Assembly: GCA_018646625.1 (NCBI GenBank)
Contig: JABGUJ010000003.1
Location: 228,509 to 292,508, forward strand
Direction of reading: 5' to 3'
Length of the DNA stretch: 64,000 bases
Source of the DNA: Candidatus Woesearchaeota archaeon
GTDB taxonomy: Archaea > Nanobdellota > Nanobdellia > Woesearchaeales > JABGUJ01
The notes under the pieces were generated by a model. It was given only the letters and a program-made list of their open reading frames with translations, ran no database searches and had not been told where the DNA came from. Positions 1 to 64,000 of the stretch are shown piece after piece (positions within the stretch are counted from its first letter, which is position 1; every line of letters begins with the position of its first letter). The position numbers and the translations under genes were made by a program.

Positions 1-137
1 GTCAATGCACCAATCCAACCGATCTTAACAACTTCTTGTGTAGGTTCAACTACAACTTCTCCAGTTATACCTGAGTTGCCACAACCTACAAGTCCTAAGA
101 TCAAGATTATAGCTACCGCTAAGTTCAATAATTTCAT
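1..137 (-). CDS. ABC-type (LivJ-like) substrate-binding lipoprotein, N-terminal part; continues beyond the window start
   Basis: Hand translation from ATG at 137: MKLLNLAVAIILILGLVGCGNSGITGEVVVEPTQEVVKIGWIGALT. Lipobox LVGC, KIGxIxxLT start typical of type-I periplasmic binding proteins, SD GAGGTG upstream. Not in ORF track. Confidence 0.8.
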   Translation of the reverse strand, partial: MKLLNLAVAIILILGLVGCGNSGITGEVVVEPTQEVVKIGWIGAL

Positions 138-200
138 CTTAAACCACCTCAGAGATGATCTTCGCCACCTCTTTTGTTGTTACTACTTAGCGTTGACAAA

Positions 201-254
201 GTATATAAAACTATGTCGTCAGTTTTACGACGTTTAAACACAAACTATAAATAG
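201..254. promoter_or_regulatory. Divergent TATA boxes flanking a GTCGT-N7-ACGAC inverted repeat (candidate TrmB operator)
   Basis: TTTTATATAC on - strand (201-210), TATAAATA on + strand (247-254), inverted repeat at 215-231 between them. Confidence 0.45.
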
Positions 255-275
255 AAGCGCCCTAACTAGAATATA

Positions 276-1049
276 ATGGATTTACTAACCCCTCTTAAGG
301 ACATAGGCCTCACAGATAATGAGATCAAAGTCTACCTAACTCTGTTAAAAATAGGTACAAGCACCGCTTCAAGCATATCAGAACGATCAGGAATGTATCG
401 CCCCTATGTTTACGACACACTAGAAAAACTTCAAGAAAAAAGTTTAGTTAGCTACGTCCACAAGAATAACAAGAAATTCTTCAGTGCAACCCATCCCGAT
501 AGATTGCTTGAACTTCAACAAATAAAAGAAGAAAGTATCTCCAACATTCTACCAGAACTTGTTTCATTTACTAAGCTACCAAGAGAAGAAACAAAAGTAG
601 AACTATACAAAGGAAAAGAAGTAATCAAAATTCAATTCAGAGAAGCCTTAAAATGCTTAAAGGAAGGAGGAGACAGTTTCATAATAGGCGCAGAAGAAAA
701 AAACTATGAGAAGCGTGACCCAATCGCATTTGAAAAATACTTCAACGATCTAAAAAGATATGGATTCAAAGAAAAAGCGATAGTAGAAGAAGGAACAACA
801 TACCTACCAGGACCAACAGAAACAACAGAGTACCGTTTTGTTGCCAAAGAATTCTTCAACCCAAATCCAACATCCATACTAAACGACAAAGTAATAATGA
901 TTATATGGGGAACTCCAGACTACTTAATCATCATCCACAGTAAACAAATGGCAGATGCATACAGAAAACAATTTAAATTACTCTGGGAAATTGCTAAAAC
1001 AAAAGAAGAGGTAGAGCGAGATAATGAAACCACACAACCATCTTCCTGA
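276..1049 (+). CDS. TrmB-family transcriptional regulator
   Basis: N-terminal wHTH LKDIGLTDNEIKVYLTLL...RPYVYDTLEKLQEKSLV, followed by an effector-binding-like C-domain. Confidence 0.85.
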   Translation: MDLLTPLKDIGLTDNEIKVYLTLLKIGTSTASSISERSGMYRPYVYDTLEKLQEKSLVSYVHKNNKKFFSATHPDRLLELQQIKEESISNILPELVSFTKLPREETKVELYKGKEVIKIQFREALKCLKEGGDSFIIGAEEKNYEKRDPIAFEKYFNDLKRYGFKEKAIVEEGTTYLPGPTETTEYRFVAKEFFNPNPTSILNDKVIMIIWGTPDYLIIIHSKQMADAYRKQFKLLWEIAKTKEEVERDNETTQPSS

Positions 1050-1692
1050 TGAATTTCATCATCACAAAGAAGAGAAAGAACCAATTAAATTCTGGAAGAT
1101 AATCGGCGCATTATTCTTAATAATAATACTTCTAGCAATGATCATACCTCACTACGCAGTTAAACTAGACCCAGAACCAACTCAAATACCAGAAGTAAGA
1201 GAAGTAATAAGAGACGATATTCCAATAAACAATATTTCACATTCAATTGATAAAATAGAAGATTTTCGAAGATTTCTAACCCCGAACGATCCAATAATCA
1301 AACAAGCAGCAAATAAGATTGTTAGCAGAGGATGCGACAGCAACAAAGCATGCCAAGCAAAAGCCATATACTATTTCCTAAGAGACAAGTTCACATACGT
1401 CTCAGATCCTAGTTATGAATACATCGCAGGCGCAAAAGAAACATTATTCACAGAATCAGGAGATTGTGATGACATGAGCGTACTTGCTGCAAACTTATAC
1501 AGAGCAATAGGAATACCAACAAGATTTGTTTTCATTCCTGGCCATGTATATCTGCAAATAAAAGTGGATGACGCATTAAAGAAATACAAACAGAAAGACG
1601 GCTGGATTAATGTAGATCTAACCTGCACAAATTGTGAATTCTCAAAAGTACCTTATTCAACAATAGAAGAAGAAAAAAAAATAGTGGATTAG
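1024..1692 (+). CDS. Membrane-anchored transglutaminase-like (Cys-His-Asp) protein
   Basis: N-terminal TM helix; GDCDD nucleophile motif, GHVY, and WINVD motifs. Confidence 0.85.
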   Translation: MKPHNHLPDEFHHHKEEKEPIKFWKIIGALFLIIILLAMIIPHYAVKLDPEPTQIPEVREVIRDDIPINNISHSIDKIEDFRRFLTPNDPIIKQAANKIVSRGCDSNKACQAKAIYYFLRDKFTYVSDPSYEYIAGAKETLFTESGDCDDMSVLAANLYRAIGIPTRFVFIPGHVYLQIKVDDALKKYKQKDGWINVDLTCTNCEFSKVPYSTIEEEKKIVD

Positions 1693-3506
1693 TGCTGAGC
1701 ACTACCACTGACAATATCTATCATTCGCAAATAAAAACCACGAGTATCTACAGCCATATCAGGCTGTTGACCCAAAAGTTTAAGCGCTTCAACAGTCAAC
1801 TCATCTGCTCTCGCATGATCGTCTCCTTTAACAGCTTCTGCAACCTCAAAACCATACTTAGTCTTAAGATCAGTTCTAAGTTGAGGACCCAAAACAGCAG
1901 ACTTCAAATGTAAAGGCGTAGGAGCCTCACCATCTGTCATTAATGCTAAAGGCACATCACACGCTTGATACTTTTTAGCAGCAGCTACCGCATCAAGAAA
2001 CAAGTACGTATAAAGTTGCGCAGCACCAGACATATGTGCAGCTCGACCATTAGATAAATGTGCCAACACAGCATCATAATTTCCAGAGTCTGCAGTAGTA
2101 TTATCTGCCAACTGTTTGTTAAAATAAATCTTAATCCAAGCAGCATTACAACCAAAAGTTGCATCATATGCATCCTTATGCGCAGACGTCACACCAAAAG
2201 CTTTAGCACCATCATCAGCAACCACTCTATCAACAAGAGAAAGGGCATCAGCAATTCCTGCATCCAATAAAGAGAATGCATTCTGAATTGCACCTAATGA
2301 AAAGATACCATCTGCCGCAGCAAACGTCGCTTGATCAAAATAAGAATCGAAGTATGGCTGCAATACAGCGTCAAACACATCTCCAACCTTAGCTCCAAAA
2401 CCTTCATGTCCTTTTACACTATCCAATTCAGGAGAATTAGAAATGCCAGTTAAAGCCACCAACAAACCATCAAGTGCTTTCACATATGATCCTCTAACTT
2501 TGGAATTAAGATCTTCAACAGAAAAAGATGCATGATCTGCTCTATACTTCTGATATTCAGCACCAGCCAAGGCAACATTAGACATCACATAACTTTGAGT
2601 TGCATTCATGATATTAGTATCAATCCCGGTAGCGATTGTACCCAACAAATCAAGTTCTGCCTTCCAATCTCTTCTCATAGCAGAAGATATTGGTCTTGCT
2701 TTTTCTAATGCAGTGATCTTACCCAAAACATCTTTTTTCAAATCAAGAAGTTTTCCAAATGAATCAGTAAAATACTCCGCAGCCAACTCAGAGTTTGCAC
2801 CAACTAAAGATGCCTTAAGATAATCTGCAACAGTACCAGATAAGATTTGAATACCGTCAATAGACAAAACACCAGTAGGCATTCCTTGATCATTAAACTG
2901 ATCATAATGTCGTCTCACCAACGTCATTTTACGATCTAATGCAGCCCTTCTATCAGGACCTTCAACAGTCTTACCGACAAAAACATCAACAGTTCCAAAC
3001 AACAAGTCAACAGCGTTTTGATATCTCACAGAATCGTGACCAAAGTATGCTCTTGAAAAGAGTGCCAATTGATCAGCACTAGTAACTGCATCTTCAAACT
3101 GCCCGTTCTTTCCTAAAAGATCAACTAACCCTGTTTGCATATCATATAATCTTGTTTTATATTTTACAGAAGCCAACTCTGCCAATTCTCGTTGAGCAGA
3201 ATCCAACTTTCCTAAAGCACTCGGAGTATACTTATCTTTAAACAAAGTAATCAAAGAACCAATATCAGCTTTAAGATCTATAATTTGAGCAGCATAATCT
3301 GGATCTGGACCAGCACCATCTGGACCGTCTCCACCAGTTGTATCCCCGCCAGTAGAACCAGTTGGAAGAACAGCATCATCGAGCGTATCCCCACCTGTTT
3401 GATGTTGAGCCGCAGGAGGAACAGTGTCCTGAGCTTCTTGAGCTAATGCAGATCCTCCAAAAAGAAGTGAAGCAATTGTAACAGCACCTAACATAAATCG
3501 TTTCAT
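1689..3506 (-). CDS. Secreted hypothetical protein, largely helical, with Gly/Asp/Pro-rich N-terminal linker
   Basis: 605-aa ORF, signal peptide ending SALAQ, G-rich SD upstream; no recognised domain. Confidence 0.7.
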   Translation of the reverse strand: MKRFMLGAVTIASLLFGGSALAQEAQDTVPPAAQHQTGGDTLDDAVLPTGSTGGDTTGGDGPDGAGPDPDYAAQIIDLKADIGSLITLFKDKYTPSALGKLDSAQRELAELASVKYKTRLYDMQTGLVDLLGKNGQFEDAVTSADQLALFSRAYFGHDSVRYQNAVDLLFGTVDVFVGKTVEGPDRRAALDRKMTLVRRHYDQFNDQGMPTGVLSIDGIQILSGTVADYLKASLVGANSELAAEYFTDSFGKLLDLKKDVLGKITALEKARPISSAMRRDWKAELDLLGTIATGIDTNIMNATQSYVMSNVALAGAEYQKYRADHASFSVEDLNSKVRGSYVKALDGLLVALTGISNSPELDSVKGHEGFGAKVGDVFDAVLQPYFDSYFDQATFAAADGIFSLGAIQNAFSLLDAGIADALSLVDRVVADDGAKAFGVTSAHKDAYDATFGCNAAWIKIYFNKQLADNTTADSGNYDAVLAHLSNGRAAHMSGAAQLYTYLFLDAVAAAKKYQACDVPLALMTDGEAPTPLHLKSAVLGPQLRTDLKTKYGFEVAEAVKGDDHARADELTVEALKLLGQQPDMAVDTRGFYLRMIDIVSGSAQH

Positions 3507-3750
3507 TTTATATAACCCCCAAATGATATTCTCATGACTATCATTCGATTTTAAGTATCCCGTCTACAGTCAGACGCGCATAATATATAAAAGTTACGCA
3601 GATCTAGCCACTTTCGAGTAATAAATGCCCGAAATCGTCAAATTTATAAAGAGTGCACTAATTCTGACAGAACATCACAAAAATTCGCTAAAAAGCGAGC
3701 CCGAAAACTATTGCTAAGCTTTTGGCCATAGGAGGGTTAAATGAGCGAAA

Positions 3751-4404
3751 ATGGATAAAACTAAAGTCTTAGAAGCTTTAAAAAAAGCAAAGGAGCAATC
3801 CAAGAAGCGTAACTTCAGTCAAAGGTACGATATAATCGTTAATCTGAAGGACATTAATCTAAAAGACCCTACTAATCAACTAGATCTGTTCGTTAATCTA
3901 CACTATCCACACGGCAAGAAGATGAAAGTCTGCGCTTTAGTTGGTTCAGAGCTTAAAGAAGAAGCAGAAAAAGTTTGTGACAAAACAATCCATGAACAAG
4001 ATTTTGCTAATTATGCTAAAGATAAAAAAGCAACTAAAAAAGTTGCAGAAGAATTTGATTATTTCATTGCTCAGGCGAACATCATGGGAAAAGTTGCAGG
4101 AGCATTTGGTAGAACTCTAGGTCCTAGAAAAAAGATGCCAAACCCAAAGGCAGGATGCGTTGTTCCACCTAAAACATCTCTACAACCAATTTGCGAAAGA
4201 CTACAACATGTCACTAGAGTATACGCAAAAGAAAGACCAATAATTCAGTGTACTGTTGGTATCGAATCAATGAAAGATGAGGAAGTTGTAGATAATATAC
4301 AAACAGTATTCAAACAAATATTAAGTCACGTTCCTAACGAGAAAAACAATATAAAATCAGTTTACCTGAAAACAACAATGGGTAAACCTGTAAAGTTGAT
4401 GTAA
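3751..4404 (+). CDS. rpl1: 50S ribosomal protein uL1
   Basis: KKRNFSQ, LGPRKKMPNPKAG, KTTMGKPVK motifs. Confidence 0.97.
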   Translation: MDKTKVLEALKKAKEQSKKRNFSQRYDIIVNLKDINLKDPTNQLDLFVNLHYPHGKKMKVCALVGSELKEEAEKVCDKTIHEQDFANYAKDKKATKKVAEEFDYFIAQANIMGKVAGAFGRTLGPRKKMPNPKAGCVVPPKTSLQPICERLQHVTRVYAKERPIIQCTVGIESMKDEEVVDNIQTVFKQILSHVPNEKNNIKSVYLKTTMGKPVKLM

Positions 4405-4405
4405 G

Positions 4406-5407
4406 ATGGCTCATGTATGCAAAGCAAAAAAGGAAATCGTAGCAAAATATACGAAACTCATAGAAGAGTATCCAATAGTTGCAGCAATCAACATGGAAGG
4501 CTTACCAGCACCTCAGTTACAAAATATGAGGGCAACCCTGAGAAAACAAGGCGTTGTCTTGTTTATGAATAAAAGAAGATTAATCACAATCGCTATTGAA
4601 GCTGCAAAAGATAAGAAAAAAGGCATTGAAAAATTAATACCTAGCCTGAAAGGTATGCCAGCTCTTTTGTTCAGTAAAGAAAATCCATTTAAACTTTTCA
4701 AAACTTTAGAAAAAAGTAAATCACCTGCCCCAGCAAAAGCAGGTCAAACAGCTCCTAAGGATATTGTTATTCCTGCAGGACCTACAGGCTTCGCACCAGG
4801 TCCAATAATTAGTGAATTGGGCGGTGTTGGAATTAAAGCTGGAATCGATGCAGGAAAAGTTGTAATAAAAGAAGATTCTAATGTTGCTAAAGAAGGCGAC
4901 GTCATATCCGTACAATTAGCAAGCATTCTAACTAGACTTGGTGTAACTCCTATGGAGATCGGCCTAGATCTAACGGCTGCATACGAAGACGGATTTATTT
5001 ACGATAAAAAGATACTTGCTGTAGATGAAGAAGAATACATTGGAAATGTATCTCAAGCATCAAGCTGGGCATTCAACTTAGCTATGTTTGCAGGCATCCC
5101 AACAAGTACTACTACAGAACCATTGATACAGAAAGCATTCAGAGACGCTAAAGCATTAGCAATCTCAGAAAGCATCTTAGCAGATGGTGTAACAGAAGAA
5201 ATCATAGCAAAAGCACACGCTCAAATGAATAGCGTAGCATCACAACTTCCTGACGAAGCAAAGTCAGAAGAACTCAAAAATGTTAAAGCTCCTACAGTCC
5301 AACCGGCAGCAGCCGCTCAACCAGAGAAAACTCAGGATGATAAAAAACCTGAAGAAGAGAAACCAGTTGAGAACGCAGCGGCAGGTTTAGGTTCTCTGTT
5401 TGGATAA
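4406..5407 (+). CDS. rpl10: 50S ribosomal protein uL10 (P0)
   Basis: AKAGQTAPKDIVIPAGPTGFAPGP motif; acidic C-terminus ending AAAGLGSLFG. Confidence 0.97.
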   Translation: MAHVCKAKKEIVAKYTKLIEEYPIVAAINMEGLPAPQLQNMRATLRKQGVVLFMNKRRLITIAIEAAKDKKKGIEKLIPSLKGMPALLFSKENPFKLFKTLEKSKSPAPAKAGQTAPKDIVIPAGPTGFAPGPIISELGGVGIKAGIDAGKVVIKEDSNVAKEGDVISVQLASILTRLGVTPMEIGLDLTAAYEDGFIYDKKILAVDEEEYIGNVSQASSWAFNLAMFAGIPTSTTTEPLIQKAFRDAKALAISESILADGVTEEIIAKAHAQMNSVASQLPDEAKSEELKNVKAPTVQPAAAAQPEKTQDDKKPEEEKPVENAAAGLGSLFG

Positions 5408-5451
5408 ATAAAGATATCAAAAAATAACTAATTAATCAGGAGGCAGAAAAA

Positions 5452-5757
5452 ATGGAATATATCTATGCTGCAATGTTGATCCACAAAGCGGGTGGAAAAA
5501 TTGATGAAGCTACTGTTAAAAAAGTCCTAGAGGCAGCAGGCGTAACTGTTGACGATGCAAGAGTGAAAGCACTAGTTGCTGCACTAGACGGAGTTGACAT
5601 TGAAAAAGCAATCGAAACTTGCGCAATTGCCGCGGCACCAGTCGCAGCAGCACCAGCAAGTGCGGGAGCAGCTCCAGCTGAGGAAAAAGCAAAGCCTAAA
5701 GAAGATAAAAAGCCAGCGGCAGAAGCTGCAGCAGGTCTTGGAGCTTTGTTCGGATAA
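5452..5757 (+). CDS. rpl12: 50S ribosomal stalk protein P1 (aL12)
   Basis: [14 protein letters not shown] start, Ala-rich hinge, GLGALFG end. Confidence 0.97.
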
Positions 5758-5769
5758 GTTTAACAAATT

Positions 5770-5800
5770 AGGTGCTTTCAAGCACTTTTTATTTTATTTT
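5770..5800 (+). terminator. Hairpin plus U-tract terminator of the L1-L10-L12 operon
   Basis: AGGTGCT-TTCA-AGCACTT followed by TTTATTTTATTTT. Confidence 0.55.
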
Positions 5801-5823
5801 ACAATGCGAGTCGATGATGAGGT

Positions 5824-6699
5824 ATGACTGAAGAAACTACAAAACCAAAGGATTCACTGGAATCACTCAATTCTCATATTTTAGGCCTCAAAACCGATCT
5901 TAACGCATTAAATACTGAAAAAGAAGATTTCTACAAACAAAAACAAGATATTAGTAAACAAATCTCTAAAATTCTAGAAGACATAAAGGGTCTAAAGAAA
6001 GAGAGAGACAAATATACTAAACAAGTCAGAGAGAAAAAAGGCAATAGAGAAGGCCTAAATAAAGAAATCAAAGACAAAATTCGAGAAATCAAAACAGTTA
6101 ACGATGAAAAACGAGCCATCACTCAAAAACATAACATAAAGAGTGACCCATCAGGATTACAAAAAGAAATAGATGCTCTCGATCTCAAAATCGAAACAGA
6201 AGTTATTTCATTCGATAAAGAACAAAAAATAATGAAGATCATTAAGGAAAAAAAGAAAGCCCTTAATGGAATGAAGAAAGTCAGCGGAATTTTTGAGAAA
6301 TCACACACACTATCAAAAGAAATTGACAAATTAAAAGGAAAAGCTGACGACAGTCACAAAAAACTGACGAAGACAGCAAATGAATCTCAAGAAAAACACG
6401 AAGAAGTAATCAAACTTACTAGAGAACTTAACAAATTAAAGAAAGAAGAGAAGAAAGCATTCAAACAATTCAACAGAATCAAACATCAATTTCAAAATGT
6501 TAACGAACTTCTAAAGAAGCATCTCGGAGAACTAAAAAACGTCAAAGTTACAGTAAGAAGCAAGAAAGAAAAGAAGAAAAGTTTCGAAGCAAGAAAGAAA
6601 GATGCAACAATAAAAGAAATGAAGAAGGAAGTTGAGGCCAAGATGAAATCAGGTAAAAAGCTCACTACAGAAGACCTGCTTCTCTTTCAGAGTAACTAA
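5824..6699 (+). CDS. Conserved archaeal coiled-coil protein (COG1340-like)
   Basis: Long K/E heptads; C-terminal GKKLTTEDLLLFQ signature. Confidence 0.8.
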   Translation: MTEETTKPKDSLESLNSHILGLKTDLNALNTEKEDFYKQKQDISKQISKILEDIKGLKKERDKYTKQVREKKGNREGLNKEIKDKIREIKTVNDEKRAITQKHNIKSDPSGLQKEIDALDLKIETEVISFDKEQKIMKIIKEKKKALNGMKKVSGIFEKSHTLSKEIDKLKGKADDSHKKLTKTANESQEKHEEVIKLTRELNKLKKEEKKAFKQFNRIKHQFQNVNELLKKHLGELKNVKVTVRSKKEKKKSFEARKKDATIKEMKKEVEAKMKSGKKLTTEDLLLFQSN

Positions 6700-6750
6700 T
6701 CCCTTAGCAACCTTTATATATACACATAATTTCAAGATCCATATAAGAAG

Positions 6751-7083
6751 ATGGCATATCAAAGAACTCCACTAACAGCTGAAGAACAAATCCAAAGAAT
6801 CAAGTTACCGCGAGGTAATGAATGTTTAGGATTTGTTGAACAAAGAGTAGGTGGAAGCAGAATGAAAGTCAGATGCCTTGATGGAAAAAATAGAATCTGC
6901 AGAATTCCTGGAAGACTCAAAAGAAGATTGTGGGTAAGAGAGAGTGACATAGTTATCGTCGAACCTTGGGAATTCACAGGCGATGTAAAAGGTGATGTAA
7001 TTTTCAAATACAAACCAATTCAAGTTAGCTGGTTACGAAAAAATGGATACCTAAAACGACTTGAAGATGTTGAAGAATTCTAA
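6751..7083 (+). CDS. eif1a: Translation initiation factor aIF-1A
   Basis: VRCLDGKNRICRIPGRLKRRLWVRESDIVIVEPW motif. Confidence 0.96.
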   Translation: MAYQRTPLTAEEQIQRIKLPRGNECLGFVEQRVGGSRMKVRCLDGKNRICRIPGRLKRRLWVRESDIVIVEPWEFTGDVKGDVIFKYKPIQVSWLRKNGYLKRLEDVEEF

Positions 7084-7396
7084 TTTATTATTATTACTAT
7101 TTTAGTCAGAACATTTTTTCTAGAAAAAAAACCTTGTGATGTACAAAAAAATAATTTTTTCTTAAAAATTTTAGAGAAACTTAAAAAAGTTTTACAAAAA
7201 AATAAAAAAGCAACATAAATGCACAGATCGACGTCACGAAAACACAAGAATTAAAAAGTTGAGCACCCAGAACCGCTCTAATATCAGAAATCAGGCAATT
7301 TAGACGTTCTAAACCGAAACATATTTAAACAAAATTTGACATTTAAGTACTTAAAGACTTGGAAACTCATATTTTCCAGTTTTGAGGTGAATTAAA

Positions 7397-7912
7397 GTGG
7401 CAAAAAAAAGAGTGGTAAAGCGTAAAGCTGCTCCAAAAAGGAGGGCACCTAAGAAAAAGGCAGCTCCTAAGAGGAAGCCAGTGAAACGTAAACCTGCTAA
7501 GAAAAAGGCAGTAAAGAAGAAGCCAGCCAAGAGAAAACCTGCTAAGAAAAAAGCAGTAAAACGAAAGGCAGCTAAAAAAAGGACTGTAAAAAGAAAAGCA
7601 GTGAAAAGAAAGCCAGTTAAAAGAAAAGCAGTGAAGAAGAAAACTGTTAAGAGAAAAGCAGTAAAGAGAAAACCGGCTAAGAAAAGAACTGTTAAGAAAA
7701 AAGCAGCTAAGAAAAAACCTGCAAAGAGAAAAGCAGTAAAAAGAAAAGCTGTAAAGAAAAAAACAGTCAAAAGAAAAGCAGTTAAGAAAAAGGCAGTGAA
7801 GAGAAAAGCAGTTAAGAAAAAAACTGTAAAGAGAAAACCTGCTAAAAAAAGAAAGCCTGCTAAAAGGAAGGCACCTGCTAAAAGAAAGCCTGCTAGGCGA
7901 AAAAGAAAATAA
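7397..7912 (+). CDS. Histone H1/Hc2-like Lys/Arg/Ala-rich basic protein with pentapeptide repeats
   Basis: GTG start with SD GAGGTGA; repeats KRKAV/KKKAV/KRKPA/KKKTV with synonymous variation; U-tract after stop. Confidence 0.8.
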   Translation: MAKKRVVKRKAAPKRRAPKKKAAPKRKPVKRKPAKKKAVKKKPAKRKPAKKKAVKRKAAKKRTVKRKAVKRKPVKRKAVKKKTVKRKAVKRKPAKKRTVKKKAAKKKPAKRKAVKRKAVKKKTVKRKAVKKKAVKRKAVKKKTVKRKPAKKRKPAKRKAPAKRKPARRKRK

Positions 7913-7929
7913 TTTTTTTGTATAAAACC

Positions 7930-7969
7930 TCTGCCTTTTAGGAAACTGGAAGGCAGAAACATTTTTTCT
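7930..7969 (+). terminator. 12-bp GNRA-capped stem-loop followed by U-tract, 3' of the H1-like gene
   Basis: TCTGCCTTTTAG-GAAA-CTGGAAGGCAGA with two G.U pairs on +, then CATTTTTTCT. Confidence 0.55.
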
Positions 7970-8062
7970 ACAATTTTTACCAAAATAACACTAAAAACCG
8001 CTTATTTTCTAAAAAGAAGACCATTAAAACAATATAAAGAAAAAAGAAGAAAAAAAAGTACT

Positions 8063-8581
8063 TTAACAGTACTTTTTAGGAACGTCGTTAACAACTCTTA
8101 CGCCCATAGCTGGTTTTTGCAAGCTTACAAACTTAGTCGCACCCTTGTAAAAGTTACCCATCTTAGCTTCGTAAGATAATTTTGTTCCATAAACGCCTTT
8201 TGCCGCTCCAGGTTTAGCTGCAGTAATCTTCCTAACACTTGCTGCAAGAAGAACTTTCTTAGCTTTGTAAACTGGTTTGCCTGCTGCGTTCTTTGATTCA
8301 TAAACAACATACTTAACAGTTGGCTTAGCAAGTCTGCTTTTTGGCTTTTTCTTACCGCCTTTTCTGTTCATTGTTACTTCACAAACATTTGCATTTTTAT
8401 CTAAATAATACAAACATCCTTTTTTTCTCTTTACACCTGCTTTTTCAACAACTTTAGGTCCGGATCGAGATTTTTTACCGCCTCTAGCCATACCTACATG
8501 ACAGATGTTACCCTTTTTGTCTATAAAATATAGAAAACCTGGTTTTCTAGTCACATCACTTTTGTATACGACTTTTGCCAT
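8063..8581 (-). CDS. Small basic protein with duplicated K-x-G-x-L-Y-[FY]-x-D-K repeat; candidate nucleic-acid-binding protein
   Basis: Repeats RKPGFLYFIDKKGNICHVGMARGGKK and RKKGCLYYLDKNANVCEVTMNRKGGKK; SD AGGGGTG. Confidence 0.75.
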   Translation of the reverse strand: MAKVVYKSDVTRKPGFLYFIDKKGNICHVGMARGGKKSRSGPKVVEKAGVKRKKGCLYYLDKNANVCEVTMNRKGGKKKPKSRLAKPTVKYVVYESKNAAGKPVYKAKKVLLAASVRKITAAKPGAAKGVYGTKLSYEAKMGNFYKGATKFVSLQKPAMGVRVVNDVPKKYC

Positions 8582-8675
8582 TAGTTCTGCACCCCTTATT
8601 TAGTTTTTTAAGATAATTCTTAGTCGATAGAAGTTAATAGTCCTTTATATTTGTTTTGATTATTGACGAGAAAAC

Positions 8676-10514
8676 TCAAAACGCTCTACGATTCATCTCG
8701 TCAAACAACTCAATAAATGTTGATGCACTCCATAACTGTGCACCACACCCATTAGATTCTTGACGCCACGCAGAACTTACCTCTGAAGAATGACCAATTA
8801 TCCCTTTAGAAAGAATATCCCTCTTAGAAGCTTCTAATATTTCTTTAATATACCGCCTAAACCTAAACTTACCAACTCTCAACAAAGACATCGCAGCAAT
8901 ATTATTCACCCAGTACCACGAGTCTCCTCTGTGATAACTTTTATTATCTTCTCCAGTGTGGTGATCAACATAAAATTTGCTCTTCTTAGATATAGAAGCT
9001 AAAGCCCCCCAATCAAGATACAAATTATCTAAAGCAATTCTAAAACTAACTTTCCAAACTCCATTACGAAACATTTTAGGATAAATATAGTACGCCAAAA
9101 ACAAATTAGGACGAACCTCGTCACTTCCAACACAATCAACTACGACACCGTTCTTGAGAAAACTACCCTTCACCCTTTTAAGAAATGATTTCTCAGAATC
9201 AGATGCCAGACGATAACCAACACCATCACCCAACATTTCACAAATCTCAGAGAGAAACTTATACATACGTAATCTTAATGCCTGTAACTCTATCAACTTA
9301 CCTTCCCTAACTTCATCACCAAAATCCGTATCCATCCAACTTTCATTCTTTTTTGCAAAATCTAAACCGCCCTTAGTATGAAATTTATGTAAATCTAATA
9401 AGCTAGTTTCCAGAACGACCTTAATTCTTTTCAAATCAACAACAGAAAAATATTTATCCAAGACCTTATGCCTTCGCAATGCAATAATATAATCAGATAA
9501 TCTCAAAAAGAACCAACCAACACCATCAGCACTTCCTAACAAAGAACCAGGCACTCTATTCGGCAACCTGCCATCATATTCAAAATTATCTAAATAATTC
9601 ATCAATATTGACTTTACTGCCCCATACTTCTTCATTAATATCAAAGCCTTCAAACCAACCATCTCATCCCGCGTCCAATACTGAAAAAACCAAGGCAATC
9701 CTGCAAATAATCGTCTATTAACACCATCACCCACAGTTAACAAATTCACAGAATTAGCAGCACAAAGATTAGCCATATTCAGCTCATTTTTAGGTCTAGC
9801 CTTCACAACATCACTTTTTTTCAAGAAATCATGATTCTCTCTCAGAATCTTCAGTTCATCTAATGCTTTCTCTTCAGAAGATCCTACGGCAAGAAACAAT
9901 TTACTTCCTTCAACCTCTACTCCTTTATACACATACCTGCTTTTTGTATTTTTCTCGCGATGTGAATCAGAAACATAATCTCTTTTCACCCATTCATCCT
10001 GACTAAACAACTCTCCATCAGAACCTATAGCAACAAACAACTCATATTCGCTCACCGCATCAGTTTTATCTTCCTTAGAGTCTGTTTTTTTAGTAAACTT
10101 GACAATAATTCTCTTACCTGCCTTGTACACATCATAATGCCTACCAAACTCCCTAGAATCATAAGAATCTTTACAATCAAAGAATAAATCCATTATCTTT
10201 CTGTAATCCAACTCACAAACAAATCCGTTAATTCCTTCATGAACATAAAAACGTTGCTTAAAGTTTCCAAATCTTCGTTCAACAGAAGAAAAATGATTCA
10301 CAATTGTATCTATTTCCTTCAGACCGCGCACAGAAATACTTTCTAGAACCTTAAACATCCGTTCGCCATCAAAAGTAAAGAACCCTTCATATTTAGACTT
10401 AGGAATAGGGGATTGATACAGATAGCCACCTCGTTTGTTTGTGAGAAGAAAACTATCTGAATCACAATTTTCCAAAATCACCTCTTTTCCCCTAGCAAAG
10501 TGTATTAACTTCAT
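8676..10514 (-). CDS. Glycogen debranching enzyme (amylo-alpha-1,6-glucosidase, GDE_C)
   Basis: AGLPWFFQYWTRDE, SWMDT, RPN, YHRGDSW and GCGAQLWS motifs. Confidence 0.88.
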   Translation of the reverse strand: MKLIHFARGKEVILENCDSDSFLLTNKRGGYLYQSPIPKSKYEGFFTFDGERMFKVLESISVRGLKEIDTIVNHFSSVERRFGNFKQRFYVHEGINGFVCELDYRKIMDLFFDCKDSYDSREFGRHYDVYKAGKRIIVKFTKKTDSKEDKTDAVSEYELFVAIGSDGELFSQDEWVKRDYVSDSHREKNTKSRYVYKGVEVEGSKLFLAVGSSEEKALDELKILRENHDFLKKSDVVKARPKNELNMANLCAANSVNLLTVGDGVNRRLFAGLPWFFQYWTRDEMVGLKALILMKKYGAVKSILMNYLDNFEYDGRLPNRVPGSLLGSADGVGWFFLRLSDYIIALRRHKVLDKYFSVVDLKRIKVVLETSLLDLHKFHTKGGLDFAKKNESWMDTDFGDEVREGKLIELQALRLRMYKFLSEICEMLGDGVGYRLASDSEKSFLKRVKGSFLKNGVVVDCVGSDEVRPNLFLAYYIYPKMFRNGVWKVSFRIALDNLYLDWGALASISKKSKFYVDHHTGEDNKSYHRGDSWYWVNNIAAMSLLRVGKFRFRRYIKEILEASKRDILSKGIIGHSSEVSSAWRQESNGCGAQLWSASTFIELFDEMNRRAF

Positions 10515-12694
10515 TTCTTCAACAATAATCGATATCTTAAAAGAGTTTTTTCAGCATCAACTTTATTACTATAAGTAAATCCTTCACCAGAAACCTTTGC
10601 AAGCTCTTTTCTTTCCAAATAGTCTAACACCAAACCGCCCACCGAATCATAACGATCAAGAACTTCCTTAGAGTCTGACGCTTCACCCTCCCACAAAGGA
10701 GTTTCAAAGGAACAAACCCAAGTAGGATCATTAGACGATGCTCTAAAAACAAAAGAGCCAGCATCCTTTCCATTCAACTCAAACCTTATGTCAGCAAATC
10801 TATTTATCTTTGCTTCATCATCATAAAAAGTGTTAAAATCAGTAACAGTTAATTTACCAACAGGAGTATCAAAACCAGAACCTGGCTTAAAATCATTCAT
10901 CAATCTTCTAATACCTTCATGTCTACCCATCGTTATTAGTATAGAAGGCACTCCACCATTTCCTGGTTTCCAACCAACAACATTACCTGGCTTCTTTGAA
11001 AGTTCCTCCAGAAAACTATCTGCAAAAAGAGGTTGAAACCTAGTAGACTGCTTATAATGCACCAATGTTTTATCCAAAACACCTTCAAAAAAGTTATCGC
11101 CTTCATCCGATTTGTACTCCAACCCCATGATAACGAAAAACAATGAAAAAACAATCGGATCCTCCAAAACACCTGTAACATGTGTCCACGCATGACCGGA
11201 TCTCTCAGCATAGATTGGAACAACATAACCTTTATCCTTAAGAGCCCTTACTTTAGCCTTAAGATAGACATAACCCGCATCAGTTTGATAAGGTTCATAC
11301 CTTAATTGCATTGCTTTAACATCAACACCTTTACTAGAAAGAACATCTCTAACAACAGCAACCTTACCTAATGCATCAACACCATATCCTCGCTCATTAA
11401 AAAAAGTCAGAGTTGCTTGCATAAGATTATCAGGAGGAATCATTCTAAAACGCCTGTTTGTTTCGGGATCAACATCCTTAGTCGGCACCACTATTGCCCC
11501 TCTATCACCATCAAGATCAAAAGCAAGCCCAAAGTCAGCTTTACTTTCTTTCATATAATCCATCAAGTCAAAAAGATTTTCGAGAATAGATGGATCTGCT
11601 TTATGCTGGCCTTCTAATTCCCAGACATCTTCATGAAGAATTGTTACATCCGCCCCCAAACTTCTGTAAACCTCGCCAGCCAAAACACCAGAAGGTGTAT
11701 GACTTCCCTCTACAACAACGCGCAAACCTTTGAAAGGTTTAGCATCCATGTCTACAATTTCCTTCTCATATGATTCAACCATATTCAAAATATTATCAGC
11801 ATTACATAGATCGGTACTAAGATCATAAGCAGATTTATTGACTCCAGCCTTAAACAAACTTGAACAAACTAAACCAACAACCTTCGCCATACGATAATAA
11901 GAATCTTCGACATGATCTATAACTCTAGCACTATTTTTTGAAGAAATTAAACCAAGACAAGCAGAATCAAGAACAACGTCTTCCATCTTCTTTCTACTCA
12001 CTGTCCGAATCTCATAAGGTGTAATACTAACAAGCTCATTATGCTTACCTAAAATTGTAATCTTCGCACCCATAACATCCGAAGCCTTGGTGTGACTTGC
12101 AGTCAGAAAAATACCTAAAAGAGGTGCGTGCTTTCTTGTTGCCCACGAATAAGAAGCCACACAATTAGGCTTTTCACCAACATAAATCGCTTCTAATCCG
12201 CACTGTTCGATCGCTACAAGAACTGCTTCAATTGATTCTGGTGCAGTTTTTCTACAATCCCTACCAACCAGCACCTTCCTATTATCAGAATCAATTTCTT
12301 TAGCTCGGTCAAGCGCCATTGAAATCCAAGCCAGCGTCATAAAAAATAATCTTTTATAGGAAAAATCAAGACTGCCTTTGCTAGGCGAACGATAATCATA
12401 ATCTCTAAACATATCGGGATTAATTGTTTTAGGATCAAACAATCGATATACAATTTCACCATTCAAAGGAACTTTCTCAATTAGTTTATATTCGCACTCA
12501 GAATCAAGTTCACGATCCAAAGAAGACAGCCAACCCAACAAACGCTCAGCATCATTTTCAGAAAGACTAAACTCTACACCAACTTGCTCTAGAGTATATG
12601 CCTTCTCTTTTAGTCTAGAATACACACTCTTAACAATAGACTCACTCATACCTGAAATATTATAAGCTTTAAACGGATTAGCCAATACAATCAA
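10511..12694 (-). CDS. Phosphoglucomutase/phosphomannomutase-family protein with N-terminal extension
   Basis: VGRDCR, TASH phosphoserine loop, FDLDGDR metal loop, ERSGH, RASSNDP; stop overlaps the GDE start. Confidence 0.85.
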   Translation of the reverse strand: MIVLANPFKAYNISGMSESIVKSVYSRLKEKAYTLEQVGVEFSLSENDAERLLGWLSSLDRELDSECEYKLIEKVPLNGEIVYRLFDPKTINPDMFRDYDYRSPSKGSLDFSYKRLFFMTLAWISMALDRAKEIDSDNRKVLVGRDCRKTAPESIEAVLVAIEQCGLEAIYVGEKPNCVASYSWATRKHAPLLGIFLTASHTKASDVMGAKITILGKHNELVSITPYEIRTVSRKKMEDVVLDSACLGLISSKNSARVIDHVEDSYYRMAKVVGLVCSSLFKAGVNKSAYDLSTDLCNADNILNMVESYEKEIVDMDAKPFKGLRVVVEGSHTPSGVLAGEVYRSLGADVTILHEDVWELEGQHKADPSILENLFDLMDYMKESKADFGLAFDLDGDRGAIVVPTKDVDPETNRRFRMIPPDNLMQATLTFFNERGYGVDALGKVAVVRDVLSSKGVDVKAMQLRYEPYQTDAGYVYLKAKVRALKDKGYVVPIYAERSGHAWTHVTGVLEDPIVFSLFFVIMGLEYKSDEGDNFFEGVLDKTLVHYKQSTRFQPLFADSFLEELSKKPGNVVGWKPGNGGVPSILITMGRHEGIRRLMNDFKPGSGFDTPVGKLTVTDFNTFYDDEAKINRFADIRFELNGKDAGSFVFRASSNDPTWVCSFETPLWEGEASDSKEVLDRYDSVGGLVLDYLERKELAKVSGEGFTYSNKVDAEKTLLRYRLLLKK

Positions 12695-12773
12695 CCCCCT
12701 TTCTTCAAATCACTTTATTAATTAGAATATTTAAAAGAGTTTTGGTTATTTTCGACGTTAGAAACACTCTAAC

Positions 12774-13526
12774 TCAAGAATTCTCACTCTGCCACAATTT
12801 ATCAAAAACCTGCTCAAAAGTCTTTGCAAATATCTTATCTTTAATCAAAAAAGCTCTTGGCACTTTACTAGTAACATATTGAATAAAAAAGAGATCATCC
12901 AACACACCCCATTCAGCATCATTATCAAGATTCATAAATTTTATTTCGGTATGCTTATCCTTTCTCTTCTTCGCAAGCTCAGTGTCTTCTTCAGGAAATA
13001 TAATTTGCTCTTTCACCTTATTCTTCACTCTAGCTTTATGATGTTCATTATAAAAACCAACCAAACCCGCATAACTTTCCATTTTTGCAGTATGCACCTT
13101 CACAACAGACTTCTCACTCATCGAAGAATTTATCTCACACCACATTGATTTTATACTCGGTATCCCTTCAAAATATTTGTAATTAGAATATGGCTCATTA
13201 TCAACACTTCTTCTCTTAAGATTTGATACCAATTCAGAAACTTGTTTTCGTTCTTGTTCAAGATTTTTTTGTTTTTCTAAAAACAATTCATTCAACACAT
13301 CAGGAGGCGCAGCCATAAACACTTTGATATTATTCTGAACTCTATAACTTACCAATCCTTTAGCCATTAAACTATCCAATATACGATAAATGTTAGAACT
13401 AGCAATTTCTGAAGTTCTACATAACAACCCAGTCTGTGCTTCTTGAAGCTCTAGAAGAGCTAAATACACCTTAGACTCCTGCAATGATAATCCAATTTTC
13501 GCCAAAATATCCGATATATTATCCAT
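12774..13526 (-). CDS. TrmB-family transcriptional regulator
   Basis: LAKIGLSLQESKVYLALL...IYRILDSLMAKGLV wHTH; C-terminal FEQVFDKLW like the 276..1049 paralog. Confidence 0.85.
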   Translation of the reverse strand: MDNISDILAKIGLSLQESKVYLALLELQEAQTGLLCRTSEIASSNIYRILDSLMAKGLVSYRVQNNIKVFMAAPPDVLNELFLEKQKNLEQERKQVSELVSNLKRRSVDNEPYSNYKYFEGIPSIKSMWCEINSSMSEKSVVKVHTAKMESYAGLVGFYNEHHKARVKNKVKEQIIFPEEDTELAKKRKDKHTEIKFMNLDNDAEWGVLDDLFFIQYVTSKVPRAFLIKDKIFAKTFEQVFDKLWQSENS

Positions 13527-13527
13527 A

Positions 13528-13559
13528 CTACTATACTAATATAGTAGCGAATATTTAAA
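13528..13559. promoter_or_regulatory. CTACTATA-N4-TATAGTAG inverted repeat between the TrmB start codon and its TATA box
   Basis: Perfect 8-bp arms at 13528-13547; TTTAAATA on - strand at 13552-13559. Confidence 0.5.
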
Positions 13560-13604
13560 TCTTTCTTCACACAACTAAAGAATAAGACTTGTTGGGGTAC
13601 TAAG

Positions 13605-14678
13605 ATGAATAAAATAATAGCAATACTAGCGATAGCAATATTCCTAATATCTGGCTGCGGCCAAATAACTGGAGAAACAATCAAGAACGAACAAATCAAA
13701 GTAGGTGTAGCCATCCCTTTAACCGGATGGGGAACATACTACGGACATCCACTACAGAAAGGAATGAACATAGCAGAAGAAGAATCAAATATACAACTAA
13801 TTTACGAAGATTCTAAAGGCACAGGAAAAGATGCAGTCACAGCAGCAAAAAAATTAATCCATGCAAACAAAGTAGATATTCTTTTTACATCGTTCACTCC
13901 GCCAACTCACGCAGTTTCACCTATAGCAAAAGCCTCGCAAACACCCTTCATTTACGATGCATACATCGAATCACCGCTAGAAGAAAACAAGTTCGCATTC
14001 AAAATAAACTTCAACGCCAAAGAAGGATGTAAAAAGATTGTCCAAATAGCAAAGCAAACCAACAAATACCAAAAACTTAGCGCAATAATGTCCAACACAG
14101 AATATAATCATCTATGTCTAGAAGGTGCAAGAGAAATTGAACCAAACATTGATGTCTTTTGGTATGAATTTGGTGAAAAAGATTTCAGAACATTACTTCT
14201 AAAAACTAAAAACCACGACGCCATTCTCACAATAGGATGGGAACAAGAAGAGATGGTTCCGTTATTTACACAAAAATCAGAATTAAACATAAACACGCCA
14301 ATAATTTGCGCAACAGAAGTCGAATGCATTGGAACCAACGTCAAGAAAACTGTACCAAAAGAAACATTAGAAGGTACTATGGCAATAGGATTCAAGAACA
14401 TTCAAGATACAACATTTGCCAAAAAGTTCAAAACCAAATATCCAGCAGCCACAGAATCAGAAATAAACTTTGCAGCCATAGGATATGAAACCATTCTAAC
14501 AATTGCAGACGCCACAAAAGACTGCCAAGACAAAGACTGCATCTTAACACAACTTAACCAACCTACAAAACACAACACAGTTTTCAACAGCACAGGTTTC
14601 AAAGATCGAAAACAAGAACTAGAGTTAACACCTTACGTATACGAGAACAATAAATGGGATCAAATCTCTCCACGATAG
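13605..14678 (+). CDS. LivJ-like ABC substrate-binding lipoprotein
   Basis: Lipobox ISGC; IKVGVAIPLTG, IYEDSKG, AVTAAKKLI and DFRTLLLK motifs. Confidence 0.85.
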   Translation: MNKIIAILAIAIFLISGCGQITGETIKNEQIKVGVAIPLTGWGTYYGHPLQKGMNIAEEESNIQLIYEDSKGTGKDAVTAAKKLIHANKVDILFTSFTPPTHAVSPIAKASQTPFIYDAYIESPLEENKFAFKINFNAKEGCKKIVQIAKQTNKYQKLSAIMSNTEYNHLCLEGAREIEPNIDVFWYEFGEKDFRTLLLKTKNHDAILTIGWEQEEMVPLFTQKSELNINTPIICATEVECIGTNVKKTVPKETLEGTMAIGFKNIQDTTFAKKFKTKYPAATESEINFAAIGYETILTIADATKDCQDKDCILTQLNQPTKHNTVFNSTGFKDRKQELELTPYVYENNKWDQISPR

Positions 14679-15595
14679 AACTTAGCAGCCTCTTCAGGAG
14701 GTTGTTTGTTGATTATAGTCCCACTAAATTCAAACCCCGCCCATTTAGATAACCTAGGCAGAACCTCAATATGAAAATGTAAATCTTCATTATCTGGAGA
14801 ATAATGTACCACATAATTAAACGCAGCATCAATCTCTTTCAACTTACGCAAGATCTTACCCATAATTTCAGATAAACCCTTAAGATTCAACTCACTCATC
14901 AAACGCAAGTGTTGTTTAGGAAAAACCCATATTTCAAAAGGAAATCTAGAAGCATAAGGAGTAAAAGCAACAAAATCATCATTCTCAAAACAATGCCTAT
15001 CACTTTTTTTCTCAATCTCAACAATCTTACAATAAGGACAACCATCATATTTCTTAGTCGCCTCAACTTTATCTTTAACAAACTGCGGAACATGATTCAA
15101 ACCCACTAATTGAGAATGAGAATGCACTATGCTTGTACCGGCATCCTTTTTATGATTCTTAAAAACATTAACATACTTTATCCCATCCATTAACTTAACA
15201 AAACCAATTCGTTTATTGTACATCTCATATACTTCTAACAATTCAGAATCTGAAAAATCCCACAACTGCCTCAAAGAATCAGGAGTCTCAACTATAACTT
15301 CATGCTCGCCATAATTCGCAGAATAAGTAAAAAACTCATTATCCGTTTTAAGTTCAATCTGCCCTTCCAATCTAGCAGCTGCAAATTTATTATTAAAAAC
15401 CCTAATTCGCCATCCAGAATCATCACCAACTCTGTCAAGTTCAACAGGAGTCATACTCTCATTACCAGGAGCAAAGAAATCTAACTCAGGAGCTACAACT
15501 TTCTCTTCATGCATAAATTGATGTGGCCTAGCACCCCTTTCGGACGCAACTATCACCCATCTATCCAAAACATAATCCTTACGTAACTCTCCCAA
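14660..15595 (-). CDS. galT: Galactose-1-phosphate uridylyltransferase-family (GalT/HIT) nucleotidyltransferase
   Basis: ELRKDY...WVIVASERGARP, HEVIVETP, AGTSIVHSHSQ catalytic HxHxQ, CPYC, FHIEVLPR. Confidence 0.9.
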   Translation of the reverse strand: MGELRKDYVLDRWVIVASERGARPHQFMHEEKVVAPELDFFAPGNESMTPVELDRVGDDSGWRIRVFNNKFAAARLEGQIELKTDNEFFTYSANYGEHEVIVETPDSLRQLWDFSDSELLEVYEMYNKRIGFVKLMDGIKYVNVFKNHKKDAGTSIVHSHSQLVGLNHVPQFVKDKVEATKKYDGCPYCKIVEIEKKSDRHCFENDDFVAFTPYASRFPFEIWVFPKQHLRLMSELNLKGLSEIMGKILRKLKEIDAAFNYVVHYSPDNEDLHFHIEVLPRLSKWAGFEFSGTIINKQPPEEAAKFYRGEI

Positions 15596-15640
15596 ATTGT
15601 CACCCCTTTAACTATAAATTACAAATCTAAGTATTTAAAC

Positions 15641-16621
15641 TTAATCTTCTAAAAGCGCCATAGGACATGCATCAAACACATGCTCCTTATACACAATCAT
15701 ACTACGATACTCTTGAATATAATCAGGAAAACTCTTTTTCAAATCTTTAATCAAATTATGATATTCATCTAAACTTTTAACTGCAAGATAATACTTAAAA
15801 TCCCATTCACCAACCAACTTCTTAACAGTCATCGTATATGGACTCTGAGCTAAATGAGTGAACAATCTTGATTCTTCTTTTGAAGGCAAACTTGCAGTAG
15901 TAAACGAAAAAACAAAACTAAGATATTTTAACTCGGCAAGATTTAATCTAATAGTAAATCCTTTAATCACACCACTCTTCCTCATCTTAAGTATTCTCAA
16001 CCTAACGGCATCCGCACTAAAACCAATTTCCGCCCCTATCTTGTATGTAGACACTCTCGCATTCTCAGACAAAAGCCTCAAAATGTTCATATCAATTTTA
16101 TCACACTTCGCACCCTCGAACATTTTATCCACAACAGAATACTGATTCATTGTTTTAATCTCCGCCTCAGTATCTTTTCTACGAATCATATCTGCAAACG
16201 GATCCAACAATCTACCAACAATCAAATCAAAATCCCTAACATCTTTTGCAACAACAACAACTTCTAAATCCCAACTAGCATTAAACTCAGTTGCCTTCAA
16301 AACATTAGGATCTTTTACAAGATTCTCAATCAAATCATTTTTTCTATTTTGTTTTGTCTCATCCAATAACAACAACAAATGATATCTGTAGTAACCCAAC
16401 TTTTCAAAATCAATATTAACATATGAAGAAAGTATCACATTAGAATCCAAAAGTTTCCTATCCCTATACTGCACCGAATCTTTAGACAAATTTACGCTTT
16501 TACCTAACCCCACAAAGCTTTGTCTAGAGTCTTTCAAGAGCTCAGCAATAATCTTCTTATTCGCCTTATCAAGCAATCCAGAATCTCGCCCCAATATTCC
16601 AAAATGGCTTTTTGCAGTCAT
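15641..16621 (-). CDS. Tandem Lrp/AsnC transcriptional regulator (two HTH+RAM units)
   Basis: DKANKKIIAELLKDSRQSF and DKIDMNILRLLSENARVST HTHs; WDL/GEWD RAM motifs. Confidence 0.85.
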   Translation of the reverse strand: MTAKSHFGILGRDSGLLDKANKKIIAELLKDSRQSFVGLGKSVNLSKDSVQYRDRKLLDSNVILSSYVNIDFEKLGYYRYHLLLLLDETKQNRKNDLIENLVKDPNVLKATEFNASWDLEVVVVAKDVRDFDLIVGRLLDPFADMIRRKDTEAEIKTMNQYSVVDKMFEGAKCDKIDMNILRLLSENARVSTYKIGAEIGFSADAVRLRILKMRKSGVIKGFTIRLNLAELKYLSFVFSFTTASLPSKEESRLFTHLAQSPYTMTVKKLVGEWDFKYYLAVKSLDEYHNLIKDLKKSFPDYIQEYRSMIVYKEHVFDACPMALLED

Positions 16622-16834
16622 TAAACACGGTAACGCCTTGTTTATTTAAATATTTATCTGCAAAAATGGAAAACAACGCATTTCCATTATAAATACCTAA
16701 ACAACGTATATACATATAGAAAAAAGAGGGAGGCACAAGAATCGGGGCAACCACCCCTGATGGTTGCTCCAAAATCTTGTGATATTAGAGATGGGAACTA
16801 CCCAACTAGCGGTAGCTCTAATGAGGGGATTAAA

Positions 16835-17260
16835 ATGGAAAGGGGAATGAGAATCGGACTAGCTGCATTGTGGACACTATGTGCAGCAATCAACTTCGGA
16901 GTCTACTTCGCAAAAGCAGACAACTGCGAAGCACAAATGCTAAGATCAACTGGCGAATATGTTCAAATGTATGAAGGAGAAGCACCAAGCGAAGTACTAG
17001 ACTATGCACATGACACAGTAAGACTGGTAGTCAACAGCGACGCAGGAATTGAAGAAGCATCCGAACTAGAGACTACAATCGCAGAAGCAAAAGCAGACCT
17101 GCAAAATGTAGAGAGCCAAAGAATATATGGTCCAGTACTAGACGACATAGGAGAGAAAATGGAAGATGTTGGAAACGACTACACACCCAACGCATTTAGT
17201 CTAGGATTGGGCGTAATGAACATAGGACTTGCAGCATTCTATGCTTTCAGCGATGACTAA
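16835..17260 (+). CDS. Small two-TM protein with helical extracellular loop, paralog 1
   Basis: Start moved to ATG 16835 behind SD GAGGGG; shares EYVxxYEGE and ASELETT with the next gene. Confidence 0.7.
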   Translation: MERGMRIGLAALWTLCAAINFGVYFAKADNCEAQMLRSTGEYVQMYEGEAPSEVLDYAHDTVRLVVNSDAGIEEASELETTIAEAKADLQNVESQRIYGPVLDDIGEKMEDVGNDYTPNAFSLGLGVMNIGLAAFYAFSDD

Positions 17261-17310
17261 ATTATTTTTTCTTTTTCAAAAAAACAAGGGAATATTAGGA
17301 GGGGATGAAA

Positions 17311-17748
17311 ATGGTAAACAGAATTCAAGTAGTTATAGGTTCAGTCATCGCAGCAATAGGACTTGCAGCAACAGTTTATGGCGCAGGAGCACCAAACTAT
17401 AAAGAAATGGACTTAATGCACGAAACTGCAGAATATGTAATGCAATATGAAGGAGAGCACTACGAAAGAGCAGTCGACTATGCACAAACAACTTTGCAAA
17501 TTGTACAAGAAGCCAATGAAAACTTCACAGACGCTTCAGAGCTAGAAACAACTGTGGCAGAAATGAAAGAAGTTGTTGCAAGCACAGAAAGCGATGCAGT
17601 GAAACAACATACCACACACGCAGTAGGAGAACAACTAGAAGAACTAGCAGACAACTATGACGGTTCATTCGCCAGAACAATCGGAACCGGAATGATGAGT
17701 GGCGGACTTTGCTTTGCAGTTTTGGGCCTACTGAGTGATGATTGGTAA
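17311..17748 (+). CDS. Small two-TM protein with helical extracellular loop, paralog 2
   Basis: SD GAGGGG; same motifs as paralog 1; start may be 17305. Confidence 0.7.
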   Translation: MVNRIQVVIGSVIAAIGLAATVYGAGAPNYKEMDLMHETAEYVMQYEGEHYERAVDYAQTTLQIVQEANENFTDASELETTVAEMKEVVASTESDAVKQHTTHAVGEQLEELADNYDGSFARTIGTGMMSGGLCFAVLGLLSDDW

Positions 17749-17764
17749 AATTATTTTTTTCTTT

Positions 17765-19576
17765 TTAATTTTTGTAAGCTTTCTCAATAGCTAAAGAATG
17801 AGCATCAAAATAATTATGCACTAAAACCTTCCAATCAGCAAGATGCGCCAACTGTTTTGCTTTCATTTTCTCCTCAACTCTACCCTTCTGATTTAACTTT
17901 GTAAAGTTATGAAGAATCTCAAAGAAATGTTGTATGGATTCCTCCTCAGGAACGTGAAACCTTTTCAAGACATAAATACCAGATGTAGTGTCTGCCTTCT
18001 CTTGAATAAATCTACCAAAACCACCTAGATCAGTCGTCAAAGAAGGAACACCCAAAGCCGCACTCTCTAAAGGAGTATAACCCCAAGGCTCATAATAACT
18101 TGGAAACAAACCCATATGACAACCAGTTATGGCCTCATAATAAGGCAAGTCAATTAAACCATCCACACCCGTTAAATAAACAGGATAGAATATAACTTTA
18201 ACATTATCATCCTCTTTATTATCCAAACCATTTTCTAAAAAAGCGTTAATTATAGGATCTTGATCTTCATTAGAAATATTATGTGTAACCAAATGAGGAT
18301 TACCTTGCTTAACAAAGCTCATCCTAAGCTTTTTTGCAGCAGTCAAGAATTCTTTATCAAAAACAGGCACAGTTTTACCAAATGCCAAAGGATCGCAAAG
18401 ATCTTCAGAATCACAAGCCATCACATTACGCACAATACGATCAAATACTGCACTTTGTTTCTCCGTAACATAATTTCGTATACGATTATAACTTATTTTG
18501 TTCAAAGAAAGATCCATCTTTGCACCATGGACATCTCGAGGAATCCAAAAGAAAGCAACGATAGTTTTCTTAGACTTCTCAGCCTTTAGTGCTTCATTAA
18601 GTTTAGCAAGAGCTTTAATAAAAATATCAAGACCTTTATTCTTATACTCATACCGCCCCACTATAAACAAATTCAAAGATTCTTCAATATCAAAGTAATA
18701 GTAAGGAAAGAAATAATATGAAATGAATTCTCTAATAATATCTCGATTCTTTCTATGCATAACAGAAGTTTCTTCAAACGTTGGAAACTTATCAATATCC
18801 AAACCATTCAACAACAACACATCAGGTTTTCTACCTAATAACTTCTCAGCCTCTAACCCAGTTATCTCGGAAACGGTTGTAAAGGCATCAGCATTATGCG
18901 CACATGCCTTCTCAGTCGAAAACTTATCCATAATACCAGAATTCTTAGCTTCTTCTTCGGGATTAATTTGATCTAGAGAATCATACAAATCTCTTCCAGC
19001 TCCAGCAATCGTCCTACCCAACATAGTTGCATGAGTCGTGAACACAGTACCGCACTGAACATTATTCAATTTTAAATAAAGTAAAGCAAAACCAGCCAAC
19101 CACTCATGAAAATGACCAACAACTTTTTTATTACCATCACGAACATTGACAAAACCTTCAATCAACTTACCCACAGCTGTGGCCCAAACTAAAGGCTCTT
19201 CAAAATCCCATCCAGAATTTAAAGAATCAACTTGGAATTTATCCCAATATAAAGATTTAAGATCGTTCTTCTTATCTGCTAAACCAGACGAATCAATCAA
19301 GATCGTCTTTGGCTCTCCTTTAATCAACCACTTACCATAGTGACAAGTTATTCCTTCTTTAGCCAAATCTTGAAAAACCTTCTCAAACTCTAAAGGCACA
19401 GTATCACTCTCAAAGGAAGTATCTGCCTTCTCTTTAAAGTAGGGACCAATCAGAAAATAGTTTTGATAATTATCATTTATCAAAGCGGCTTTCGATTTAA
19501 CAACAGTGAAGATTCCTCCAACTTTATTACATACCTCCCAAGAAGCCTCGAAAAGATAGTCAGCCTTATCACCCAT
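17765..19576 (-). CDS. Glycogen synthase, GT3 (eukaryote-like) family
   Basis: FEASWEVCNKVGGIFTV, HFHEWLAG, FTTHATMLGR, GRYEYKNKG, FPSYYEPWGYTPLE. Confidence 0.93.
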   Translation of the reverse strand: MGDKADYLFEASWEVCNKVGGIFTVVKSKAALINDNYQNYFLIGPYFKEKADTSFESDTVPLEFEKVFQDLAKEGITCHYGKWLIKGEPKTILIDSSGLADKKNDLKSLYWDKFQVDSLNSGWDFEEPLVWATAVGKLIEGFVNVRDGNKKVVGHFHEWLAGFALLYLKLNNVQCGTVFTTHATMLGRTIAGAGRDLYDSLDQINPEEEAKNSGIMDKFSTEKACAHNADAFTTVSEITGLEAEKLLGRKPDVLLLNGLDIDKFPTFEETSVMHRKNRDIIREFISYYFFPYYYFDIEESLNLFIVGRYEYKNKGLDIFIKALAKLNEALKAEKSKKTIVAFFWIPRDVHGAKMDLSLNKISYNRIRNYVTEKQSAVFDRIVRNVMACDSEDLCDPLAFGKTVPVFDKEFLTAAKKLRMSFVKQGNPHLVTHNISNEDQDPIINAFLENGLDNKEDDNVKVIFYPVYLTGVDGLIDLPYYEAITGCHMGLFPSYYEPWGYTPLESAALGVPSLTTDLGGFGRFIQEKADTTSGIYVLKRFHVPEEESIQHFFEILHNFTKLNQKGRVEEKMKAKQLAHLADWKVLVHNYFDAHSLAIEKAYKN

Positions 19577-19812
19577 AAGAGAAAACACCCAAGATTAGTA
19601 TTTAAACTTTTAATACTACTTGAAAATGCAAAACAAAAACTCGTAACTACCGACTAAGTACACAAGAAAAAAGAGACTAAGACCAAAGAAGTATCAACGA
19701 TATAACTATTATAGACATATAATGAAAAGGTTTAAATACGCCAAAAACGAAACATTTCTTAGTTATTCAAAAAAGAGGGTCGGTTTACTGATCTCCTTAT
19801 GTAGGGGTATTC

Positions 19813-20511
19813 ATGGGAGATAAAGAGCACATAAAAGAGGTAATTGATAGCTCTAGCCTGGGCATCATATCATTAGATCTAGACGGGAGAGTACTATTCT
19901 GTAATCAAGCGTTCGAAAAGATTAGTTCATACTCTAAAGAAGAAATCATCGATCAAAACATATTCTCGTTAATAACAGCCATAACCAAAGAAGACTTCAA
20001 GACAATAATCAAAAAAGTAAACAAAGGAGAAGAGATTTCTCCAATAATATCCAAAAGCATGGAACACAAATCAAACAAATTTGATATTCTATACACAATA
20101 AACCCAAGAACCGAAAATAACCAAATAACGGGTATCAATGTCACATTCACAAACATAACAAATGTCATCAATGCAAAAGAATTCTTAGGAAAAATAGACT
20201 ACAGTCAACCAAGAAAAAAATCATTTAAAGAACTCAGAGCAAGAATTCTTATTTCACTATTAAAAAAACAGATGACCATTAATCAAGTATCTACTGCATC
20301 CAACATTAACTGGAAAACGGTAGAAGGACATCTAACATATCTCTGCGGAAAAGGCATGGTAACAGAAGTATTCAAAAGCGAATACATCAGAATATTCAAG
20401 ATAACAGATTTAGGTAAAGAATATCTTAAGAAAATTAGAGTAGCAATAATTGAAAAATACGTTTCAGTTCTTGAAGATTATCCTAACATTCTAAGGGAGG
20501 AGATCATATGA
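19813..20511 (+). CDS. PAS-domain plus winged-HTH regulator
   Basis: GIISLDLDGRVLFCNQAFEKISSYSKEEIID PAS motif; C-terminal TINQVSTASNINWKTVEGHL...KITDLG wHTH. Confidence 0.8.
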   Translation: MGDKEHIKEVIDSSSLGIISLDLDGRVLFCNQAFEKISSYSKEEIIDQNIFSLITAITKEDFKTIIKKVNKGEEISPIISKSMEHKSNKFDILYTINPRTENNQITGINVTFTNITNVINAKEFLGKIDYSQPRKKSFKELRARILISLLKKQMTINQVSTASNINWKTVEGHLTYLCGKGMVTEVFKSEYIRIFKITDLGKEYLKKIRVAIIEKYVSVLEDYPNILREEII

Positions 20512-21740
20512 AAGTCCTGATGTTCGGATGGGAGTTTCCTCCATTCAAAAGCGGAGGATTAGGAACCGCGTGCTATGATTTAACTAAAGGACTCTCCGCC
20601 ATAGGAACCAATGTAACATTCGTAATGCCACACGCATCCGATAAAGAACAAGCAGAGTTTGTAAAATTAGTTGGAACCAGCAATCTTAGTAAAAACATAA
20701 AGATAAAATCAGTCAACACAGTATTAACTCCGTACATGACTGCAGACCAGTACCACGATAAAATACAATCATTAAACGGAACATCAAACAGCAAAGAAGT
20801 ATACGGAAAGAACCTTTACGAAGAAGTAGAGCGGTTTTCTTTAATTGCACCACACGTTGCAAAAGAACAAGATCACGATTTAATTCATGTCCACGATTGG
20901 ATGACCTACAAAGCAGGAATATTAGCTAGAGAAAAAACAGGCAAACCACTAGTCGCACACATACACGCAACAGAGTTTGACAGAACGGGCGGAAATCCTA
21001 ACCCATTCATTAGTCACAGAGAATATGAAGGATTGAACGCTGCAGACATAGTTATCGCAAACAGCAACTACACAAAAGATAATGTTATCCAAGCATACGA
21101 CATAGATCCAGAAAAAATAAAAGTAGTACACTGGGGAATAGACCCCGAAAATCCACATTACGATCTTAACTATTCATCAGCACTATCTGACGCAGATAAA
21201 CTAGTTCTATTTCTTGGAAGAATAACTATACAAAAAGGCCCAGAATATTTTATTGAAGCTGCAAAGAAAGTCACGGAACATGTTGATAATGTTAAATTTG
21301 TAGTCGCAGGAGGAGGCGATATGCTTCCAGCCATGATAGATAAAGCCAACGAATTAGGAATAGGAGATAAAGTGATATTTAGTGGTTGGTTGAAAGGTGC
21401 CGACGTTCACAAAGCATTTCAAATGGCAGATCTATATGTAATGCCATCAGTCTCAGAACCATTTGGATTAGTAGCATTGGAATCTATGAAAAACAACACC
21501 CCCATATTAATTTCAAAACAGAGCGGTGCATCTGAAGTGATAAAGAACGCTCTAAAAACTAATTTCTGGGATGTGGACGAAATGGCCAACAAGATTGTAA
21601 ACACCCTCAAATACGATTCACTCTATCAAGATCTAAAAGAGAACAGCTACAAAGAGGCTCAAAAATTTAATTTAATTGAACCAGCAAGAAAAACATTAGA
21701 CATATATCACGAAGCTGTAGGAGGACTAAAAAATGGTTAG
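20508..21740 (+). CDS. GT4 glycosyltransferase (glycogen-synthase-like, alpha-glucan)
   Basis: MFGWEFPPFKSGGLG, HVHDWMT, HIHATEFDR, MPSVSEPFGLVALE. Confidence 0.9.
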   Translation: MKVLMFGWEFPPFKSGGLGTACYDLTKGLSAIGTNVTFVMPHASDKEQAEFVKLVGTSNLSKNIKIKSVNTVLTPYMTADQYHDKIQSLNGTSNSKEVYGKNLYEEVERFSLIAPHVAKEQDHDLIHVHDWMTYKAGILAREKTGKPLVAHIHATEFDRTGGNPNPFISHREYEGLNAADIVIANSNYTKDNVIQAYDIDPEKIKVVHWGIDPENPHYDLNYSSALSDADKLVLFLGRITIQKGPEYFIEAAKKVTEHVDNVKFVVAGGGDMLPAMIDKANELGIGDKVIFSGWLKGADVHKAFQMADLYVMPSVSEPFGLVALESMKNNTPILISKQSGASEVIKNALKTNFWDVDEMANKIVNTLKYDSLYQDLKENSYKEAQKFNLIEPARKTLDIYHEAVGGLKNG

Positions 21741-22980
21741 CATATGCTTTTACTTTCAAGTTCATCAACCTATGAGATTAAGAAACTACACTATATTTGA
21801 CATAGGTAAGAAAGAAGACTACTTCGACGATGAGAAAAATCTAGAAATATGTAGAAAGATCACAAGGAAATGTTACCTACCTATGAATAAACTCTTACTT
21901 GATCTAATCAACAAATATAACGGAAAATTCAAGATTTCATTCAGCATTAGTGGCGTCGCACTAGAACAGTTTGAAACTTATGCTCCCGAAGTATTAGAAA
22001 GTTTCAAAGCGCTAGCCAAGACTGGCCAAGTCGAGTTCTTGTCAGAAACATACTACCACTCCCTATCGTATCTATACTCTAAAGATGAATTTAAAGAACA
22101 AGTAGAAATGCACAAAAAGAAGATCAAAAAACTATTCAAACAAACACCCAAAGTATTCAGAAACACGGAATTGATCTACAACAACGAAATGGCAAACTAC
22201 GTAGAAAAACTGGGCTACACGGGAATATTGGCAGAAGGATGGGACAAAATTCTAGGATGGCGAAGTCCAAATTTCTTGTACAAACCTAAAGGCACAAAGA
22301 ATATGAAAGTTATGTTGAAAAACTACAGACTAAGTGACGACATCGCATTCAGATTTTCAAACAAAGGATGGAACGAATGGCCTTTATCAGTAGATAAATT
22401 CTCAAAGTGGTTAAACGCTGCCAACGGTGACGGAAACCTCGTAAACCTATTCATGGACTATGAAACATTTGGTGAACACCAATGGGAAGATACAGGAATC
22501 TTCAACTTCATGCAACAATTACCCGAAGAACTTCTAAGTCACAAAGACAACGAATTCGTAACAGTTAGTGAAGCATTAAAGAAATACGATACAGTTGGAG
22601 AATTAGATTGCCACCAAATGCTGTCGTGGGCTGATCTTGAAAGAGACTTAAGTGCTTGGTTGGGCAACAGAATGCAACAAGATTCCATAAAACGATTATA
22701 TGATCTAGAAAAAGACGTAAAGGCAACAAAAGACAAAGAATTAATCGAAAAATGGAGAAAACTCACCACCAGCGATCACTTCTACTACATGTGTGTAAAG
22801 TATTTCTCTGACGGAGACGTACACAAATACTTCAGCCCATATGACAATCCGTATGATTCATTCATAATATTCAGTAACGTAATGAACGACTTAATAATCA
22901 GAGTTAAAGAACTCAATAAACCAAAAAAACGAAGCAAAGACGTAGCTACAACTGCAATAACTGAACAAACCAGAACATAA
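21733..22980 (+). CDS. GH57 alpha-amylase-family glycoside hydrolase
   Basis: FQVHQP, ETYYHSL, FRNTELIY, FMDYETFGEH, TTSDHFYYM. Confidence 0.92.
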   Translation: MVSICFYFQVHQPMRLRNYTIFDIGKKEDYFDDEKNLEICRKITRKCYLPMNKLLLDLINKYNGKFKISFSISGVALEQFETYAPEVLESFKALAKTGQVEFLSETYYHSLSYLYSKDEFKEQVEMHKKKIKKLFKQTPKVFRNTELIYNNEMANYVEKLGYTGILAEGWDKILGWRSPNFLYKPKGTKNMKVMLKNYRLSDDIAFRFSNKGWNEWPLSVDKFSKWLNAANGDGNLVNLFMDYETFGEHQWEDTGIFNFMQQLPEELLSHKDNEFVTVSEALKKYDTVGELDCHQMLSWADLERDLSAWLGNRMQQDSIKRLYDLEKDVKATKDKELIEKWRKLTTSDHFYYMCVKYFSDGDVHKYFSPYDNPYDSFIIFSNVMNDLIIRVKELNKPKKRSKDVATTAITEQTRT

Positions 22981-22983
22981 GAG

Positions 22984-23379
22984 GTGAAAATCATGAATAG
23001 AAAAAGATCCCAACTAAGAACTGCTAAACCTACACAACGCACAGTCACCAGAAAACCTGCAGTCAGAAAATCAGTTTCAAAAACTAAAAAGGTGGAATCG
23101 CCTTTCAACATCGCGCCAATGGATAAAGCATTCCAGACGCTTGAAGGAAGAATGTTGAGAGACATCAAAGAACTAGCTTACGATCTAGAAAAGATGAACC
23201 ACGTTGTCTTCCAACACCATGTTAATTCCATGAAGAACGATTTTAGCAAATGGATGGGCGAAGTTCTAGGTGAGAAAGAATTATCAAAACTAGTTCATAA
23301 AATGCAAGACAAAGATCAGATTACTATTGCAATACTAAAACACATTGTAACAAAGCTAGAAAAGAAAAAGATAAAATAA
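22984..23379 (+). CDS. DUF5752-like protein with basic N-terminal tail
   Basis: F...G..LRDIKEL...F.HHV...NDFSKW..EVLG motif. Confidence 0.7.
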   Translation: MKIMNRKRSQLRTAKPTQRTVTRKPAVRKSVSKTKKVESPFNIAPMDKAFQTLEGRMLRDIKELAYDLEKMNHVVFQHHVNSMKNDFSKWMGEVLGEKELSKLVHKMQDKDQITIAILKHIVTKLEKKKIK

Positions 23380-23406
23380 ATCAAATTCAAAAAAGGGGTG
23401 ATTTAA

Positions 23407-23817
23407 GTGAAAGTAACACCAGAAGAAGCAAGAGAGATTCTCTCAAAGGTTGCATCTAAGCATCATTTCAAGCTTCATTTAGGCACAGACATAACAAACC
23501 TACATGAACTAGAAGAAGCAGTAGATATAATCTCAGCAGATAGTCTAAAACACCACATAGGAGATAAGAAAAACGATTTCTCCAGTTGGGTAAGAGAATG
23601 TGTTGGAGACGACCATCTCGCAAGAGAATTAAAAGACAAAAAAACAAAAAAAGCGATAAAAGGGGCACTAATTAAAAGAATCAGCTACCTAGAAAAGAAA
23701 GCCGCAGAAGGAAAACCCATCTCCGCAAAAGAATGGATGATGTATGGTCAAGTTGACTTCATGCTGGGTTTAATTGTTGGTTTTGTTGTAGGAATAGTGA
23801 TATCCATTTTACTATAG
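23407..23817 (+). CDS. DUF5752-like protein with C-terminal TM anchor
   Basis: NLHEL...HH...KNDFSSWVRECVGD motif; hydrophobic C-terminus; SD GGGGTGA. Confidence 0.7.
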   Translation: MKVTPEEAREILSKVASKHHFKLHLGTDITNLHELEEAVDIISADSLKHHIGDKKNDFSSWVRECVGDDHLARELKDKKTKKAIKGALIKRISYLEKKAAEGKPISAKEWMMYGQVDFMLGLIVGFVVGIVISILL

Positions 23818-23825
23818 AGATAGAA

Positions 23826-24443
23826 ATGCACAGTGTCGACAGGAGACTCAAGTACGGAATACTAGCGTTATTAATCACCCTAACACTTGTACTCTCCGGA
23901 TGCTACAAAGATGAAGTAAGAGAACTATCGGGAGAAACCATACTCATCAAATCCCCACCTCCAAAACCCGCACAATTAACTCCATTCTATTCAATAACTA
24001 AAGATTCTGAAAGAGCAGTAATACCAACAGAAACAAGAGTAGAACTTGACAGCGAAGACACAACAAAACACGAAAAGAGCATTCAGATAGGAGAAGATTT
24101 TCTAATTGATGGCGCAATGTGTAAAAGCACTTCCTTAGGATATAAAGAATGCAAACATACGGAAAAAGCCATAAACATAACTCTAAGAAACGGCTTAGGA
24201 AACATCGCAGGCACGTACTTCAGAATCTATTACAGCTCAAACAAATCTTTAACATATCCATTTGACGAAGACATTGGAAAGAAAGAATCAAAAACATTCA
24301 ACATAGATCTAACCGAATTGGGATTAACATTTGACATGGTAGACAAATTTGAAGTATATCCGCTAATCAAAATTAACAATACGTTAAAAGCATGCTACAA
24401 CAAAAAACTCTACGTAAGTCCCTTTAGTTGCAGAGAACACTAA
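23826..24443 (+). CDS. Hypothetical lipoprotein
   Basis: Signal peptide with lipobox LSGC; beta-rich C-domain. Confidence 0.6.
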
Positions 24444-24475
24444 AATATATAAATCACCAACACAAAAATACAAAT

Positions 24476-24667
24476 ATGGGATGCTCATTAGAAAAGAACA
24501 AAAAGCAATGTAAATGTACTTACGAACCTTGTTCTAGGAAAGGCAAATGTTGTGAATGTTTATCATACCACCTAGCCAGAAAAGAACTACCAGGCTGCTG
24601 CTTTTCAAAAGAGGCAGAAAAAACATACGACAGAAGTTTTGAAAAATTCATAGAAATAAACAGCTAA
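24476..24667 (+). CDS. Small Cys-rich protein (DUF6485-like)
   Basis: [21 protein letters not shown]...ELPGCCF...EKTYDRS; start at ATG 24476. Confidence 0.75.
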
Positions 24668-24671
24668 AACA

Positions 24672-25685
24672 ATGACACAAGAAAAAGTATGTATAATAGG
24701 AGCAGGAAACTTTGGAACAGCATTAGCCTATCAATTAGCTAAAAGTTGCAACCAGATTACAGTTTTTAGCATCGAACAAGAAGTTGTAGATTCAATAAAT
24801 AATAAGCACATAAACAAAAAATACCTCCCAACTATCACGCTACAACCTCACATTAAAGCTACAAAAAGTTATGAAGAAGCTATGCAAGATGCAAAATATA
24901 TCATAGTCTCAGTCCCATCACATATTATTGAAATTGTTCTAAAAGAAATGCATCCGCATTTTAAAGAAGGAATGATAATTGTAAACACAGCAAAAGGCCT
25001 AGATGAAAAAAGATTATGCAGAATGAGCGAGCTAATATCATTAAACGTTCCAGAATACATGAAAAAAGAAATTGTCTCAATGTCTGGACCATCCATAGCT
25101 AACGAAATGGCTAATGATGTTCCAACAGCCATAGCAATCGCATCAGAAAATCAAAATATTTTAGAAGATGCAAGAAACTTGTTTTCAAACGACAAATTTC
25201 AAGTTCTTATCAATCACGATCTAGCTGGCATAGAGTATGGAGGATTCTTCAAAAACGTAATAGCCATTGCTGCAGGAATGTGCGACGGACTAAACCTAGG
25301 AACAAATCTAAAAGCAGCAGTTGTTACAAGAGGATTCTATGAAATATCTAAAATCGCAGAGAAATGTGGCGCAGATCCAAAAACCCTAACAGGTCTTTCA
25401 GGATTAGGTGACTTGATAGTTACATCATTTAGCGAACATTCACGAAACAGAAGATTCGGAGAAGCCATAGCTAAAGGCAAAAGCTTTGATGAAGCTACCA
25501 AAGAAATTGGCCAAGTAGTTGAAGGAGTAAGAGCAACTAAAGCAGCCATAGAACTCGCTAAAAGAGAAAACATAGAACTCTGCTTGATAAAAGAAATATA
25601 CAACATCCTATACAATAATAAAGATCCAAAAACAGCATTAACTCATTTCTTTGAAGAAGAGAACAGTCACGAATTCCGAGACTAA
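24672..25685 (+). CDS. gpsA: NAD(P)H-dependent glycerol-3-phosphate dehydrogenase
   Basis: IIGAGNFGTALA, KGL, SGPSIA, KNVIAIAAG, GLSGLGDLIVT, SRNRRFG, VVEG. Confidence 0.95.
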   Translation: MTQEKVCIIGAGNFGTALAYQLAKSCNQITVFSIEQEVVDSINNKHINKKYLPTITLQPHIKATKSYEEAMQDAKYIIVSVPSHIIEIVLKEMHPHFKEGMIIVNTAKGLDEKRLCRMSELISLNVPEYMKKEIVSMSGPSIANEMANDVPTAIAIASENQNILEDARNLFSNDKFQVLINHDLAGIEYGGFFKNVIAIAAGMCDGLNLGTNLKAAVVTRGFYEISKIAEKCGADPKTLTGLSGLGDLIVTSFSEHSRNRRFGEAIAKGKSFDEATKEIGQVVEGVRATKAAIELAKRENIELCLIKEIYNILYNNKDPKTALTHFFEEENSHEFRD

Positions 25686-26170
25686 GCTCCAAACAATGTA
25701 GAAATCCAAGCACCTACAAACCTAGTTACAAACACAACAGCAACAGCAATTATAACATGTTCTAATATCACTCCCAATGGTTTTTCTTTACGAGATTTTG
25801 CAATAAAATAACTCAACACAGATAACGCCACAATCCCCCACACTACACTAACTAGTATTGCAGTACCCAACTCTAAGAATAAAGCAGGAATCAAGAATGT
25901 TGAAGAAAAAACTAACTTAGACGAGAACGTAGAAAGTGTTGCAGACCAAACATTCTTGTGAGAAGATTTCTTCTGAGACTCTTCAGACATATGTATTCCT
26001 AAGGCATCTGACATTGAATCAGCAATAGCAATAGTCATAATGCCCCCTATAACGACCATCTTAGAACCCGTAAAAGAGTACAAACCAACCATCAAACCTA
26101 ATGTAGTAATGATACCCGATGTTAGTCCAAAACACAATCCTCTAAACAAAGATTCCTTCATAATATACAA
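25682..26170 (-). CDS. VIT1/CCC1-like membrane protein
   Basis: FGLTSGIITTLGL, IAIADSMSDALGIHMSEE; multiple TM helices. Confidence 0.75.
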   Translation of the reverse strand: MYIMKESLFRGLCFGLTSGIITTLGLMVGLYSFTGSKMVVIGGIMTIAIADSMSDALGIHMSEESQKKSSHKNVWSATLSTFSSKLVFSSTFLIPALFLELGTAILVSVVWGIVALSVLSYFIAKSRKEKPLGVILEHVIIAVAVVFVTRFVGAWISTLFGA

Positions 26171-26223
26171 ACCACAAGAAGACTATAAAAAACTTATTAA
26201 AAAAAGAAAAAAAGAAAGAACAA

Positions 26224-28842
26224 TTACTTGTTCTTCAAAGCTGCATGAGCTGCTGCAAGACGAGCTATTGGAACCCTAAACGGAGAACAGCTAACATAGT
26301 CTAATCCAACTCTATGACAGAAGTCAATAGAACTTGGCTCACCACCATGCTCACCACAAATTCCCAACTTGATATCAGGTCTTGAACTTTTACCTTTCTC
26401 AACAGCCATTTTAACCAATTGACCTACACCGGATTGATCAAGAGCTTGGAACGGATCATTCTCAAGTATATTTTGTTCAACATACTCAGGAACAAAAGAT
26501 CCAACATCATCTCTACTAAATCCAAAAGTCATTTGCGTTAAGTCGTTAGTTCCAAAACTGAAGAACTCTGCTTCTTTAGCTATATCATCAGCAGTCAAAG
26601 CACCTCTAGGAACTTCGATCATAGTACCAACCATATACTTCAGCTTAGTACCCTGCTCTTCCATAACTTTTTCAGCAGTCTCAACAACAATCTTCTTGTT
26701 GAAGACAAACTCGTTCATATGACCAACTAAAGGAATCATAACTTCGGGAACAATATCCTGACCGTCCTTAGCAAGCTCACATGCTGCTTCAAAAATAGCT
26801 CTAGTCTGCATCTCTGCAATCTCAGGATAAGTTACAACCAACCTACATCCTCTATGACCAAGCATAGGATTCAACTCATGTAAGCTATCAACTTTTTCCT
26901 TTAACTTTTCAAACGTTACACCCATCTCTTCCGCAAGACTTTTTATCTCAGCATCAGTGTGAGGCAAGAACTCGTGCAAAGGAGGATCTAGTAACCTAAT
27001 TGTTACAGGCAAACCCTTCATAACTTCAAAGATACCTTTGAAATCTCCTTTCTGCATTGGTAACAATTTAGCCAAAGCTTTCTTTCTACCTTCAACATCT
27101 TCAGATAGAATCATTTCTCTAACTGCTTTAACTCTATCACCTTCAAAGAACATGTGTTCAGTTCTACAAAGTCCAATACCTTCTGCTCCAAAGCCTTTTG
27201 CAACCTCAGAATCATGCGGAGTTTCTGCATTAGTTCTTATCTTAAGTGTTCTGAACTCGTCAGCCCAACCAATAAGTGTACCAAAAGAACCACTCAACTC
27301 AGGATCTTTTACAGGTATTTTATCTGCAAAAACTTCACCAGCACTACCATCCATAGTAATCCAATCACCTTCAGTAAAAGTTTTATCTTTAATCTGAAGC
27401 TTCTTCGAACTCTCATCAATAACTGCATCACTGCATCCACAAATACAACACTTACCCATACCTCTTGCAACAACAGCTGCGTGAGATGTCATACCACCTC
27501 TAGAAGTTAAGATACCTTGTGAAGCATTCATACCTTGGATATCTTCTGGACTTGTCTCAGTTCTAACTAAAACAACAGTCTCGCCAGCTTCAGCCATCTC
27601 ATGAGCTCTTTCTGCAGTAAATGCAATCTTACCAACAGCAGCACCAGGAGATGCGGGTAAACCTTTTGCGATAACTTCTGCTTTATCCTTTGCAATAGTA
27701 TCAAGTTGTTTATGCAACAATTGATTCAAAGCATTAGGATCGACTCTAAGCAATGCAGTTTCTTTATCGATAAGTCCTTCATCAACCATTTCAACAGCCA
27801 TTCTCACAGCAGCAGGAGCAGTTCTCTTACCACTTCTAGTTTGCAAAATGTAAAGTACACCGTCTTGAATAGTAAACTCCATATCTTGCATATCTTTGTA
27901 ATGCTTTTCCAGATCTTGATAAATCTTAACTAACTGTGCATAACACTCAGGCATTACTTCTTCTAACTGAGAAATTGGTTTAGGAGTTCTAATACCAGCA
28001 ACAACATCTTCTCCTTGAGCATTCATTAAATACTCACCATAGAAAACATTCTCACCTGTTGAAGGATCTCTTGTAAAGCAAACACCAGTACCAGATGTCT
28101 CACCCATATTACCAAAGACCATTGCTTGAACATTCACAGCAGTACCTACAAGACCTTTAATGTCGTTCAGTTTTCTGTAAGTGATTGCTCTCTTGTTATT
28201 CCATGAACTAAATACCGCATCAATAGATAACTTAAGTTGCTCAAATGGATCTTCAGGAAACATTTTACCTGCACTTTCCTGAACAACTTTCTTGTACTCA
28301 GAGATAACTTCTCTAAGATCTTCAGCAGTCAAATCAGTATCAAACTCAACACCTTTAGTTTCTTTAACTTTCTCCAATGCATTCTCAAAATCATGATGAG
28401 CAACACCCATTACAACATCTCCAAACATTTGGATAAATCTTCTATAACTATCTAAAGCAAATCTTTCATTGCCCGTCTTATCAATTAAGTTTTGAACAGT
28501 TTTATCATTAAGACCTAAGTTCAATACAGTATCCATCATTCCTGGCATAGAAACAGCTGCGCCAGATCTAACTGATAATAAAAGAGGATTCTCGCCACCT
28601 AAAACAGCACCCATCTTCTCTTCAACTTTTTTTACATGTTCTCTTACTTCTTCAAATACGCCCTCAGGATATTTCTGTCCCAATTCGTAATATTTTGCAC
28701 AAGCTTCAGTAGTCACTGTAAATCCAGGCGGAACTGGAATACCCAATGTAGTCATTTCTGCTAAATTCGCGCCCTTGCCACCAAGAAGCTTTTTCATAGA
28801 TTTATCTCCTTCATCAAAGGAGTACACATACTTTTCTGTCAT
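26224..28842 (-). CDS. ppdK: Pyruvate, phosphate dikinase
   Basis: LLGGKGANLAEM, SVRSGA, GGMTSHAAVVARG phospho-His, GIGLCRTEHMF, GICGEHGG. Confidence 0.98.
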   Translation of the reverse strand: MTEKYVYSFDEGDKSMKKLLGGKGANLAEMTTLGIPVPPGFTVTTEACAKYYELGQKYPEGVFEEVREHVKKVEEKMGAVLGGENPLLLSVRSGAAVSMPGMMDTVLNLGLNDKTVQNLIDKTGNERFALDSYRRFIQMFGDVVMGVAHHDFENALEKVKETKGVEFDTDLTAEDLREVISEYKKVVQESAGKMFPEDPFEQLKLSIDAVFSSWNNKRAITYRKLNDIKGLVGTAVNVQAMVFGNMGETSGTGVCFTRDPSTGENVFYGEYLMNAQGEDVVAGIRTPKPISQLEEVMPECYAQLVKIYQDLEKHYKDMQDMEFTIQDGVLYILQTRSGKRTAPAAVRMAVEMVDEGLIDKETALLRVDPNALNQLLHKQLDTIAKDKAEVIAKGLPASPGAAVGKIAFTAERAHEMAEAGETVVLVRTETSPEDIQGMNASQGILTSRGGMTSHAAVVARGMGKCCICGCSDAVIDESSKKLQIKDKTFTEGDWITMDGSAGEVFADKIPVKDPELSGSFGTLIGWADEFRTLKIRTNAETPHDSEVAKGFGAEGIGLCRTEHMFFEGDRVKAVREMILSEDVEGRKKALAKLLPMQKGDFKGIFEVMKGLPVTIRLLDPPLHEFLPHTDAEIKSLAEEMGVTFEKLKEKVDSLHELNPMLGHRGCRLVVTYPEIAEMQTRAIFEAACELAKDGQDIVPEVMIPLVGHMNEFVFNKKIVVETAEKVMEEQGTKLKYMVGTMIEVPRGALTADDIAKEAEFFSFGTNDLTQMTFGFSRDDVGSFVPEYVEQNILENDPFQALDQSGVGQLVKMAVEKGKSSRPDIKLGICGEHGGEPSSIDFCHRVGLDYVSCSPFRVPIARLAAAHAALKNK

Positions 28843-29004
28843 GTCTTCAACACCTCGTACTTGCTGATTTTGATCGTTTAAGAGGCTCTAATGAGCCATC
28901 TACACTGCCGCGAGATTCGGAGAGATATATAAAACTTTGCACAACAGAAACGCAGAATTTACGGACTAGAGAAGCTATAAAGAAAAAAGAAAAAGAAAAA
29001 ACAA

Positions 29005-29673
29005 CTAACTTTCAGATCTACAAAGAGATTGCAAAGCATCCATTTGCATATCAAGTTGAACCCACTCAAGTACAGCCAGATCCAGATCTTCCCTTTGTTC
29101 TAGAACATCCATTAACTCTCTTTCAATGTTAGGCTCAGGTGCACCAGAAGCAACTTTTTCCTGATACTCATCAGTTTCTTCTTCAACCGAAGCATATTCT
29201 TGACCAACTTCTTCCGTGGCCTCATCAAGTTCTTCAACTAAAGGTTCAACAACCTCTATAACACAAAACTGACTACAAGCAGATTTTAGATCAACAAGGG
29301 CATCATTAAAATCATCAATGTTTTGATCCTCATTATCAACATCTTTCTGCAACATAGAATATTCTTCATTCAAACTTTCAAGAAGGATTTCATCATCTTG
29401 CACAGCTTCAATATCGCCTTGTATTTCACTCTGCATAAACAAAGCTGTAGCCAGATCTCTATACGAATCTACCAGATCCGACTTAAGATCATTTAATTCT
29501 TCTGAACATTCTTCCAAAGTATAATCTTGATAAATATTATCCACAACGAGCTCGGGCTCATCCATTACAACTGGATCAACCGGAGCAACATCAGAATCTG
29601 CTACTTGTTCTGCTTGACATCCTAAAAAAAGAACCAAACTGAACAAAATCAACATAAAAACAGCCAATCTCAT
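29005..29673 (-). CDS. Acidic helical lipoprotein, hypothetical
   Basis: Start MRLAVFML at 29673 behind SD GAGGTGA; lipobox FLGC; D/E-rich coiled coil. Confidence 0.65.
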   Translation of the reverse strand: MRLAVFMLILFSLVLFLGCQAEQVADSDVAPVDPVVMDEPELVVDNIYQDYTLEECSEELNDLKSDLVDSYRDLATALFMQSEIQGDIEAVQDDEILLESLNEEYSMLQKDVDNEDQNIDDFNDALVDLKSACSQFCVIEVVEPLVEELDEATEEVGQEYASVEEETDEYQEKVASGAPEPNIERELMDVLEQREDLDLAVLEWVQLDMQMDALQSLCRSES

Positions 29674-29735
29674 ACTACTCACCTCACAAGAAGGCAAGCC
29701 AAGAGAATATTTAAACTTTATCTAAAAAACCAAAC

Positions 29736-30344
29736 CTACTCGGCCAATAAAGAATCAATTTTAGCAGTTATAGCATCATATTCCCAGTCATCAAATACCT
29801 CCCCGTTAATAAACAAAGAAGGAGTTCCTCCTACACCCATATCAATACCTAAATCATAATCCGCTTGCACAAATTTATCTTTAAGTTCTGATCTCATACA
29901 CTCTTTGAATAAAGGCACATCCAACTCTACCCATTCAGCAATCTCAGAAACTTTTTTAGAATTCATAGAATCTTGTAATTCAAAAGCAACATCAATATAT
30001 TCCCAAAACTTTCCTTGGTCATTAGCACACTCTGCAGCTTGCGCCAAATCACGTGCATGATCATGATAAGACAAAGGAAAATGATGAAACGCAATTCCTA
30101 TTCTATCACCATATTGTTCAGCTAAATCATGAATCACATCATGCGCCTTTGCACAAAATGGACACTGCATATCAGAAAACTCAACCAACTGCACCGCAGC
30201 ATCAGAATTACCCAAATAAGCTTTAGGAGTTTCGACATCAGGGTAATCAGATTGAGAAATAAACTTCAAAACAAAGAAAAAAAAAAGAATAAGAACCACC
30301 ACACCAAAAGATAAATGTAAAGTTCTTTTCTTAACTTTCATCAA
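29736..30344 (-). CDS. DsbA-family thiol-disulfide oxidoreductase, membrane-anchored
   Basis: EFSDMQCPFC, HHFPL, AAECANDQGKFW, GVGGTPS. Confidence 0.9.
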   Translation of the reverse strand: MMKVKKRTLHLSFGVVVLILFFFFVLKFISQSDYPDVETPKAYLGNSDAAVQLVEFSDMQCPFCAKAHDVIHDLAEQYGDRIGIAFHHFPLSYHDHARDLAQAAECANDQGKFWEYIDVAFELQDSMNSKKVSEIAEWVELDVPLFKECMRSELKDKFVQADYDLGIDMGVGGTPSLFINGEVFDDWEYDAITAKIDSLLAE

Positions 30345-31062
30345 CTACCTCATCAAGAACTGGAGGTTGAACATCATTAGCATATTGCATTGAAGCCATC
30401 CTACCTAACTCTTGATCGATCACTTGCGAAAATGCTTCAAACGGAGCTGCTCCAGGAACTAACTGTCCGTTAATAATAAACGAAGGAGTTCCTCTAACAC
30501 CTGCTGCCGCACCTTCTTTGAAGTCTTGCTGAACCAGGATTGACTTAACACCAGTATTAAGACAAAGACTAAACGTATCAACATCTAATCCCAATCCTGA
30601 AGCATACCCAATAAGAGAATCAACAGCCAAATCATCAGCATTCATGAACATAACATCATGCATTTCCCAAAACATGCCTTGATCTCTCGCACATTCAGCT
30701 GCTTCTGCCGCCTTCTTGGCTTTCTTATGATAGCTCATAGGAAAGTGCTTAAAGACTATATTTACTTGATCACCATAAGCATCATGAATTTGTTTTACAA
30801 CACCCACCGCTTTAGAACAGTAAGGACATTCAAAGTCCGAGAATTCTAAAATAGTAAGTGACGCACCAGGACTTGTACCCTGATCTAATCTTGAAAAGAT
30901 CACATCACCTGCACTCTTAGACATTTTAACTGAATCATTGATCTTTAAACCTGGAAAAACACTTCCAACATTCATTAAAAACCAACTTATGAAAATAATT
31001 GCAACCACTGCTAGAATAGGATAAAGATAATTTGTTTTCTTAACGTTTTTTTTCTTAGACAT
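30331..31062 (-). CDS. DsbA-family thiol-disulfide oxidoreductase, membrane-anchored
   Basis: EFSDFECPYC, KHFPM, AAECARDQGMFW, GVRGTPS. Confidence 0.9.
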   Translation of the reverse strand: MSKKKNVKKTNYLYPILAVVAIIFISWFLMNVGSVFPGLKINDSVKMSKSAGDVIFSRLDQGTSPGASLTILEFSDFECPYCSKAVGVVKQIHDAYGDQVNIVFKHFPMSYHKKAKKAAEAAECARDQGMFWEMHDVMFMNADDLAVDSLIGYASGLGLDVDTFSLCLNTGVKSILVQQDFKEGAAAGVRGTPSFIINGQLVPGAAPFEAFSQVIDQELGRMASMQYANDVQPPVLDEVVDES

Positions 31063-31116
31063 CCTTACACCCCTCGATAAAAAATAATGAAAAAAATGAA
31101 AATAAAAAAGAAAAAA

Positions 31117-32868
31117 TTAAGCACCACAACCGCCGCCTTGTGGAGCAGCAGACGCTTCAGTTAAAGTTTCATCGCACCCTGCTAATCCAGGATTTGAAGA
31201 ACAAACTGATTGCTTAATTGCTTCAGCAGGCTGTGCACCACCAAGAGTTTTCTTGTTGTTCACAACAAATGTTGGAGAACCACCAATACCTCTTGAGTTT
31301 GCTTCCTTGATGTTTTCTCTAAATAGAGCAGTACCTTCGTCTCCGTCAGCACAAGTTCTAATTGTTTCAACATCTAGGCCATTATCTGCAGCACATCCTT
31401 CCCAGTTAGCTTCAACAGCACCTATATCTTCAGCTTGACATAGTACATAATCAAAATATGTATCTGGATAATGCTCCATAGCACAAACTTGCCTTATATT
31501 TTCATCCACTTCTGGTTGACCGTGTAATGAACTAAATGTTCCGTCACCTGCATCGTTTGCAATGAAATAAAGTTCAAAATCGATGTTATCGCCAATTGCA
31601 GCAAGGACTTCATCCATTGCTTTAACTGCCAAAGAACCGTATGGACATTGACTCATTACAAATAACTTAAGGTTATTTGGAACTGCCTCAATAGTTGGAT
31701 CATAGTTCGCACCAACAGCATCAGGCAAGATATAATACATGTCATCAGCTTCTGCAAACACTTCTCCTACTTGATCAAATCTAGCCGCATCAGAAACGCC
31801 GCCATCAAAGACATAAAGTGGCAATAGACTTACACCAGTTTTAGCAAGCAAAGATTTTGCTTCAGCTTCACTGTAGTCAACTTCATTAATTTTCAAATTA
31901 GGGAACAATTGCTTAGTTACCTGAAGAACTCTTGAAGTGTCACAAGTATCGCACTCTTTATCGTTTACGATAGTCATAGTTACTTCAATGTCTGGAGTAT
32001 AAGCACATTTAGAATCCGCATTACCAGGATTCTCACAAACTCCAATCATAGTAGGTTCTGCAGTACAATCTGCATCACTTCCACATTCTGGAATTGACTC
32101 ACACTCAGCGTGTTCAACTAATGCACAAATTGCTCTTTGAAATGATATTGCATCTCTTCCACCTTTGTAAGGTTGATCAGCAATAAAAATTGTTGGAGAA
32201 CCTTGAGCATTTCTATCTTGAGCTCTCTTAAGTGAAGCTCTTAATAGATCCTTACCCTCATCACCTTCAAAACAAGTTGCAATTGCATCAGCATCCGAAC
32301 TAGTGCTTTCTGCACAACCTTTCCAGTTAGTATTTACATTTCCTGCGTCAGCATTTTGACACTCTAAGAAATCTAAAAACTGTTCAGGTGAATGTTTCAT
32401 GGCACAAAGCTGAGCAATGTTACCATCAGTTTCAGGCTGACCGTGCAACGACTTAAAAGTACCGTCACCATTGTCAGTCACAATATAATCAAGATGAAAA
32501 TCTACAACATCTCCCATCTTTCTTAAAACAGGAATAATTGCATCCTCTACTTGAGTTCCATAAGGACACTGACTCATTACGTAAAATTCTAACCGAGCCA
32601 TACCTTCTGGTGTTTCTTCATATGTTGCAAATGAAGAATCAGAAGCTGGAGTTACAGTTACGTCTCCAGATGATGTTTCTACCTCATCATCACATGAATA
32701 TAATCCGAACCCTCCTGTGAACAAAGAAATTACCAATAAGATAGCAAGAACAATTGTTGCAATCTTCCAAGAATTAGTGCCAGAGCACTTCTTTGCCTTA
32801 GAATGAGTTTTTTTTGTCTCAGAACTAGAATGAGACTTTTTTTTAGATGTATTTGACTTATGTTTCAT
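31117..32868 (-). CDS. Membrane-anchored multi-thioredoxin protein with two GILT/DsbA-like domains
   Basis: Duplicated VMSQCPYG...SLHGQPE...N..Q.CAM...GSPT units; central CDTC domain. Confidence 0.75.
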   Translation of the reverse strand: MKHKSNTSKKKSHSSSETKKTHSKAKKCSGTNSWKIATIVLAILLVISLFTGGFGLYSCDDEVETSSGDVTVTPASDSSFATYEETPEGMARLEFYVMSQCPYGTQVEDAIIPVLRKMGDVVDFHLDYIVTDNGDGTFKSLHGQPETDGNIAQLCAMKHSPEQFLDFLECQNADAGNVNTNWKGCAESTSSDADAIATCFEGDEGKDLLRASLKRAQDRNAQGSPTIFIADQPYKGGRDAISFQRAICALVEHAECESIPECGSDADCTAEPTMIGVCENPGNADSKCAYTPDIEVTMTIVNDKECDTCDTSRVLQVTKQLFPNLKINEVDYSEAEAKSLLAKTGVSLLPLYVFDGGVSDAARFDQVGEVFAEADDMYYILPDAVGANYDPTIEAVPNNLKLFVMSQCPYGSLAVKAMDEVLAAIGDNIDFELYFIANDAGDGTFSSLHGQPEVDENIRQVCAMEHYPDTYFDYVLCQAEDIGAVEANWEGCAADNGLDVETIRTCADGDEGTALFRENIKEANSRGIGGSPTFVVNNKKTLGGAQPAEAIKQSVCSSNPGLAGCDETLTEASAAPQGGGCGA

Positions 32869-32972
32869 TCGTCAACCCCCTCTTTATTTCGTTATAATGA
32901 ATTAAGTGATAACTCCCCTAAGAGCTTTATAAATCTTTTGGTTAACTGTAAGAATTAACACGGGCAAGACGT

Positions 32973-33347
32973 TTAAGAAGATATATCTATAACACCAGGA
33001 AGAGCATAAACTTCAAACCGATCATAATTCTCAGCAATAACAAGATGAACTTCTGGTTCTAAATCTGCATCAAACACAAACAATCTAGACAACCTACCAT
33101 CAAAACCCGTAGCCCCCCTAAAAGCATCAGACCAATTCCTTAGAGCAATGCCTTCACCATAAGAAACAGGATCAACTTGATGCTCTTCAACCCACCGTTC
33201 CAATTCACCAGCTTCAAAAACAAAACCCGCAGTATTATTTCCATGATCATAGAACAAGCCAAGGCGAACATAACCATTAGAATCTAAATAATCTTTATTT
33301 TGATCTCGCATAGGGCTGGCATTATAATGCAATATTCTAAAAGTCAT
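32973..33347 (-). CDS. Hypothetical protein
   Basis: 124-aa ORF immediately downstream of srp54 on the same strand. Confidence 0.55.
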   Translation of the reverse strand: MTFRILHYNASPMRDQNKDYLDSNGYVRLGLFYDHGNNTAGFVFEAGELERWVEEHQVDPVSYGEGIALRNWSDAFRGATGFDGRLSRLFVFDADLEPEVHLVIAENYDRFEVYALPGVIDISS

Positions 33348-33356
33348 TTTACAGAA

Positions 33357-34742
33357 CTAAAACTTAGGTGTGCCGCCACCCATCATACCTTTCATACCGC
33401 CCATTCGTTTCATCATTTTATCCATAGACTTAGCATCGCCGCCCGCACCCATGCCTTTCATCATCTTGACCATCTTTTTACTTTGTTTATACTGCTTCAA
33501 CAAATCTCTAATCTCGCCAGGACCTCTACCAGATCCTGCAGAAATTCTTTCAATACGTGAACGATCAAGCAAATCAGGATTTTCCAATTCCTCTTTAGTA
33601 CAAGAATCCATAATAAATCTCCAAGTCTTCAGTTTACCTTCTTGAACAGAAATCATATCTTTAGGCAATTTCAATTGGCCCATACCTGGAACCATTTCCA
33701 AAACTTTACCTAGTGGACCCATTTTACCCATAGCACTCATTTGATCATACAAATCAATTAAATTAAATTTACCACTCAACAACTTCTTACCCATATCTTG
33801 AGCGTCTTCTTCAGTAATAGCTTCTTTTGCTTTTTCTAACAAAGCTTCAATGTCACCCATACCCAACAAACGACCTACAAAGTTTTGTGGTTTGAATTTC
33901 TCAAAATCATCAACCTTCTCTCCAACTCCAACAAATTTAACCTTTGCACCAGTAACAGAACACGCAATCAAAGCACCACCACCTTTAGCAGTACCATCTA
34001 ATTTAGTAATCACAACCCCGGTAACTCCACAAGTTTCGTGGAAAGCCCTTGCTTGTTTCTCAGCACCCTGTCCAACATCCGCAGCAATAACTAATAATTT
34101 CTCATCGGCCGCAACTGCTTTATGAATATCATCTAACTCAGTGATTAACTCGTCACTTAACGCATCTCTACCCGCAGTATCAACTATTACTAAATCAAAC
34201 TTAGACAGTTCTTTCTCAAACTGTTTATACACATCAACAGGATTCTTTGCTTCAGGATTACCAAACACAGGAACATTAATAGTCGCACCAATTTGCTTTA
34301 ATTGTTCATAAGCTGCAGGTCTCCAAGTATCAGTAGATATCATAGCAACCTTAATACCACGTTTAGCATAGAATTTGGCAAGTTTTCCAGAAGTAGTGGT
34401 TTTACCATTTCCAAACAAACCAACAAGCATAATCTTAAACGGTTTTTTATCTTCAATTCTAACTTGTCCTTCTTCCGCACCTAAGAACTCAACTAATTTT
34501 TCATAAACAATCTTCACCAACCATTCTTTTTTACTCATTCCGGCCGGAGGCTGATCTTTTAGAAACGTATCTTTAATTTTTTTAGTCAACTCAAAAACTA
34601 ATTTAACATTACAATCACTCTGTAAAAGAGCTCTTTGGATATCCTTAACCAACTCATTCAAGAGCTTTTCATCTACAAACATCGCCCCAGTTATCTTAGA
34701 GAGCGTATTTCTCAATGAACTACCCAAATTATCTAATACCAT
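33357..34742 (-). CDS. srp54: Signal recognition particle protein SRP54
   Basis: MVLDNLG start, GLFGNGKTTT, DTAGR, TKLDGTAKGGG, Met-rich M domain. Confidence 0.97.
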   Translation of the reverse strand: MVLDNLGSSLRNTLSKITGAMFVDEKLLNELVKDIQRALLQSDCNVKLVFELTKKIKDTFLKDQPPAGMSKKEWLVKIVYEKLVEFLGAEEGQVRIEDKKPFKIMLVGLFGNGKTTTSGKLAKFYAKRGIKVAMISTDTWRPAAYEQLKQIGATINVPVFGNPEAKNPVDVYKQFEKELSKFDLVIVDTAGRDALSDELITELDDIHKAVAADEKLLVIAADVGQGAEKQARAFHETCGVTGVVITKLDGTAKGGGALIACSVTGAKVKFVGVGEKVDDFEKFKPQNFVGRLLGMGDIEALLEKAKEAITEEDAQDMGKKLLSGKFNLIDLYDQMSAMGKMGPLGKVLEMVPGMGQLKLPKDMISVQEGKLKTWRFIMDSCTKEELENPDLLDRSRIERISAGSGRGPGEIRDLLKQYKQSKKMVKMMKGMGAGGDAKSMDKMMKRMGGMKGMMGGGTPKF

Positions 34743-34851
34743 CGTAGCTCGAAAGCACAAACTTCATTTATATATATTTCCCAAAAAGAACCCAAGATTC
34801 ACTGATTAATGCTCAATTAACTATTTAAACTGAAATCAAGTATTTAAATGC

Positions 34852-35844
34852 ATGCCAGGGCCTGAGAGACATGTTGTAGAAGCAAAGAACGTTTCTAAAT
34901 CTATTAACGGTAAAAAGATCATAGAAGACATAAACATTAATGTAAAGCAAGGAGAAGTATATGGCATAGTTGGCGCTAGTGGCTCAGGAAGAACTATTCT
35001 TTTAGAAATCATTCAAGGCTTTACAGAAAGCGATACAGGTACAATCCACATAACTCCATATTCAGAACTAGCCCAAAACATTCCAAAAAGAATTAAAGTA
35101 AAAAAAACAAATTTAGAATGTAGAAAACTTATCGGATTCTCATCACAAAAACCATCTTTCTATGAAAATCTCACCGTTGAAGAAAATTTCAATTATTTTG
35201 GAAGACTTTACAACATGAGTGAAGCACATCTTGAACAAAGAATAAGACATTTGTGCAAAGTATGTTCTCTAGAAAACTTAAGGATGAGTGAAGCAGGAGA
35301 ATTACCAATGACCGCACAGCGAAGATTTGATATTGCTCTTGCACTATTACATGAACCCGAAGTATTAATTCTAGATGAACCTGCCGCTGACCTAGACGTC
35401 GCATACAGAGAATACATATACAAACTCATCAACAGAATAAATGCACTAGGCACAACAGTAATCATCGGCACCCATTTCCTTAATGAGCTAGATATTCTTT
35501 GCCACAGAATTGGCATTTTGCACAATAAAAGAATAATCGCAGAAGGTCCAGTAAAAGAAGTGATAAGAAGATACGGTGATGAAAAGAAGATAACATTAAT
35601 CACAGAAAATGCGTTCTATCAATCCATACTTGAAGCACTTGATAAAGACAAACTCAAAATACTATCAATATCAAAAAGAAATGAACAACTAATAATAAAA
35701 ACCACAGAAGCCCATAAAACACTGAGGGATCTTATTACGATCATTGATAAAAACAACGAAAACATCATCAGTTTAACAGTCGAAGAACCAGGACTAAGCG
35801 AAGTGTTCTTCAGATTAGCAGAAGGAAAACAAGCAAAACAATAA
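34852..35844 (+). CDS. ABC-2-type exporter ATP-binding subunit with divergent motifs
   Basis: GASGSGRT Walker A, ILDEP Walker B, H-loop GTH; signature region reads LPMTAQRR. Confidence 0.85.
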   Translation: MPGPERHVVEAKNVSKSINGKKIIEDININVKQGEVYGIVGASGSGRTILLEIIQGFTESDTGTIHITPYSELAQNIPKRIKVKKTNLECRKLIGFSSQKPSFYENLTVEENFNYFGRLYNMSEAHLEQRIRHLCKVCSLENLRMSEAGELPMTAQRRFDIALALLHEPEVLILDEPAADLDVAYREYIYKLINRINALGTTVIIGTHFLNELDILCHRIGILHNKRIIAEGPVKEVIRRYGDEKKITLITENAFYQSILEALDKDKLKILSISKRNEQLIIKTTEAHKTLRDLITIIDKNNENIISLTVEEPGLSEVFFRLAEGKQAKQ

Positions 35845-35845
35845 A

Positions 35846-37096
35846 ATGGCAAAACTAGTCACCATAATTCAAAAGAATTTTCATCAATTCATTAAACTAA
35901 AACATTCTAGCATCGTGACTATTGCCGCACCGTTACTAGCGGTATTATTAGCCATCGTACTCATAACCCAAAACACCAACATAATCAAAGTAAGTTATTT
36001 CTCGCCAGATGATATTACAGAAGAAAGTGAGTTGTACAATTCACTAAATCAAGGAAACTTTGTCCTGCTCGAAACAGAATCTGCAGCCAGCTGCACCACC
36101 CAAGTAAGAGAAGGTAAAACAAATGGTTGTGCAGTAATATCTCAAACCAGTACCGCGTCAGACATTGACATATACGTAACCCAACCTAATCGACATATAT
36201 CAAATGAAGTAGAAGAACTAGATTTTCCAGAAAACACAGTAATAACGCCGCACATACTTGAAATAAAATACTTAGCCAACAGTTTATTCACCATTATTCT
36301 AATCTTAATCATAATGTTATCTTCAGTGCTACTAAGCTCAACATTCGTAATCGCAGAAAAGAAATCTGCAGCATACTTCAGAAGCCACATAACTCCAACT
36401 AGAGACTATACATTTATCGTAGCAAGATTTCTAACCACTCTTATAATAGTTACAATCATCGCGGCCGTTGTTCTCGTAACTCTCTCATCTTTATTTCAAA
36501 TCAACATCATGTCAAGCTTCTTTGCGATAACAATAACCATTCTTCTTATCGCAAGTGTCTACACATTAATCGGGATACTCTTAGGAAATATTTTTGTTTC
36601 AACAGAAGTAAACATCTTATTCCTAGTAATTGTAAGCTTCATTTCAATGCTATTCTCAAGAACAATATTAACCTTCAAAGAAGAAAGCATAATGAATTAT
36701 TTCATCCTAGTCAACCCATACGAAATTGGCACATACATTCTGAACAAAACATTATACACTCAAATACATTGGACAACCTTAGCATATAATTGGTTACTAC
36801 TAATCGTATACTGTTTAGTATTGTTCATAATAACATTCAAAGTACAATCATCATTAAGATTTTCCACATTATTCAAAATTCACAAAGAAAAATACCACAG
36901 AATAAGACAAAAGTTTGAAGAAGAAATAATTGGAGTGCGTAACATCCACCTTAAAGAAGTCTTCAAGAGAAATGAACCTACCGATGTAGATAAAATAGAA
37001 AAACACCACAGATCATTGTTAAAAAAGTTAATCCATAAAAGCAAAATGAAACAAACAATACAAAGCGAGATAAAAGAAATCAACAAACAAAGTTAA
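35846..37096 (+). CDS. ABC-2-type exporter permease
   Basis: N-terminal TM, extracellular loop, EKK...R...TP motif, several C-terminal TM helices. Confidence 0.8.
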   Translation: MAKLVTIIQKNFHQFIKLKHSSIVTIAAPLLAVLLAIVLITQNTNIIKVSYFSPDDITEESELYNSLNQGNFVLLETESAASCTTQVREGKTNGCAVISQTSTASDIDIYVTQPNRHISNEVEELDFPENTVITPHILEIKYLANSLFTIILILIIMLSSVLLSSTFVIAEKKSAAYFRSHITPTRDYTFIVARFLTTLIIVTIIAAVVLVTLSSLFQINIMSSFFAITITILLIASVYTLIGILLGNIFVSTEVNILFLVIVSFISMLFSRTILTFKEESIMNYFILVNPYEIGTYILNKTLYTQIHWTTLAYNWLLLIVYCLVLFIITFKVQSSLRFSTLFKIHKEKYHRIRQKFEEEIIGVRNIHLKEVFKRNEPTDVDKIEKHHRSLLKKLIHKSKMKQTIQSEIKEINKQS

Positions 37097-37098
37097 TT

Positions 37099-38061
37099 CT
37101 AGAATACAATAAATTGAAAATAGTTAAACAAATAGCCCACAACAATGATTCCTATAGTCACAAAGACAAAGAACAACAGAATCAAAGGTAATTTCATTGC
37201 ACGTCTAAGAATAACAGCCTCAGGAAGACTTAAAGCAGATGTTGCCATCATAAAAGCCAAAGCAGTCCCCAAAGGAATACCTTTATTGAACAAAGCAATA
37301 GCAATAGGAACAATCGCAGCACAACTACCATACATCGGCACACCGACAAGCGTCGCTAAAGGAACAGCAAAAATCCCTGTACCGTCCACAACGCCCTGAA
37401 TCCATTCTTGAGGAACATAATTATGAATCATAGCCCCTAATCCAACTCCAACAAGCACCCAAAGCCACAACTTCTTTACAATATCACACGCTTCATCAAG
37501 TCCAAACCTAATTCTAGACTTAAAACTAGTATACTTTACATCTTTAAACGCTTTCGAACTCCGAGAAGCGATATCTCTCACAAGAAACTTGTCCAACTTG
37601 AAATATCCAGCCAAAGAACCCAGAACAGCACCTAACAATATTCCAAATACAACATAAAGCGCTGTTATCTTCCAACCAAAAAATCCTAACATCAACACAA
37701 CTAAATATTCATTAACTAAAGGAGAAGTTATCAAAAAAGAAAAAGAAACACCTAAAGGAACTCCCGCCTTGATAAAACCAATAAACAAAGGTATGGAAGA
37801 ACAAGAACAAAAAGGAGTAATAGCACCAAACAATGATGCAAAAAAGTTAGATAAAACTCCTGCCTTATTAGACAACCAATTCCGTAATTTTTTAGAAGAA
37901 ATATAAGTTCTAAAGTAACCTACAACAGCAATCATAACATACAATAACAATAATATTTTAATTGAATCATAAACAAAGAAGCGCAAAGATTCAACTAAAT
38001 GCGAAGTAGCATCTAACTGCAATATAGAAAAGAACAACCAGTTTATCGTTGCTTCGAGCAT
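37099..38061 (-). CDS. ArsP/DUF318-family permease
   Basis: GAITPFCSCSSIPLF, SFLITSPLVN, GVPMY, GTALAFMM, LSLPE. Confidence 0.88.
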   Translation of the reverse strand: MLEATINWLFFSILQLDATSHLVESLRFFVYDSIKILLLLYVMIAVVGYFRTYISSKKLRNWLSNKAGVLSNFFASLFGAITPFCSCSSIPLFIGFIKAGVPLGVSFSFLITSPLVNEYLVVLMLGFFGWKITALYVVFGILLGAVLGSLAGYFKLDKFLVRDIASRSSKAFKDVKYTSFKSRIRFGLDEACDIVKKLWLWVLVGVGLGAMIHNYVPQEWIQGVVDGTGIFAVPLATLVGVPMYGSCAAIVPIAIALFNKGIPLGTALAFMMATSALSLPEAVILRRAMKLPLILLFFVFVTIGIIVVGYLFNYFQFIVF

Positions 38062-38162
38062 GAGCTCTCCTCACAACAACACTTTTTTTTCTTAGATTTT
38101 TCTTCTAAATTCTCATCAAAACGAGCCATCAATCTTGAAAAAAAACCTTTCTTTTTAGCCAT
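38043..38162 (-). CDS. Small Cys-rich protein upstream of the ArsP-like permease (possible metal/metalloid binder)
   Basis: MAKKKGFFSRLMARFDENLEEKSKKKKCCCEESSCSKQR; SD GAAGGTG; overlaps the permease start. Confidence 0.6.
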   Translation of the reverse strand: MAKKKGFFSRLMARFDENLEEKSKKKKCCCEESSCSKQR

Positions 38163-38172
38163 ACAAACACCT

Positions 38173-38739
38173 TCATTTCTTCTTTTTCTTACAAGTAGCA
38201 GAATCTTTACACTTAAGATATCCAACAAGTATCAATAAAAATAGCTCAACAGATAACACCAAAAACCGAATAACCTTAGACAAATCACCAAAAGCCATCG
38301 CAGTACCAACCGCAATTACCGCTATTCCTCCAAGTATCAAGCCAGAAGCAATCGCTTCAATAGTTAAAGGCAAAAACAAACCTACCAACAAAGCAGCCAC
38401 ACCAAATGGAGCAGATATATAGAATCGTTTAACATTAAACTTCTCACGAGCATCAGAATAATCTCTACTACAATAATCACAACTAGCAGAAACAGGACAA
38501 CCTTGCGCATCATATTCATATCTAACCGTACCTTCGTCAGAATAACACCCATCTACCTCAGGAAAATCGTGCGAACAATTAGCCGTTGGCAATTTAACAG
38601 GCCTATCAATAAACTCACTCTTATCACAAAAATCTCTGTGTTCAGGAGAAGTCAAAAACAGGTCTACAAATGAGAATACAAAGAAAGCAAACACTACAGC
38701 AATACCAATGCTCAATGCCACCTTCTTTAAAGTAATCAT
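38173..38739 (-). CDS. Membrane protein with Cys-rich extracellular loop
   Basis: TM1, loop with several Cys (C...EGT...Y....CP...CDYC), three C-terminal TMs; TATA box about 23 nt upstream. Confidence 0.7.
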   Translation of the reverse strand: MITLKKVALSIGIAVVFAFFVFSFVDLFLTSPEHRDFCDKSEFIDRPVKLPTANCSHDFPEVDGCYSDEGTVRYEYDAQGCPVSASCDYCSRDYSDAREKFNVKRFYISAPFGVAALLVGLFLPLTIEAIASGLILGGIAVIAVGTAMAFGDLSKVIRFLVLSVELFLLILVGYLKCKDSATCKKKKK

Positions 38740-38828
38740 AAACAAAAAAACCACAAAGAACTATTTAAAACTATAGATTTAGTATTAAGATAACGCCGAT
38801 AATAGATTACCGACGCATCAAAAAATAA

Positions 38829-40754
38829 TTAACGTCTCTCCATAATTTCTGCACAGACTTCAGAAATAAACTTATCAACCTTCTTCTCGCCATGAACTTC
38901 ATTATCACGAGTTCGAACATTAACAGTTCCATTCTCAGACTCAGAGTCTCCCACAACTAAAATATAATTAACATATTCAAGTTGCGCTTCACGAACCTTT
39001 TTCTTAATTGATTCAGAACGTGAATCTAACTCCACCCTGATACCTTGCTCAAACATTTGTTTCTTAATCTTCTCACAATACTCAGCATGTCTGTCAGCAA
39101 TAGGCAAGATCTTAACCTGCACAGGAGATAACCAAAGCGGGAACTTACCAGCATATTGCTCAATAAGTAAAGCCATAGTTCTCTCAAGACAACCAATGGA
39201 AGCTCTATGAATCACCATAGGTCTATGCTTCTTGCCATCTTCACCTTCGTAAGTCATGTCAAACCTTTCAGGCAACGCAAAATCAATTTGCACAGTAAAC
39301 AAAGTATCTTCCTTACCATACACATTTTTCATTTGCACGTCTAACTTAGGACCATAGAATGCCGCCTCATTATCCGCTTCAACGTATTCAATATCCAACT
39401 CATCAACGATCTTTTTCATGATCTTTTGAGAGTTAGCCCACGCTTCAGGATTATCAATATACTTTCCAGAACCATCAGTTGAACATTTAGAAAATCTATA
39501 CCAATAGCCAGTTAGTCCTAACACAGACATAAGATATTGTATCAACTCAACAACCCTTTTGAACTCATTTTCTAATTGATCAGGTCTACAAATAATATGC
39601 GCATCAGCCAAAGTAAATTGACGAACTCTAATAAGACCATGAAGTTCTCCCGACTGTTCGTTTCTAAACAAATCAGCAACTTCCGCATATCTCAGAGGAA
39701 GATCTCTATAACTCCTCATCTTAGATTTGTAAATCATAAACTGATGCGGACAAGTCATAGGTCTAAGACAAAACTCTTCTCCTCCCGATTCAAAAACAAA
39801 CATACTATCTTTGTAATGATCATAATGACCAGACATTTTGTACAAGTCACTCTTAGCCATCACAGGAGTTTCAGTAGGTATGTATCCACGTTTGTACTCT
39901 TCATCTTCAATAAACCTACGAAGAATTCTCTTAATAGTTGCACCTTTAGGACATAAAAGAGGCAAACCTTTTCCAATAACTTCACTAGTCGTAAAAAGAT
40001 CCAACTTCCTACCTAATTTATTGTGATCTCGCTTCTCAGCTTCTTCACGAAGACGAACATATTCCTTCAATTCCTTCTTATCAGGAAATGCCACACCATA
40101 AATTCTCTGCAATTGTTTATTCTTAGAATCACCACGCCAATATGCGCCAGCAATTTTAGTTAGTTTAAACGCCTTAATCATTCCAGTATTAGGAACATGT
40201 GGTCCTTTGCAAAGATTGTCATACTCTCCTTGAGAATACATGCTCACCACATCTTCAGGAATGGCATTAGCCAACTCTATTTTGTATGGATCGTTTTTGT
40301 AAAACTCAAGAGCTTCCGCTTTAGGAATATCTTTTTGAGTAATCTTAAGTTTTTCCTTAACAATCTTCTTCATTTCTTCTTCAATCTTCACAAGATCATC
40401 AGGACGCAAAGGTTCTTCAAGATCATAATCTTGATAAAAACCATCCGTCACTGCAACACCAACACCTAAGCCAATGTTTTGCCCCTTAAACAATCTCAAA
40501 ATAGCTTGAGTCATCAAATGAGAAGCACTGTGCCAGAAAATATCTTTTCCCTCTTCATCTTTAAATGTTAGAATTTTTAATTCACAATCAGTATTTAACG
40601 TAGTAGAAATATCTACCGCCTTACCATTAACCATTGCAGCAACCGAATTTCTTGCAAGACCTTCCGATATACTCATAGCTACATCGAAAGCCGAAACACC
40701 TTTATCAAACTCCGAAACTGAACCGTCCGGAAAAGTTATTTTCACTTTAGTCAT
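38829..40754 (-). CDS. thrS: Threonyl-tRNA synthetase, bacterial-type (TGS and editing domains)
   Basis: ITFPDGS TGS, WHSASH, LCKGPH, AYWRGD, RDHNKLG, PMTCP, GLIRVRQF, AFYGPKLD; SD GGTGA favours ATG 40754 (40760 possible). Confidence 0.97.
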   Translation of the reverse strand: MTKVKITFPDGSVSEFDKGVSAFDVAMSISEGLARNSVAAMVNGKAVDISTTLNTDCELKILTFKDEEGKDIFWHSASHLMTQAILRLFKGQNIGLGVGVAVTDGFYQDYDLEEPLRPDDLVKIEEEMKKIVKEKLKITQKDIPKAEALEFYKNDPYKIELANAIPEDVVSMYSQGEYDNLCKGPHVPNTGMIKAFKLTKIAGAYWRGDSKNKQLQRIYGVAFPDKKELKEYVRLREEAEKRDHNKLGRKLDLFTTSEVIGKGLPLLCPKGATIKRILRRFIEDEEYKRGYIPTETPVMAKSDLYKMSGHYDHYKDSMFVFESGGEEFCLRPMTCPHQFMIYKSKMRSYRDLPLRYAEVADLFRNEQSGELHGLIRVRQFTLADAHIICRPDQLENEFKRVVELIQYLMSVLGLTGYWYRFSKCSTDGSGKYIDNPEAWANSQKIMKKIVDELDIEYVEADNEAAFYGPKLDVQMKNVYGKEDTLFTVQIDFALPERFDMTYEGEDGKKHRPMVIHRASIGCLERTMALLIEQYAGKFPLWLSPVQVKILPIADRHAEYCEKIKKQMFEQGIRVELDSRSESIKKKVREAQLEYVNYILVVGDSESENGTVNVRTRDNEVHGEKKVDKFISEVCAEIMERR

Positions 40755-40790
40755 ATTCATTCACCTATATCTGCCGTCTAGAGGCCCTGT

Positions 40791-40806
40791 ATTTTTATAT
40801 CTTTCT
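40791..40806 (-). promoter_or_regulatory. thrS-proximal BRE/TATA-like promoter
   Basis: AGAAAGATATAAAAAT on - strand, about 30-45 nt upstream of the thrS start. Confidence 0.5.
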
Positions 40807-40851
40807 AGTTAGAAACAATTAGAACATATAGAAAATGAGGGGCCTATGGGC

Positions 40852-40926
40852 CTAACATGTGGTTGTAGTGGTAGAACTATACAAAGGAAGATCAAATATA
40901 ATCTCAAACAAATAGTCCAATACCAT
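40852..40926 (-). CDS. Putative Thr-rich leader peptide (uORF) of thrS, 24 aa: MVLDYLFEIIFDLPLYSSTTTTTC
   Basis: ATG at 40926, five tandem Thr codons ACC ACT ACA ACC ACA, TAG at 40852. TTTAAATA box at 40952-40959 has the same spacing to ATG as the TrmB gene at 13526. Confidence 0.6.
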   Translation of the reverse strand: MVLDYLFEIIFDLPLYSSTTTTTC

Positions 40927-40981
40927 CTTAGAATAGAATACGCATCTATAATATTTAAAGTTATTGAAAATAAAAAAAAGA

Positions 40982-41055
40982 GGCCACAAACGTTCGGCAG
41001 ATCCCTTGACAATAAAAGGGGTGGTTTAAGTATCCTACCGAACGGTTAGGTGGCC
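40982..41055. other. GC-rich long stem-loop element (possible ncRNA or 3' structure)
   Basis: GGCCAC/GTGGCC, CGTTCGGCAG/CTACCGAACG and CCCTT/AAGGG nested pairings; U-tract follows on - strand. Confidence 0.45.
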
Positions 41056-41090
41056 CACAGGATGAGTGTAAAAAAACAAAAAAAATTGTT

Positions 41091-43286
41091 TTACGCGAGA
41101 CCTACCCATTTAAGGAATCTGTAAAACAATCCACGACTTTCTACACACTGACCTTCCACACACAAATTAGTTTCACACTCAAAACCATTTTGGCATTTCA
41201 TATCGCTACCTAATTGTTTCTCAAAAAGTCCAGTCATTGGCGCGCAATACTTTGGATCTCTTCCATCAACAATTCTAGTACCGAAAGGTATGCATCTGTC
41301 ATCCATAAAACAACCATTGCATTCCTTGATCTGAGGAACAACTTCTTCAACTGTTTCTTCAACAAGCATTGGTTTTATTTCAGCAGCATCTACTGCGTCA
41401 ATTAAGCATTGCTCATATGCATCATTAGTTGGTTTTGCTGCACCGTACTCAACTTTCTTTAGACAAGGGTCCAGATCAATTAGGAAAGATTTCAAGTCAA
41501 CTTTACAACTTGCAAAACACTGGATAACATCCTCGTCCGCGTCGCTATAAACTTCTTCCCAACCATCAACAATCAAATCTTCCATCACACTTTCACTAAA
41601 ATCACAGTCTTTCAAATCAAGACACTGGATAGCTTCAGGAATTTCTTTTTCGTCAACAGTTATAGGTTGAACAACTCTTCTCTCTCTCTGCTCAACATAA
41701 TCTCTTTGATACCTTTTATCTTGATAAGGTGTACTCAAAGATGTTGCGCAAGCATAGTCTGCATTGTTTTGTAAGTACTCAAACTTATTTGCGTTTGTGT
41801 TGATTTGACAAAGTCTATCCCCATCAGTACCAAAGTTTTTGTAAGGAGGAGCTCCAAAAATCCAACTAGTTGCAGCTTGAGCATTGCCTTTATTCACAAA
41901 ACCAACAAAACCAACAACTTCTCCAGGTTTAACTTTAACAGTTGCAACACCAGATCTATCAGTTTGGATTGTCTCTCTCAACCAACCTTTGTAATTACTA
42001 GGTTGGAATCTATCAACAACATACACGTTAACATATGCACCTACTAAGTTCTTAGACAAAGAATAGTCTTGGTGTTCTGGATAGTTGTTAACACCAACTT
42101 CGAACGATACAAAGGATCCCGGAATAGGAACCTCAACAGGCACCACTACAGGAACAACAGGTGTTTCCACAGCTTGTTCTTCTTTAACACAAGCACCGTA
42201 AGAACATCCTTCAGGACATTTATACCATTGCTTATGCACGTAAGGGTTATCTGTTGGACCACTACAATGTGTTTCAATTACATAAGATCCAGAATCTTTT
42301 CCAGTATCTCCAACATAATCACCACAACTATCTCTGTAATGACCATATACTCTCATTCCTTCACTCTCACCATTAGTGTAGCCAGAAGTAAAGTACTGAA
42401 TTCCACCATCGCTGTCTTTACAAACAGGAACTACATCTTCAACTTCAACATCTTCTTCAACAACTTGACTTGAAGTTTTACATGCACCATCTTCACATCC
42501 ATTTGGACAATAATAATCAGGCATTACATCCCAACCCGCATATCCAACAGAACATCTAAATTCAGCAACATGCGTTGCATCTCTACAGAAATCTTCAGCA
42601 ATTAAACCATTACCTAACTTAACTCTTCCAGCATGATAATAGCTCACACCACCATCAGTTTCTGTACAGTCATTAACAAACTCGTCATCTTCGTTTTCAC
42701 AGTAACACTGATCTAGATTCTTTTCACAATAAGCAGAACCCATTGCGTTACCTTCAAAAGAATTAGGACCACAAGCTCCCTTATCATAATCATAGTAGTT
42801 CTTACATGCGTAATCACAACTTGGATAATCACAAGTTCCTTGTATGCACTCTTTATGTGCTCCAAACTTATTACAGTCAGAATCTACATCGCAGCTGTAA
42901 TCTGTTTCAACAACTTCTTGCTTACATGCACCATCAGCACATTGATATCCTTCAGGACATTTTGCTTTTTTATGCTCATAAGCAAACTCAGCATCATCTT
43001 CCAAACAGACTAGCTCTTCAACATAGCCACCAGTTGAAAGTTTATTACCACTCTCACTCACGCAGTACTCAAAAACTGTTTGAGAACCAAAGTTAGGAGT
43101 GTATACATCTAATTTCCCCTTTTCAAATATATCATACCCACCATCAGAATCCTGACAGGTAGGCATTACATCAGTAGCAAAGACGGATATACTAAGCACC
43201 ATCAATACCACAAAAGCCAACATAATTTTTGACATTTTTTGTTTCATTCTTCTTAACCTCGCAAAATCAATATGATTTGTGTTCAT
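41091..43286 (-). CDS. Secreted Cys-rich repeat surface protein
   Basis: Signal peptide (true start probably later, MKQKMSK or MSKIML); three C-x-[DE]-[ST]-DGG...G modules ending in C..GAC; Cys-rich C-terminal domain. Confidence 0.8.
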   Translation of the reverse strand: MNTNHIDFARLRRMKQKMSKIMLAFVVLMVLSISVFATDVMPTCQDSDGGYDIFEKGKLDVYTPNFGSQTVFEYCVSESGNKLSTGGYVEELVCLEDDAEFAYEHKKAKCPEGYQCADGACKQEVVETDYSCDVDSDCNKFGAHKECIQGTCDYPSCDYACKNYYDYDKGACGPNSFEGNAMGSAYCEKNLDQCYCENEDDEFVNDCTETDGGVSYYHAGRVKLGNGLIAEDFCRDATHVAEFRCSVGYAGWDVMPDYYCPNGCEDGACKTSSQVVEEDVEVEDVVPVCKDSDGGIQYFTSGYTNGESEGMRVYGHYRDSCGDYVGDTGKDSGSYVIETHCSGPTDNPYVHKQWYKCPEGCSYGACVKEEQAVETPVVPVVVPVEVPIPGSFVSFEVGVNNYPEHQDYSLSKNLVGAYVNVYVVDRFQPSNYKGWLRETIQTDRSGVATVKVKPGEVVGFVGFVNKGNAQAATSWIFGAPPYKNFGTDGDRLCQINTNANKFEYLQNNADYACATSLSTPYQDKRYQRDYVEQRERRVVQPITVDEKEIPEAIQCLDLKDCDFSESVMEDLIVDGWEEVYSDADEDVIQCFASCKVDLKSFLIDLDPCLKKVEYGAAKPTNDAYEQCLIDAVDAAEIKPMLVEETVEEVVPQIKECNGCFMDDRCIPFGTRIVDGRDPKYCAPMTGLFEKQLGSDMKCQNGFECETNLCVEGQCVESRGLFYRFLKWVGLA

Positions 43287-43393
43287 TACAGTACATAATG
43301 TCCGGTCAGATATATTAAAAGTCGGTGGGAAAACAATCCAGAAATCGTTTCAATAACCTCTAATCACAGAAAAAACAAATACAATCTACCCAA

Positions 43394-44359
43394 CTAGTCT
43401 TTACCCAAGAACCAAGCTGTTAAAGCAACATCCCTTTGCTTACCGCGTGCCTTTATCTGTACAACGTTTCTTCGCTCTAAAGATTTCAAACATCTTGACA
43501 AACTAGTTCTAGGTATTCCAGTATTGTGTCTCAAAGACGCTTGAGTACTCTTATTTTCATTACACATCAAGAAATTAACTATCTCTTTTTCATTAGTGCC
43601 AAGAGTAGGTAATATATCATCACAGCGCCCTTTCTTCACTTTTTTAGGCTTCTTAACCTTTTCAACAGAATTTTTAGAAGATAAAAAATAATACATTACA
43701 CCTGCCGCAACAAGTAAAGCAATCAAAGCCACACCAAGCACATAACCTAAAGAGAACGTCTTGTCTTTACCCTTAACCTTCATTTCAAGCGCTATATTCA
43801 CACTTTCAAGATTCCCTTGCGTCACAGTAATCTCAGAATAACCCAAATAACCTTCACTAGAAGCATACACAACATATCCACCAACTGGTAGAATATCAAC
43901 TCTAAACGAACCAAAACTATCAGATTTGGTAGGAAGATCAAATTCTCCGCACACAGCACACTCAAACTTCAACTCAGCATCTGGCACAACATTATCTAAA
44001 TCATCTTTAACAAACCCAGACACAGATCCTACCTTTTCTAGATATAAAGCAGCAGGACTCACTGAATCTTCTGTAACAACAACACTATCTTCACCATAAT
44101 ACATCGCCCTACCATTATCCATGACCCTCAAAGAAACAAACCATTCACCTTCTGTAAAAGGATAGTCGAAAACCCCATTCTCTAAGAATGTAGTAAAACT
44201 CTTTTGTTCTCCAGATTGAGAATTAATAAGCGTAAAAGAAACCTGCACCCCACCTAAATGAACATTATCAGAAGCATCCTTTAATACAATAGAATGCGAC
44301 AACACAGAAAGAGGTAAAACCAGTGCGAAAAACAATAAGAAAAACAGATTGCGCCTCAT
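43394..44359 (-). CDS. Membrane-tethered wHTH protein with extracellular carboxypeptidase-regulatory-like beta domains (COG2512-like)
   Basis: Signal peptide, GSVSGFVKD...VPDA...SDSFGSF...LPVGGY domain, TM, then NEKEIVNFL...TQASLR..TGIPRTSLSRCLKSLERR. Confidence 0.78.
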   Translation of the reverse strand: MRRNLFFLLFFALVLPLSVLSHSIVLKDASDNVHLGGVQVSFTLINSQSGEQKSFTTFLENGVFDYPFTEGEWFVSLRVMDNGRAMYYGEDSVVVTEDSVSPAALYLEKVGSVSGFVKDDLDNVVPDAELKFECAVCGEFDLPTKSDSFGSFRVDILPVGGYVVYASSEGYLGYSEITVTQGNLESVNIALEMKVKGKDKTFSLGYVLGVALIALLVAAGVMYYFLSSKNSVEKVKKPKKVKKGRCDDILPTLGTNEKEIVNFLMCNENKSTQASLRHNTGIPRTSLSRCLKSLERRNVVQIKARGKQRDVALTAWFLGKD

Positions 44360-44457
44360 ATCATAAATTACCTTTGAGAGATATATAAACGTTTTCTTAG
44401 ATTCAATGCATAAACACATCAAAATCTTTAAATACTAACTAAACAGAAAAACTCAAC

Positions 44458-45306
44458 ATGGCAAAAGGGGTGAAGAGTAAAAAGAACACTAAACGTATTT
44501 CTCCACTTAGAAAGACAATCCAAGCCATAAAAAGACATAAACTAATATTTCTAATGATCATCATAACTCAAATATTATTCTCATCACTATTACTATATTC
44601 ACACTACAAAATCCAAATACCAATCTTAACTGATGGAAAGGATATAATTGTAGGCGTACAAGAAAACATGCAAACCCAATCCAATCCCGCAGGCGACTAT
44701 AACGTTATGCGAGATTCCATCACATCAATAGTAGGCATTCAAAGTTTAGTTGATAGATTAATTAAAAACTTAATTTATTTATGCGGAATAAGCTTCGCAC
44801 TATGGATAATACTAAACGGATTAAACTGGTTCTTCACAATAAACATGCACAAGAAAAAGAAGTTGCATAATTTTTGTTTAAGATTTACTTTAACATCAAT
44901 AATATATCTAGTACCAATGACTCTAGCTCTCTGGTGGTTCATGAGTTCGTCGGTAAAAACATACCTTTTTGGAACTGCAAGAACCGCACCAGCAATAGGA
45001 AGCGCAGTAATCATCTTGATATTCGCATACTTCTTTTACATCACACTTAGTTTACTTCACAAAGATTCATTCAAAGAAATCATTAAACTAACATTCAAGA
45101 TTGGAATTAAAAAGATAGGAAGAGTACTGGCAACATACATCCCAATAATAATACTATACATAGCATTATTTCTTACAATGTATCATTCTTTAGAAGCCAA
45201 CATATACTTAATATATCTAGAAATCATTGCATTCTTATTCCTAATAATCCTATCACGAAGCTACATCTATTTCTCAATAAATAATATAGAAAAAGAAATA
45301 AAATAA
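44458..45306 (+). CDS. Multi-pass membrane protein, hypothetical
   Basis: About six hydrophobic segments; TTTAAATA box upstream. Confidence 0.65.
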   Translation: MAKGVKSKKNTKRISPLRKTIQAIKRHKLIFLMIIITQILFSSLLLYSHYKIQIPILTDGKDIIVGVQENMQTQSNPAGDYNVMRDSITSIVGIQSLVDRLIKNLIYLCGISFALWIILNGLNWFFTINMHKKKKLHNFCLRFTLTSIIYLVPMTLALWWFMSSSVKTYLFGTARTAPAIGSAVIILIFAYFFYITLSLLHKDSFKEIIKLTFKIGIKKIGRVLATYIPIIILYIALFLTMYHSLEANIYLIYLEIIAFLFLIILSRSYIYFSINNIEKEIK

Positions 45307-45318
45307 AAAAGATACAAT

Positions 45319-45858
45319 CTATTTTAGATAAGACTGTTCTTTAGCAAGATTATGAGCCTTAGCATAATGACCCTTAAGATCTTTTAAAACGTCTCCAGGT
45401 TTTGAACCAAGCTTAGCCGCCAAACCACCAGAAATCTTAGAACCATGAGGTTCAACATGCATATGATAATGACCCGTTCTTAAATTGTCAAGTTCATTAG
45501 CTGAGTGAGATCTTTGAATTTGATCAAGAGCTTGATAATCACCACTTCTGACTTTATTAAGAAACTCGCCCGGAGTCATCTCCAGTCTTTCCGCCATAGA
45601 CCTGACTTCAGCAAAAGCAATTTCAACATCGGCTTCATTTACTTTACCTTTACCGACACCACCAGCTCTCGCATCGGCCCTATACTGAGCAATTACCGTT
45701 CCAATATATTTTCTAACCTCAGCGTCACTTGAATCAGCTTTGGGCATATTTTTGGCTTTAGCCTGAATATAAGCTTTAGCATGAATTTCTTCTGCTTTTT
45801 TTACTTTATCGACTCCTGCGCCGATTAATTTATCAAGATTTATTTCATCATCTGCCAT
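45319..45858 (-). CDS. Hypothetical protein
   Basis: 179-aa ORF with SD GAAGGTGA. Confidence 0.65.
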   Translation of the reverse strand: MADDEINLDKLIGAGVDKVKKAEEIHAKAYIQAKAKNMPKADSSDAEVRKYIGTVIAQYRADARAGGVGKGKVNEADVEIAFAEVRSMAERLEMTPGEFLNKVRSGDYQALDQIQRSHSANELDNLRTGHYHMHVEPHGSKISGGLAAKLGSKPGDVLKDLKGHYAKAHNLAKEQSYLK

Positions 45859-46115
45859 ATTACTCTCACCTTCCTCCTTTTAGATTAAACAATAAGCATT
45901 AGCTTGTTATCAAATACCATACTAATATACCCATATAAAGCTTTCGCTTAGAGAAGACACCCAAAGTACTATTATTCTACACAACAAACAATGACATTTT
46001 TGTGACATTAATATAGACTCCAGCTCAACACTCTTTAAAAAGCATTTTACCATAGTAACTAACAAGTAACGATAATGTCCCAATTATATAACTAGTAACA
46101 TGAGGTACTAATAAA

Positions 46116-47969
46116 ATGGCAAAAAAGCAAGTCAAGAAGAAACAAGAGAAAAAAGACATTGAGAAAAAGAAAAAAGAAATAACTCTTACTGAAGAAGAAA
46201 AGAAATTACCTAAAGAGTCTCAAGAAAAATTAATCAAGATCAAAAAAGAACTTGAACAATTCAAGGAAGAAGTTCTAAAGAAATTTGATAAATACATCAC
46301 AGGCATTGCTTTGCTGCCACCTCCAAAACCTGAACAAGGTAAACAAGTTGATAAAGATAAAATCAATGTGCTAGTTCTTGTTGATGATTCGGACTCACAG
46401 AAAATGAGTAAAGAAGAGTTAAGATCAAAACTCGGCGCAATCATTGAAAAGATTGGAAAAGACATTAACAAAAACATTGTAACACAAACAATTATTCATA
46501 CAGAATTATGGCAAACATGTTACGACAGCAAACACGAACTTCTACAAACGATTGCACTTGGTGCTCCAATATACGATACAGGAATGTTATCAGCTGTAAA
46601 GATCGGAGAAATCCACAAAAGCATGGTTCTAAAAAAGTTCGAGAAATATATTGTAAGCTATGTCTTATTTGGTTCATTAACTAGAGGAGAAGCAACTCCT
46701 GAAAGTGATATTGACGTTGCAATCATAATCGATGATACTGACGTTAAGAAGATGACCAGAGCAGAGCTTAAAGATAAGTTAAGAGCAATCATCATCGGAA
46801 TGGGTGTTGAAGCTGGCGAAATGACTGGCATCAGAAACAAACTAAACATCCAAGTATATATTTTAACTGACTTCTGGGACAGCCTAAAAGAAGCAAACCC
46901 TGTTATCTTTACTGTTCTTAGAGATGGTGTTCCTTTCTACGACAGAGGAATTTTCATGCCATGGAAACAGTTGCTAAGAATGGGTAAAATAAAACCATCC
47001 GCTGAAGCAATTGACATGTTTATGCATACTGGAGAACAAATGGTTTCCAGAGTAAAAGCCAAGATTAAAGGATTAATCGAAGCAGACATTTACTGGGCAA
47101 CTTTAACTCCAACTCAGGCAGCTTTAATGTTGTATGGTATTCCGCCACCAACCCCAAATGAAACTATCAACTTGTTGGAAGACATTTTCTGTAAGAAAGA
47201 GAAACTTTTAGAGAAAGAATATGTTGACATCATGAAAGAGATCAGAAAATACTACAAAGAGTTAGAACACAACTCAAAAATGGAGATCTCTGGAAAAGAA
47301 GTTGACGATTTGCTTGCAAAATCTGAGAAATACTTGAAAAGAATCAAGAAACTTTTCGAAGAGATTGAAGTCATGAAAGAAAAAGAAGAAATGGTCAACA
47401 CTTACGAATCTGTTGTAACCATCATAAGAGATATTCTAAGGCTTGAAGGCATTGAAAGAGTAAAGAACGCAGAAATCATTAAACTATTCGAAACAGAAAT
47501 GATACATCTAGGAAAAATGCCTGAGAAGTACATTAGGATTTTAAACCACATAGTTAAAGCAAAGAAAGACTACGACACTGGTAAGCTAAACAAAGCAGAG
47601 ATCAACAAAGTAAGAACAGAATCTCGCGGCTTTATTAAGTTCATGGTTGAGTACATGCAAAGAAAACGAGGAAAAGAACTCGAAAGAACCAAGATAAGAG
47701 TTAAGCACGGAGACAAGTACGGCGAAGTCATATTGCTAGACAAAGTAGCATTCATCGTACATGATCTAGACGCCGAAGAAAGAAACGTTACTAAAGCAGA
47801 CATTAAAGCTGACGGCAGCCTAGGACCCACAAACGACTCTTCACTTGAAGAACTCGAGCAACATCTTGCAAAGATTGAACTTCCTCCAAAGGTTTTCATC
47901 AAAGAACCAATCTTTGAAAACTTGAAAGGCGTCTTTGGAAAAGATGTTGAAATTCTAATGAACTACTAA
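46116..47969 (+). CDS. Tandem Pol-beta-type nucleotidyltransferase with HEPN-like helical domain
   Basis: Intact VLFGSLTRGEATPESDIDV in the second repeat; degenerate first repeat; helical domain with AALMLYG.PPP.P and KELEH. Confidence 0.8.
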   Translation: MAKKQVKKKQEKKDIEKKKKEITLTEEEKKLPKESQEKLIKIKKELEQFKEEVLKKFDKYITGIALLPPPKPEQGKQVDKDKINVLVLVDDSDSQKMSKEELRSKLGAIIEKIGKDINKNIVTQTIIHTELWQTCYDSKHELLQTIALGAPIYDTGMLSAVKIGEIHKSMVLKKFEKYIVSYVLFGSLTRGEATPESDIDVAIIIDDTDVKKMTRAELKDKLRAIIIGMGVEAGEMTGIRNKLNIQVYILTDFWDSLKEANPVIFTVLRDGVPFYDRGIFMPWKQLLRMGKIKPSAEAIDMFMHTGEQMVSRVKAKIKGLIEADIYWATLTPTQAALMLYGIPPPTPNETINLLEDIFCKKEKLLEKEYVDIMKEIRKYYKELEHNSKMEISGKEVDDLLAKSEKYLKRIKKLFEEIEVMKEKEEMVNTYESVVTIIRDILRLEGIERVKNAEIIKLFETEMIHLGKMPEKYIRILNHIVKAKKDYDTGKLNKAEINKVRTESRGFIKFMVEYMQRKRGKELERTKIRVKHGDKYGEVILLDKVAFIVHDLDAEERNVTKADIKADGSLGPTNDSSLEELEQHLAKIELPPKVFIKEPIFENLKGVFGKDVEILMNY

Positions 47970-48065
47970 GTTCATTTTTTCTTTCTTTATTATTTTGTTG
48001 TTATAAAGCCTCATTCTATGAAATAGAACGAAAACTATAAAAACTCACCAAAACAAGATAATAGC

Positions 48066-48596
48066 ATGTCTACTAAAGCTAGAGGTGGTCCACCGTCAAG
48101 AATCAAATTTGAAGGAGTATATGATTGGGATAATCTATACAAACTCTTCCATAGCTGGTTTGAAGAAAGAGGATGGGACCATGATGACAAGACATACAAA
48201 CACAAGACTTCTAGCTTGGGAAGGGAAGAAGAACTAATAATAAACTGCTGGGTAAAAGAATCAGAATACATCAAATATCACATAAGCCTAGATATTCATA
48301 CCTGGAGTAACCAACCAGCAGAAGTAATCAAAGATGGCAAAAAAGTTCAATTGTGGAAAGGAAGAATTAGAATTATAATTAGTAATGAAATAGAATATGA
48401 TTGGCAAAACAGATTTGAGGGTAGTAGCTTCTTAACAAAAATAAGAGAATTTTATCACAAACATGTGTTTGTAGATGAAGATAACGCATTAATACAAGAC
48501 AAAGTATACTATATTTCATATAATTTACACGAAGCAATCAAAAAGTTTTTAGACATGTACTCACAAGAGAATGTATATAGTAAATCATCGTTTTAA
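48066..48596 (+). CDS. Hypothetical protein, paralog of the next gene
   Basis: IKFEGVYDWDNLYKLFHSWFEERGW; DWQNRF. Confidence 0.75.
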   Translation: MSTKARGGPPSRIKFEGVYDWDNLYKLFHSWFEERGWDHDDKTYKHKTSSLGREEELIINCWVKESEYIKYHISLDIHTWSNQPAEVIKDGKKVQLWKGRIRIIISNEIEYDWQNRFEGSSFLTKIREFYHKHVFVDEDNALIQDKVYYISYNLHEAIKKFLDMYSQENVYSKSSF

Positions 48597-48602
48597 TAGA
48601 AA

Positions 48603-49103
48603 ATGGCTGAAAGAAAAGTATTAGTTGATGGCGTAAATCTGAAGTATGAAGGATTATTCAACTTCAAAGACCTGTACAACATATTAGATAGCTGGTTATC
48701 TGAGAATTCATATGATAAACGAGAACACGAAAATCTTGAAAAAGTTACACCCACGGGAAAATTCATAAGAATAGAACTAAGACCTTGGCGTACTTCTTCA
48801 GATTATGAGAAAGTAGAAATGAAAATTGTTCTTACAGTACATGATATGGTAGATGTTGTTGTTGAAAAAGACGGCATGAAAATGAAACTCAACAAAGGCA
48901 GCGTCAGCATAGTATTCAGCGGATTTTTATTAACAGATGTAGAAGGAAGATGGACATCTAAAGCATTCTTTTTCTTTTTATCTCAAGTATTTGATAAATT
49001 CATATACAAAACTCAACTGGGAAGATTAGAGGCCACACTGAAACATGATGTTATGATGCTTCACAAAACATTGAAATCTTTCCTTAACATGCACAGATAT
49101 TAG
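48603..49103 (+). CDS. Hypothetical protein, paralog of the previous gene
   Basis: LKYEGLFNFKDLYNILDSWLSENSY; DVEGRW; K.FL.M end shared with the paralog. Confidence 0.75.
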   Translation: MAERKVLVDGVNLKYEGLFNFKDLYNILDSWLSENSYDKREHENLEKVTPTGKFIRIELRPWRTSSDYEKVEMKIVLTVHDMVDVVVEKDGMKMKLNKGSVSIVFSGFLLTDVEGRWTSKAFFFFLSQVFDKFIYKTQLGRLEATLKHDVMMLHKTLKSFLNMHRY

Positions 49104-49147
49104 AGCAAAGTTTAAATATGGACCTTTTTCTCTGGGAACCACCTCAA

Positions 49148-49269
49148 GTGGGGGTAGCAAAGTCTGGTCAAATGCGCAGGACTTAAGGCTATCTTTATGA
49201 GACACTTACCTCGTAAGTAAGATATCCTGTCTCTTAGTGAGTTCGTGGGTTCGAATCCCATCCCCCACA
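49148..49269 (+). tRNA. tRNA-Leu(UAA) with 36-nt intron (49188-49223) at canonical 37/38
   Basis: Acceptor GTGGGGG/CCCCCAC, anticodon stem CAGGA/TCCTG, TAA at 49184-49186, long variable arm, TTCGAAT T-loop. BHB: CTTA/TAAG helix with 3-nt bulges. CCA not encoded. Confidence 0.93.
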
Positions 49270-49356
49270 TTTTCTTTCATGTATAGCTAAGAAAAACGAA
49301 TTTGTATATACAGTATTTAGCAATTCTAATATATCAGTTCTAAAACAATTTTTGTC

Positions 49357-49827
49357 ATGGGGGAACAACCAAGCAGACAAGAACTAACAGATCTATTAGA
49401 TAGAATAGAAAGAAGACTCACTCCCGAATTAGATTCTAACGATTCAAGGATTATTAGAGTAAGAGCTACAGATTTTAGAATAAAAGATGGCGGATCATTA
49501 GAACGATGGTACGTTGTTCCGAACGGATTCTGGGGCAGAGTCGCCGATGAGTTTCAAAGAATTGTTACATTCGACGACAGTCCAGATCTTGGAATTGCAT
49601 ACAGTGCAAGAGATAATGGTAGATTAAACATAACTACGCGCATGAGATACAGAAACGGAAGAGCTTTAGTAAGAACAGCAAGAGCAGAATTAGTTAGAAC
49701 AAGGATGAACGGAGGAACTGCCTTCAAGCTATATGACTTATTCAATACAGATGATGTAATGGAACTACATCGAGAAGTTGATGCACTATGTCTCGAACCT
49801 TCACCAAGAAGACCCTATAATACTTAG
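49357..49827 (+). CDS. Hypothetical Arg-rich protein between tRNA genes
   Basis: 156-aa ORF with TATA-like box upstream; no recognised domain. Confidence 0.55.
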   Translation: MGEQPSRQELTDLLDRIERRLTPELDSNDSRIIRVRATDFRIKDGGSLERWYVVPNGFWGRVADEFQRIVTFDDSPDLGIAYSARDNGRLNITTRMRYRNGRALVRTARAELVRTRMNGGTAFKLYDLFNTDDVMELHREVDALCLEPSPRRPYNT

Positions 49828-49888
49828 TTTAATTCTATATAAGAAAACATTAATATATGGCTAGTTAGTTCTGGCAAGAAAACAAAGT

Positions 49889-49961
49889 GCCTCTGTGGCT
49901 TAGTGGCTATAGCGGCCGCCTAGTAAGCGGCAGGTCGGGAGTTCAAGTCTCCCCAGAGGCT
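49889..49961 (+). tRNA. tRNA-Thr(AGU)
   Basis: GCCTCTG/CAGAGGC acceptor, anticodon arm GCCGC-CTAGTAA-GCGGC (AGT at 49922-49924), GGGAG-TTCAAGT-CTCCC T arm, U73. Confidence 0.9.
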
Positions 49962-50095
49962 TTCTTATTATTACAAAATAACTAGATAATGCTCTAAAAA
50001 CAGCAAACTACATAAACAGTTAATAGTACACATATACAGTACAACTATATAAACAAAAAGCTTTAATAGCATACCTCAACAAAAACACATAAAAT

Positions 50096-50167
50096 GCTTC
50101 AGTGGCACAGTGGTAGCGCACTACCTTGGTAAGGTAGAGGTCGAGGGTTCAACTCCCTCCTGAAGCT
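50096..50167 (+). tRNA. tRNA-Thr(GGU)
   Basis: GCTTCAG/CTGAAGC acceptor, CTACC-TTGGTAA-GGTAG anticodon arm, GAGGG-TTCAACT-CCCTC T arm, U73. Confidence 0.95.
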
Positions 50168-50423
50168 TTTCTAATTTCTATTATACACCCTTATAGAAAA
50201 ATTGATAAATGATAAACCCCTAAAAGTCAATGTGGTCGTAAGACAACATAGGGGGGTTAAATTCTACAGAATTTAGCTAAGTAGCGAAACATTTATATAT
50301 GAAATAACCACACGTGAGTAACAACAGGGTGGGATTCGTATAACTTTGCACGCAAAGCTATGTAAGTTATAGCTAAGCAATAGTAGGTCGTCGACGATCA
50401 AATGCAAATGTTGGGGGAGTAAA

Positions 50424-53423
50424 TTGGATACAACTAATAATAAAGCACTCATTTTGGCATTAAGAGATAAAGGAGTTAGTTCTACAGATGCAGATAATAT
50501 AGCCAGAAGAACACAATCTGGTGAATTTGGAACCCCCGCAGAATTTCTAAGTATTGTTCAATCCGACCAATTCGATCCTACATTCTTAACTCCCGCAAGT
50601 AATTTTGTAGCAGAAGCAGAATCCACACTCGACTCAGTTCTAAATAGATATCAACCAGACTTAACAAGAATACAAGATGTTGTAAGAAGAAGTTATGACG
50701 CACTTGCAACTGTTAGCAGAATAGAAGACAAAACTCCCGCAGACATCACACTTACAGAAGAATTAGCTTCAACAATTGTTGATGCAGTAAATTTATTCGA
50801 ACAAACTCAACTAAAAGCACTAAACGCAGCAGAAGAAGCTACAGATTTAGTACACGATACATTCTATGAAAAAGAAGGAAACTTCACTTATGATACTGAT
50901 AATCTATTATTCGCAGAAAATGGCGCAAACATAATTAGAGCAGTAACTCAACCCGCAGTTGATCTTGCAGCAAATTTAATTCCTAATTCTTTAATCGACA
51001 AAGAAAAACTCCAAGCAGCATATAGATTTGCAACAAAAGCAACAGCAGTAAGTGTTGCTGCAGCAGTTGGATTTTTTGCTCTACCCCACGTTGGTAGTAT
51101 GTTTATGAACGCAGTAGACAATTACTCAGCAGGAAATGGCGTTGATTTTGCTAACATGACTCCTTTTGATTTAGTACCTTCTGCTTATGCACAAGACGCA
51201 GATCCACCTGAACCAAACTTGGGAGATCTTGTTGAACAACCACCTGCCAAAGCAGCAGACGCACCAAGACCAAGGCACAGAATAATTGGAACAGGTACTA
51301 GCGATCTAGGTGACAGAGATCCTAGTCTAGAACCAGGACCAGCTGGCGTCACAGGACCAGTAGTTCTCGGAACACAATATTCTGATCGCGTTACAACTAC
51401 AGCAGTAACTGGAGATTCACCACTAGAACAAATCATACTTCAAAGAAATGCAGAAGGCAGTCATTACATCGGCATTAAAATGCGAAATGGTGCCACAAGT
51501 GGAAAATCTGTGTGGTCTATTTTAAGAAGCATGGGCGCAAAAAAACTTGGACCTCTCATTAGATACATAAGAGATGAACAAGTGGATTTACTCGACGATG
51601 CAATCGCACTAGCAATAACTCAAGATAATCCCAGAGAACGCACTCGTTACAGAAGACTTAAACATGCATTCATGACTTCAGATACTCAAAAGGTTACTGA
51701 TTGCGATAGAGTAAGTGACCAAAGCGTAGTTCTCAAAAGATATGGTTCAGAAAGATGCCTAGTTCCATTTCCAGATGGCATTCCATTAGATAAAAAAGTT
51801 ACAGACATTTACTATTTAGATATTGATACATTAGTAAGAACATACGGACTAGATCCTGAGAAAATAGCAAGAGTACACCAACAAATAGTCGAAGGAACAC
51901 ACCCTGCTGCTGAAGATGCAACCCCTGGAAAAACAGATGATCTTGTTGCAAGACCTCCTGTAGAACCAGAACCTGTTGCTGGAAGAGGACCAATAACAGG
52001 AACAGATTGCACAGATTGTTCCGACGAAGAAGCCAGACGAAGAGTTGGCGCACTAGAAGGAAGAGTAGGTGGAATTGAAGATCATATTCTTACTGATTTG
52101 CGACCCAGAATTGATGCTTTAGAATTAGTCAAAAGATTCGAAGATGGTCCTAGTCAAGGAATGCACATTACTGATTACGATCAACTTGCAAGAGGTTACA
52201 TTAGAAACCATCACGCATTAAGAACTAATTCAAGAGCAATGATAGAATACAATCAAGCTGTTGATCACGCATTAGCAACTATTGATCCAGCTCTAGTTGA
52301 TAGACACCAATATTTACTATTCTTAAGAACAGATAATGGAGCAAAAGAATTACTAGCATTTAATCCATTTAGCGCACAGGTTGTAGGCTCAGCAGTAGTT
52401 AGCGACGAACTTGCCACATTTATGAAAGACATGATAGAAAACGATAAAGTATACACTTCAAATTTCTTTGAATTCAGAAGCTTAAGAAACATAGAAAGCC
52501 TGGTTCCTAATTTTGGTGAAAAGATCGGTCCAGGAAAGTTTACAGAATTAGATGACCCAAGGGAACTAAAAGGTGCAGATCGCGCAGCTTACAGCGTAAA
52601 CAGAGTTATTCAATATATGCTTAAAGGAACTTCCGAACAACCGGGAGGTATTGAAGCAGTTTTACAATCAGAAGACAGCAGACAAGAATTATCAAGAATA
52701 ACTAAAACAGAAGTTACAGCAGATGATTTAGATAATCTGGCTTTCGGACTTGCAGGAGATAGAGTAGTTCTATACAATACAGAAAATGGTGTAGTCTATG
52801 ATACAGGAATGTTAGATGAAGAAACTTCAGAGTTCATAAGACAAAACATCCCAGAAACAGAACCAATGATTCTTGCAAGATATGTAAATCCTAGTAATAA
52901 ACCCGCAGTTAAAACACACATTCGTGGATTAGATAATATTGAACAATTTAACCATGACATGTTTCCGGATGTTACAGAAACAACAAGATCATACAAGGTC
53001 ACTTACTGGACTGACGATAAACAAACACAAGTCATGTTCGAAATACCTGACATTGACAGTAGAGGTGCAATGGTGTATGACACATTAGATCAAATGCCTG
53101 GTTTAGATTTTGCAAAACCAGTTCGAGTTGGAGACAGATATGATTGTACAATCAAAATTGATCCAGCAACAGGAGAAGTTCTTCAATTTGGAGATGCAGC
53201 AGGAGAAACGGCTAATGTATTCAACCCTTGGGGTCCAACACATTTAGCAATTGAGAATGGTCAAGGTCATATTTACACAGAACAAGCACTAACTGAAGTT
53301 ACATACTTAGGTATTGCAGCAGCGATTATTTATGGAATTGTGAAAGCATCCACAGGTGGTAAAGGCGGATCAGGCAATGGCCCACAAGGTGGATTCAGGA
53401 ACACAGATCCATGGGATCGATAA
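50424..53423 (+). CDS. Large hypothetical membrane protein (999 aa)
   Basis: TTG start behind SD GGGGGAG; hydrophobic segments near aa 205-225 and near the C-terminus; Pro-rich linkers; short coiled coil. Confidence 0.75.
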   Translation: MDTTNNKALILALRDKGVSSTDADNIARRTQSGEFGTPAEFLSIVQSDQFDPTFLTPASNFVAEAESTLDSVLNRYQPDLTRIQDVVRRSYDALATVSRIEDKTPADITLTEELASTIVDAVNLFEQTQLKALNAAEEATDLVHDTFYEKEGNFTYDTDNLLFAENGANIIRAVTQPAVDLAANLIPNSLIDKEKLQAAYRFATKATAVSVAAAVGFFALPHVGSMFMNAVDNYSAGNGVDFANMTPFDLVPSAYAQDADPPEPNLGDLVEQPPAKAADAPRPRHRIIGTGTSDLGDRDPSLEPGPAGVTGPVVLGTQYSDRVTTTAVTGDSPLEQIILQRNAEGSHYIGIKMRNGATSGKSVWSILRSMGAKKLGPLIRYIRDEQVDLLDDAIALAITQDNPRERTRYRRLKHAFMTSDTQKVTDCDRVSDQSVVLKRYGSERCLVPFPDGIPLDKKVTDIYYLDIDTLVRTYGLDPEKIARVHQQIVEGTHPAAEDATPGKTDDLVARPPVEPEPVAGRGPITGTDCTDCSDEEARRRVGALEGRVGGIEDHILTDLRPRIDALELVKRFEDGPSQGMHITDYDQLARGYIRNHHALRTNSRAMIEYNQAVDHALATIDPALVDRHQYLLFLRTDNGAKELLAFNPFSAQVVGSAVVSDELATFMKDMIENDKVYTSNFFEFRSLRNIESLVPNFGEKIGPGKFTELDDPRELKGADRAAYSVNRVIQYMLKGTSEQPGGIEAVLQSEDSRQELSRITKTEVTADDLDNLAFGLAGDRVVLYNTENGVVYDTGMLDEETSEFIRQNIPETEPMILARYVNPSNKPAVKTHIRGLDNIEQFNHDMFPDVTETTRSYKVTYWTDDKQTQVMFEIPDIDSRGAMVYDTLDQMPGLDFAKPVRVGDRYDCTIKIDPATGEVLQFGDAAGETANVFNPWGPTHLAIENGQGHIYTEQALTEVTYLGIAAAIIYGIVKASTGGKGGSGNGPQGGFRNTDPWDR

Positions 53424-53444
53424 TTACATTTACGGAGGATTACA

Positions 53445-54923
53445 ATGTTTAGAAGAAAAGCACAAAACATCAAACCGGTAACATCACTTGACGATATTAG
53501 ACACGAGCCTACTACACAACCAAAAGCTAGAAGCTATGGTTTTGGAATGTTTGCATCTGCGGCACTATTACTCCTAGCATTAGGCGTAGGCGCATGTAGC
53601 GGAAGTTCAGTAGAAGGTGAAGATTTACACGGCGCTCCAGATAATATTTGTGCTTTAGCTGATTGCTCCGGACCAGACCCAATTCCTCCAAGATACGATC
53701 CTATAGATACTTTTGATGAACTATCAGATTACGTAACTTTTGATCCTAACCCTGTTAGCGGTGGACTAGATATCCAACCAGATGAAATGGAAAAACTTTA
53801 CGCTAGCAATACTAACAATATAAGAGAATTACTAGGAAAATACTTCGCAGATGTTGTAGAAGCAAATCCTGACTTATCTCCCGTTCCTTTAACTTCAACA
53901 GATGAGTATCAAACTAACAGAACTGTTGACAACTTAATTGGAGAATTGGCAAACGGCGACGATGCATTTGACGCTTACAGATTCTTAGTAAAAGACGGAA
54001 AATTATACTTAGAATTAATTGATGAAGATGGAGACTTCACTAACGGAGTATTCGTGTTTGACGACATGGATCTTGCAGATGCTGTAAGAAAAGCAGTTGA
54101 AGAACCCGATCCAGTTGTACCAACAATCGAATACAAAGTCGATTTAACAAAAAGCGTAAATGAAGTTATCTTAGGTAATGATTTAACAGAAGATGATTCC
54201 ATTTTATACAATCTTAACGTTCAAAGAATCACAAGATATGGTTTAGATGATGCAGAGATAGAAAACATCGAAGTACCAAATGTACTATACACAGTAAGAC
54301 TTGGCGGCTCTGACAGTTATCAGTTAAGAGCAGGAGAAAGCGTTGAGTTTGATTACGAAGGAAATACTGTTAATGCATTTGTTGATGAACTAGGAGATCT
54401 TTTAGTAGATTTCTCAGGTAATGGTACAAGTGAAGTATTTGTAGCTTCGGCAACTGTAGAACTTGAACCAGGATTAGATGAAACAGTTAGTGGTAGCAAC
54501 CCTGTTACTCACCAAGCGCCTTCAGTAGAAGATCCAGAATACGATCTACAAGATGCAGAACTTCTATACGGAGTAGCATTTGATAGCTATACAGATAGTA
54601 TGCCAACTGGTATGGATTACATACTAGATGGAGCAACTCTAAGAAATGTATTACAAAACGCAGTAGCATCTGACTCTGTTGAAGGAAACCCAACACTTAG
54701 CTCAGAAGTTCTACCAGGCGTAACATTAGTAGACGCGATCTTAGGTATTGAAACTGCAGATGGCAACGTTGGTTACTTAGATGGAATTGGAGATGATATA
54801 ATCTCAGTTGCAGCTAGTCCAGATCAAGTTGCATTTGAATTTGCAGATGGAACATACGGTGTAGCTACAGGAACAATGGCAGCAGATCTTTACGATCCAA
54901 TTGACGAATCTATGCAATGGTAA
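53445..54923 (+). CDS. Acidic surface lipoprotein, hypothetical
   Basis: SD GGAGG; hydrophobic stretch ending in lipobox-like LGVGAC; D/E-rich beta-type body. Confidence 0.72.
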   Translation: MFRRKAQNIKPVTSLDDIRHEPTTQPKARSYGFGMFASAALLLLALGVGACSGSSVEGEDLHGAPDNICALADCSGPDPIPPRYDPIDTFDELSDYVTFDPNPVSGGLDIQPDEMEKLYASNTNNIRELLGKYFADVVEANPDLSPVPLTSTDEYQTNRTVDNLIGELANGDDAFDAYRFLVKDGKLYLELIDEDGDFTNGVFVFDDMDLADAVRKAVEEPDPVVPTIEYKVDLTKSVNEVILGNDLTEDDSILYNLNVQRITRYGLDDAEIENIEVPNVLYTVRLGGSDSYQLRAGESVEFDYEGNTVNAFVDELGDLLVDFSGNGTSEVFVASATVELEPGLDETVSGSNPVTHQAPSVEDPEYDLQDAELLYGVAFDSYTDSMPTGMDYILDGATLRNVLQNAVASDSVEGNPTLSSEVLPGVTLVDAILGIETADGNVGYLDGIGDDIISVAASPDQVAFEFADGTYGVATGTMAADLYDPIDESMQW

Positions 54924-54930
54924 AATAAAA

Positions 54931-57900
54931 ATGGCAGAAAGAAAACAATTAAGACAATTATTCGCATTGATTTGCATCGTAGTAATGCTTTTCGCAAACG
55001 CACAGTTCGCATTAGCAGGTGCATCACCAATAACAACCTCTGCAAGTGTACTTACCAGTCCATTGTTAATTAACCAACCCATCTCTATCAGAGTTTCTGC
55101 ATCCGATCTAGATGATAACGTTAATTCACTAAAACTAGCAAGAATCGAATTAGGATCTCAAACAGAACAACAATACTATTACGGATGTAGTAGTGGCAGT
55201 TGTACTCATGATTTTGTTATTTACCACAACACTCCCGGTACTTACGAATACACAGCATTTGGTAGAAACGCAATCAATCAAATTAGCGCAACATCATTCA
55301 CAATCACAGTTAGCGAAGCAGCAAGCATTGACAGCTTCACCGTTAAAGCAAAAGCTTACGATCTAACAACTACAGCATCAATCAACCCATTCACATTCAA
55401 CGTATTTAACGAAAACGAAAACTACATAACTGGAACTACAGGAAATCCTGAAGCAGCAGTATACAATATTGACAGCAACGCAGTATTAAATTTAGAATAT
55501 CTAGCAGATGGATACGAAAGAGATGGAGACATGGCATATTTTGATGCAGATCTATCTACTTGTTCAGGTTCAAGCTGTTCAGTTAGTAGTAATGGGTATT
55601 CAACTGATTGTACTTTCATCACTGCAAATAGCAGATGGACTTGTACAGTAGACAACATTGGTGGCGGAACTTTTGATTACCAATACAAAAAAGAAGGCAG
55701 CCAAGATGTTATTTATTTATACAATAATATGCTAGAGGAAGCAGCAGCCCTCCCTCCTGCAATTGTAGGATTCCCTGATTCAATCACAATCCACGAAGGA
55801 AGTTATAGCGATTTCTACTTACTAGACAACTATGTAATTGATGAAGATACCAGCTTTGCATATTTAGACTGGAGCATTTCATATGATTCACAAATTGGAT
55901 ACAATCTAGATTCTGAAAAAGTAAGATTCTATGCAAAGAACTCAGACTACCACGGAACTAGAACATTAACACTTACAGTAGAAGATCCAGAAGGCGGAGA
56001 AGATACTCATGATGTTGACATTGTTGTAGAAAACATTAATGACGCACCAGTACTTGCACCTCTTTCAGATGTAGAAATTGATGAAAACGAAACTGCAACT
56101 TTTACAGTTAGTGCAACAGACTCTGATCTAGACGATTTAACATATTCATACATTTCAGGTCTAACTTTAACTGAAGGCAGCCTAAACACTTACAGCTACA
56201 CTTCAACTTATGATGATGTAACAACTGGAGCATACGAAGAATATCAAGTTGAATTCAAAGTAGAAGACGGAAATGGTGGCGAAGACACTGAAACTGTTAC
56301 AATCAAAATTAATCATGTAAACAGAGCACCAACTTTAGACTCTGTAGAAATAACACCTCTTAGCCCAGTATTAGATGAAACACTAACTTGTTCATACACT
56401 GGACTAAATGATGAAGATGTTCAAGACACACCAGTTGTCCAATATGAATGGCGACTTAATGACGCAATGTTCCTATCAGGAGAAAGCGCCAGCACTCTAG
56501 ATCTTTCATTAATTGACGAAGTAATTGGAGACGAAATAACATGTATTGCAACTCCTAATGATGGAACTATAGATGGTGAAAGCAAACAAGCTACTGTAAC
56601 TGTAGTAGATGCTAGCAGCCCAATCATACATTCAATTGACGTAACTCAGCCAGCATACATTGGAAATACTTTAACATTTAGCGCGACTGTAACTGATGAC
56701 ATCTCAGTCAGCGAAGTAACATTCACAATTAACTCAATCGCATATTCAAGCGAATTAACACAAGTAGGACAATTATACACTCTACAACTTAGTGCAGAAA
56801 GCATCGGTGTTGGAACATTTAACTTCAGAGTTGACGCAGAAGACAACTCAGGTAACGCAGCAACACCTCAAGACATGAATTTTACTATTGAAAATGAACA
56901 AGTTATTCCTGTAATCCAAGAAGTACTTGCAGTTCCTAGTTCAGTAGTTCAAGGAAACGATGTACAGCTTAGAGCAAGAGTAACTGATAACGACGCAGTA
57001 TCATCTGTAGAAGTAACATTTAACGGAATCACATTAGGTATGAGTTCAATTGGTGGAGATTGGTATCAAGCAACCATCTCAACTACAACTCTGGCACCTA
57101 ACACATATACATTTACTGTTAATGCAGAAGATAACGTAGGAAACGCAGCAGTTCCAATGGATGGAACATTCGACGTAACTATATTAGATACTGAAGCTCC
57201 AGTTATTGAAGAAACTAATGCAACACCTAATCCAGTAACTCAAGGAGACGATGTAACTCTTAGTGCAAGAGTAACTGATAATGTTGCAGTCAGTACTGTA
57301 ACTACAACAATCAGTGGAATCACACTTAACGCATTTCCAGCTGGCGGAGATTGGTACGAAGTAACCATCTCAACTCTAGTATTGCCTCTAGGAACTAACC
57401 TATTCTCATTCAACGCAGTAGATAATGAAGGTAATGTAGCTACAACAATTGTTGACTCATTCACAATTGTAGAAGAAGACACTACTGGACCATCTATCTC
57501 AAACATTACTGTAACTCCAAATCCAGTTACTGAAGGTAACATAGTAACCATCACAGTAGTTGTTGATGATATTTCTGGTGTAGATGAAGTTGTTCTAACT
57601 TACGGCACCACAGATGTAACTATGACAAATACTGGTGGAAATACATACTCAGTAGAAATTGACACAACTGGTTTCGCTGCAGCAGAATACACATTTACTA
57701 TTGCAGCTACAGATAATGAAGCTAATATTAATACTGCAGACAGCAGCTTTACTGTTGAAGATGCAGATACTGAAGCACCAGTTATTGAAGAAACTGACGC
57801 AGTTCCTAATCCAGTAACTATTGGAGATGAGGTAACTCTTAGTGCAAGAGTAACTGATAATGTCGCAGTAACTTCTGTAACATTTATTCTAAACGGAATT

Positions 57901-60900
57901 CCATTTACTATGGCCGCTGTTGGAGGAGACTGGTATGAAGCAAATATCGATACTGGCGCTTTGTCGCTAGGAACTCACAATTTCACTGTTAATGCAATTG
58001 ATGCAGAAGATAACAACGCAGTTCCAGTTAACGACACTTTTGAAGTAACTGACGTACCAGATACTGAAGATCCCACTATAGAAGATATTACTTTAACTCC
58101 TAACCCAGTAACTCAAGGAGAAAACGTTACAGTATTAGTTAAAGCATCTGACAACACAGGTGTCGATACAGTTACTGCAGAAATTGATGGAGTTGAATAC
58201 AATTTACCTCTAAACGCAGCAGGACATTACGTAGTTGATGTTGACAGCTCAAGCCTGGCACCCGGAAACTACACAGTCACTATCACCGTTACAGACGCAG
58301 CTGGAAACAGCGTAGTAGATACTAGCAACACATTGGAAGTTCTTCCTGGAATTGTAGTAGATGCTGAAGCTCCAGTTATTGAAGAAGTTGAAGCAACTCC
58401 TAACATAGTAACTCAAGGAGATAGTATAGCAATTGGAGCAAAAGTAACTGATAATATTGCAGTAACATATGTATTATTCACTCTAGATGGAGTATCACTA
58501 GAGATGTCTTCAGTTGGTGGAGATTGGTATCAAGCAACCATCGGCACAGCAACTTTAGCACCAGGATCACACACATTCACAATTAACGCAAATGATGCAG
58601 AAGGAAACAATGCATTACCAGTTAACGGCACATTCACTGTTGAAGAAGATGTAGACAGCGAAGCACCTGTATTCATTGATACTACCATCCCAACTAACAC
58701 AATCAATCTAGGAGATGGATTCACACTCGAAGCAGAAGTTACTGACAATGTCGCAGTTGACGATGTAAGAGTATCATTCGGAGTTGGCAGCATAAACATG
58801 CCTAACTTAGGAGGAGATGATTACGGAGCAGGACTCAACTCAAGCTCATTAGGTGTGGGAATATTCTCAGTACAAATGACTGCAGAAGACACATCAGGAA
58901 ACATAGCTTACGAATACGCAGGATTAATCTCTATCATAGACAATTCTACAAATTCAAGCGATGATCACGAAGCTCCACTTATTACAATAACCAGTCCAGT
59001 ACAAGATGCAACTTACAATTACACAGACATCTTAGTTAGCATTTCAGCTACAGATAACGTAGGAGTATCATATATTAGATACTCAGTTAACGGAGCACCA
59101 TTTGTTCCATACACCAGCATTACAACCGAAAGCTTTGTTGACATGCAAGAAAACACACTAGAAGTTGTTGCAAATGATGTTGCAGGAAATGTAGCATATG
59201 CACAAATAACATTCTTAGTTAATACTTCAAGTAACAACGAAAATGGAACTGATGATTCATTCCCTGTTGCTACACTAATTACAACACCAGAATCAGGAGA
59301 AGCCCCACTAAATGTTGCATTCAATTGCTTCGTTAATGGCGGAGATTCAAGCTATGATTTTGAAATGAACTACAACGACAGCACAGCATCAGACATGGTA
59401 AACAACACACTTACTACGTTACAAGGATTCTTGCACCAATATACTCTTGCAGGAGATTACGGAGCAGCATGTATTGTTTCAGACGATGATGGAGACTATT
59501 CCATCGCAACAGCAAACATACACGTAACTGCACCACCTCAAGTTAATCATTCCCCCGTTATTGAAATGGTTGGAGCATCACCTAATCCGGTTACCGAAGG
59601 CACAGATGTAAATCTACAAGCAACTGTAACTGATGTTGATGGAGACATGAACCTTGTTCAGTTTGAATTCCAAGGAACATTCTATAACAATGTGTACGAT
59701 GGAGATGATAATTACGAATTTGACTTACCAACTACAGGATTAGCACCTGGAGTATACTACTTCAACGTTGGCGCTGAAGATTTAGCATTCCTAACTGATG
59801 GACCGGTACAAGGAAACTTTACAGTAATTGGAAATATAATTAACGATACAGAAGCACCGGTATTCAACTTTGTAGACTATCCAACTCAAATTGAACTAGG
59901 ACATCCTGCCACATTCAGAGCAAACATAACTGATAATGTTGCTGTAAATGATGCAAGACTAGAAGCATACAACACATGGGCAATGCCAAACGTTGGCAGC
60001 GACTGGTACGAAACTACTCAAATAATTCCCGTCCCAAGTCCAGGATTATACTCCTTCTGGATGGCAGCACAAGATACTTCAGGTAATCTAGGATTTGAAT
60101 ACTTAAGTCCAATCAACTTTACAAACAGCAGCGTTGATCCAAATGAGGATAACGAAGCTCCAACTATCAAAATATACAGTCCAAAGAATAATGCAACTTA
60201 CAACTACACAAATATCAAAGTAAGCATTGATGCTCAGGACAATGCAGGAATTGCTAGCTTAGAATATTCTATTGATGGCACATTACCTCAAGCATATCCT
60301 GGAGTATTTTACTACAACTTTACAGACATGCAAACTCATACTCTAAGAGTTATAGCTATTGACATTGCAGGAAATACAGCAATTGTTGAAATATCATTTG
60401 ATGTTAACACCAGTGCTAACTACACAGAAGGTGTTGATCACTTCCCTGCAGCAACTCTTACAGCAAACGTTACTGAAGGAACTGAACCACTAGACGTACT
60501 ATTTACTTGTGCAACTACTGATGGAGACGCAGACTTCAACTATCATTTATCATTCGGAAACGGTCAAGCACCTGAAGATGTAACTACAAACGCAACTTCG
60601 GCAGAATTCACTTCAACCTACAATCAAGGAGTATACACAGCAGTGTGTAAGCTAACTGATGTAGATGGAGATTATTCGCAAGCAAGCATCAATCTTAACG
60701 TTACAGAAGATCCTAACACAAACCACAGTCCAAGTATTGACGCTGTCGGTTCATCACCTCTTGGTGTTGTAACAGGCAACAATGTAACTTTACAAGCATC
60801 TGTTAGCGACTTAGATAACGACATGAACACAGTATTCTTCGAATTCGAAGGAATCAACTACACAGATTTATACAACGGAGATAACAATTACGAATTTAAC

Positions 60901-63900
60901 TTACCAACTACAGGTCTAGCACCAGGACTATACTACTTCAATGTTTATGCAGAAGATTTAGGACTATTAACTGCAGGACCAGTCATGGGTAGTTTTTTAG
61001 TAATTAATCTAACTCCAATAAACCATCCACCAGTTATCAATGGCGCATTTGCAGTTGCACCAACTACAGAAACACTATTTGCAAACGTAGATTTCTACGC
61101 AGATGTAAGTGATGTAGATAACAACATGGGCTCAGTAACTTTCGAATTTGAAGGTATTAACATGACTGACCTATATAATGGAGATAATGCATACTCCGCA
61201 GGCGTTATTATTGCAAATCTAACTGCAGGAACATACTACTTTAATGTTTACGCAGAAGACTTAACATTCTTAACTGACGGACCAGTACAAGGAAACTTTA
61301 CAGTCTTACCAGCTCCAAGCACAAACAATTCACCAGTTATTGAAAGTGTAAACTCACCATCCGTATTAGAAGGAGATGTTGCAGAGCTTATTGCAAACGT
61401 AACAGACCTAGACAACAACATGGGAACAGTAACATTTACTCTATTCAATACAACTAGTGAAATCGTTTTATTCAATGGAGACACACTATACAACTTTAAC
61501 GTTCCAACTACAGGACTAGCACCTGGCGTATATGCATTTAATGTATATGCAGAAGACACTGCAAGTCTAAGTGATGGACCAGTTTCAAGCAACTTTACAG
61601 TTGTATTCAACCCAGCTCTAAATCACAGTCCAAGCATTGACATGGTTGGCGCATCACCTAATCCAGTTACTGAAGGAAACAACGTAACTTTACAGGCAAC
61701 TGTAAGCGATCTAGATGGTGACATGAATAATACTTACTTTGAATTCCAAGGAGCTAACTACACAAATACATACGATGGAGATGATAATTACGAATTTAAT
61801 CTACCTACTACTGGCTTAGCGGCAGGAACATACTACTTCAACGTTTACGCTGAAGATTTAGCATTCCTAACTGATGGACCTACACAAGGTAGCTTTACAG
61901 TATTAACATCACCATTAAATGATACAGTACCTCCAACAATTTGGGATGTAGATTATCTACAAAACTATGAACTAGGTACTTTGATGACTTTCACAGCTAA
62001 CGTAACTGATGACGGTGGCGTAGCAAATGTTGTTTTAATCACAAGCTTAGGAGAGACTACTTTAGTCCCACTAGGAAACGATTTATTCCAAGCAACTCTA
62101 AACTCTAGTTTATTCGGAGCAGGATTATTCCAGTTCTCAGTAAGAGCTACAGATGTTGCAGGAAATGAGCAACTCGAATTCCTAAACACCATTAACATTA
62201 GTAACAGCAGTGTAAATCCAAATACTGATAACGAAGCACCACAAATTACACTATTCAGTCCAATTGACGGTGCACTATACAATTATACAGACATTTTAGT
62301 ACAGATGCAAGCAACTGACAACGTAGGAGTCAACACATTACAATACTCCATCAACTCAGGAGCATTCCAAGATTACATTGGAGCAATAACTGAAACGTTT
62401 GTTGATTTACAAACTAACACACTACATGTTGTTGCAGAAGATCTTGCAGGAAACACAGCAAGCGTATACATTAGTTTTGACGTTAATACAACTAACAACA
62501 ACACTAATGGAACTACTGACTTGTTCCCTCAAATCTCAATCTCAGCAAACGTTACTGAAGGTCAAGAACCTCTTGACGTAACATTCACTTGTACTGTTAA
62601 TAGCGGCAATCCTGGATACCATTATGGTATTGACTTTGGAAACGGCTTACCAGGACAAGGCGCTGTTACAACAAACACTTCAGTAACTTTCAGTACAACT
62701 TACAACGCAGCAGGACTATATACTGCAATGTGCGAAGTAACAGATGTAGATACTGATTATTCATCAGCACAAATGCAAATCAACGTTAGTGCAGATCCTA
62801 ACCTAAACCACAGTCCAAGTATTGACGCAGTTGGCGCATCACCTACAACAGTAACCGCGGGTGACAATGTAACTCTACAAGCAACTGTAAGCGATCTAGA
62901 TGGCGACATGAATAATACTTACTTTGAATTCCAAGGAGCTAACTACACAAATACATACGACGGAGATGATAATTACGAATTTAATCTACCTACCACAGGC
63001 CTAGCACCAGGAACATACTACTTCAATGTTTACGCAGAAGACCTAGCGTTCCTAACTGATGGACCAGCACAAGGTAGCTTTACGATATTAACAGCTCCAA
63101 GCACAAACAATTCACCAGTTATTGAAAGTGTAAATTCACCATCTGTATTAGAAGGAGATGTTGCAGAGCTTATTGCAAACGTAACAGATCTAGACAACAA
63201 CATGGGAACAGTAACATTTACTCTATTCAACACAACTAGTGAAATCGTTTTATTCAATGGAGACACACTATACAACTTTAACGTTCCAACCACAGGACTA
63301 GCACCGGGTGTATATGCATTCAATGTATATGCAGAAGACGCTGCAAGTCTAAGTGATGGACCAGTTTCAAGTAACTTTACAGTTGTATTTAACCCAGCTC
63401 TAAATCACAGTCCAAGCATTGACGCAGTAGGAGCATCACCTTCAACAGTTGTTGCAGGAGATAACGTAACTCTACAAGCATCCGTTAGTGACTTAGATAA
63501 TGACATGGGAACAGTATTCTTCGAATTCGAAGGAACAAACTATACTGATCTATACAACGGAGATAACTCATACGAGTATAATCTACCAACAACTGGCTTA
63601 GCGGCAGGAGTATACTACTTCAACGTTTACGCTGAAGATTTAGCATTCTTAGCTGACGGACCAGTACAAGGTAGCTTCACCGTTACTAACACATCAGTTA
63701 ACGACACAACTCCAATAGTTAACCTAACAGGTACTCCAACTACTGGATTAAGAGAATTGTCAGTTAGCTTTACTTGTGATGTAACTGAAGGAGAAACTCC
63801 ATATGCATATAACATGGCATTCGGAGATGGAAACTTCGAGACTAGAAGCACAAACTCAACTTCAGAAATATTTGCACACAATTACACAACTGGAGATTAC

Positions 63901-64000
63901 ACTTCAACTTGTACTGTAACAGATGTAGATGGAGACTCAGATGTTGACACTCTCAACATTAATGTAACTCCAAACACTGTACCAATCGCAGACGCAGGAC
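54931..64000 (+). CDS. Giant secreted surface/adhesin protein with cadherin-like, Ig-like and PKD-like repeats (>3020 aa, runs off window)
   Basis: MAERKQLRQLFALICIVVMLFANAQFALAG signal peptide. ENINDAPVL and SATDSD cadherin-like motifs; repeated DTEAPVIEE...ARVTDNVAV...GGDWY modules. Same frame at the window end (NVTPNTVPIADAG). Absent from the ORF track, as expected for an ORF with no stop in the window. Confidence 0.88.
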   Translation, partial: MAERKQLRQLFALICIVVMLFANAQFALAGASPITTSASVLTSPLLINQPISIRVSASDLDDNVNSLKLARIELGSQTEQQYYYGCSSGSCTHDFVIYHNTPGTYEYTAFGRNAINQISATSFTITVSEAASIDSFTVKAKAYDLTTTASINPFTFNVFNENENYITGTTGNPEAAVYNIDSNAVLNLEYLADGYERDGDMAYFDADLSTCSGSSCSVSSNGYSTDCTFITANSRWTCTVDNIGGGTFDYQYKKEGSQDVIYLYNNMLEEAAALPPAIVGFPDSITIHEGSYSDFYLLDNYVIDEDTSFAYLDWSISYDSQIGYNLDSEKVRFYAKNSDYHGTRTLTLTVEDPEGGEDTHDVDIVVENINDAPVLAPLSDVEIDENETATFTVSATDSDLDDLTYSYISGLTLTEGSLNTYSYTSTYDDVTTGAYEEYQVEFKVEDGNGGEDTETVTIKINHVNRAPTLDSVEITPLSPVLDETLTCSYTGLNDEDVQDTPVVQYEWRLNDAMFLSGESASTLDLSLIDEVIGDEITCIATPNDGTIDGESKQATVTVVDASSPIIHSIDVTQPAYIGNTLTFSATVTDDISVSEVTFTINSIAYSSELTQVGQLYTLQLSAESIGVGTFNFRVDAEDNSGNAATPQDMNFTIENEQVIPVIQEVLAVPSSVVQGNDVQLRARVTDNDAVSSVEVTFNGITLGMSSIGGDWYQATISTTTLAPNTYTFTVNAEDNVGNAAVPMDGTFDVTILDTEAPVIEETNATPNPVTQGDDVTLSARVTDNVAVSTVTTTISGITLNAFPAGGDWYEVTISTLVLPLGTNLFSFNAVDNEGNVATTIVDSFTIVEEDTTGPSISNITVTPNPVTEGNIVTITVVVDDISGVDEVVLTYGTTDVTMTNTGGNTYSVEIDTTGFAAAEYTFTIAATDNEANINTADSSFTVEDADTEAPVIEETDAVPNPVTIGDEVTLSARVTDNVAVTSVTFILNGIPFTMAAVGGDWYEANIDTGALSLGTHNFTVNAIDAEDNNAVPVNDTFEVTDVPDTEDPTIEDITLTPNPVTQGENVTVLVKASDNTGVDTVTAEIDGVEYNLPLNAAGHYVVDVDSSSLAPGNYTVTITVTDAAGNSVVDTSNTLEVLPGIVVDAEAPVIEEVEATPNIVTQGDSIAIGAKVTDNIAVTYVLFTLDGVSLEMSSVGGDWYQATIGTATLAPGSHTFTINANDAEGNNALPVNGTFTVEEDVDSEAPVFIDTTIPTNTINLGDGFTLEAEVTDNVAVDDVRVSFGVGSINMPNLGGDDYGAGLNSSSLGVGIFSVQMTAEDTSGNIAYEYAGLISIIDNSTNSSDDHEAPLITITSPVQDATYNYTDILVSISATDNVGVSYIRYSVNGAPFVPYTSITTESFVDMQENTLEVVANDVAGNVAYAQITFLVNTSSNNENGTDDSFPVATLITTPESGEAPLNVAFNCFVNGGDSSYDFEMNYNDSTASDMVNNTLTTLQGFLHQYTLAGDYGAACIVSDDDGDYSIATANIHVTAPPQVNHSPVIEMVGASPNPVTEGTDVNLQATVTDVDGDMNLVQFEFQGTFYNNVYDGDDNYEFDLPTTGLAPGVYYFNVGAEDLAFLTDGPVQGNFTVIGNIINDTEAPVFNFVDYPTQIELGHPATFRANITDNVAVNDARLEAYNTWAMPNVGSDWYETTQIIPVPSPGLYSFWMAAQDTSGNLGFEYLSPINFTNSSVDPNEDNEAPTIKIYSPKNNATYNYTNIKVSIDAQDNAGIASLEYSIDGTLPQAYPGVFYYNFTDMQTHTLRVIAIDIAGNTAIVEISFDVNTSANYTEGVDHFPAATLTANVTEGTEPLDVLFTCATTDGDADFNYHLSFGNGQAPEDVTTNATSAEFTSTYNQGVYTAVCKLTDVDGDYSQASINLNVTEDPNTNHSPSIDAVGSSPLGVVTGNNVTLQASVSDLDNDMNTVFFEFEGINYTDLYNGDNNYEFNLPTTGLAPGLYYFNVYAEDLGLLTAGPVMGSFLVINLTPINHPPVINGAFAVAPTTETLFANVDFYADVSDVDNNMGSVTFEFEGINMTDLYNGDNAYSAGVIIANLTAGTYYFNVYAEDLTFLTDGPVQGNFTVLPAPSTNNSPVIESVNSPSVLEGDVAELIANVTDLDNNMGTVTFTLFNTTSEIVLFNGDTLYNFNVPTTGLAPGVYAFNVYAEDTASLSDGPVSSNFTVVFNPALNHSPSIDMVGASPNPVTEGNNVTLQATVSDLDGDMNNTYFEFQGANYTNTYDGDDNYEFNLPTTGLAAGTYYFNVYAEDLAFLTDGPTQGSFTVLTSPLNDTVPPTIWDVDYLQNYELGTLMTFTANVTDDGGVANVVLITSLGETTLVPLGNDLFQATLNSSLFGAGLFQFSVRATDVAGNEQLEFLNTINISNSSVNPNTDNEAPQITLFSPIDGALYNYTDILVQMQATDNVGVNTLQYSINSGAFQDYIGAITETFVDLQTNTLHVVAEDLAGNTASVYISFDVNTTNNNTNGTTDLFPQISISANVTEGQEPLDVTFTCTVNSGNPGYHYGIDFGNGLPGQGAVTTNTSVTFSTTYNAAGLYTAMCEVTDVDTDYSSAQMQINVSADPNLNHSPSIDAVGASPTTVTAGDNVTLQATVSDLDGDMNNTYFEFQGANYTNTYDGDDNYEFNLPTTGLAPGTYYFNVYAEDLAFLTDGPAQGSFTILTAPSTNNSPVIESVNSPSVLEGDVAELIANVTDLDNNMGTVTFTLFNTTSEIVLFNGDTLYNFNVPTTGLAPGVYAFNVYAEDAASLSDGPVSSNFTVVFNPALNHSPSIDAVGASPSTVVAGDNVTLQASVSDLDNDMGTVFFEFEGTNYTDLYNGDNSYEYNLPTTGLAAGVYYFNVYAEDLAFLADGPVQGSFTVTNTSVNDTTPIVNLTGTPTTGLRELSVSFTCDVTEGETPYAYNMAFGDGNFETRSTNSTSEIFAHNYTTGDYTSTCTVTDVDGDSDVDTLNINVTPNTVPIADAG
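61311..63423 (+). repeat. Near-identical intragenic domain duplications (61311-61641 with 63093-63423; 61684-61898 with 62869-63083)
   Basis: Direct nucleotide comparison gives in-frame offsets of 1782 and 1185 nt; antisense shadow ORFs 61248..61610 and 63030..63323 are almost identical. Confidence 0.85.

Follow-up and report, generated by a model that had tools for sequence, protein, structure and literature searches.

What is a short open reading frame that closes on a run of threonine codons doing just ahead of the threonyl-tRNA synthetase gene of an archaeon, the position in which a bacterium might carry a leader peptide? The locus lies within a 64,000-nucleotide stretch of DNA from a Candidatus Woesearchaeota archaeon, here called the window, and our preferred answer, to which we assign a probability of about 0.7, is that the element is a ribosome-mediated leader peptide that senses Thr-tRNA(Thr) and controls thrS in cis, or hom together with thrS in some relatives. 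Comparison of related loci establishes a conserved and to all appearances translated design, specificity for Thr codons and for thrS or hom as the downstream gene, a hairpin at the leader stop codon and target genes led by a Shine-Dalgarno (SD) motif. We infer beyond this that ribosome stalling raises expression and that the output is termination, not translation or RNA stability.

The leader and its parts in the window

The upstream open reading frame (uORF) consists of 24 codons plus stop on the minus strand (window 40926..40852, with ATG at 40926..40924 and TAG at 40854..40852), ends about 100 nt before thrS and has counterparts of similar design in relatives. It is preceded by a perfect match to the TATA box, TTTAAATA (P1, 40952..40959, minus strand), whose bases run from -33 (first) to -26 (last) relative to the A of the ATG, and because the box lies 26-33 nt before this ATG, its position implies a leaderless uORF transcript. 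The initial annotation had reported this box at 40959..40952 before an ATG at 40926 on the minus strand, and these coordinates hold; it had also described five Thr codons near a uORF stop some 100 nt before thrS, which is correct, one Cys codon standing between run and stop. The run itself, ACC ACT ACA ACC ACA, uses three synonyms (40858..40872, minus strand), and the single Cys codon between it and the TAG occupies 40855..40857 on the same strand.

A hairpin, GGCC-CATA-GGCC (40841..40852, minus strand; local fold -6.4 kcal/mol), overlaps the end of the uORF by one base, the G of the TAG also opening the stem, and it is followed on its 3' side by a pyrimidine- and U-rich tract (40822..40840, minus strand) that holds the YCAU motif of the family, here as CUCAU. 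The U-rich tract also pairs with a TATA-like stretch in a long, imperfect AU-rich hairpin closed by GGCCCC/GGGCC (40780..40845, minus strand), which is peculiar to the window genome and has no consensus counterpart among the members of the family. The TATA-like, AT-rich stretch (40791..40806, minus strand) is by its sequence alone a possible second, proximal thrS promoter (P2), and A-rich boxes resembling it are present in several members. Between this stretch and the gene lies GGGCCT (40787..40782, minus strand), near the thrS SD, AGGTGA (40761..40766, minus strand). The stop-codon hairpin, GGGCCT and the TATA-like box are all found where they had been placed at the outset; the alternative pairing then proposed between AGGCCC and GGGCCT, by comparison, is limited to this genome and unconserved. 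The accompanying caveat that the hairpins are weak was fair, since the fold of the 221-nt leader as a whole is unremarkable (z = -1.72; 12/200 shuffles equally good).

The downstream gene (38829..40760, minus strand) encodes a bacterial-type threonine--tRNA ligase (TIGR00418, E = 1e-201) with TGS, SAD, class II core and anticodon-binding domains, and a second, in-frame ATG at 40754 is likely the true thrS start, its spacing from the SD being better. Homoserine dehydrogenase is not detectable in the window genome.

Runs of at least five ACN codons are rare in this genome, with only 13 in all six frames of its 1.57 Mb, and by arithmetic the 200 nt preceding thrS would be expected to hold about 0.001 such runs on the strand of the gene, a figure uncorrected for the many looks taken in the initial annotation. 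The thrS uORF is the sole short ATG-initiated ORF of the genome that ends in a non-trivial homopolymer run before an aminoacyl-tRNA synthetase gene, and a search before the long ORFs of the same genome found no other cognate-codon leader. The leader and the upstream hairpin are unique in the genome, and a repeat or mobile element was rejected because both are single-copy. A search of sequencing runs for the window DNA matched 20 DNA runs and 0 RNA runs; four partial DNA runs gave identical low-depth contigs with 0 variants.

Thr-codon leaders in related genomes

The initial annotation had set a test in advance, whether uORFs with cognate codons occur upstream of thrS in related Woesearchaeota, and the result was positive. 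Across a sample of 140 of the 322 ThrRS-positive genomes of the same order (Woesearchaeota-type), runs of at least four ACN codons within 300 nt upstream of thrS were present in the sense orientation in 12/140 and in antisense in 0/140, and runs of at least five in the same regions were present in nine and zero, respectively; other mixed-composition codon boxes submitted to the same test gave 0 to 4. When we scored Thr-tail uORFs, defined as ATG-initiated uORFs 8 to 45 codons long in which Thr occupies at least three of the last seven positions, sense hits rose to 15/140 vs 2/140 in antisense, the runner-up residue in this tail screen being Leu with 8/140. Pattern and covariance-model searches together yield 21 confident members of the family plus 4 weaker ones, from 14 to 16 GTDB families. 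These statistics relate to one order whose members are not independent, and P values are therefore overstated; judged by comparison, the uORF is nonetheless a genuine, non-chance feature, and its recurrence in relatives is decisive.

The distribution is patchy, with the element in about 9 to 12% of the sampled same-order genomes and no copy ahead of thrS in G369 and G192 (loci L032 and L034), two of the three nearest relatives by ThrRS. A covariance model built with the window sequence excluded matched 10 of 151 genomes of the order at E <= 0.01, nine of the ten matches lying upstream of thrS or hom-thrS. Its best match in the window is the present element (40822..40869, 17.1 bits, E = 0.089), an atypical copy in which the hairpin is displaced 3' and the model score is low. 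Outside the order, the model matched 0/151 genomes of a class sample, and a pattern search of 314 other-order genomes returned 0 leaders among 23 places with a real stop. As a control, 43 other places with the arrangement of five ACN codons, one codon and a stop were collected from 401 class genomes; none adjoins a ThrRS gene, and most have no in-frame ATG. Among same-order genomes, six archaeal-type ThrRS genes of full length were also inspected, with a Thr uORF before none of them (0/6). Pattern scans of public genome contigs yielded five archaeal stretches, four of them duplicates of known loci, and one bacterial chance match, and those of metagenomes yielded two real matches and two chance matches, identical in sequence.

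The members share a start, a run and an end. An in-frame ATG is present in all, and in all the Thr run is followed by exactly one codon and then the stop. A perfect TTTAWATA lies at -26..-33 in the absence of an SD in 17/25 members, five of the 25 carry an SD instead with a more distant TATA box, and another two match the TATA box at 7 of 8 positions. Aligned Thr codons are invariant at positions 1 and 2 and vary at position 3, and the run bears the signature of coding selection. The leader ORFs measure 10 to 32 codons, and their N-terminal parts are unconserved between families. An antisense ORF on the plus strand (40846..41049) was considered and rejected because the third-position variation is synonymous on the minus strand only; the antisense of the ACN run would read as Cys, Gly, Ser and Arg codons intermingled.

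At the stop codon, a hairpin of -4 kcal/mol or better forms in 20/21 members vs 7.6% of 1970 control stop codons, and of the 13 members found by searches that did not use the hairpin as a criterion, 12 still show it. Pairing is preserved across at least six distinct stems, the loops are 3 to 5 nt long with the stop codon in or at the loop, and 34 to 168 nt separate the hairpin from the target start. Fixed-register covariation is modest (75.7% paired; 35/500 shuffles reach the score), as the stems occupy different registers, and per-sequence folding against control stop codons was used in its place. The tract that follows begins with YCAU and has a pyrimidine fraction of 0.73 in members vs 0.48 in controls; at least five T follow the hairpin in about 8/21 members (tails read by eye), most weakly before hom, so that a classical oligo-U terminator is not universal. 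RNAalifold applied to the spacer across members found neither consensus pairs nor an alternative structure; a mutually exclusive set of 1:2, 2:3 and 3:4 hairpins is absent, and the stop-codon hairpin alone is conserved.

The genes downstream include bacterial-type thrS, a TGS-less thrS (L169) and, on one metagenome contig, an archaeal-type ThrRS (L161; NF003068, E = 3e-141), and in two genomes (G069 and G139) the leader precedes homoserine dehydrogenase, with thrS next. An SD-like motif is found at 21/24 leader-bearing target genes vs 40/124 genes at loci that have no uORF leader, and a leaderless-type promoter at 0/24 vs 45/124. Because the target genes are SD-led, these counts suggest that they lie on a leadered transcript. 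In one member (L166), no TATA-like box is visible by eye in the 45-nt spacer; many members, the window included, have such a box between uORF and thrS, which could drive thrS independently of the leader. Recurrence, the start signals of the uORF and the SD-led target genes together support the Thr-codon leader interpretation with which the locus was originally annotated.

Proposed mechanism and competing explanations

We propose that transcription from P1 would produce an RNA whose 5' end lies at or beside the uORF AUG, and that a ribosome would translate the short ORF. Under a shortage of charged tRNA(Thr), this ribosome would dwell on the Thr run. Exactly one codon separates the run from the stop, and the hairpin's 5' arm begins within the final Thr codon or its successor, so that a ribosome held at any of the last few Thr positions would physically block the stop-codon hairpin. 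The hairpin and its pyrimidine- and U-rich tract may together constitute a termination signal or a pause-and-processing signal, and stalling would allow RNA polymerase to continue into the SD-led thrS. If Thr-tRNA is plentiful, the ribosome would get to the stop in the loop and depart, the hairpin would form and most P1 transcripts would end there. Since a ribosome at the stop also covers the hairpin, the model requires polymerase pausing or fast ribosome release.

The same Thr sensor may instead have a translational output, in which the YCAU tract pairs with the thrS SD and start codon and a stalled or terminating ribosome alters that pairing, in the manner of ermC and of the mycobacterial poly-Cys leaderless small ORFs. 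We regard this as unlikely. The pyrimidine bias of the tract (0.73 vs 0.48), the ability of UCAUU to pair with GGUGA and the SD-led target genes all fit it, as does L166, where the duplex is strong (-14.2 kcal/mol) and the 45-nt spacer is too short for a second promoter. The duplex of tract and target start slightly beats that of shuffled tracts (mean z = -0.51, 5/20 below -1, p = 0.016), and pairing of the tract with the uORF 5' end is weak as well (mean z = -0.62); neither of these weak pairings was counted as evidence. When the ribosome footprint was masked in partition-function folding of 20 members, however, SD accessibility did not change consistently, with means of 0.47 unmasked, 0.49 with a ribosome at the stop and 0.42 to 0.47 with one at the Thr codons and no significant contrast among them. 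There is also no consensus long-range helix, and a ribosome on the final Thr codons stops short of the tract.

Readings without a translating Thr sensor fare worse. The ORF could encode a micropeptide, for example the precursor of a Thr-rich modified peptide, that is merely linked to thrS and senses no Thr-tRNA; in its favor are the conservation of the ORF, its start signals and its probable expression from a separate short RNA, and its Thr/Cys-rich C-terminus resembles that of modified-peptide precursors, which can end in this manner. Yet length ranges from 10 to 32 codons, the N-terminal parts differ across families, what is conserved is codon identity and an RNA hairpin at the stop and not the peptide, no partner gene other than thrS or hom occurs, and no modifying enzyme is found nearby in the window, all of which makes such a peptide highly improbable. 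Slightly less credible still is an untranslated RNA or DNA element whose ACN repeats bind tRNA(Thr) in the manner of a T-box, ThrRS in the manner of an operator, or a DNA-binding regulator. ACN can base-pair with the anticodon of tRNA(Thr), and bacterial aminoacyl-tRNA synthetase genes are commonly under T-box or operator-mimicry control, but Rfam at gathering thresholds returned three tRNAs only from the whole window, and at E <= 10 returned four noise hits from 40600..41200, with no leader family and no T-box among them. An ATG with a leaderless promoter or SD and a stop one codon past the run are conserved, and since an untranslated element needs no ATG, start signal or in-frame stop, their conservation counts against it, as do loops of 3 to 5 nt that contain the stop codon, unlike the 7-nt anticodon loop, and the Cys/Gly/Ser/Arg mixture read from the antisense of the run. 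Finally, short ORFs are plentiful in AT-rich intergenic DNA and the whole-leader fold is ordinary, but a functionless chance ORF has a negligible likelihood, given that the design recurs across 14 to 16 families and is specific as to strand, codon box and amino acid, that covariance-model matches lie almost only before thrS or hom, and that control places in class genomes have none of the other family features.

Relation to known leader peptides

The leaders thrL (before thrABC), hisL and trpL of Enterobacteria are the classical cases of ribosome-mediated transcription attenuation, and the Thr-sensing leader favored here resembles them in having a short translated ORF upstream, cognate codons clustered near the leader stop and a hairpin whose 5' arm reaches back into the last part of the leader ORF. 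The likeness to thrL extends to the target in two archaeal genomes, where homoserine dehydrogenase lies downstream, a parallel to thrA, and to the diverged members L102 and L112, which mix Thr with Ile codons as thrL does. Unlike these leaders, the archaeal element has an archaeal host and promoter and a mostly leaderless transcript, possesses one conserved hairpin with the stop in its loop in place of 1:2, 2:3 and 3:4 alternatives, lacks a strong G+C-rich terminator stem, and has as its main target a synthetase and not a biosynthetic operon. Neither Rfam Thr_leader nor the other curated leader families match the archaeal leader.

Another comparison is with E. coli pyrBI, in which a ribosome translating the leader blocks the terminator hairpin and the signal is UTP-dependent polymerase pausing. 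Both have one hairpin over the leader end whose formation is decided, or in the archaeal case would be decided, by ribosome position with no antiterminator helix; the pyrBI leader, however, reads through its hairpin, whereas the archaeal leader stops within the loop and would respond to charged tRNA(Thr). Bacterial thrS is known to be controlled by T-box riboswitches and, in E. coli, by the thrS operator, which mimics tRNA; the Rfam searches matched neither in the archaeal leader. They share with the proposed leader a homeostatic control of the synthetase by the state of tRNA(Thr) or ThrRS, but they are untranslated structured RNAs, and the archaeal element shows marks of translation; the conserved hairpin is also not of the E. 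coli thrS operator type, with a 7-nt anticodon-like loop beside the ribosome-binding site.

A further parallel comes from the polycysteine leaderless small ORFs of mycobacteria, a bacterial 'Cys ribulon' that is demonstrated experimentally and has a translational output, a duplex sequestering the downstream ribosome-binding site (Canestrari et al., bioRxiv 10.1101/834739). The mycobacterial and archaeal systems have in common a leaderless, sensory first ORF in which cognate codons follow one another directly, more than one target locus for the amino acid, unlinked or in different arrangements, and a proposal that stalling increases downstream expression. They differ in that folding for sequestration of the ribosome-binding site gave no consistent signal in the archaeal family, whose conserved part is the stop-codon hairpin with the pyrimidine tract.

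The initial annotation knew of no established archaeal precedent, and a full-text literature search likewise found no report of an archaeal leader-peptide attenuator. Ribosome-mediated attenuation is a textbook bacterial mechanism, and archaea reportedly couple transcription and translation. We put at somewhat better than even the chance that this is the first archaeal amino-acid-sensing leader-peptide attenuator, of a minimal, mostly leaderless kind with one hairpin, the stop in its loop and the stalled ribosome as anti-terminator, forming a 'Thr ribulon' of two thrS types and hom across a DPANN order. If true, archaea would use the functional coupling of RNA polymerase to the pioneer ribosome for gene control, hairpin-assisted termination would be regulatable in archaea, and an essential synthetase would be tuned in genome-reduced, host-dependent DPANN archaea. 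The element is conserved and easily recoded, which makes the question of archaeal attenuation directly testable, and its design also offers an annotation rule for small regulatory ORFs overlooked by gene callers. Its single hairpin could also shed light on the way in which RNA structure and a trailing ribosome affect termination by archaeal RNA polymerase.

On termination in this genome more generally, a scan for promoters and terminators of bacterial type gave counts at the level of shuffled sequence, the models being bacterial and the host archaeal. Genome-wide, 28% of 3' flanks contain a T5 tract vs 18% of 5' flanks, and hairpins precede T5 tracts in 14% of cases vs 4% in shuffled sequence, which lends mild support only to a habit of terminating in this way.

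Recurrence of the Thr leader upstream of thrS

Re-reading of the minus strand bore out all coordinates of the initial annotation and confirmed the observation in the window. A TATA box, TTTAAATA (40959..40952, minus strand as are all features of this locus), stands 25 nt before the ATG (40926) of a 24-codon upstream ORF (uORF), the final six codons of which are five Thr codons in three synonyms (40872..40858) and one Cys codon. The last G of its TAG stop (40854..40852) is the first base of a GGCC-CATA-GGCC hairpin (40852..40841), directly followed by a U-rich tract containing CUCAU (40840..40822), and an AT-rich, TATA-like stretch (40806..40791) lies between this tract and the thrS Shine-Dalgarno (SD) motif AGGTGA (40766..40761). 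The gene encodes a bacterial-type threonine--tRNA ligase (TIGR00418, E = 1e-201), and its SD runs into an in-frame ATG (GGTGATG..., 40752-40766), with a second, properly spaced ATG two codons on; this second ATG, at 40754, is probably the start of thrS, the annotated one being two codons too early. Four loci carrying a Thr-codon leader (hereafter members) share this arrangement, namely the window, L130, L134 and L156.

The genome, G000 (1.57 Mb, 36% G+C, 96% complete), holds 13 runs of at least five ACN (Thr) codons in all six frames, from which about 0.001 such runs would be expected by arithmetic in the 200 nt preceding thrS on the strand of that gene. The leader DNA occurs only once in G000, and two screens of the sequence ahead of its long ORFs found no other short ATG-ORF with a homopolymer or residue-rich tail before an aminoacyl-tRNA synthetase gene. 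Folding of the 221-nt leader as a whole is not unusual (z = -1.72).

Among the matches listed, ThrRS searches returned no genome of the same family; the relatives belong to other families of the same order, with 41 to 61% ThrRS identity. Upstream regions of thrS were taken from 149 genomes among these matches (29 + 120 loci), with 4 listed genomes flagged as unpublished and the final 9 regions of the list omitted, and discarding nine loci with an unplaceable ThrRS N-terminus left 140 relatives for comparison; another 176 matches lie beyond those listed. The initial annotation had read the uORF as a leader peptide and proposed a search for Thr-run uORFs upstream of thrS in relatives; this comparison was positive and supports that interpretation, as runs of at least four ACN codons within 300 nt upstream of thrS occur in 12/140 on the sense strand and 0/140 on the antisense strand. 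Runs of at least five give 9/140 and 0/140, and ATG-uORFs of 8-45 codons with at least three Thr among the last seven residues give 15/140 and 2/140. Codon boxes of like composition (CA, AG, CT, GA, TC, TG, GT) yielded 0 to 4 runs of at least four, and Thr ranked first among residues in the uORF-tail screen, followed by Leu (8) and Lys (6).

Membership, targets and conserved features of the leader

An exact-match pattern scan of public genome and metagenome contigs added L156 (a genome contig, with thrS) and the metagenome contigs L158 and L161; its remaining matches were duplicates of known loci or chance. A covariance model of the leader (R1), built from 14 members with the window copy excluded, found the leader element as its top match in the 64-kb window (40822..40869, 17.1 bits, E = 0.089). 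Among 151 genomes sampled from the order, R1 matched 10 at E <= 0.01, and nine of these matches stand directly upstream of thrS or hom-thrS; the tenth is the C-terminus of a longer ORF. This order search contributed the members in genomes G147, G069, G087, G094 and G139. Two weaker matches, L102 (in G289) and L112 (in G236), are leaderless uORFs ending Ser-Thr-Ile-Thr-Thr, one residue and stop, and recall the enterobacterial thr leader in mixing Thr and Ile codons; a tract containing CAUUGG follows this diverged form. The tally stands at 21 confident and four weaker members (L040, L076, L102, L112), and those with genome handles represent 14 GTDB families, a number that rises to 16 when the weaker members are counted.

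The leader was found in no genome searched outside the order: R1 matched 0/151 genomes of a class sample, and a search of 401 class genomes (86 of the same order, 314 of other orders) for five ACN codons followed by any one codon and a stop gave 66 places, of which 47 had a true stop codon and four were known leaders. Of the other 43, none had a ThrRS-like ORF in the roughly 800 nt downstream, and an in-frame ATG was lacking from most. Among the genomes sampled the leader is patchy within the order; it is absent upstream of thrS in G369 and G192, two of the three closest ThrRS relatives among the matches listed, and no Thr uORF precedes six full-length archaeal-type ThrRS genes of same-order genomes.

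In most members the leader stands ahead of a bacterial-type thrS, in L169 of a thrS without the TGS domain, and in L161 of a gene whose best match is NF003068, the model for archaeal-type ThrRS (E = 3e-141; the score of 471.9 bits lies below the cut-off of 484, with the ORF taken from an internal ATG). In two genomes of different families, G069 and G139, it precedes a homoserine dehydrogenase of 419 or 422 residues (Homoserine_dh, NAD_binding_3 and ACT domains; E = 1e-62). There thrS comes next, after a gap of about 80 nt with its own TATA-like box and SD in G069, and of about 200 nt in G139. Homoserine dehydrogenase is not detectable in G000, and thrS is therefore the only visible target there. 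In L158, a full family-type leader is followed ~143 nt past its stop by a 94-residue ORF fragment that runs off the contig, has no Pfam family and is not recognisable as thrS; it may be a further Thr-leader target.

The ATG-ORFs that enclose the Thr runs of the members are all short, at 10 to 32 codons, and between run and stop each has a single codon, which specifies Ala, Cys, Val, Asn or Leu. Across four successive Thr codons of the member alignments, positions 1 and 2 are invariant and position 3 varies freely, a variation that is synonymous on the sense strand only. Of 25 uORFs, 17 lack an SD and have a perfect TTTAWATA that starts 26 to 33 nt upstream of the ATG, which is by its sequence a leaderless arrangement; in two further members the box matches at 7 of 8 positions with equal spacing, five have an SD with the TATA box farther upstream, and one is of no clear class. 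A hairpin at the uORF stop, folded over 26 nt, reaches -4 kcal/mol or lower in 20/21 members (mean -6.5), and in 12/13 of those found without using the hairpin; among 1970 control stop codons, drawn from thrS upstream regions that have no leader, the share is 7.6%. The 5' arm of the hairpin consists of the last Thr codon and the one after it, with the stop in the loop, and pairing is kept by at least six different stems; because the stem registers differ, a fixed-register pairing count understates its conservation. The tail that follows is rich in pyrimidines (fraction 0.73 vs 0.48 in controls) and in U (0.50 vs 0.32), and opens with YCAU in all listed members but L018 and L033. Beyond hairpin and tail, the spacer has neither alignable sequence nor a consensus structure across members.

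Start signals of thrS and proposed output of the leader

An SD-like motif at -16..-3 of the target gene is present at 21/24 leader-bearing and 40/124 leader-less loci (Fisher p = 5e-7, with kin not independent), and a leaderless-type promoter (TATA at -36..-26, no SD) at 0/24 and 45/124, respectively, which suggests that thrS at leader loci is built for translation from a leadered RNA. In the leader-less relatives (124 upstream regions, L003-L151), thrS TATA boxes peak at -35..-26 and the gene mostly looks leaderless, so that the translation-start mode of the same gene would appear to switch with the presence of the leader. The spacer of L166, the G069 locus, is only 45 nt long, with no TATA-like box visible by eye. 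An A-rich, TATA-like box stands 25 to 55 nt ahead of thrS in many members, including the window, and a second, leader-independent promoter is therefore likely in them.

The Thr run ends one codon short of the stop, and the last Thr codon already contributes to the hairpin 5' arm. Assuming that mRNA is protected for about 12 nt downstream of the A site, as is established for bacterial ribosomes, a ribosome that pauses while decoding one of the final few Thr codons would therefore cover that arm. We favor a model in which the hairpin and U/pyrimidine tract would act as a termination (or pause-and-cleavage) signal that a stalled ribosome would suppress, making the leader a one-hairpin attenuator. 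Mild support comes from G000, where T5 tracts follow genes more often than they precede them (28% vs 18%) and are preceded by hairpins more often than in shuffled sequence (14% vs 4%), and from a strong hairpin with T8 (40970-41055, minus strand) that is unique in G000, separates the upstream gene (41091..43286) from the leader promoter, and is probably the terminator of that gene; the 136-nt stretch 40960-41095 folds at -36.4 kcal/mol (z = -4.46, 0/200 shuffles as good). Counting against termination, T5 tracts occur in only about 8/21 member tails, a terminating ribosome would mask the hairpin too, and the members show no conserved antiterminator helix. Alternatively, the output could be translational, with the pyrimidine tract pairing with the target SD, to which duplex energies between tract and target start lend weak support (mean z = -0.51) but footprint-masked partition-function folding lends none. 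The Thr-sensing part of the leader is well supported by the comparative evidence, and output by termination, our preferred model, or by translation both stand as proposals.

Relation to known systems and neighboring genes

The leader would work like bacterial leader-peptide attenuation, and it lacks the classical three-helix switch of bacterial attenuators. Its leaderless form resembles the mycobacterial poly-Cys sensory sORFs (10.1101/834739). Transcription-translation coupling in archaea is recorded via French et al. 2007 in PMC7858274, and uORFs in Haloferax are noted in PMC7261190; passages of PMC2965389 and PMC4833913 hold no relevant archaeal content. The leader matches no curated leader RNA family in Rfam, and the full-text literature searched, which covers few subscription journals, yielded no report of archaeal leader-peptide attenuation or of a Thr uORF before thrS; an earlier report may exist elsewhere. 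Within the literature searched, a kind of control already known in bacteria has thus not previously been described in archaea.

The upstream neighbor (41091-43286, minus strand) encodes a Cys-rich protein of 731 residues that has no Pfam match and whose N-terminus is signal-like. The product of the next gene (43394-44422, minus strand) combines a CarboxypepD_reg-like domain and a membrane segment with a C-terminus that weakly matches TrmB/winged-helix. A tRNA cluster (49148-50167, plus strand) lies about 9 kb from thrS. It includes a 122-nt Rfam tRNA match (49148-49269, plus strand), absent from the ARAGORN calls and probably intron-bearing, and two tRNA-Thr genes called by ARAGORN, with anticodons AGT (49889-49961) and GGT (50096-50167); a tRNA-Thr with A34 would be unusual in archaea.

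Follow-up and report, generated by a model that had tools for sequence, protein, structure and literature searches.

Archaea are described as essentially devoid of tRNAs with ANN anticodons and of the TadA/ADAT deaminase in the available parts of three sources (PMC8007984; PMC11066159; bioRxiv 10.64898/2026.05.15.725136), which agrees with what the original prediction had stated for the gene reported here. According to the accessible passages of the last source, GtRNAdb holds three ANN anticodons among 10,517 archaeal tRNAs, all of them in four-fold boxes (bioRxiv 10.64898/2026.05.15.725136). Our gene resembles these three in being archaeal, very rare and from a four-fold box; the passages seen name neither their genomes nor their anticodons.

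The same anticodon occurs in Mollicutes. In the available part of the source, the tRNA-Thr(AGU) of Mycoplasma capricolum carries an unmodified A34 and reads all four ACN codons, from ACU as the best to ACA as the worst, with ACA served by a U34 isoacceptor (PMC3711424); the parallel with a Mycoplasma A34 tRNA-Thr(AGU) that had been drawn earlier agrees with this account. The gene described here shares with the Mollicutes tRNA the anticodon, the four-fold box, a small AT-rich genome, and the proposed mode of decoding. However, M. capricolum is a bacterium, while the present host is an archaeon that encodes a G34 isoacceptor next door. M. capricolum reportedly has only the AGU and UGU tRNA-Thr.

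Among bacteria at large, four-fold-box ANN tRNAs are functional and tolerated, they occur in genera with 60–70% A+T, Thr-AGT is the commonest high-scoring ANN tRNA other than ACG (90 of 132), and the retained four-fold ANN tRNAs have replaced the GNN isoacceptor, as far as the available text of the preprint goes (bioRxiv 10.64898/2026.05.15.725136). Thr(AGT) and Leu(AAG) of Lactobacillales (Leuconostoc, Oenococcus, Lactobacillus, and others) are likewise four-fold ANN tRNAs of genomes with 60–70% A+T; in the parts of the sources at hand, they replaced GNN, seemingly through a G34A change, and TadA is present in most of these species (bioRxiv 10.64898/2026.05.15.725136; PMC8007984). By contrast, in the archaeal case the body of the AGT gene is of the U34/C34 type and the GNN gene has been retained; a TadA is not known from this domain.

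In eukaryotes, tRNA-Thr(AGU) has the same encoded anticodon, which ADAT2/ADAT3 convert to IGU. Eukaryotic I34 tRNAs have been linked to the translation of adhesion proteins rich in Thr, Ala, Pro, and Ser (PMC8266599), and the giant Thr-rich adhesin gene beside the archaeal AGT tRNA is a loose parallel. However, the eukaryotic system depends on a heterodimeric deaminase and leaves no place for G34 isoacceptors, and neither feature is seen at the archaeal locus. More generally, a box with an I34 tRNA normally has no G34 tRNA, and vice versa (PMC8879553; PMC8266599). Our literature search, which was not exhaustive, yielded no paper on ANN tRNAs in DPANN archaea and nothing relevant on the tRNA anticodons of Woesearchaeota; PMC11537232 does not mention tRNA.

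The tRNA-Thr(AGT) gene

We analyzed one stretch of 64,000 nucleotides, referred to as the window. Its features considered here are the following.

38829..40760, minus strand: threonyl-tRNA synthetase (ThrRS) of bacterial type, expected to charge both Thr tRNAs
49148..49269, plus strand: class II tRNA-Leu(TAA), interrupted by a 36-nt intron at 49188..49223 (Rfam, 47.3 bits; ARAGORN, (taa)i(41,36))
49844..49857, plus strand: promoter-like element, an A-rich stretch and TTAATATA, 32–45 nt upstream of the AGT gene, of putative function
49889..49961, plus strand: tRNA-Thr(AGT) gene, 73 nt, with no intron and no encoded CCA (ARAGORN; Rfam RF00005)
49922..49924, plus strand: its anticodon A34 G35 U36, with A34 at 49922 (sequence and ARAGORN)
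49962..49973, plus strand: T-rich 3′ trailer ttcttattatta (ttcttatt), a possible archaeal termination tract
50096..50167, plus strand: tRNA-Thr(GGT), the isoacceptor with G34 for this codon box (ARAGORN; Rfam, 66.8 bits over model positions 1–71 of 71)
54901..63999, plus strand, open at the window end: giant gene of a surface protein with Ig/PKD repeats, >3033 codons, 12.4% Thr

ARAGORN called tRNA-Thr(agt) on the plus strand at 49889..49961, with the same result under its intron option. Rfam model RF00005 matched the gene over its whole length (positions 1–71 of 71) at 65.1 bits, with a gathering score of 29, and the GGT neighbor scored much the same. The anticodon loop is C32 U33 A34 G35 U36 A37 A38, flanked by the stem halves GCCGC and GCGGC (five pairs), and the T loop is UUCAAGU. 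The acceptor stem starts with G1-C72, C2-G71, and C3-G70, and the discriminator is U73. The identity set of tRNA-Thr consists of an NGU anticodon (G35, U36), G1-C72, C2-G71, and U73, and it is complete in the AGT gene. Of the features claimed from the sequence beforehand, the cloverleaf with the loop CT-AGT-AA is borne out by ARAGORN and by the full-length RF00005 match, the Thr features C2-G71 and U73 are both present, and the tRNA-Thr(GGU) placed about 135 nt downstream is separated by a spacer of 134 nt (49962..50095). The minimum free energy of the gene is −33.7 kcal/mol (z = −2.61), and 1 of 200 shuffled sequences folded as well. This fold reproduces the acceptor and T arms but has no canonical D arm; hence, the cloverleaf assignment rests on the covariance model and ARAGORN.

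Anticodon calls starting with A are often artifacts in archaea. In two archaeal MAG loci of our comparison set, L070 (2866..2954) and L044 (1976..2064), ARAGORN reported ‘tRNA-Arg(acg)’ and ‘tRNA-Tyr(ata)’, 89 nt each; both are probably misread intron-bearing tRNAs. An intron artifact of this sort was ruled out for the AGT call, since the gene is 73 nt long and has no insertion. We conclude that this is a genuine full-length tRNA-Thr gene with A as the wobble base in an archaeal genome, and that it is a rare archaeal example of an already known kind of tRNA.

With the intron option of ARAGORN, the window contains three tRNAs in total, namely Leu(TAA), Thr(AGT), and Thr(GGT). The tRNA-Leu gene was missed by ARAGORN at default settings and was recovered by Rfam and by the intron option; its intron follows position 37, the canonical 37/38 site. 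A permissive Rfam scan of 44000..56000 gave one extra match, which was far below the threshold (26.8 vs. 65.7 bits).

Origin of the gene body

To place the AGT gene among other Thr tRNAs, we scanned genome contigs with its 22-nt anticodon arm and variable loop, with N at position 34. The arm is common to many bacteria and archaea: the scan returned at least 119 public loci, with 120 matches listed, which include no Woesearchaeota locus and not the source genome itself. The anticodon is TGT in 109 of the 120 matches listed and CGT in the other 11; GGT and AGT do not occur among them. The GGT neighbor in the window has an anticodon arm that differs from that of the AGT gene. Since the arm is identical to those of TGT and CGT genes among the matches listed, and to none of a GGT gene, the body appears to be of the U34/C34 type. 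The body can be aligned with nine tRNA-Thr genes of other organisms. At position 9, both Thr tRNAs of the window have G, while eight of the nine comparators have A and one has T. The shared G9 suggests a native origin of the AGT gene in this lineage and argues against a recent import. Taken together, the AGT gene looks like a native Thr tRNA body of the U34/C34 type with one substitution at position 34. The original prediction had suggested tRNA-Thr(CGU) as its possible source. The comparison agrees with this in so far as it places the body with C34/U34 tRNAs rather than with G34 ones; it does not single out CGU, and a UGU ancestor seems at least as likely.

We also ran ARAGORN on 20 of the 119 listed loci (14 archaeal and 6 bacterial). 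In all 20, the TGT or CGT gene had no further Thr tRNA next to it, and therefore orthology cannot be argued from gene order.

The whole finding hinges on one base in an arm that is otherwise identical to those of TGT and CGT genes, and the gene was selected for being anomalous. It is conceivable that the A at 49922 is an error of the assembly or consensus, or represents a minor allele, with an ordinary tRNA-Thr(UGU) or tRNA-Thr(CGU) as the true gene. We consider this very unlikely. The assembly looks clean, with no Ns and with long ORFs intact, including the one of >3033 codons. The proteins flanking the tRNAs have letter-for-letter copies on 14–23 public contigs, the longest being 843,390 bp, which means that the stretch is not a one-off chimera and that the genome is small. 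Moreover, by a rough estimate, a single-base error is far rarer than the rate of 3 in 10,517 at which ANN anticodons are found among archaeal tRNAs.

Putative expression signals and genomic context

All three tRNA genes have a TATA-like octamer upstream. It is TTAATATA at 49850..49857 (−39..−32) for Thr(AGT), TTTAAATA at −37..−30 for tRNA-Leu, and TTTAATAG at −34..−27 for Thr(GGT). The motif WWWWVNTTWAWATA, an A/T-rich stretch followed by TTWAWATA, has 10 sites in the window where 2.95 are expected; none of 100 shuffles reached 10, and the site upstream of the AGT gene is among the ten. T-rich tracts are also found 3′ of tRNA-Leu and Thr(GGT). The TATA-like box upstream and the U-tract downstream that had been noted for the AGT gene are thus both found, with similar ones at the neighboring tRNAs. 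With a like box and a T-rich trailer, the AGT gene looks as transcribable as its neighbors, and it is probably transcribed.

The genes downstream, from 49357 onward, are poor in Lys and rich in NNA codons. We considered a foreign island beginning at the tRNAs and rejected it, as the difference in codon usage tracks the strand across the whole window. None of the six flanking proteins matched PHROGs, 48900..50500 is free of repeats of ≥14 nt, whether direct or inverted, and the 3′ ends of tRNA-Thr(AGT) and tRNA-Leu each occur just once in the window. A phage origin was rejected as well: the sole match in a blastn search against 50,697 phage records was to a single tRNA-Ile of an Erwinia phage, present as two records, and was partial, covering 77% of the query with 80.7% identity.

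Between tRNA-Leu and tRNA-Thr(AGT) lies an orphan ORF of 156 aa (49357..49827, plus strand), rich in Arg and poor in Lys. It is the sole member of its 90% cluster, and the identical sequence is found on 23 contigs. As a candidate tRNA enzyme it was rejected, having no Pfam, NCBIfam, or PHROG match and a poor Atlas model (pLDDT of 0.40) with no usable match.

Host lineage and threonyl-tRNA synthetase

Pfam and NCBIfam identify ribosomal protein L1, SRP54, pyruvate phosphate dikinase, and ThrRS in the window. Markers of archaea are L10/P0 with the RL10P insertion domain (archaeal/eukaryotic), TrmB-type regulators, and a GH57 enzyme. Among the best 120 relatives listed for SRP54, 18 are named by organism, comprising 13 Woesearchaeota and five Nanoarchaeota; the best non-self identity among the relatives listed is 74%. 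Given the SRP54 relatives and the tRNA intron, the host is a DPANN archaeon of the Woesearchaeota/Nanoarchaeota kind. An archaeal host had been proposed from the sequence, and the P0-type L10, the intron of tRNA-Leu, and the SRP54 relatives confirm it. The genome has 63% A+T.

The ThrRS is of bacterial type. It scores 671.8 bits with the TIGR00418 thrS profile vs. 260.3 bits with the archaeal-type model, and its full-length structure matches are the enzymes of Staphylococcus aureus (1nyq, 666.8 bits) and Escherichia coli (1qf6, 494 bits). The identity is 60–65% to Woesearchaeota, which are the nearest named relatives, and 56–57% to Clostridia. Other Woesearchaeota share the bacterial-type ThrRS, which suggests that the lineage received it from bacteria long ago.

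Several other genes of the window deserve mention. A 171-aa ORF (7397..7912, plus strand) consists almost entirely of Lys/Ala/Arg/Val/Pro repeats, with 44% Lys and pI of 12; its predicted product resembles a histone-H1-like or DNA/RNA-coating protein. Close to it, a small ORF (6754..7083, plus strand) looks by eye like a putative translation initiation factor aIF1A. On the minus strand, 29736..32868 holds three genes in a row whose products are secreted thioredoxin/DsbA-like proteins; one of these contains a GILT domain, and such a cluster is unusual for a small archaeal genome.

Codon usage and the giant Thr-rich gene

The plus strand of the window contains 23,500 A vs. 16,964 T and 13,441 C vs. 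10,095 G. Third codon positions follow the strand: the 22 minus-strand ORFs favor NNT and NNG, and the 25 plus-strand ORFs favor NNA and NNC, with no switch of the skew within the 64 kb. In four-fold boxes, T-ending codons have a share of 0.50–0.70 in the minus-strand ORFs, and A-ending codons a share of 0.43–0.67 in the 24 plus-strand ORFs that remain when the giant gene is left out.

Threonine codons conform to this pattern. The minus-strand ORFs have 63% ACT, 2% ACC, 23% ACA, and 12% ACG, so that in this AT-rich genome ACU is the most frequent codon for Thr on one strand; the plus-strand ORFs other than the giant gene have 29% ACT, 13% ACC, 53% ACA, and 5% ACG. The ratio ACT/(ACT+ACA) is 0.74 on the minus strand, where the equivalent for the other four-fold boxes is 0.73, and 0.35 vs. 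0.33 on the plus strand excluding the giant gene. In 46 of the 47 ORFs counted there is, therefore, no codon signal specific to Thr. Neither is there any depletion of ACA or ACG: in the minus-strand ORFs, ACG makes up 12% vs. 7–20% for the corresponding codons of other boxes, and ACA 23% vs. 13–31%.

The exception is the giant gene, which has Pfam matches to Big_7, Big_3_5, Big_13, and PKD. Here, ACT/(ACT+ACA) is 0.54 (191 of 351), compared to 0.28 for the other six four-fold boxes. The excess has a Fisher odds ratio of 3.0 with p ∼3e-18, a value that is inflated, as the gene is repetitive and its codons are not independent. Still, Thr exceeds the other boxes in ten out of ten 300-codon segments and in the terminal stub of 33 codons, and the excess of ACT is present in every next-base context. 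N-X-T glycosylation sequons were rejected as the cause of the preference, with ACT:ACA at 29:27 inside the sequons vs. 162:133 outside. The excess has the direction predicted by an extra ACU-reading capacity; it is a correlation in one gene.

One might go further and suppose that in this DPANN lineage an A34 (or I34) tRNA-Thr was taken on specifically to decode ACU and is co-adapted with the adjacent giant adhesin genes, which are rich in Thr and prefer ACU. We hold this to be quite unlikely.

The codon data bear also on another explanation, in which a former CGU tRNA-Thr or a duplicated UGU one mutated at position 34 and was kept by drift, and the gene would be a leftover with a neutral or slightly deleterious effect. 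The absence of a Thr-specific signal in all ORFs but one and the lack of depletion of ACG and ACA relative to other boxes fit this explanation, as does the G34 isoacceptor still being kept. The genome is small and reduced, and the AGT tRNA would add little to decoding; besides, the nearest relatives in the protein set are just 70–74% identical, implying that the lineage is isolated. On the other hand, the tRNA body, the promoter-like box, and the trailer are all intact, spare tRNA genes are rare in small genomes, and the neighboring giant gene prefers ACT. In addition, four-fold-box ANN tRNAs worked when tested in E. coli, according to the available passages of the preprint (bioRxiv 10.64898/2026.05.15.725136). 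On balance, we regard a leftover as unlikely.

Proposed decoding by the A34 tRNA

The reading that we prefer, with about even confidence, is that the A34 tRNA-Thr is native, probably transcribed, and acts as a reader of ACU with unmodified A34 beside the G34 isoacceptor. A U34/C34-type tRNA-Thr body would have given rise to it through a single exchange of base 34. The ThrRS of E. coli reads G35, U36, and the first acceptor pairs, and is not known to read position 34. With recognition of G35, U36, and the top of the acceptor, A34 should not block charging, and the bacterial-type ThrRS of the host should still charge the A34 tRNA. As in decoders of the Mollicutes type, A is present at position 34 of a four-fold-box tRNA (49922..49924). 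This A34 is most likely left unmodified, and would form a Watson-Crick pair with ACU and pair weakly with the other ACN codons; the weak pairing would be harmless because ACN is a four-fold box. Decoding would be shared with the G34 isoacceptor 134 nt away and presumably with a U34 isoacceptor elsewhere in the genome. Unlike the bacterial ANN tRNAs, which replaced GNN, the A34 tRNA coexists with a retained GGT gene and so could be redundant. The analysis itself establishes that the gene is intact, along with its promoter-like context, body type, and host lineage, and from these we infer its transcription, charging, modification state, and decoding range.

Alternatively, A34 could be converted to inosine by an unrecognized archaeal or horizontally acquired TadA-like deaminase, and the tRNA would then read ACU, ACC, and ACA. 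Such a tRNA would be useful, since ACA is the main plus-strand Thr codon (53%), and the lineage does acquire bacterial translation genes, as exemplified by its ThrRS with 56–57% identity to clostridial enzymes. In bacteria, a TadA homolog is found in 88% of the species with a non-ACG ANN tRNA, in the part of the preprint available (bioRxiv 10.64898/2026.05.15.725136). However, tRNAs with I34 are expected to lack a G34 isoacceptor, owing to the usual mutual exclusion of the two within a box (PMC8879553; PMC8266599), and tRNA-Thr(GGT) is present here at 50096..50167. No cytidine/adenosine-deaminase family was matched among the 51 window ORFs scanned with Pfam and/or NCBIfam; the window amounts to ∼8% of the presumed genome, taking the 843,390-bp contig as most of that genome. 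The available parts of two sources report archaea to have no TadA/ADAT (PMC8007984; PMC11066159), and our literature search for DPANN archaea with tadA or wobble inosine returned nothing relevant. The terms K11991, tadA, and ‘adenosine deaminase’ have zero occurrences in six supplementary files of PMC8421398, which is not evidence of absence. Overall, conversion to inosine appears very unlikely, and we retain an unmodified A34 reading ACU as the preferred explanation.

Implications

The near-absence of ANN anticodons from archaea is a textbook regularity, used in arguments on the evolution of the genetic code and of wobble. The present case is one gene in one genome. A well-formed ANN tRNA in a reduced DPANN genome would be a natural test of whether the translation machinery of archaea tolerates an unmodified A34, of whether one box can accommodate both an A34 and a G34 isoacceptor, and of whether AT-rich, strand-skewed genomes favor Watson-Crick reading of NNU codons. 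If A34 were converted to inosine, the gene would reveal a new archaeal wobble deaminase. If the tRNA were a dedicated ACU decoder, it would be a case of local tRNA supply matched to codon demand, in a domain considered to exclude ANN anticodons.
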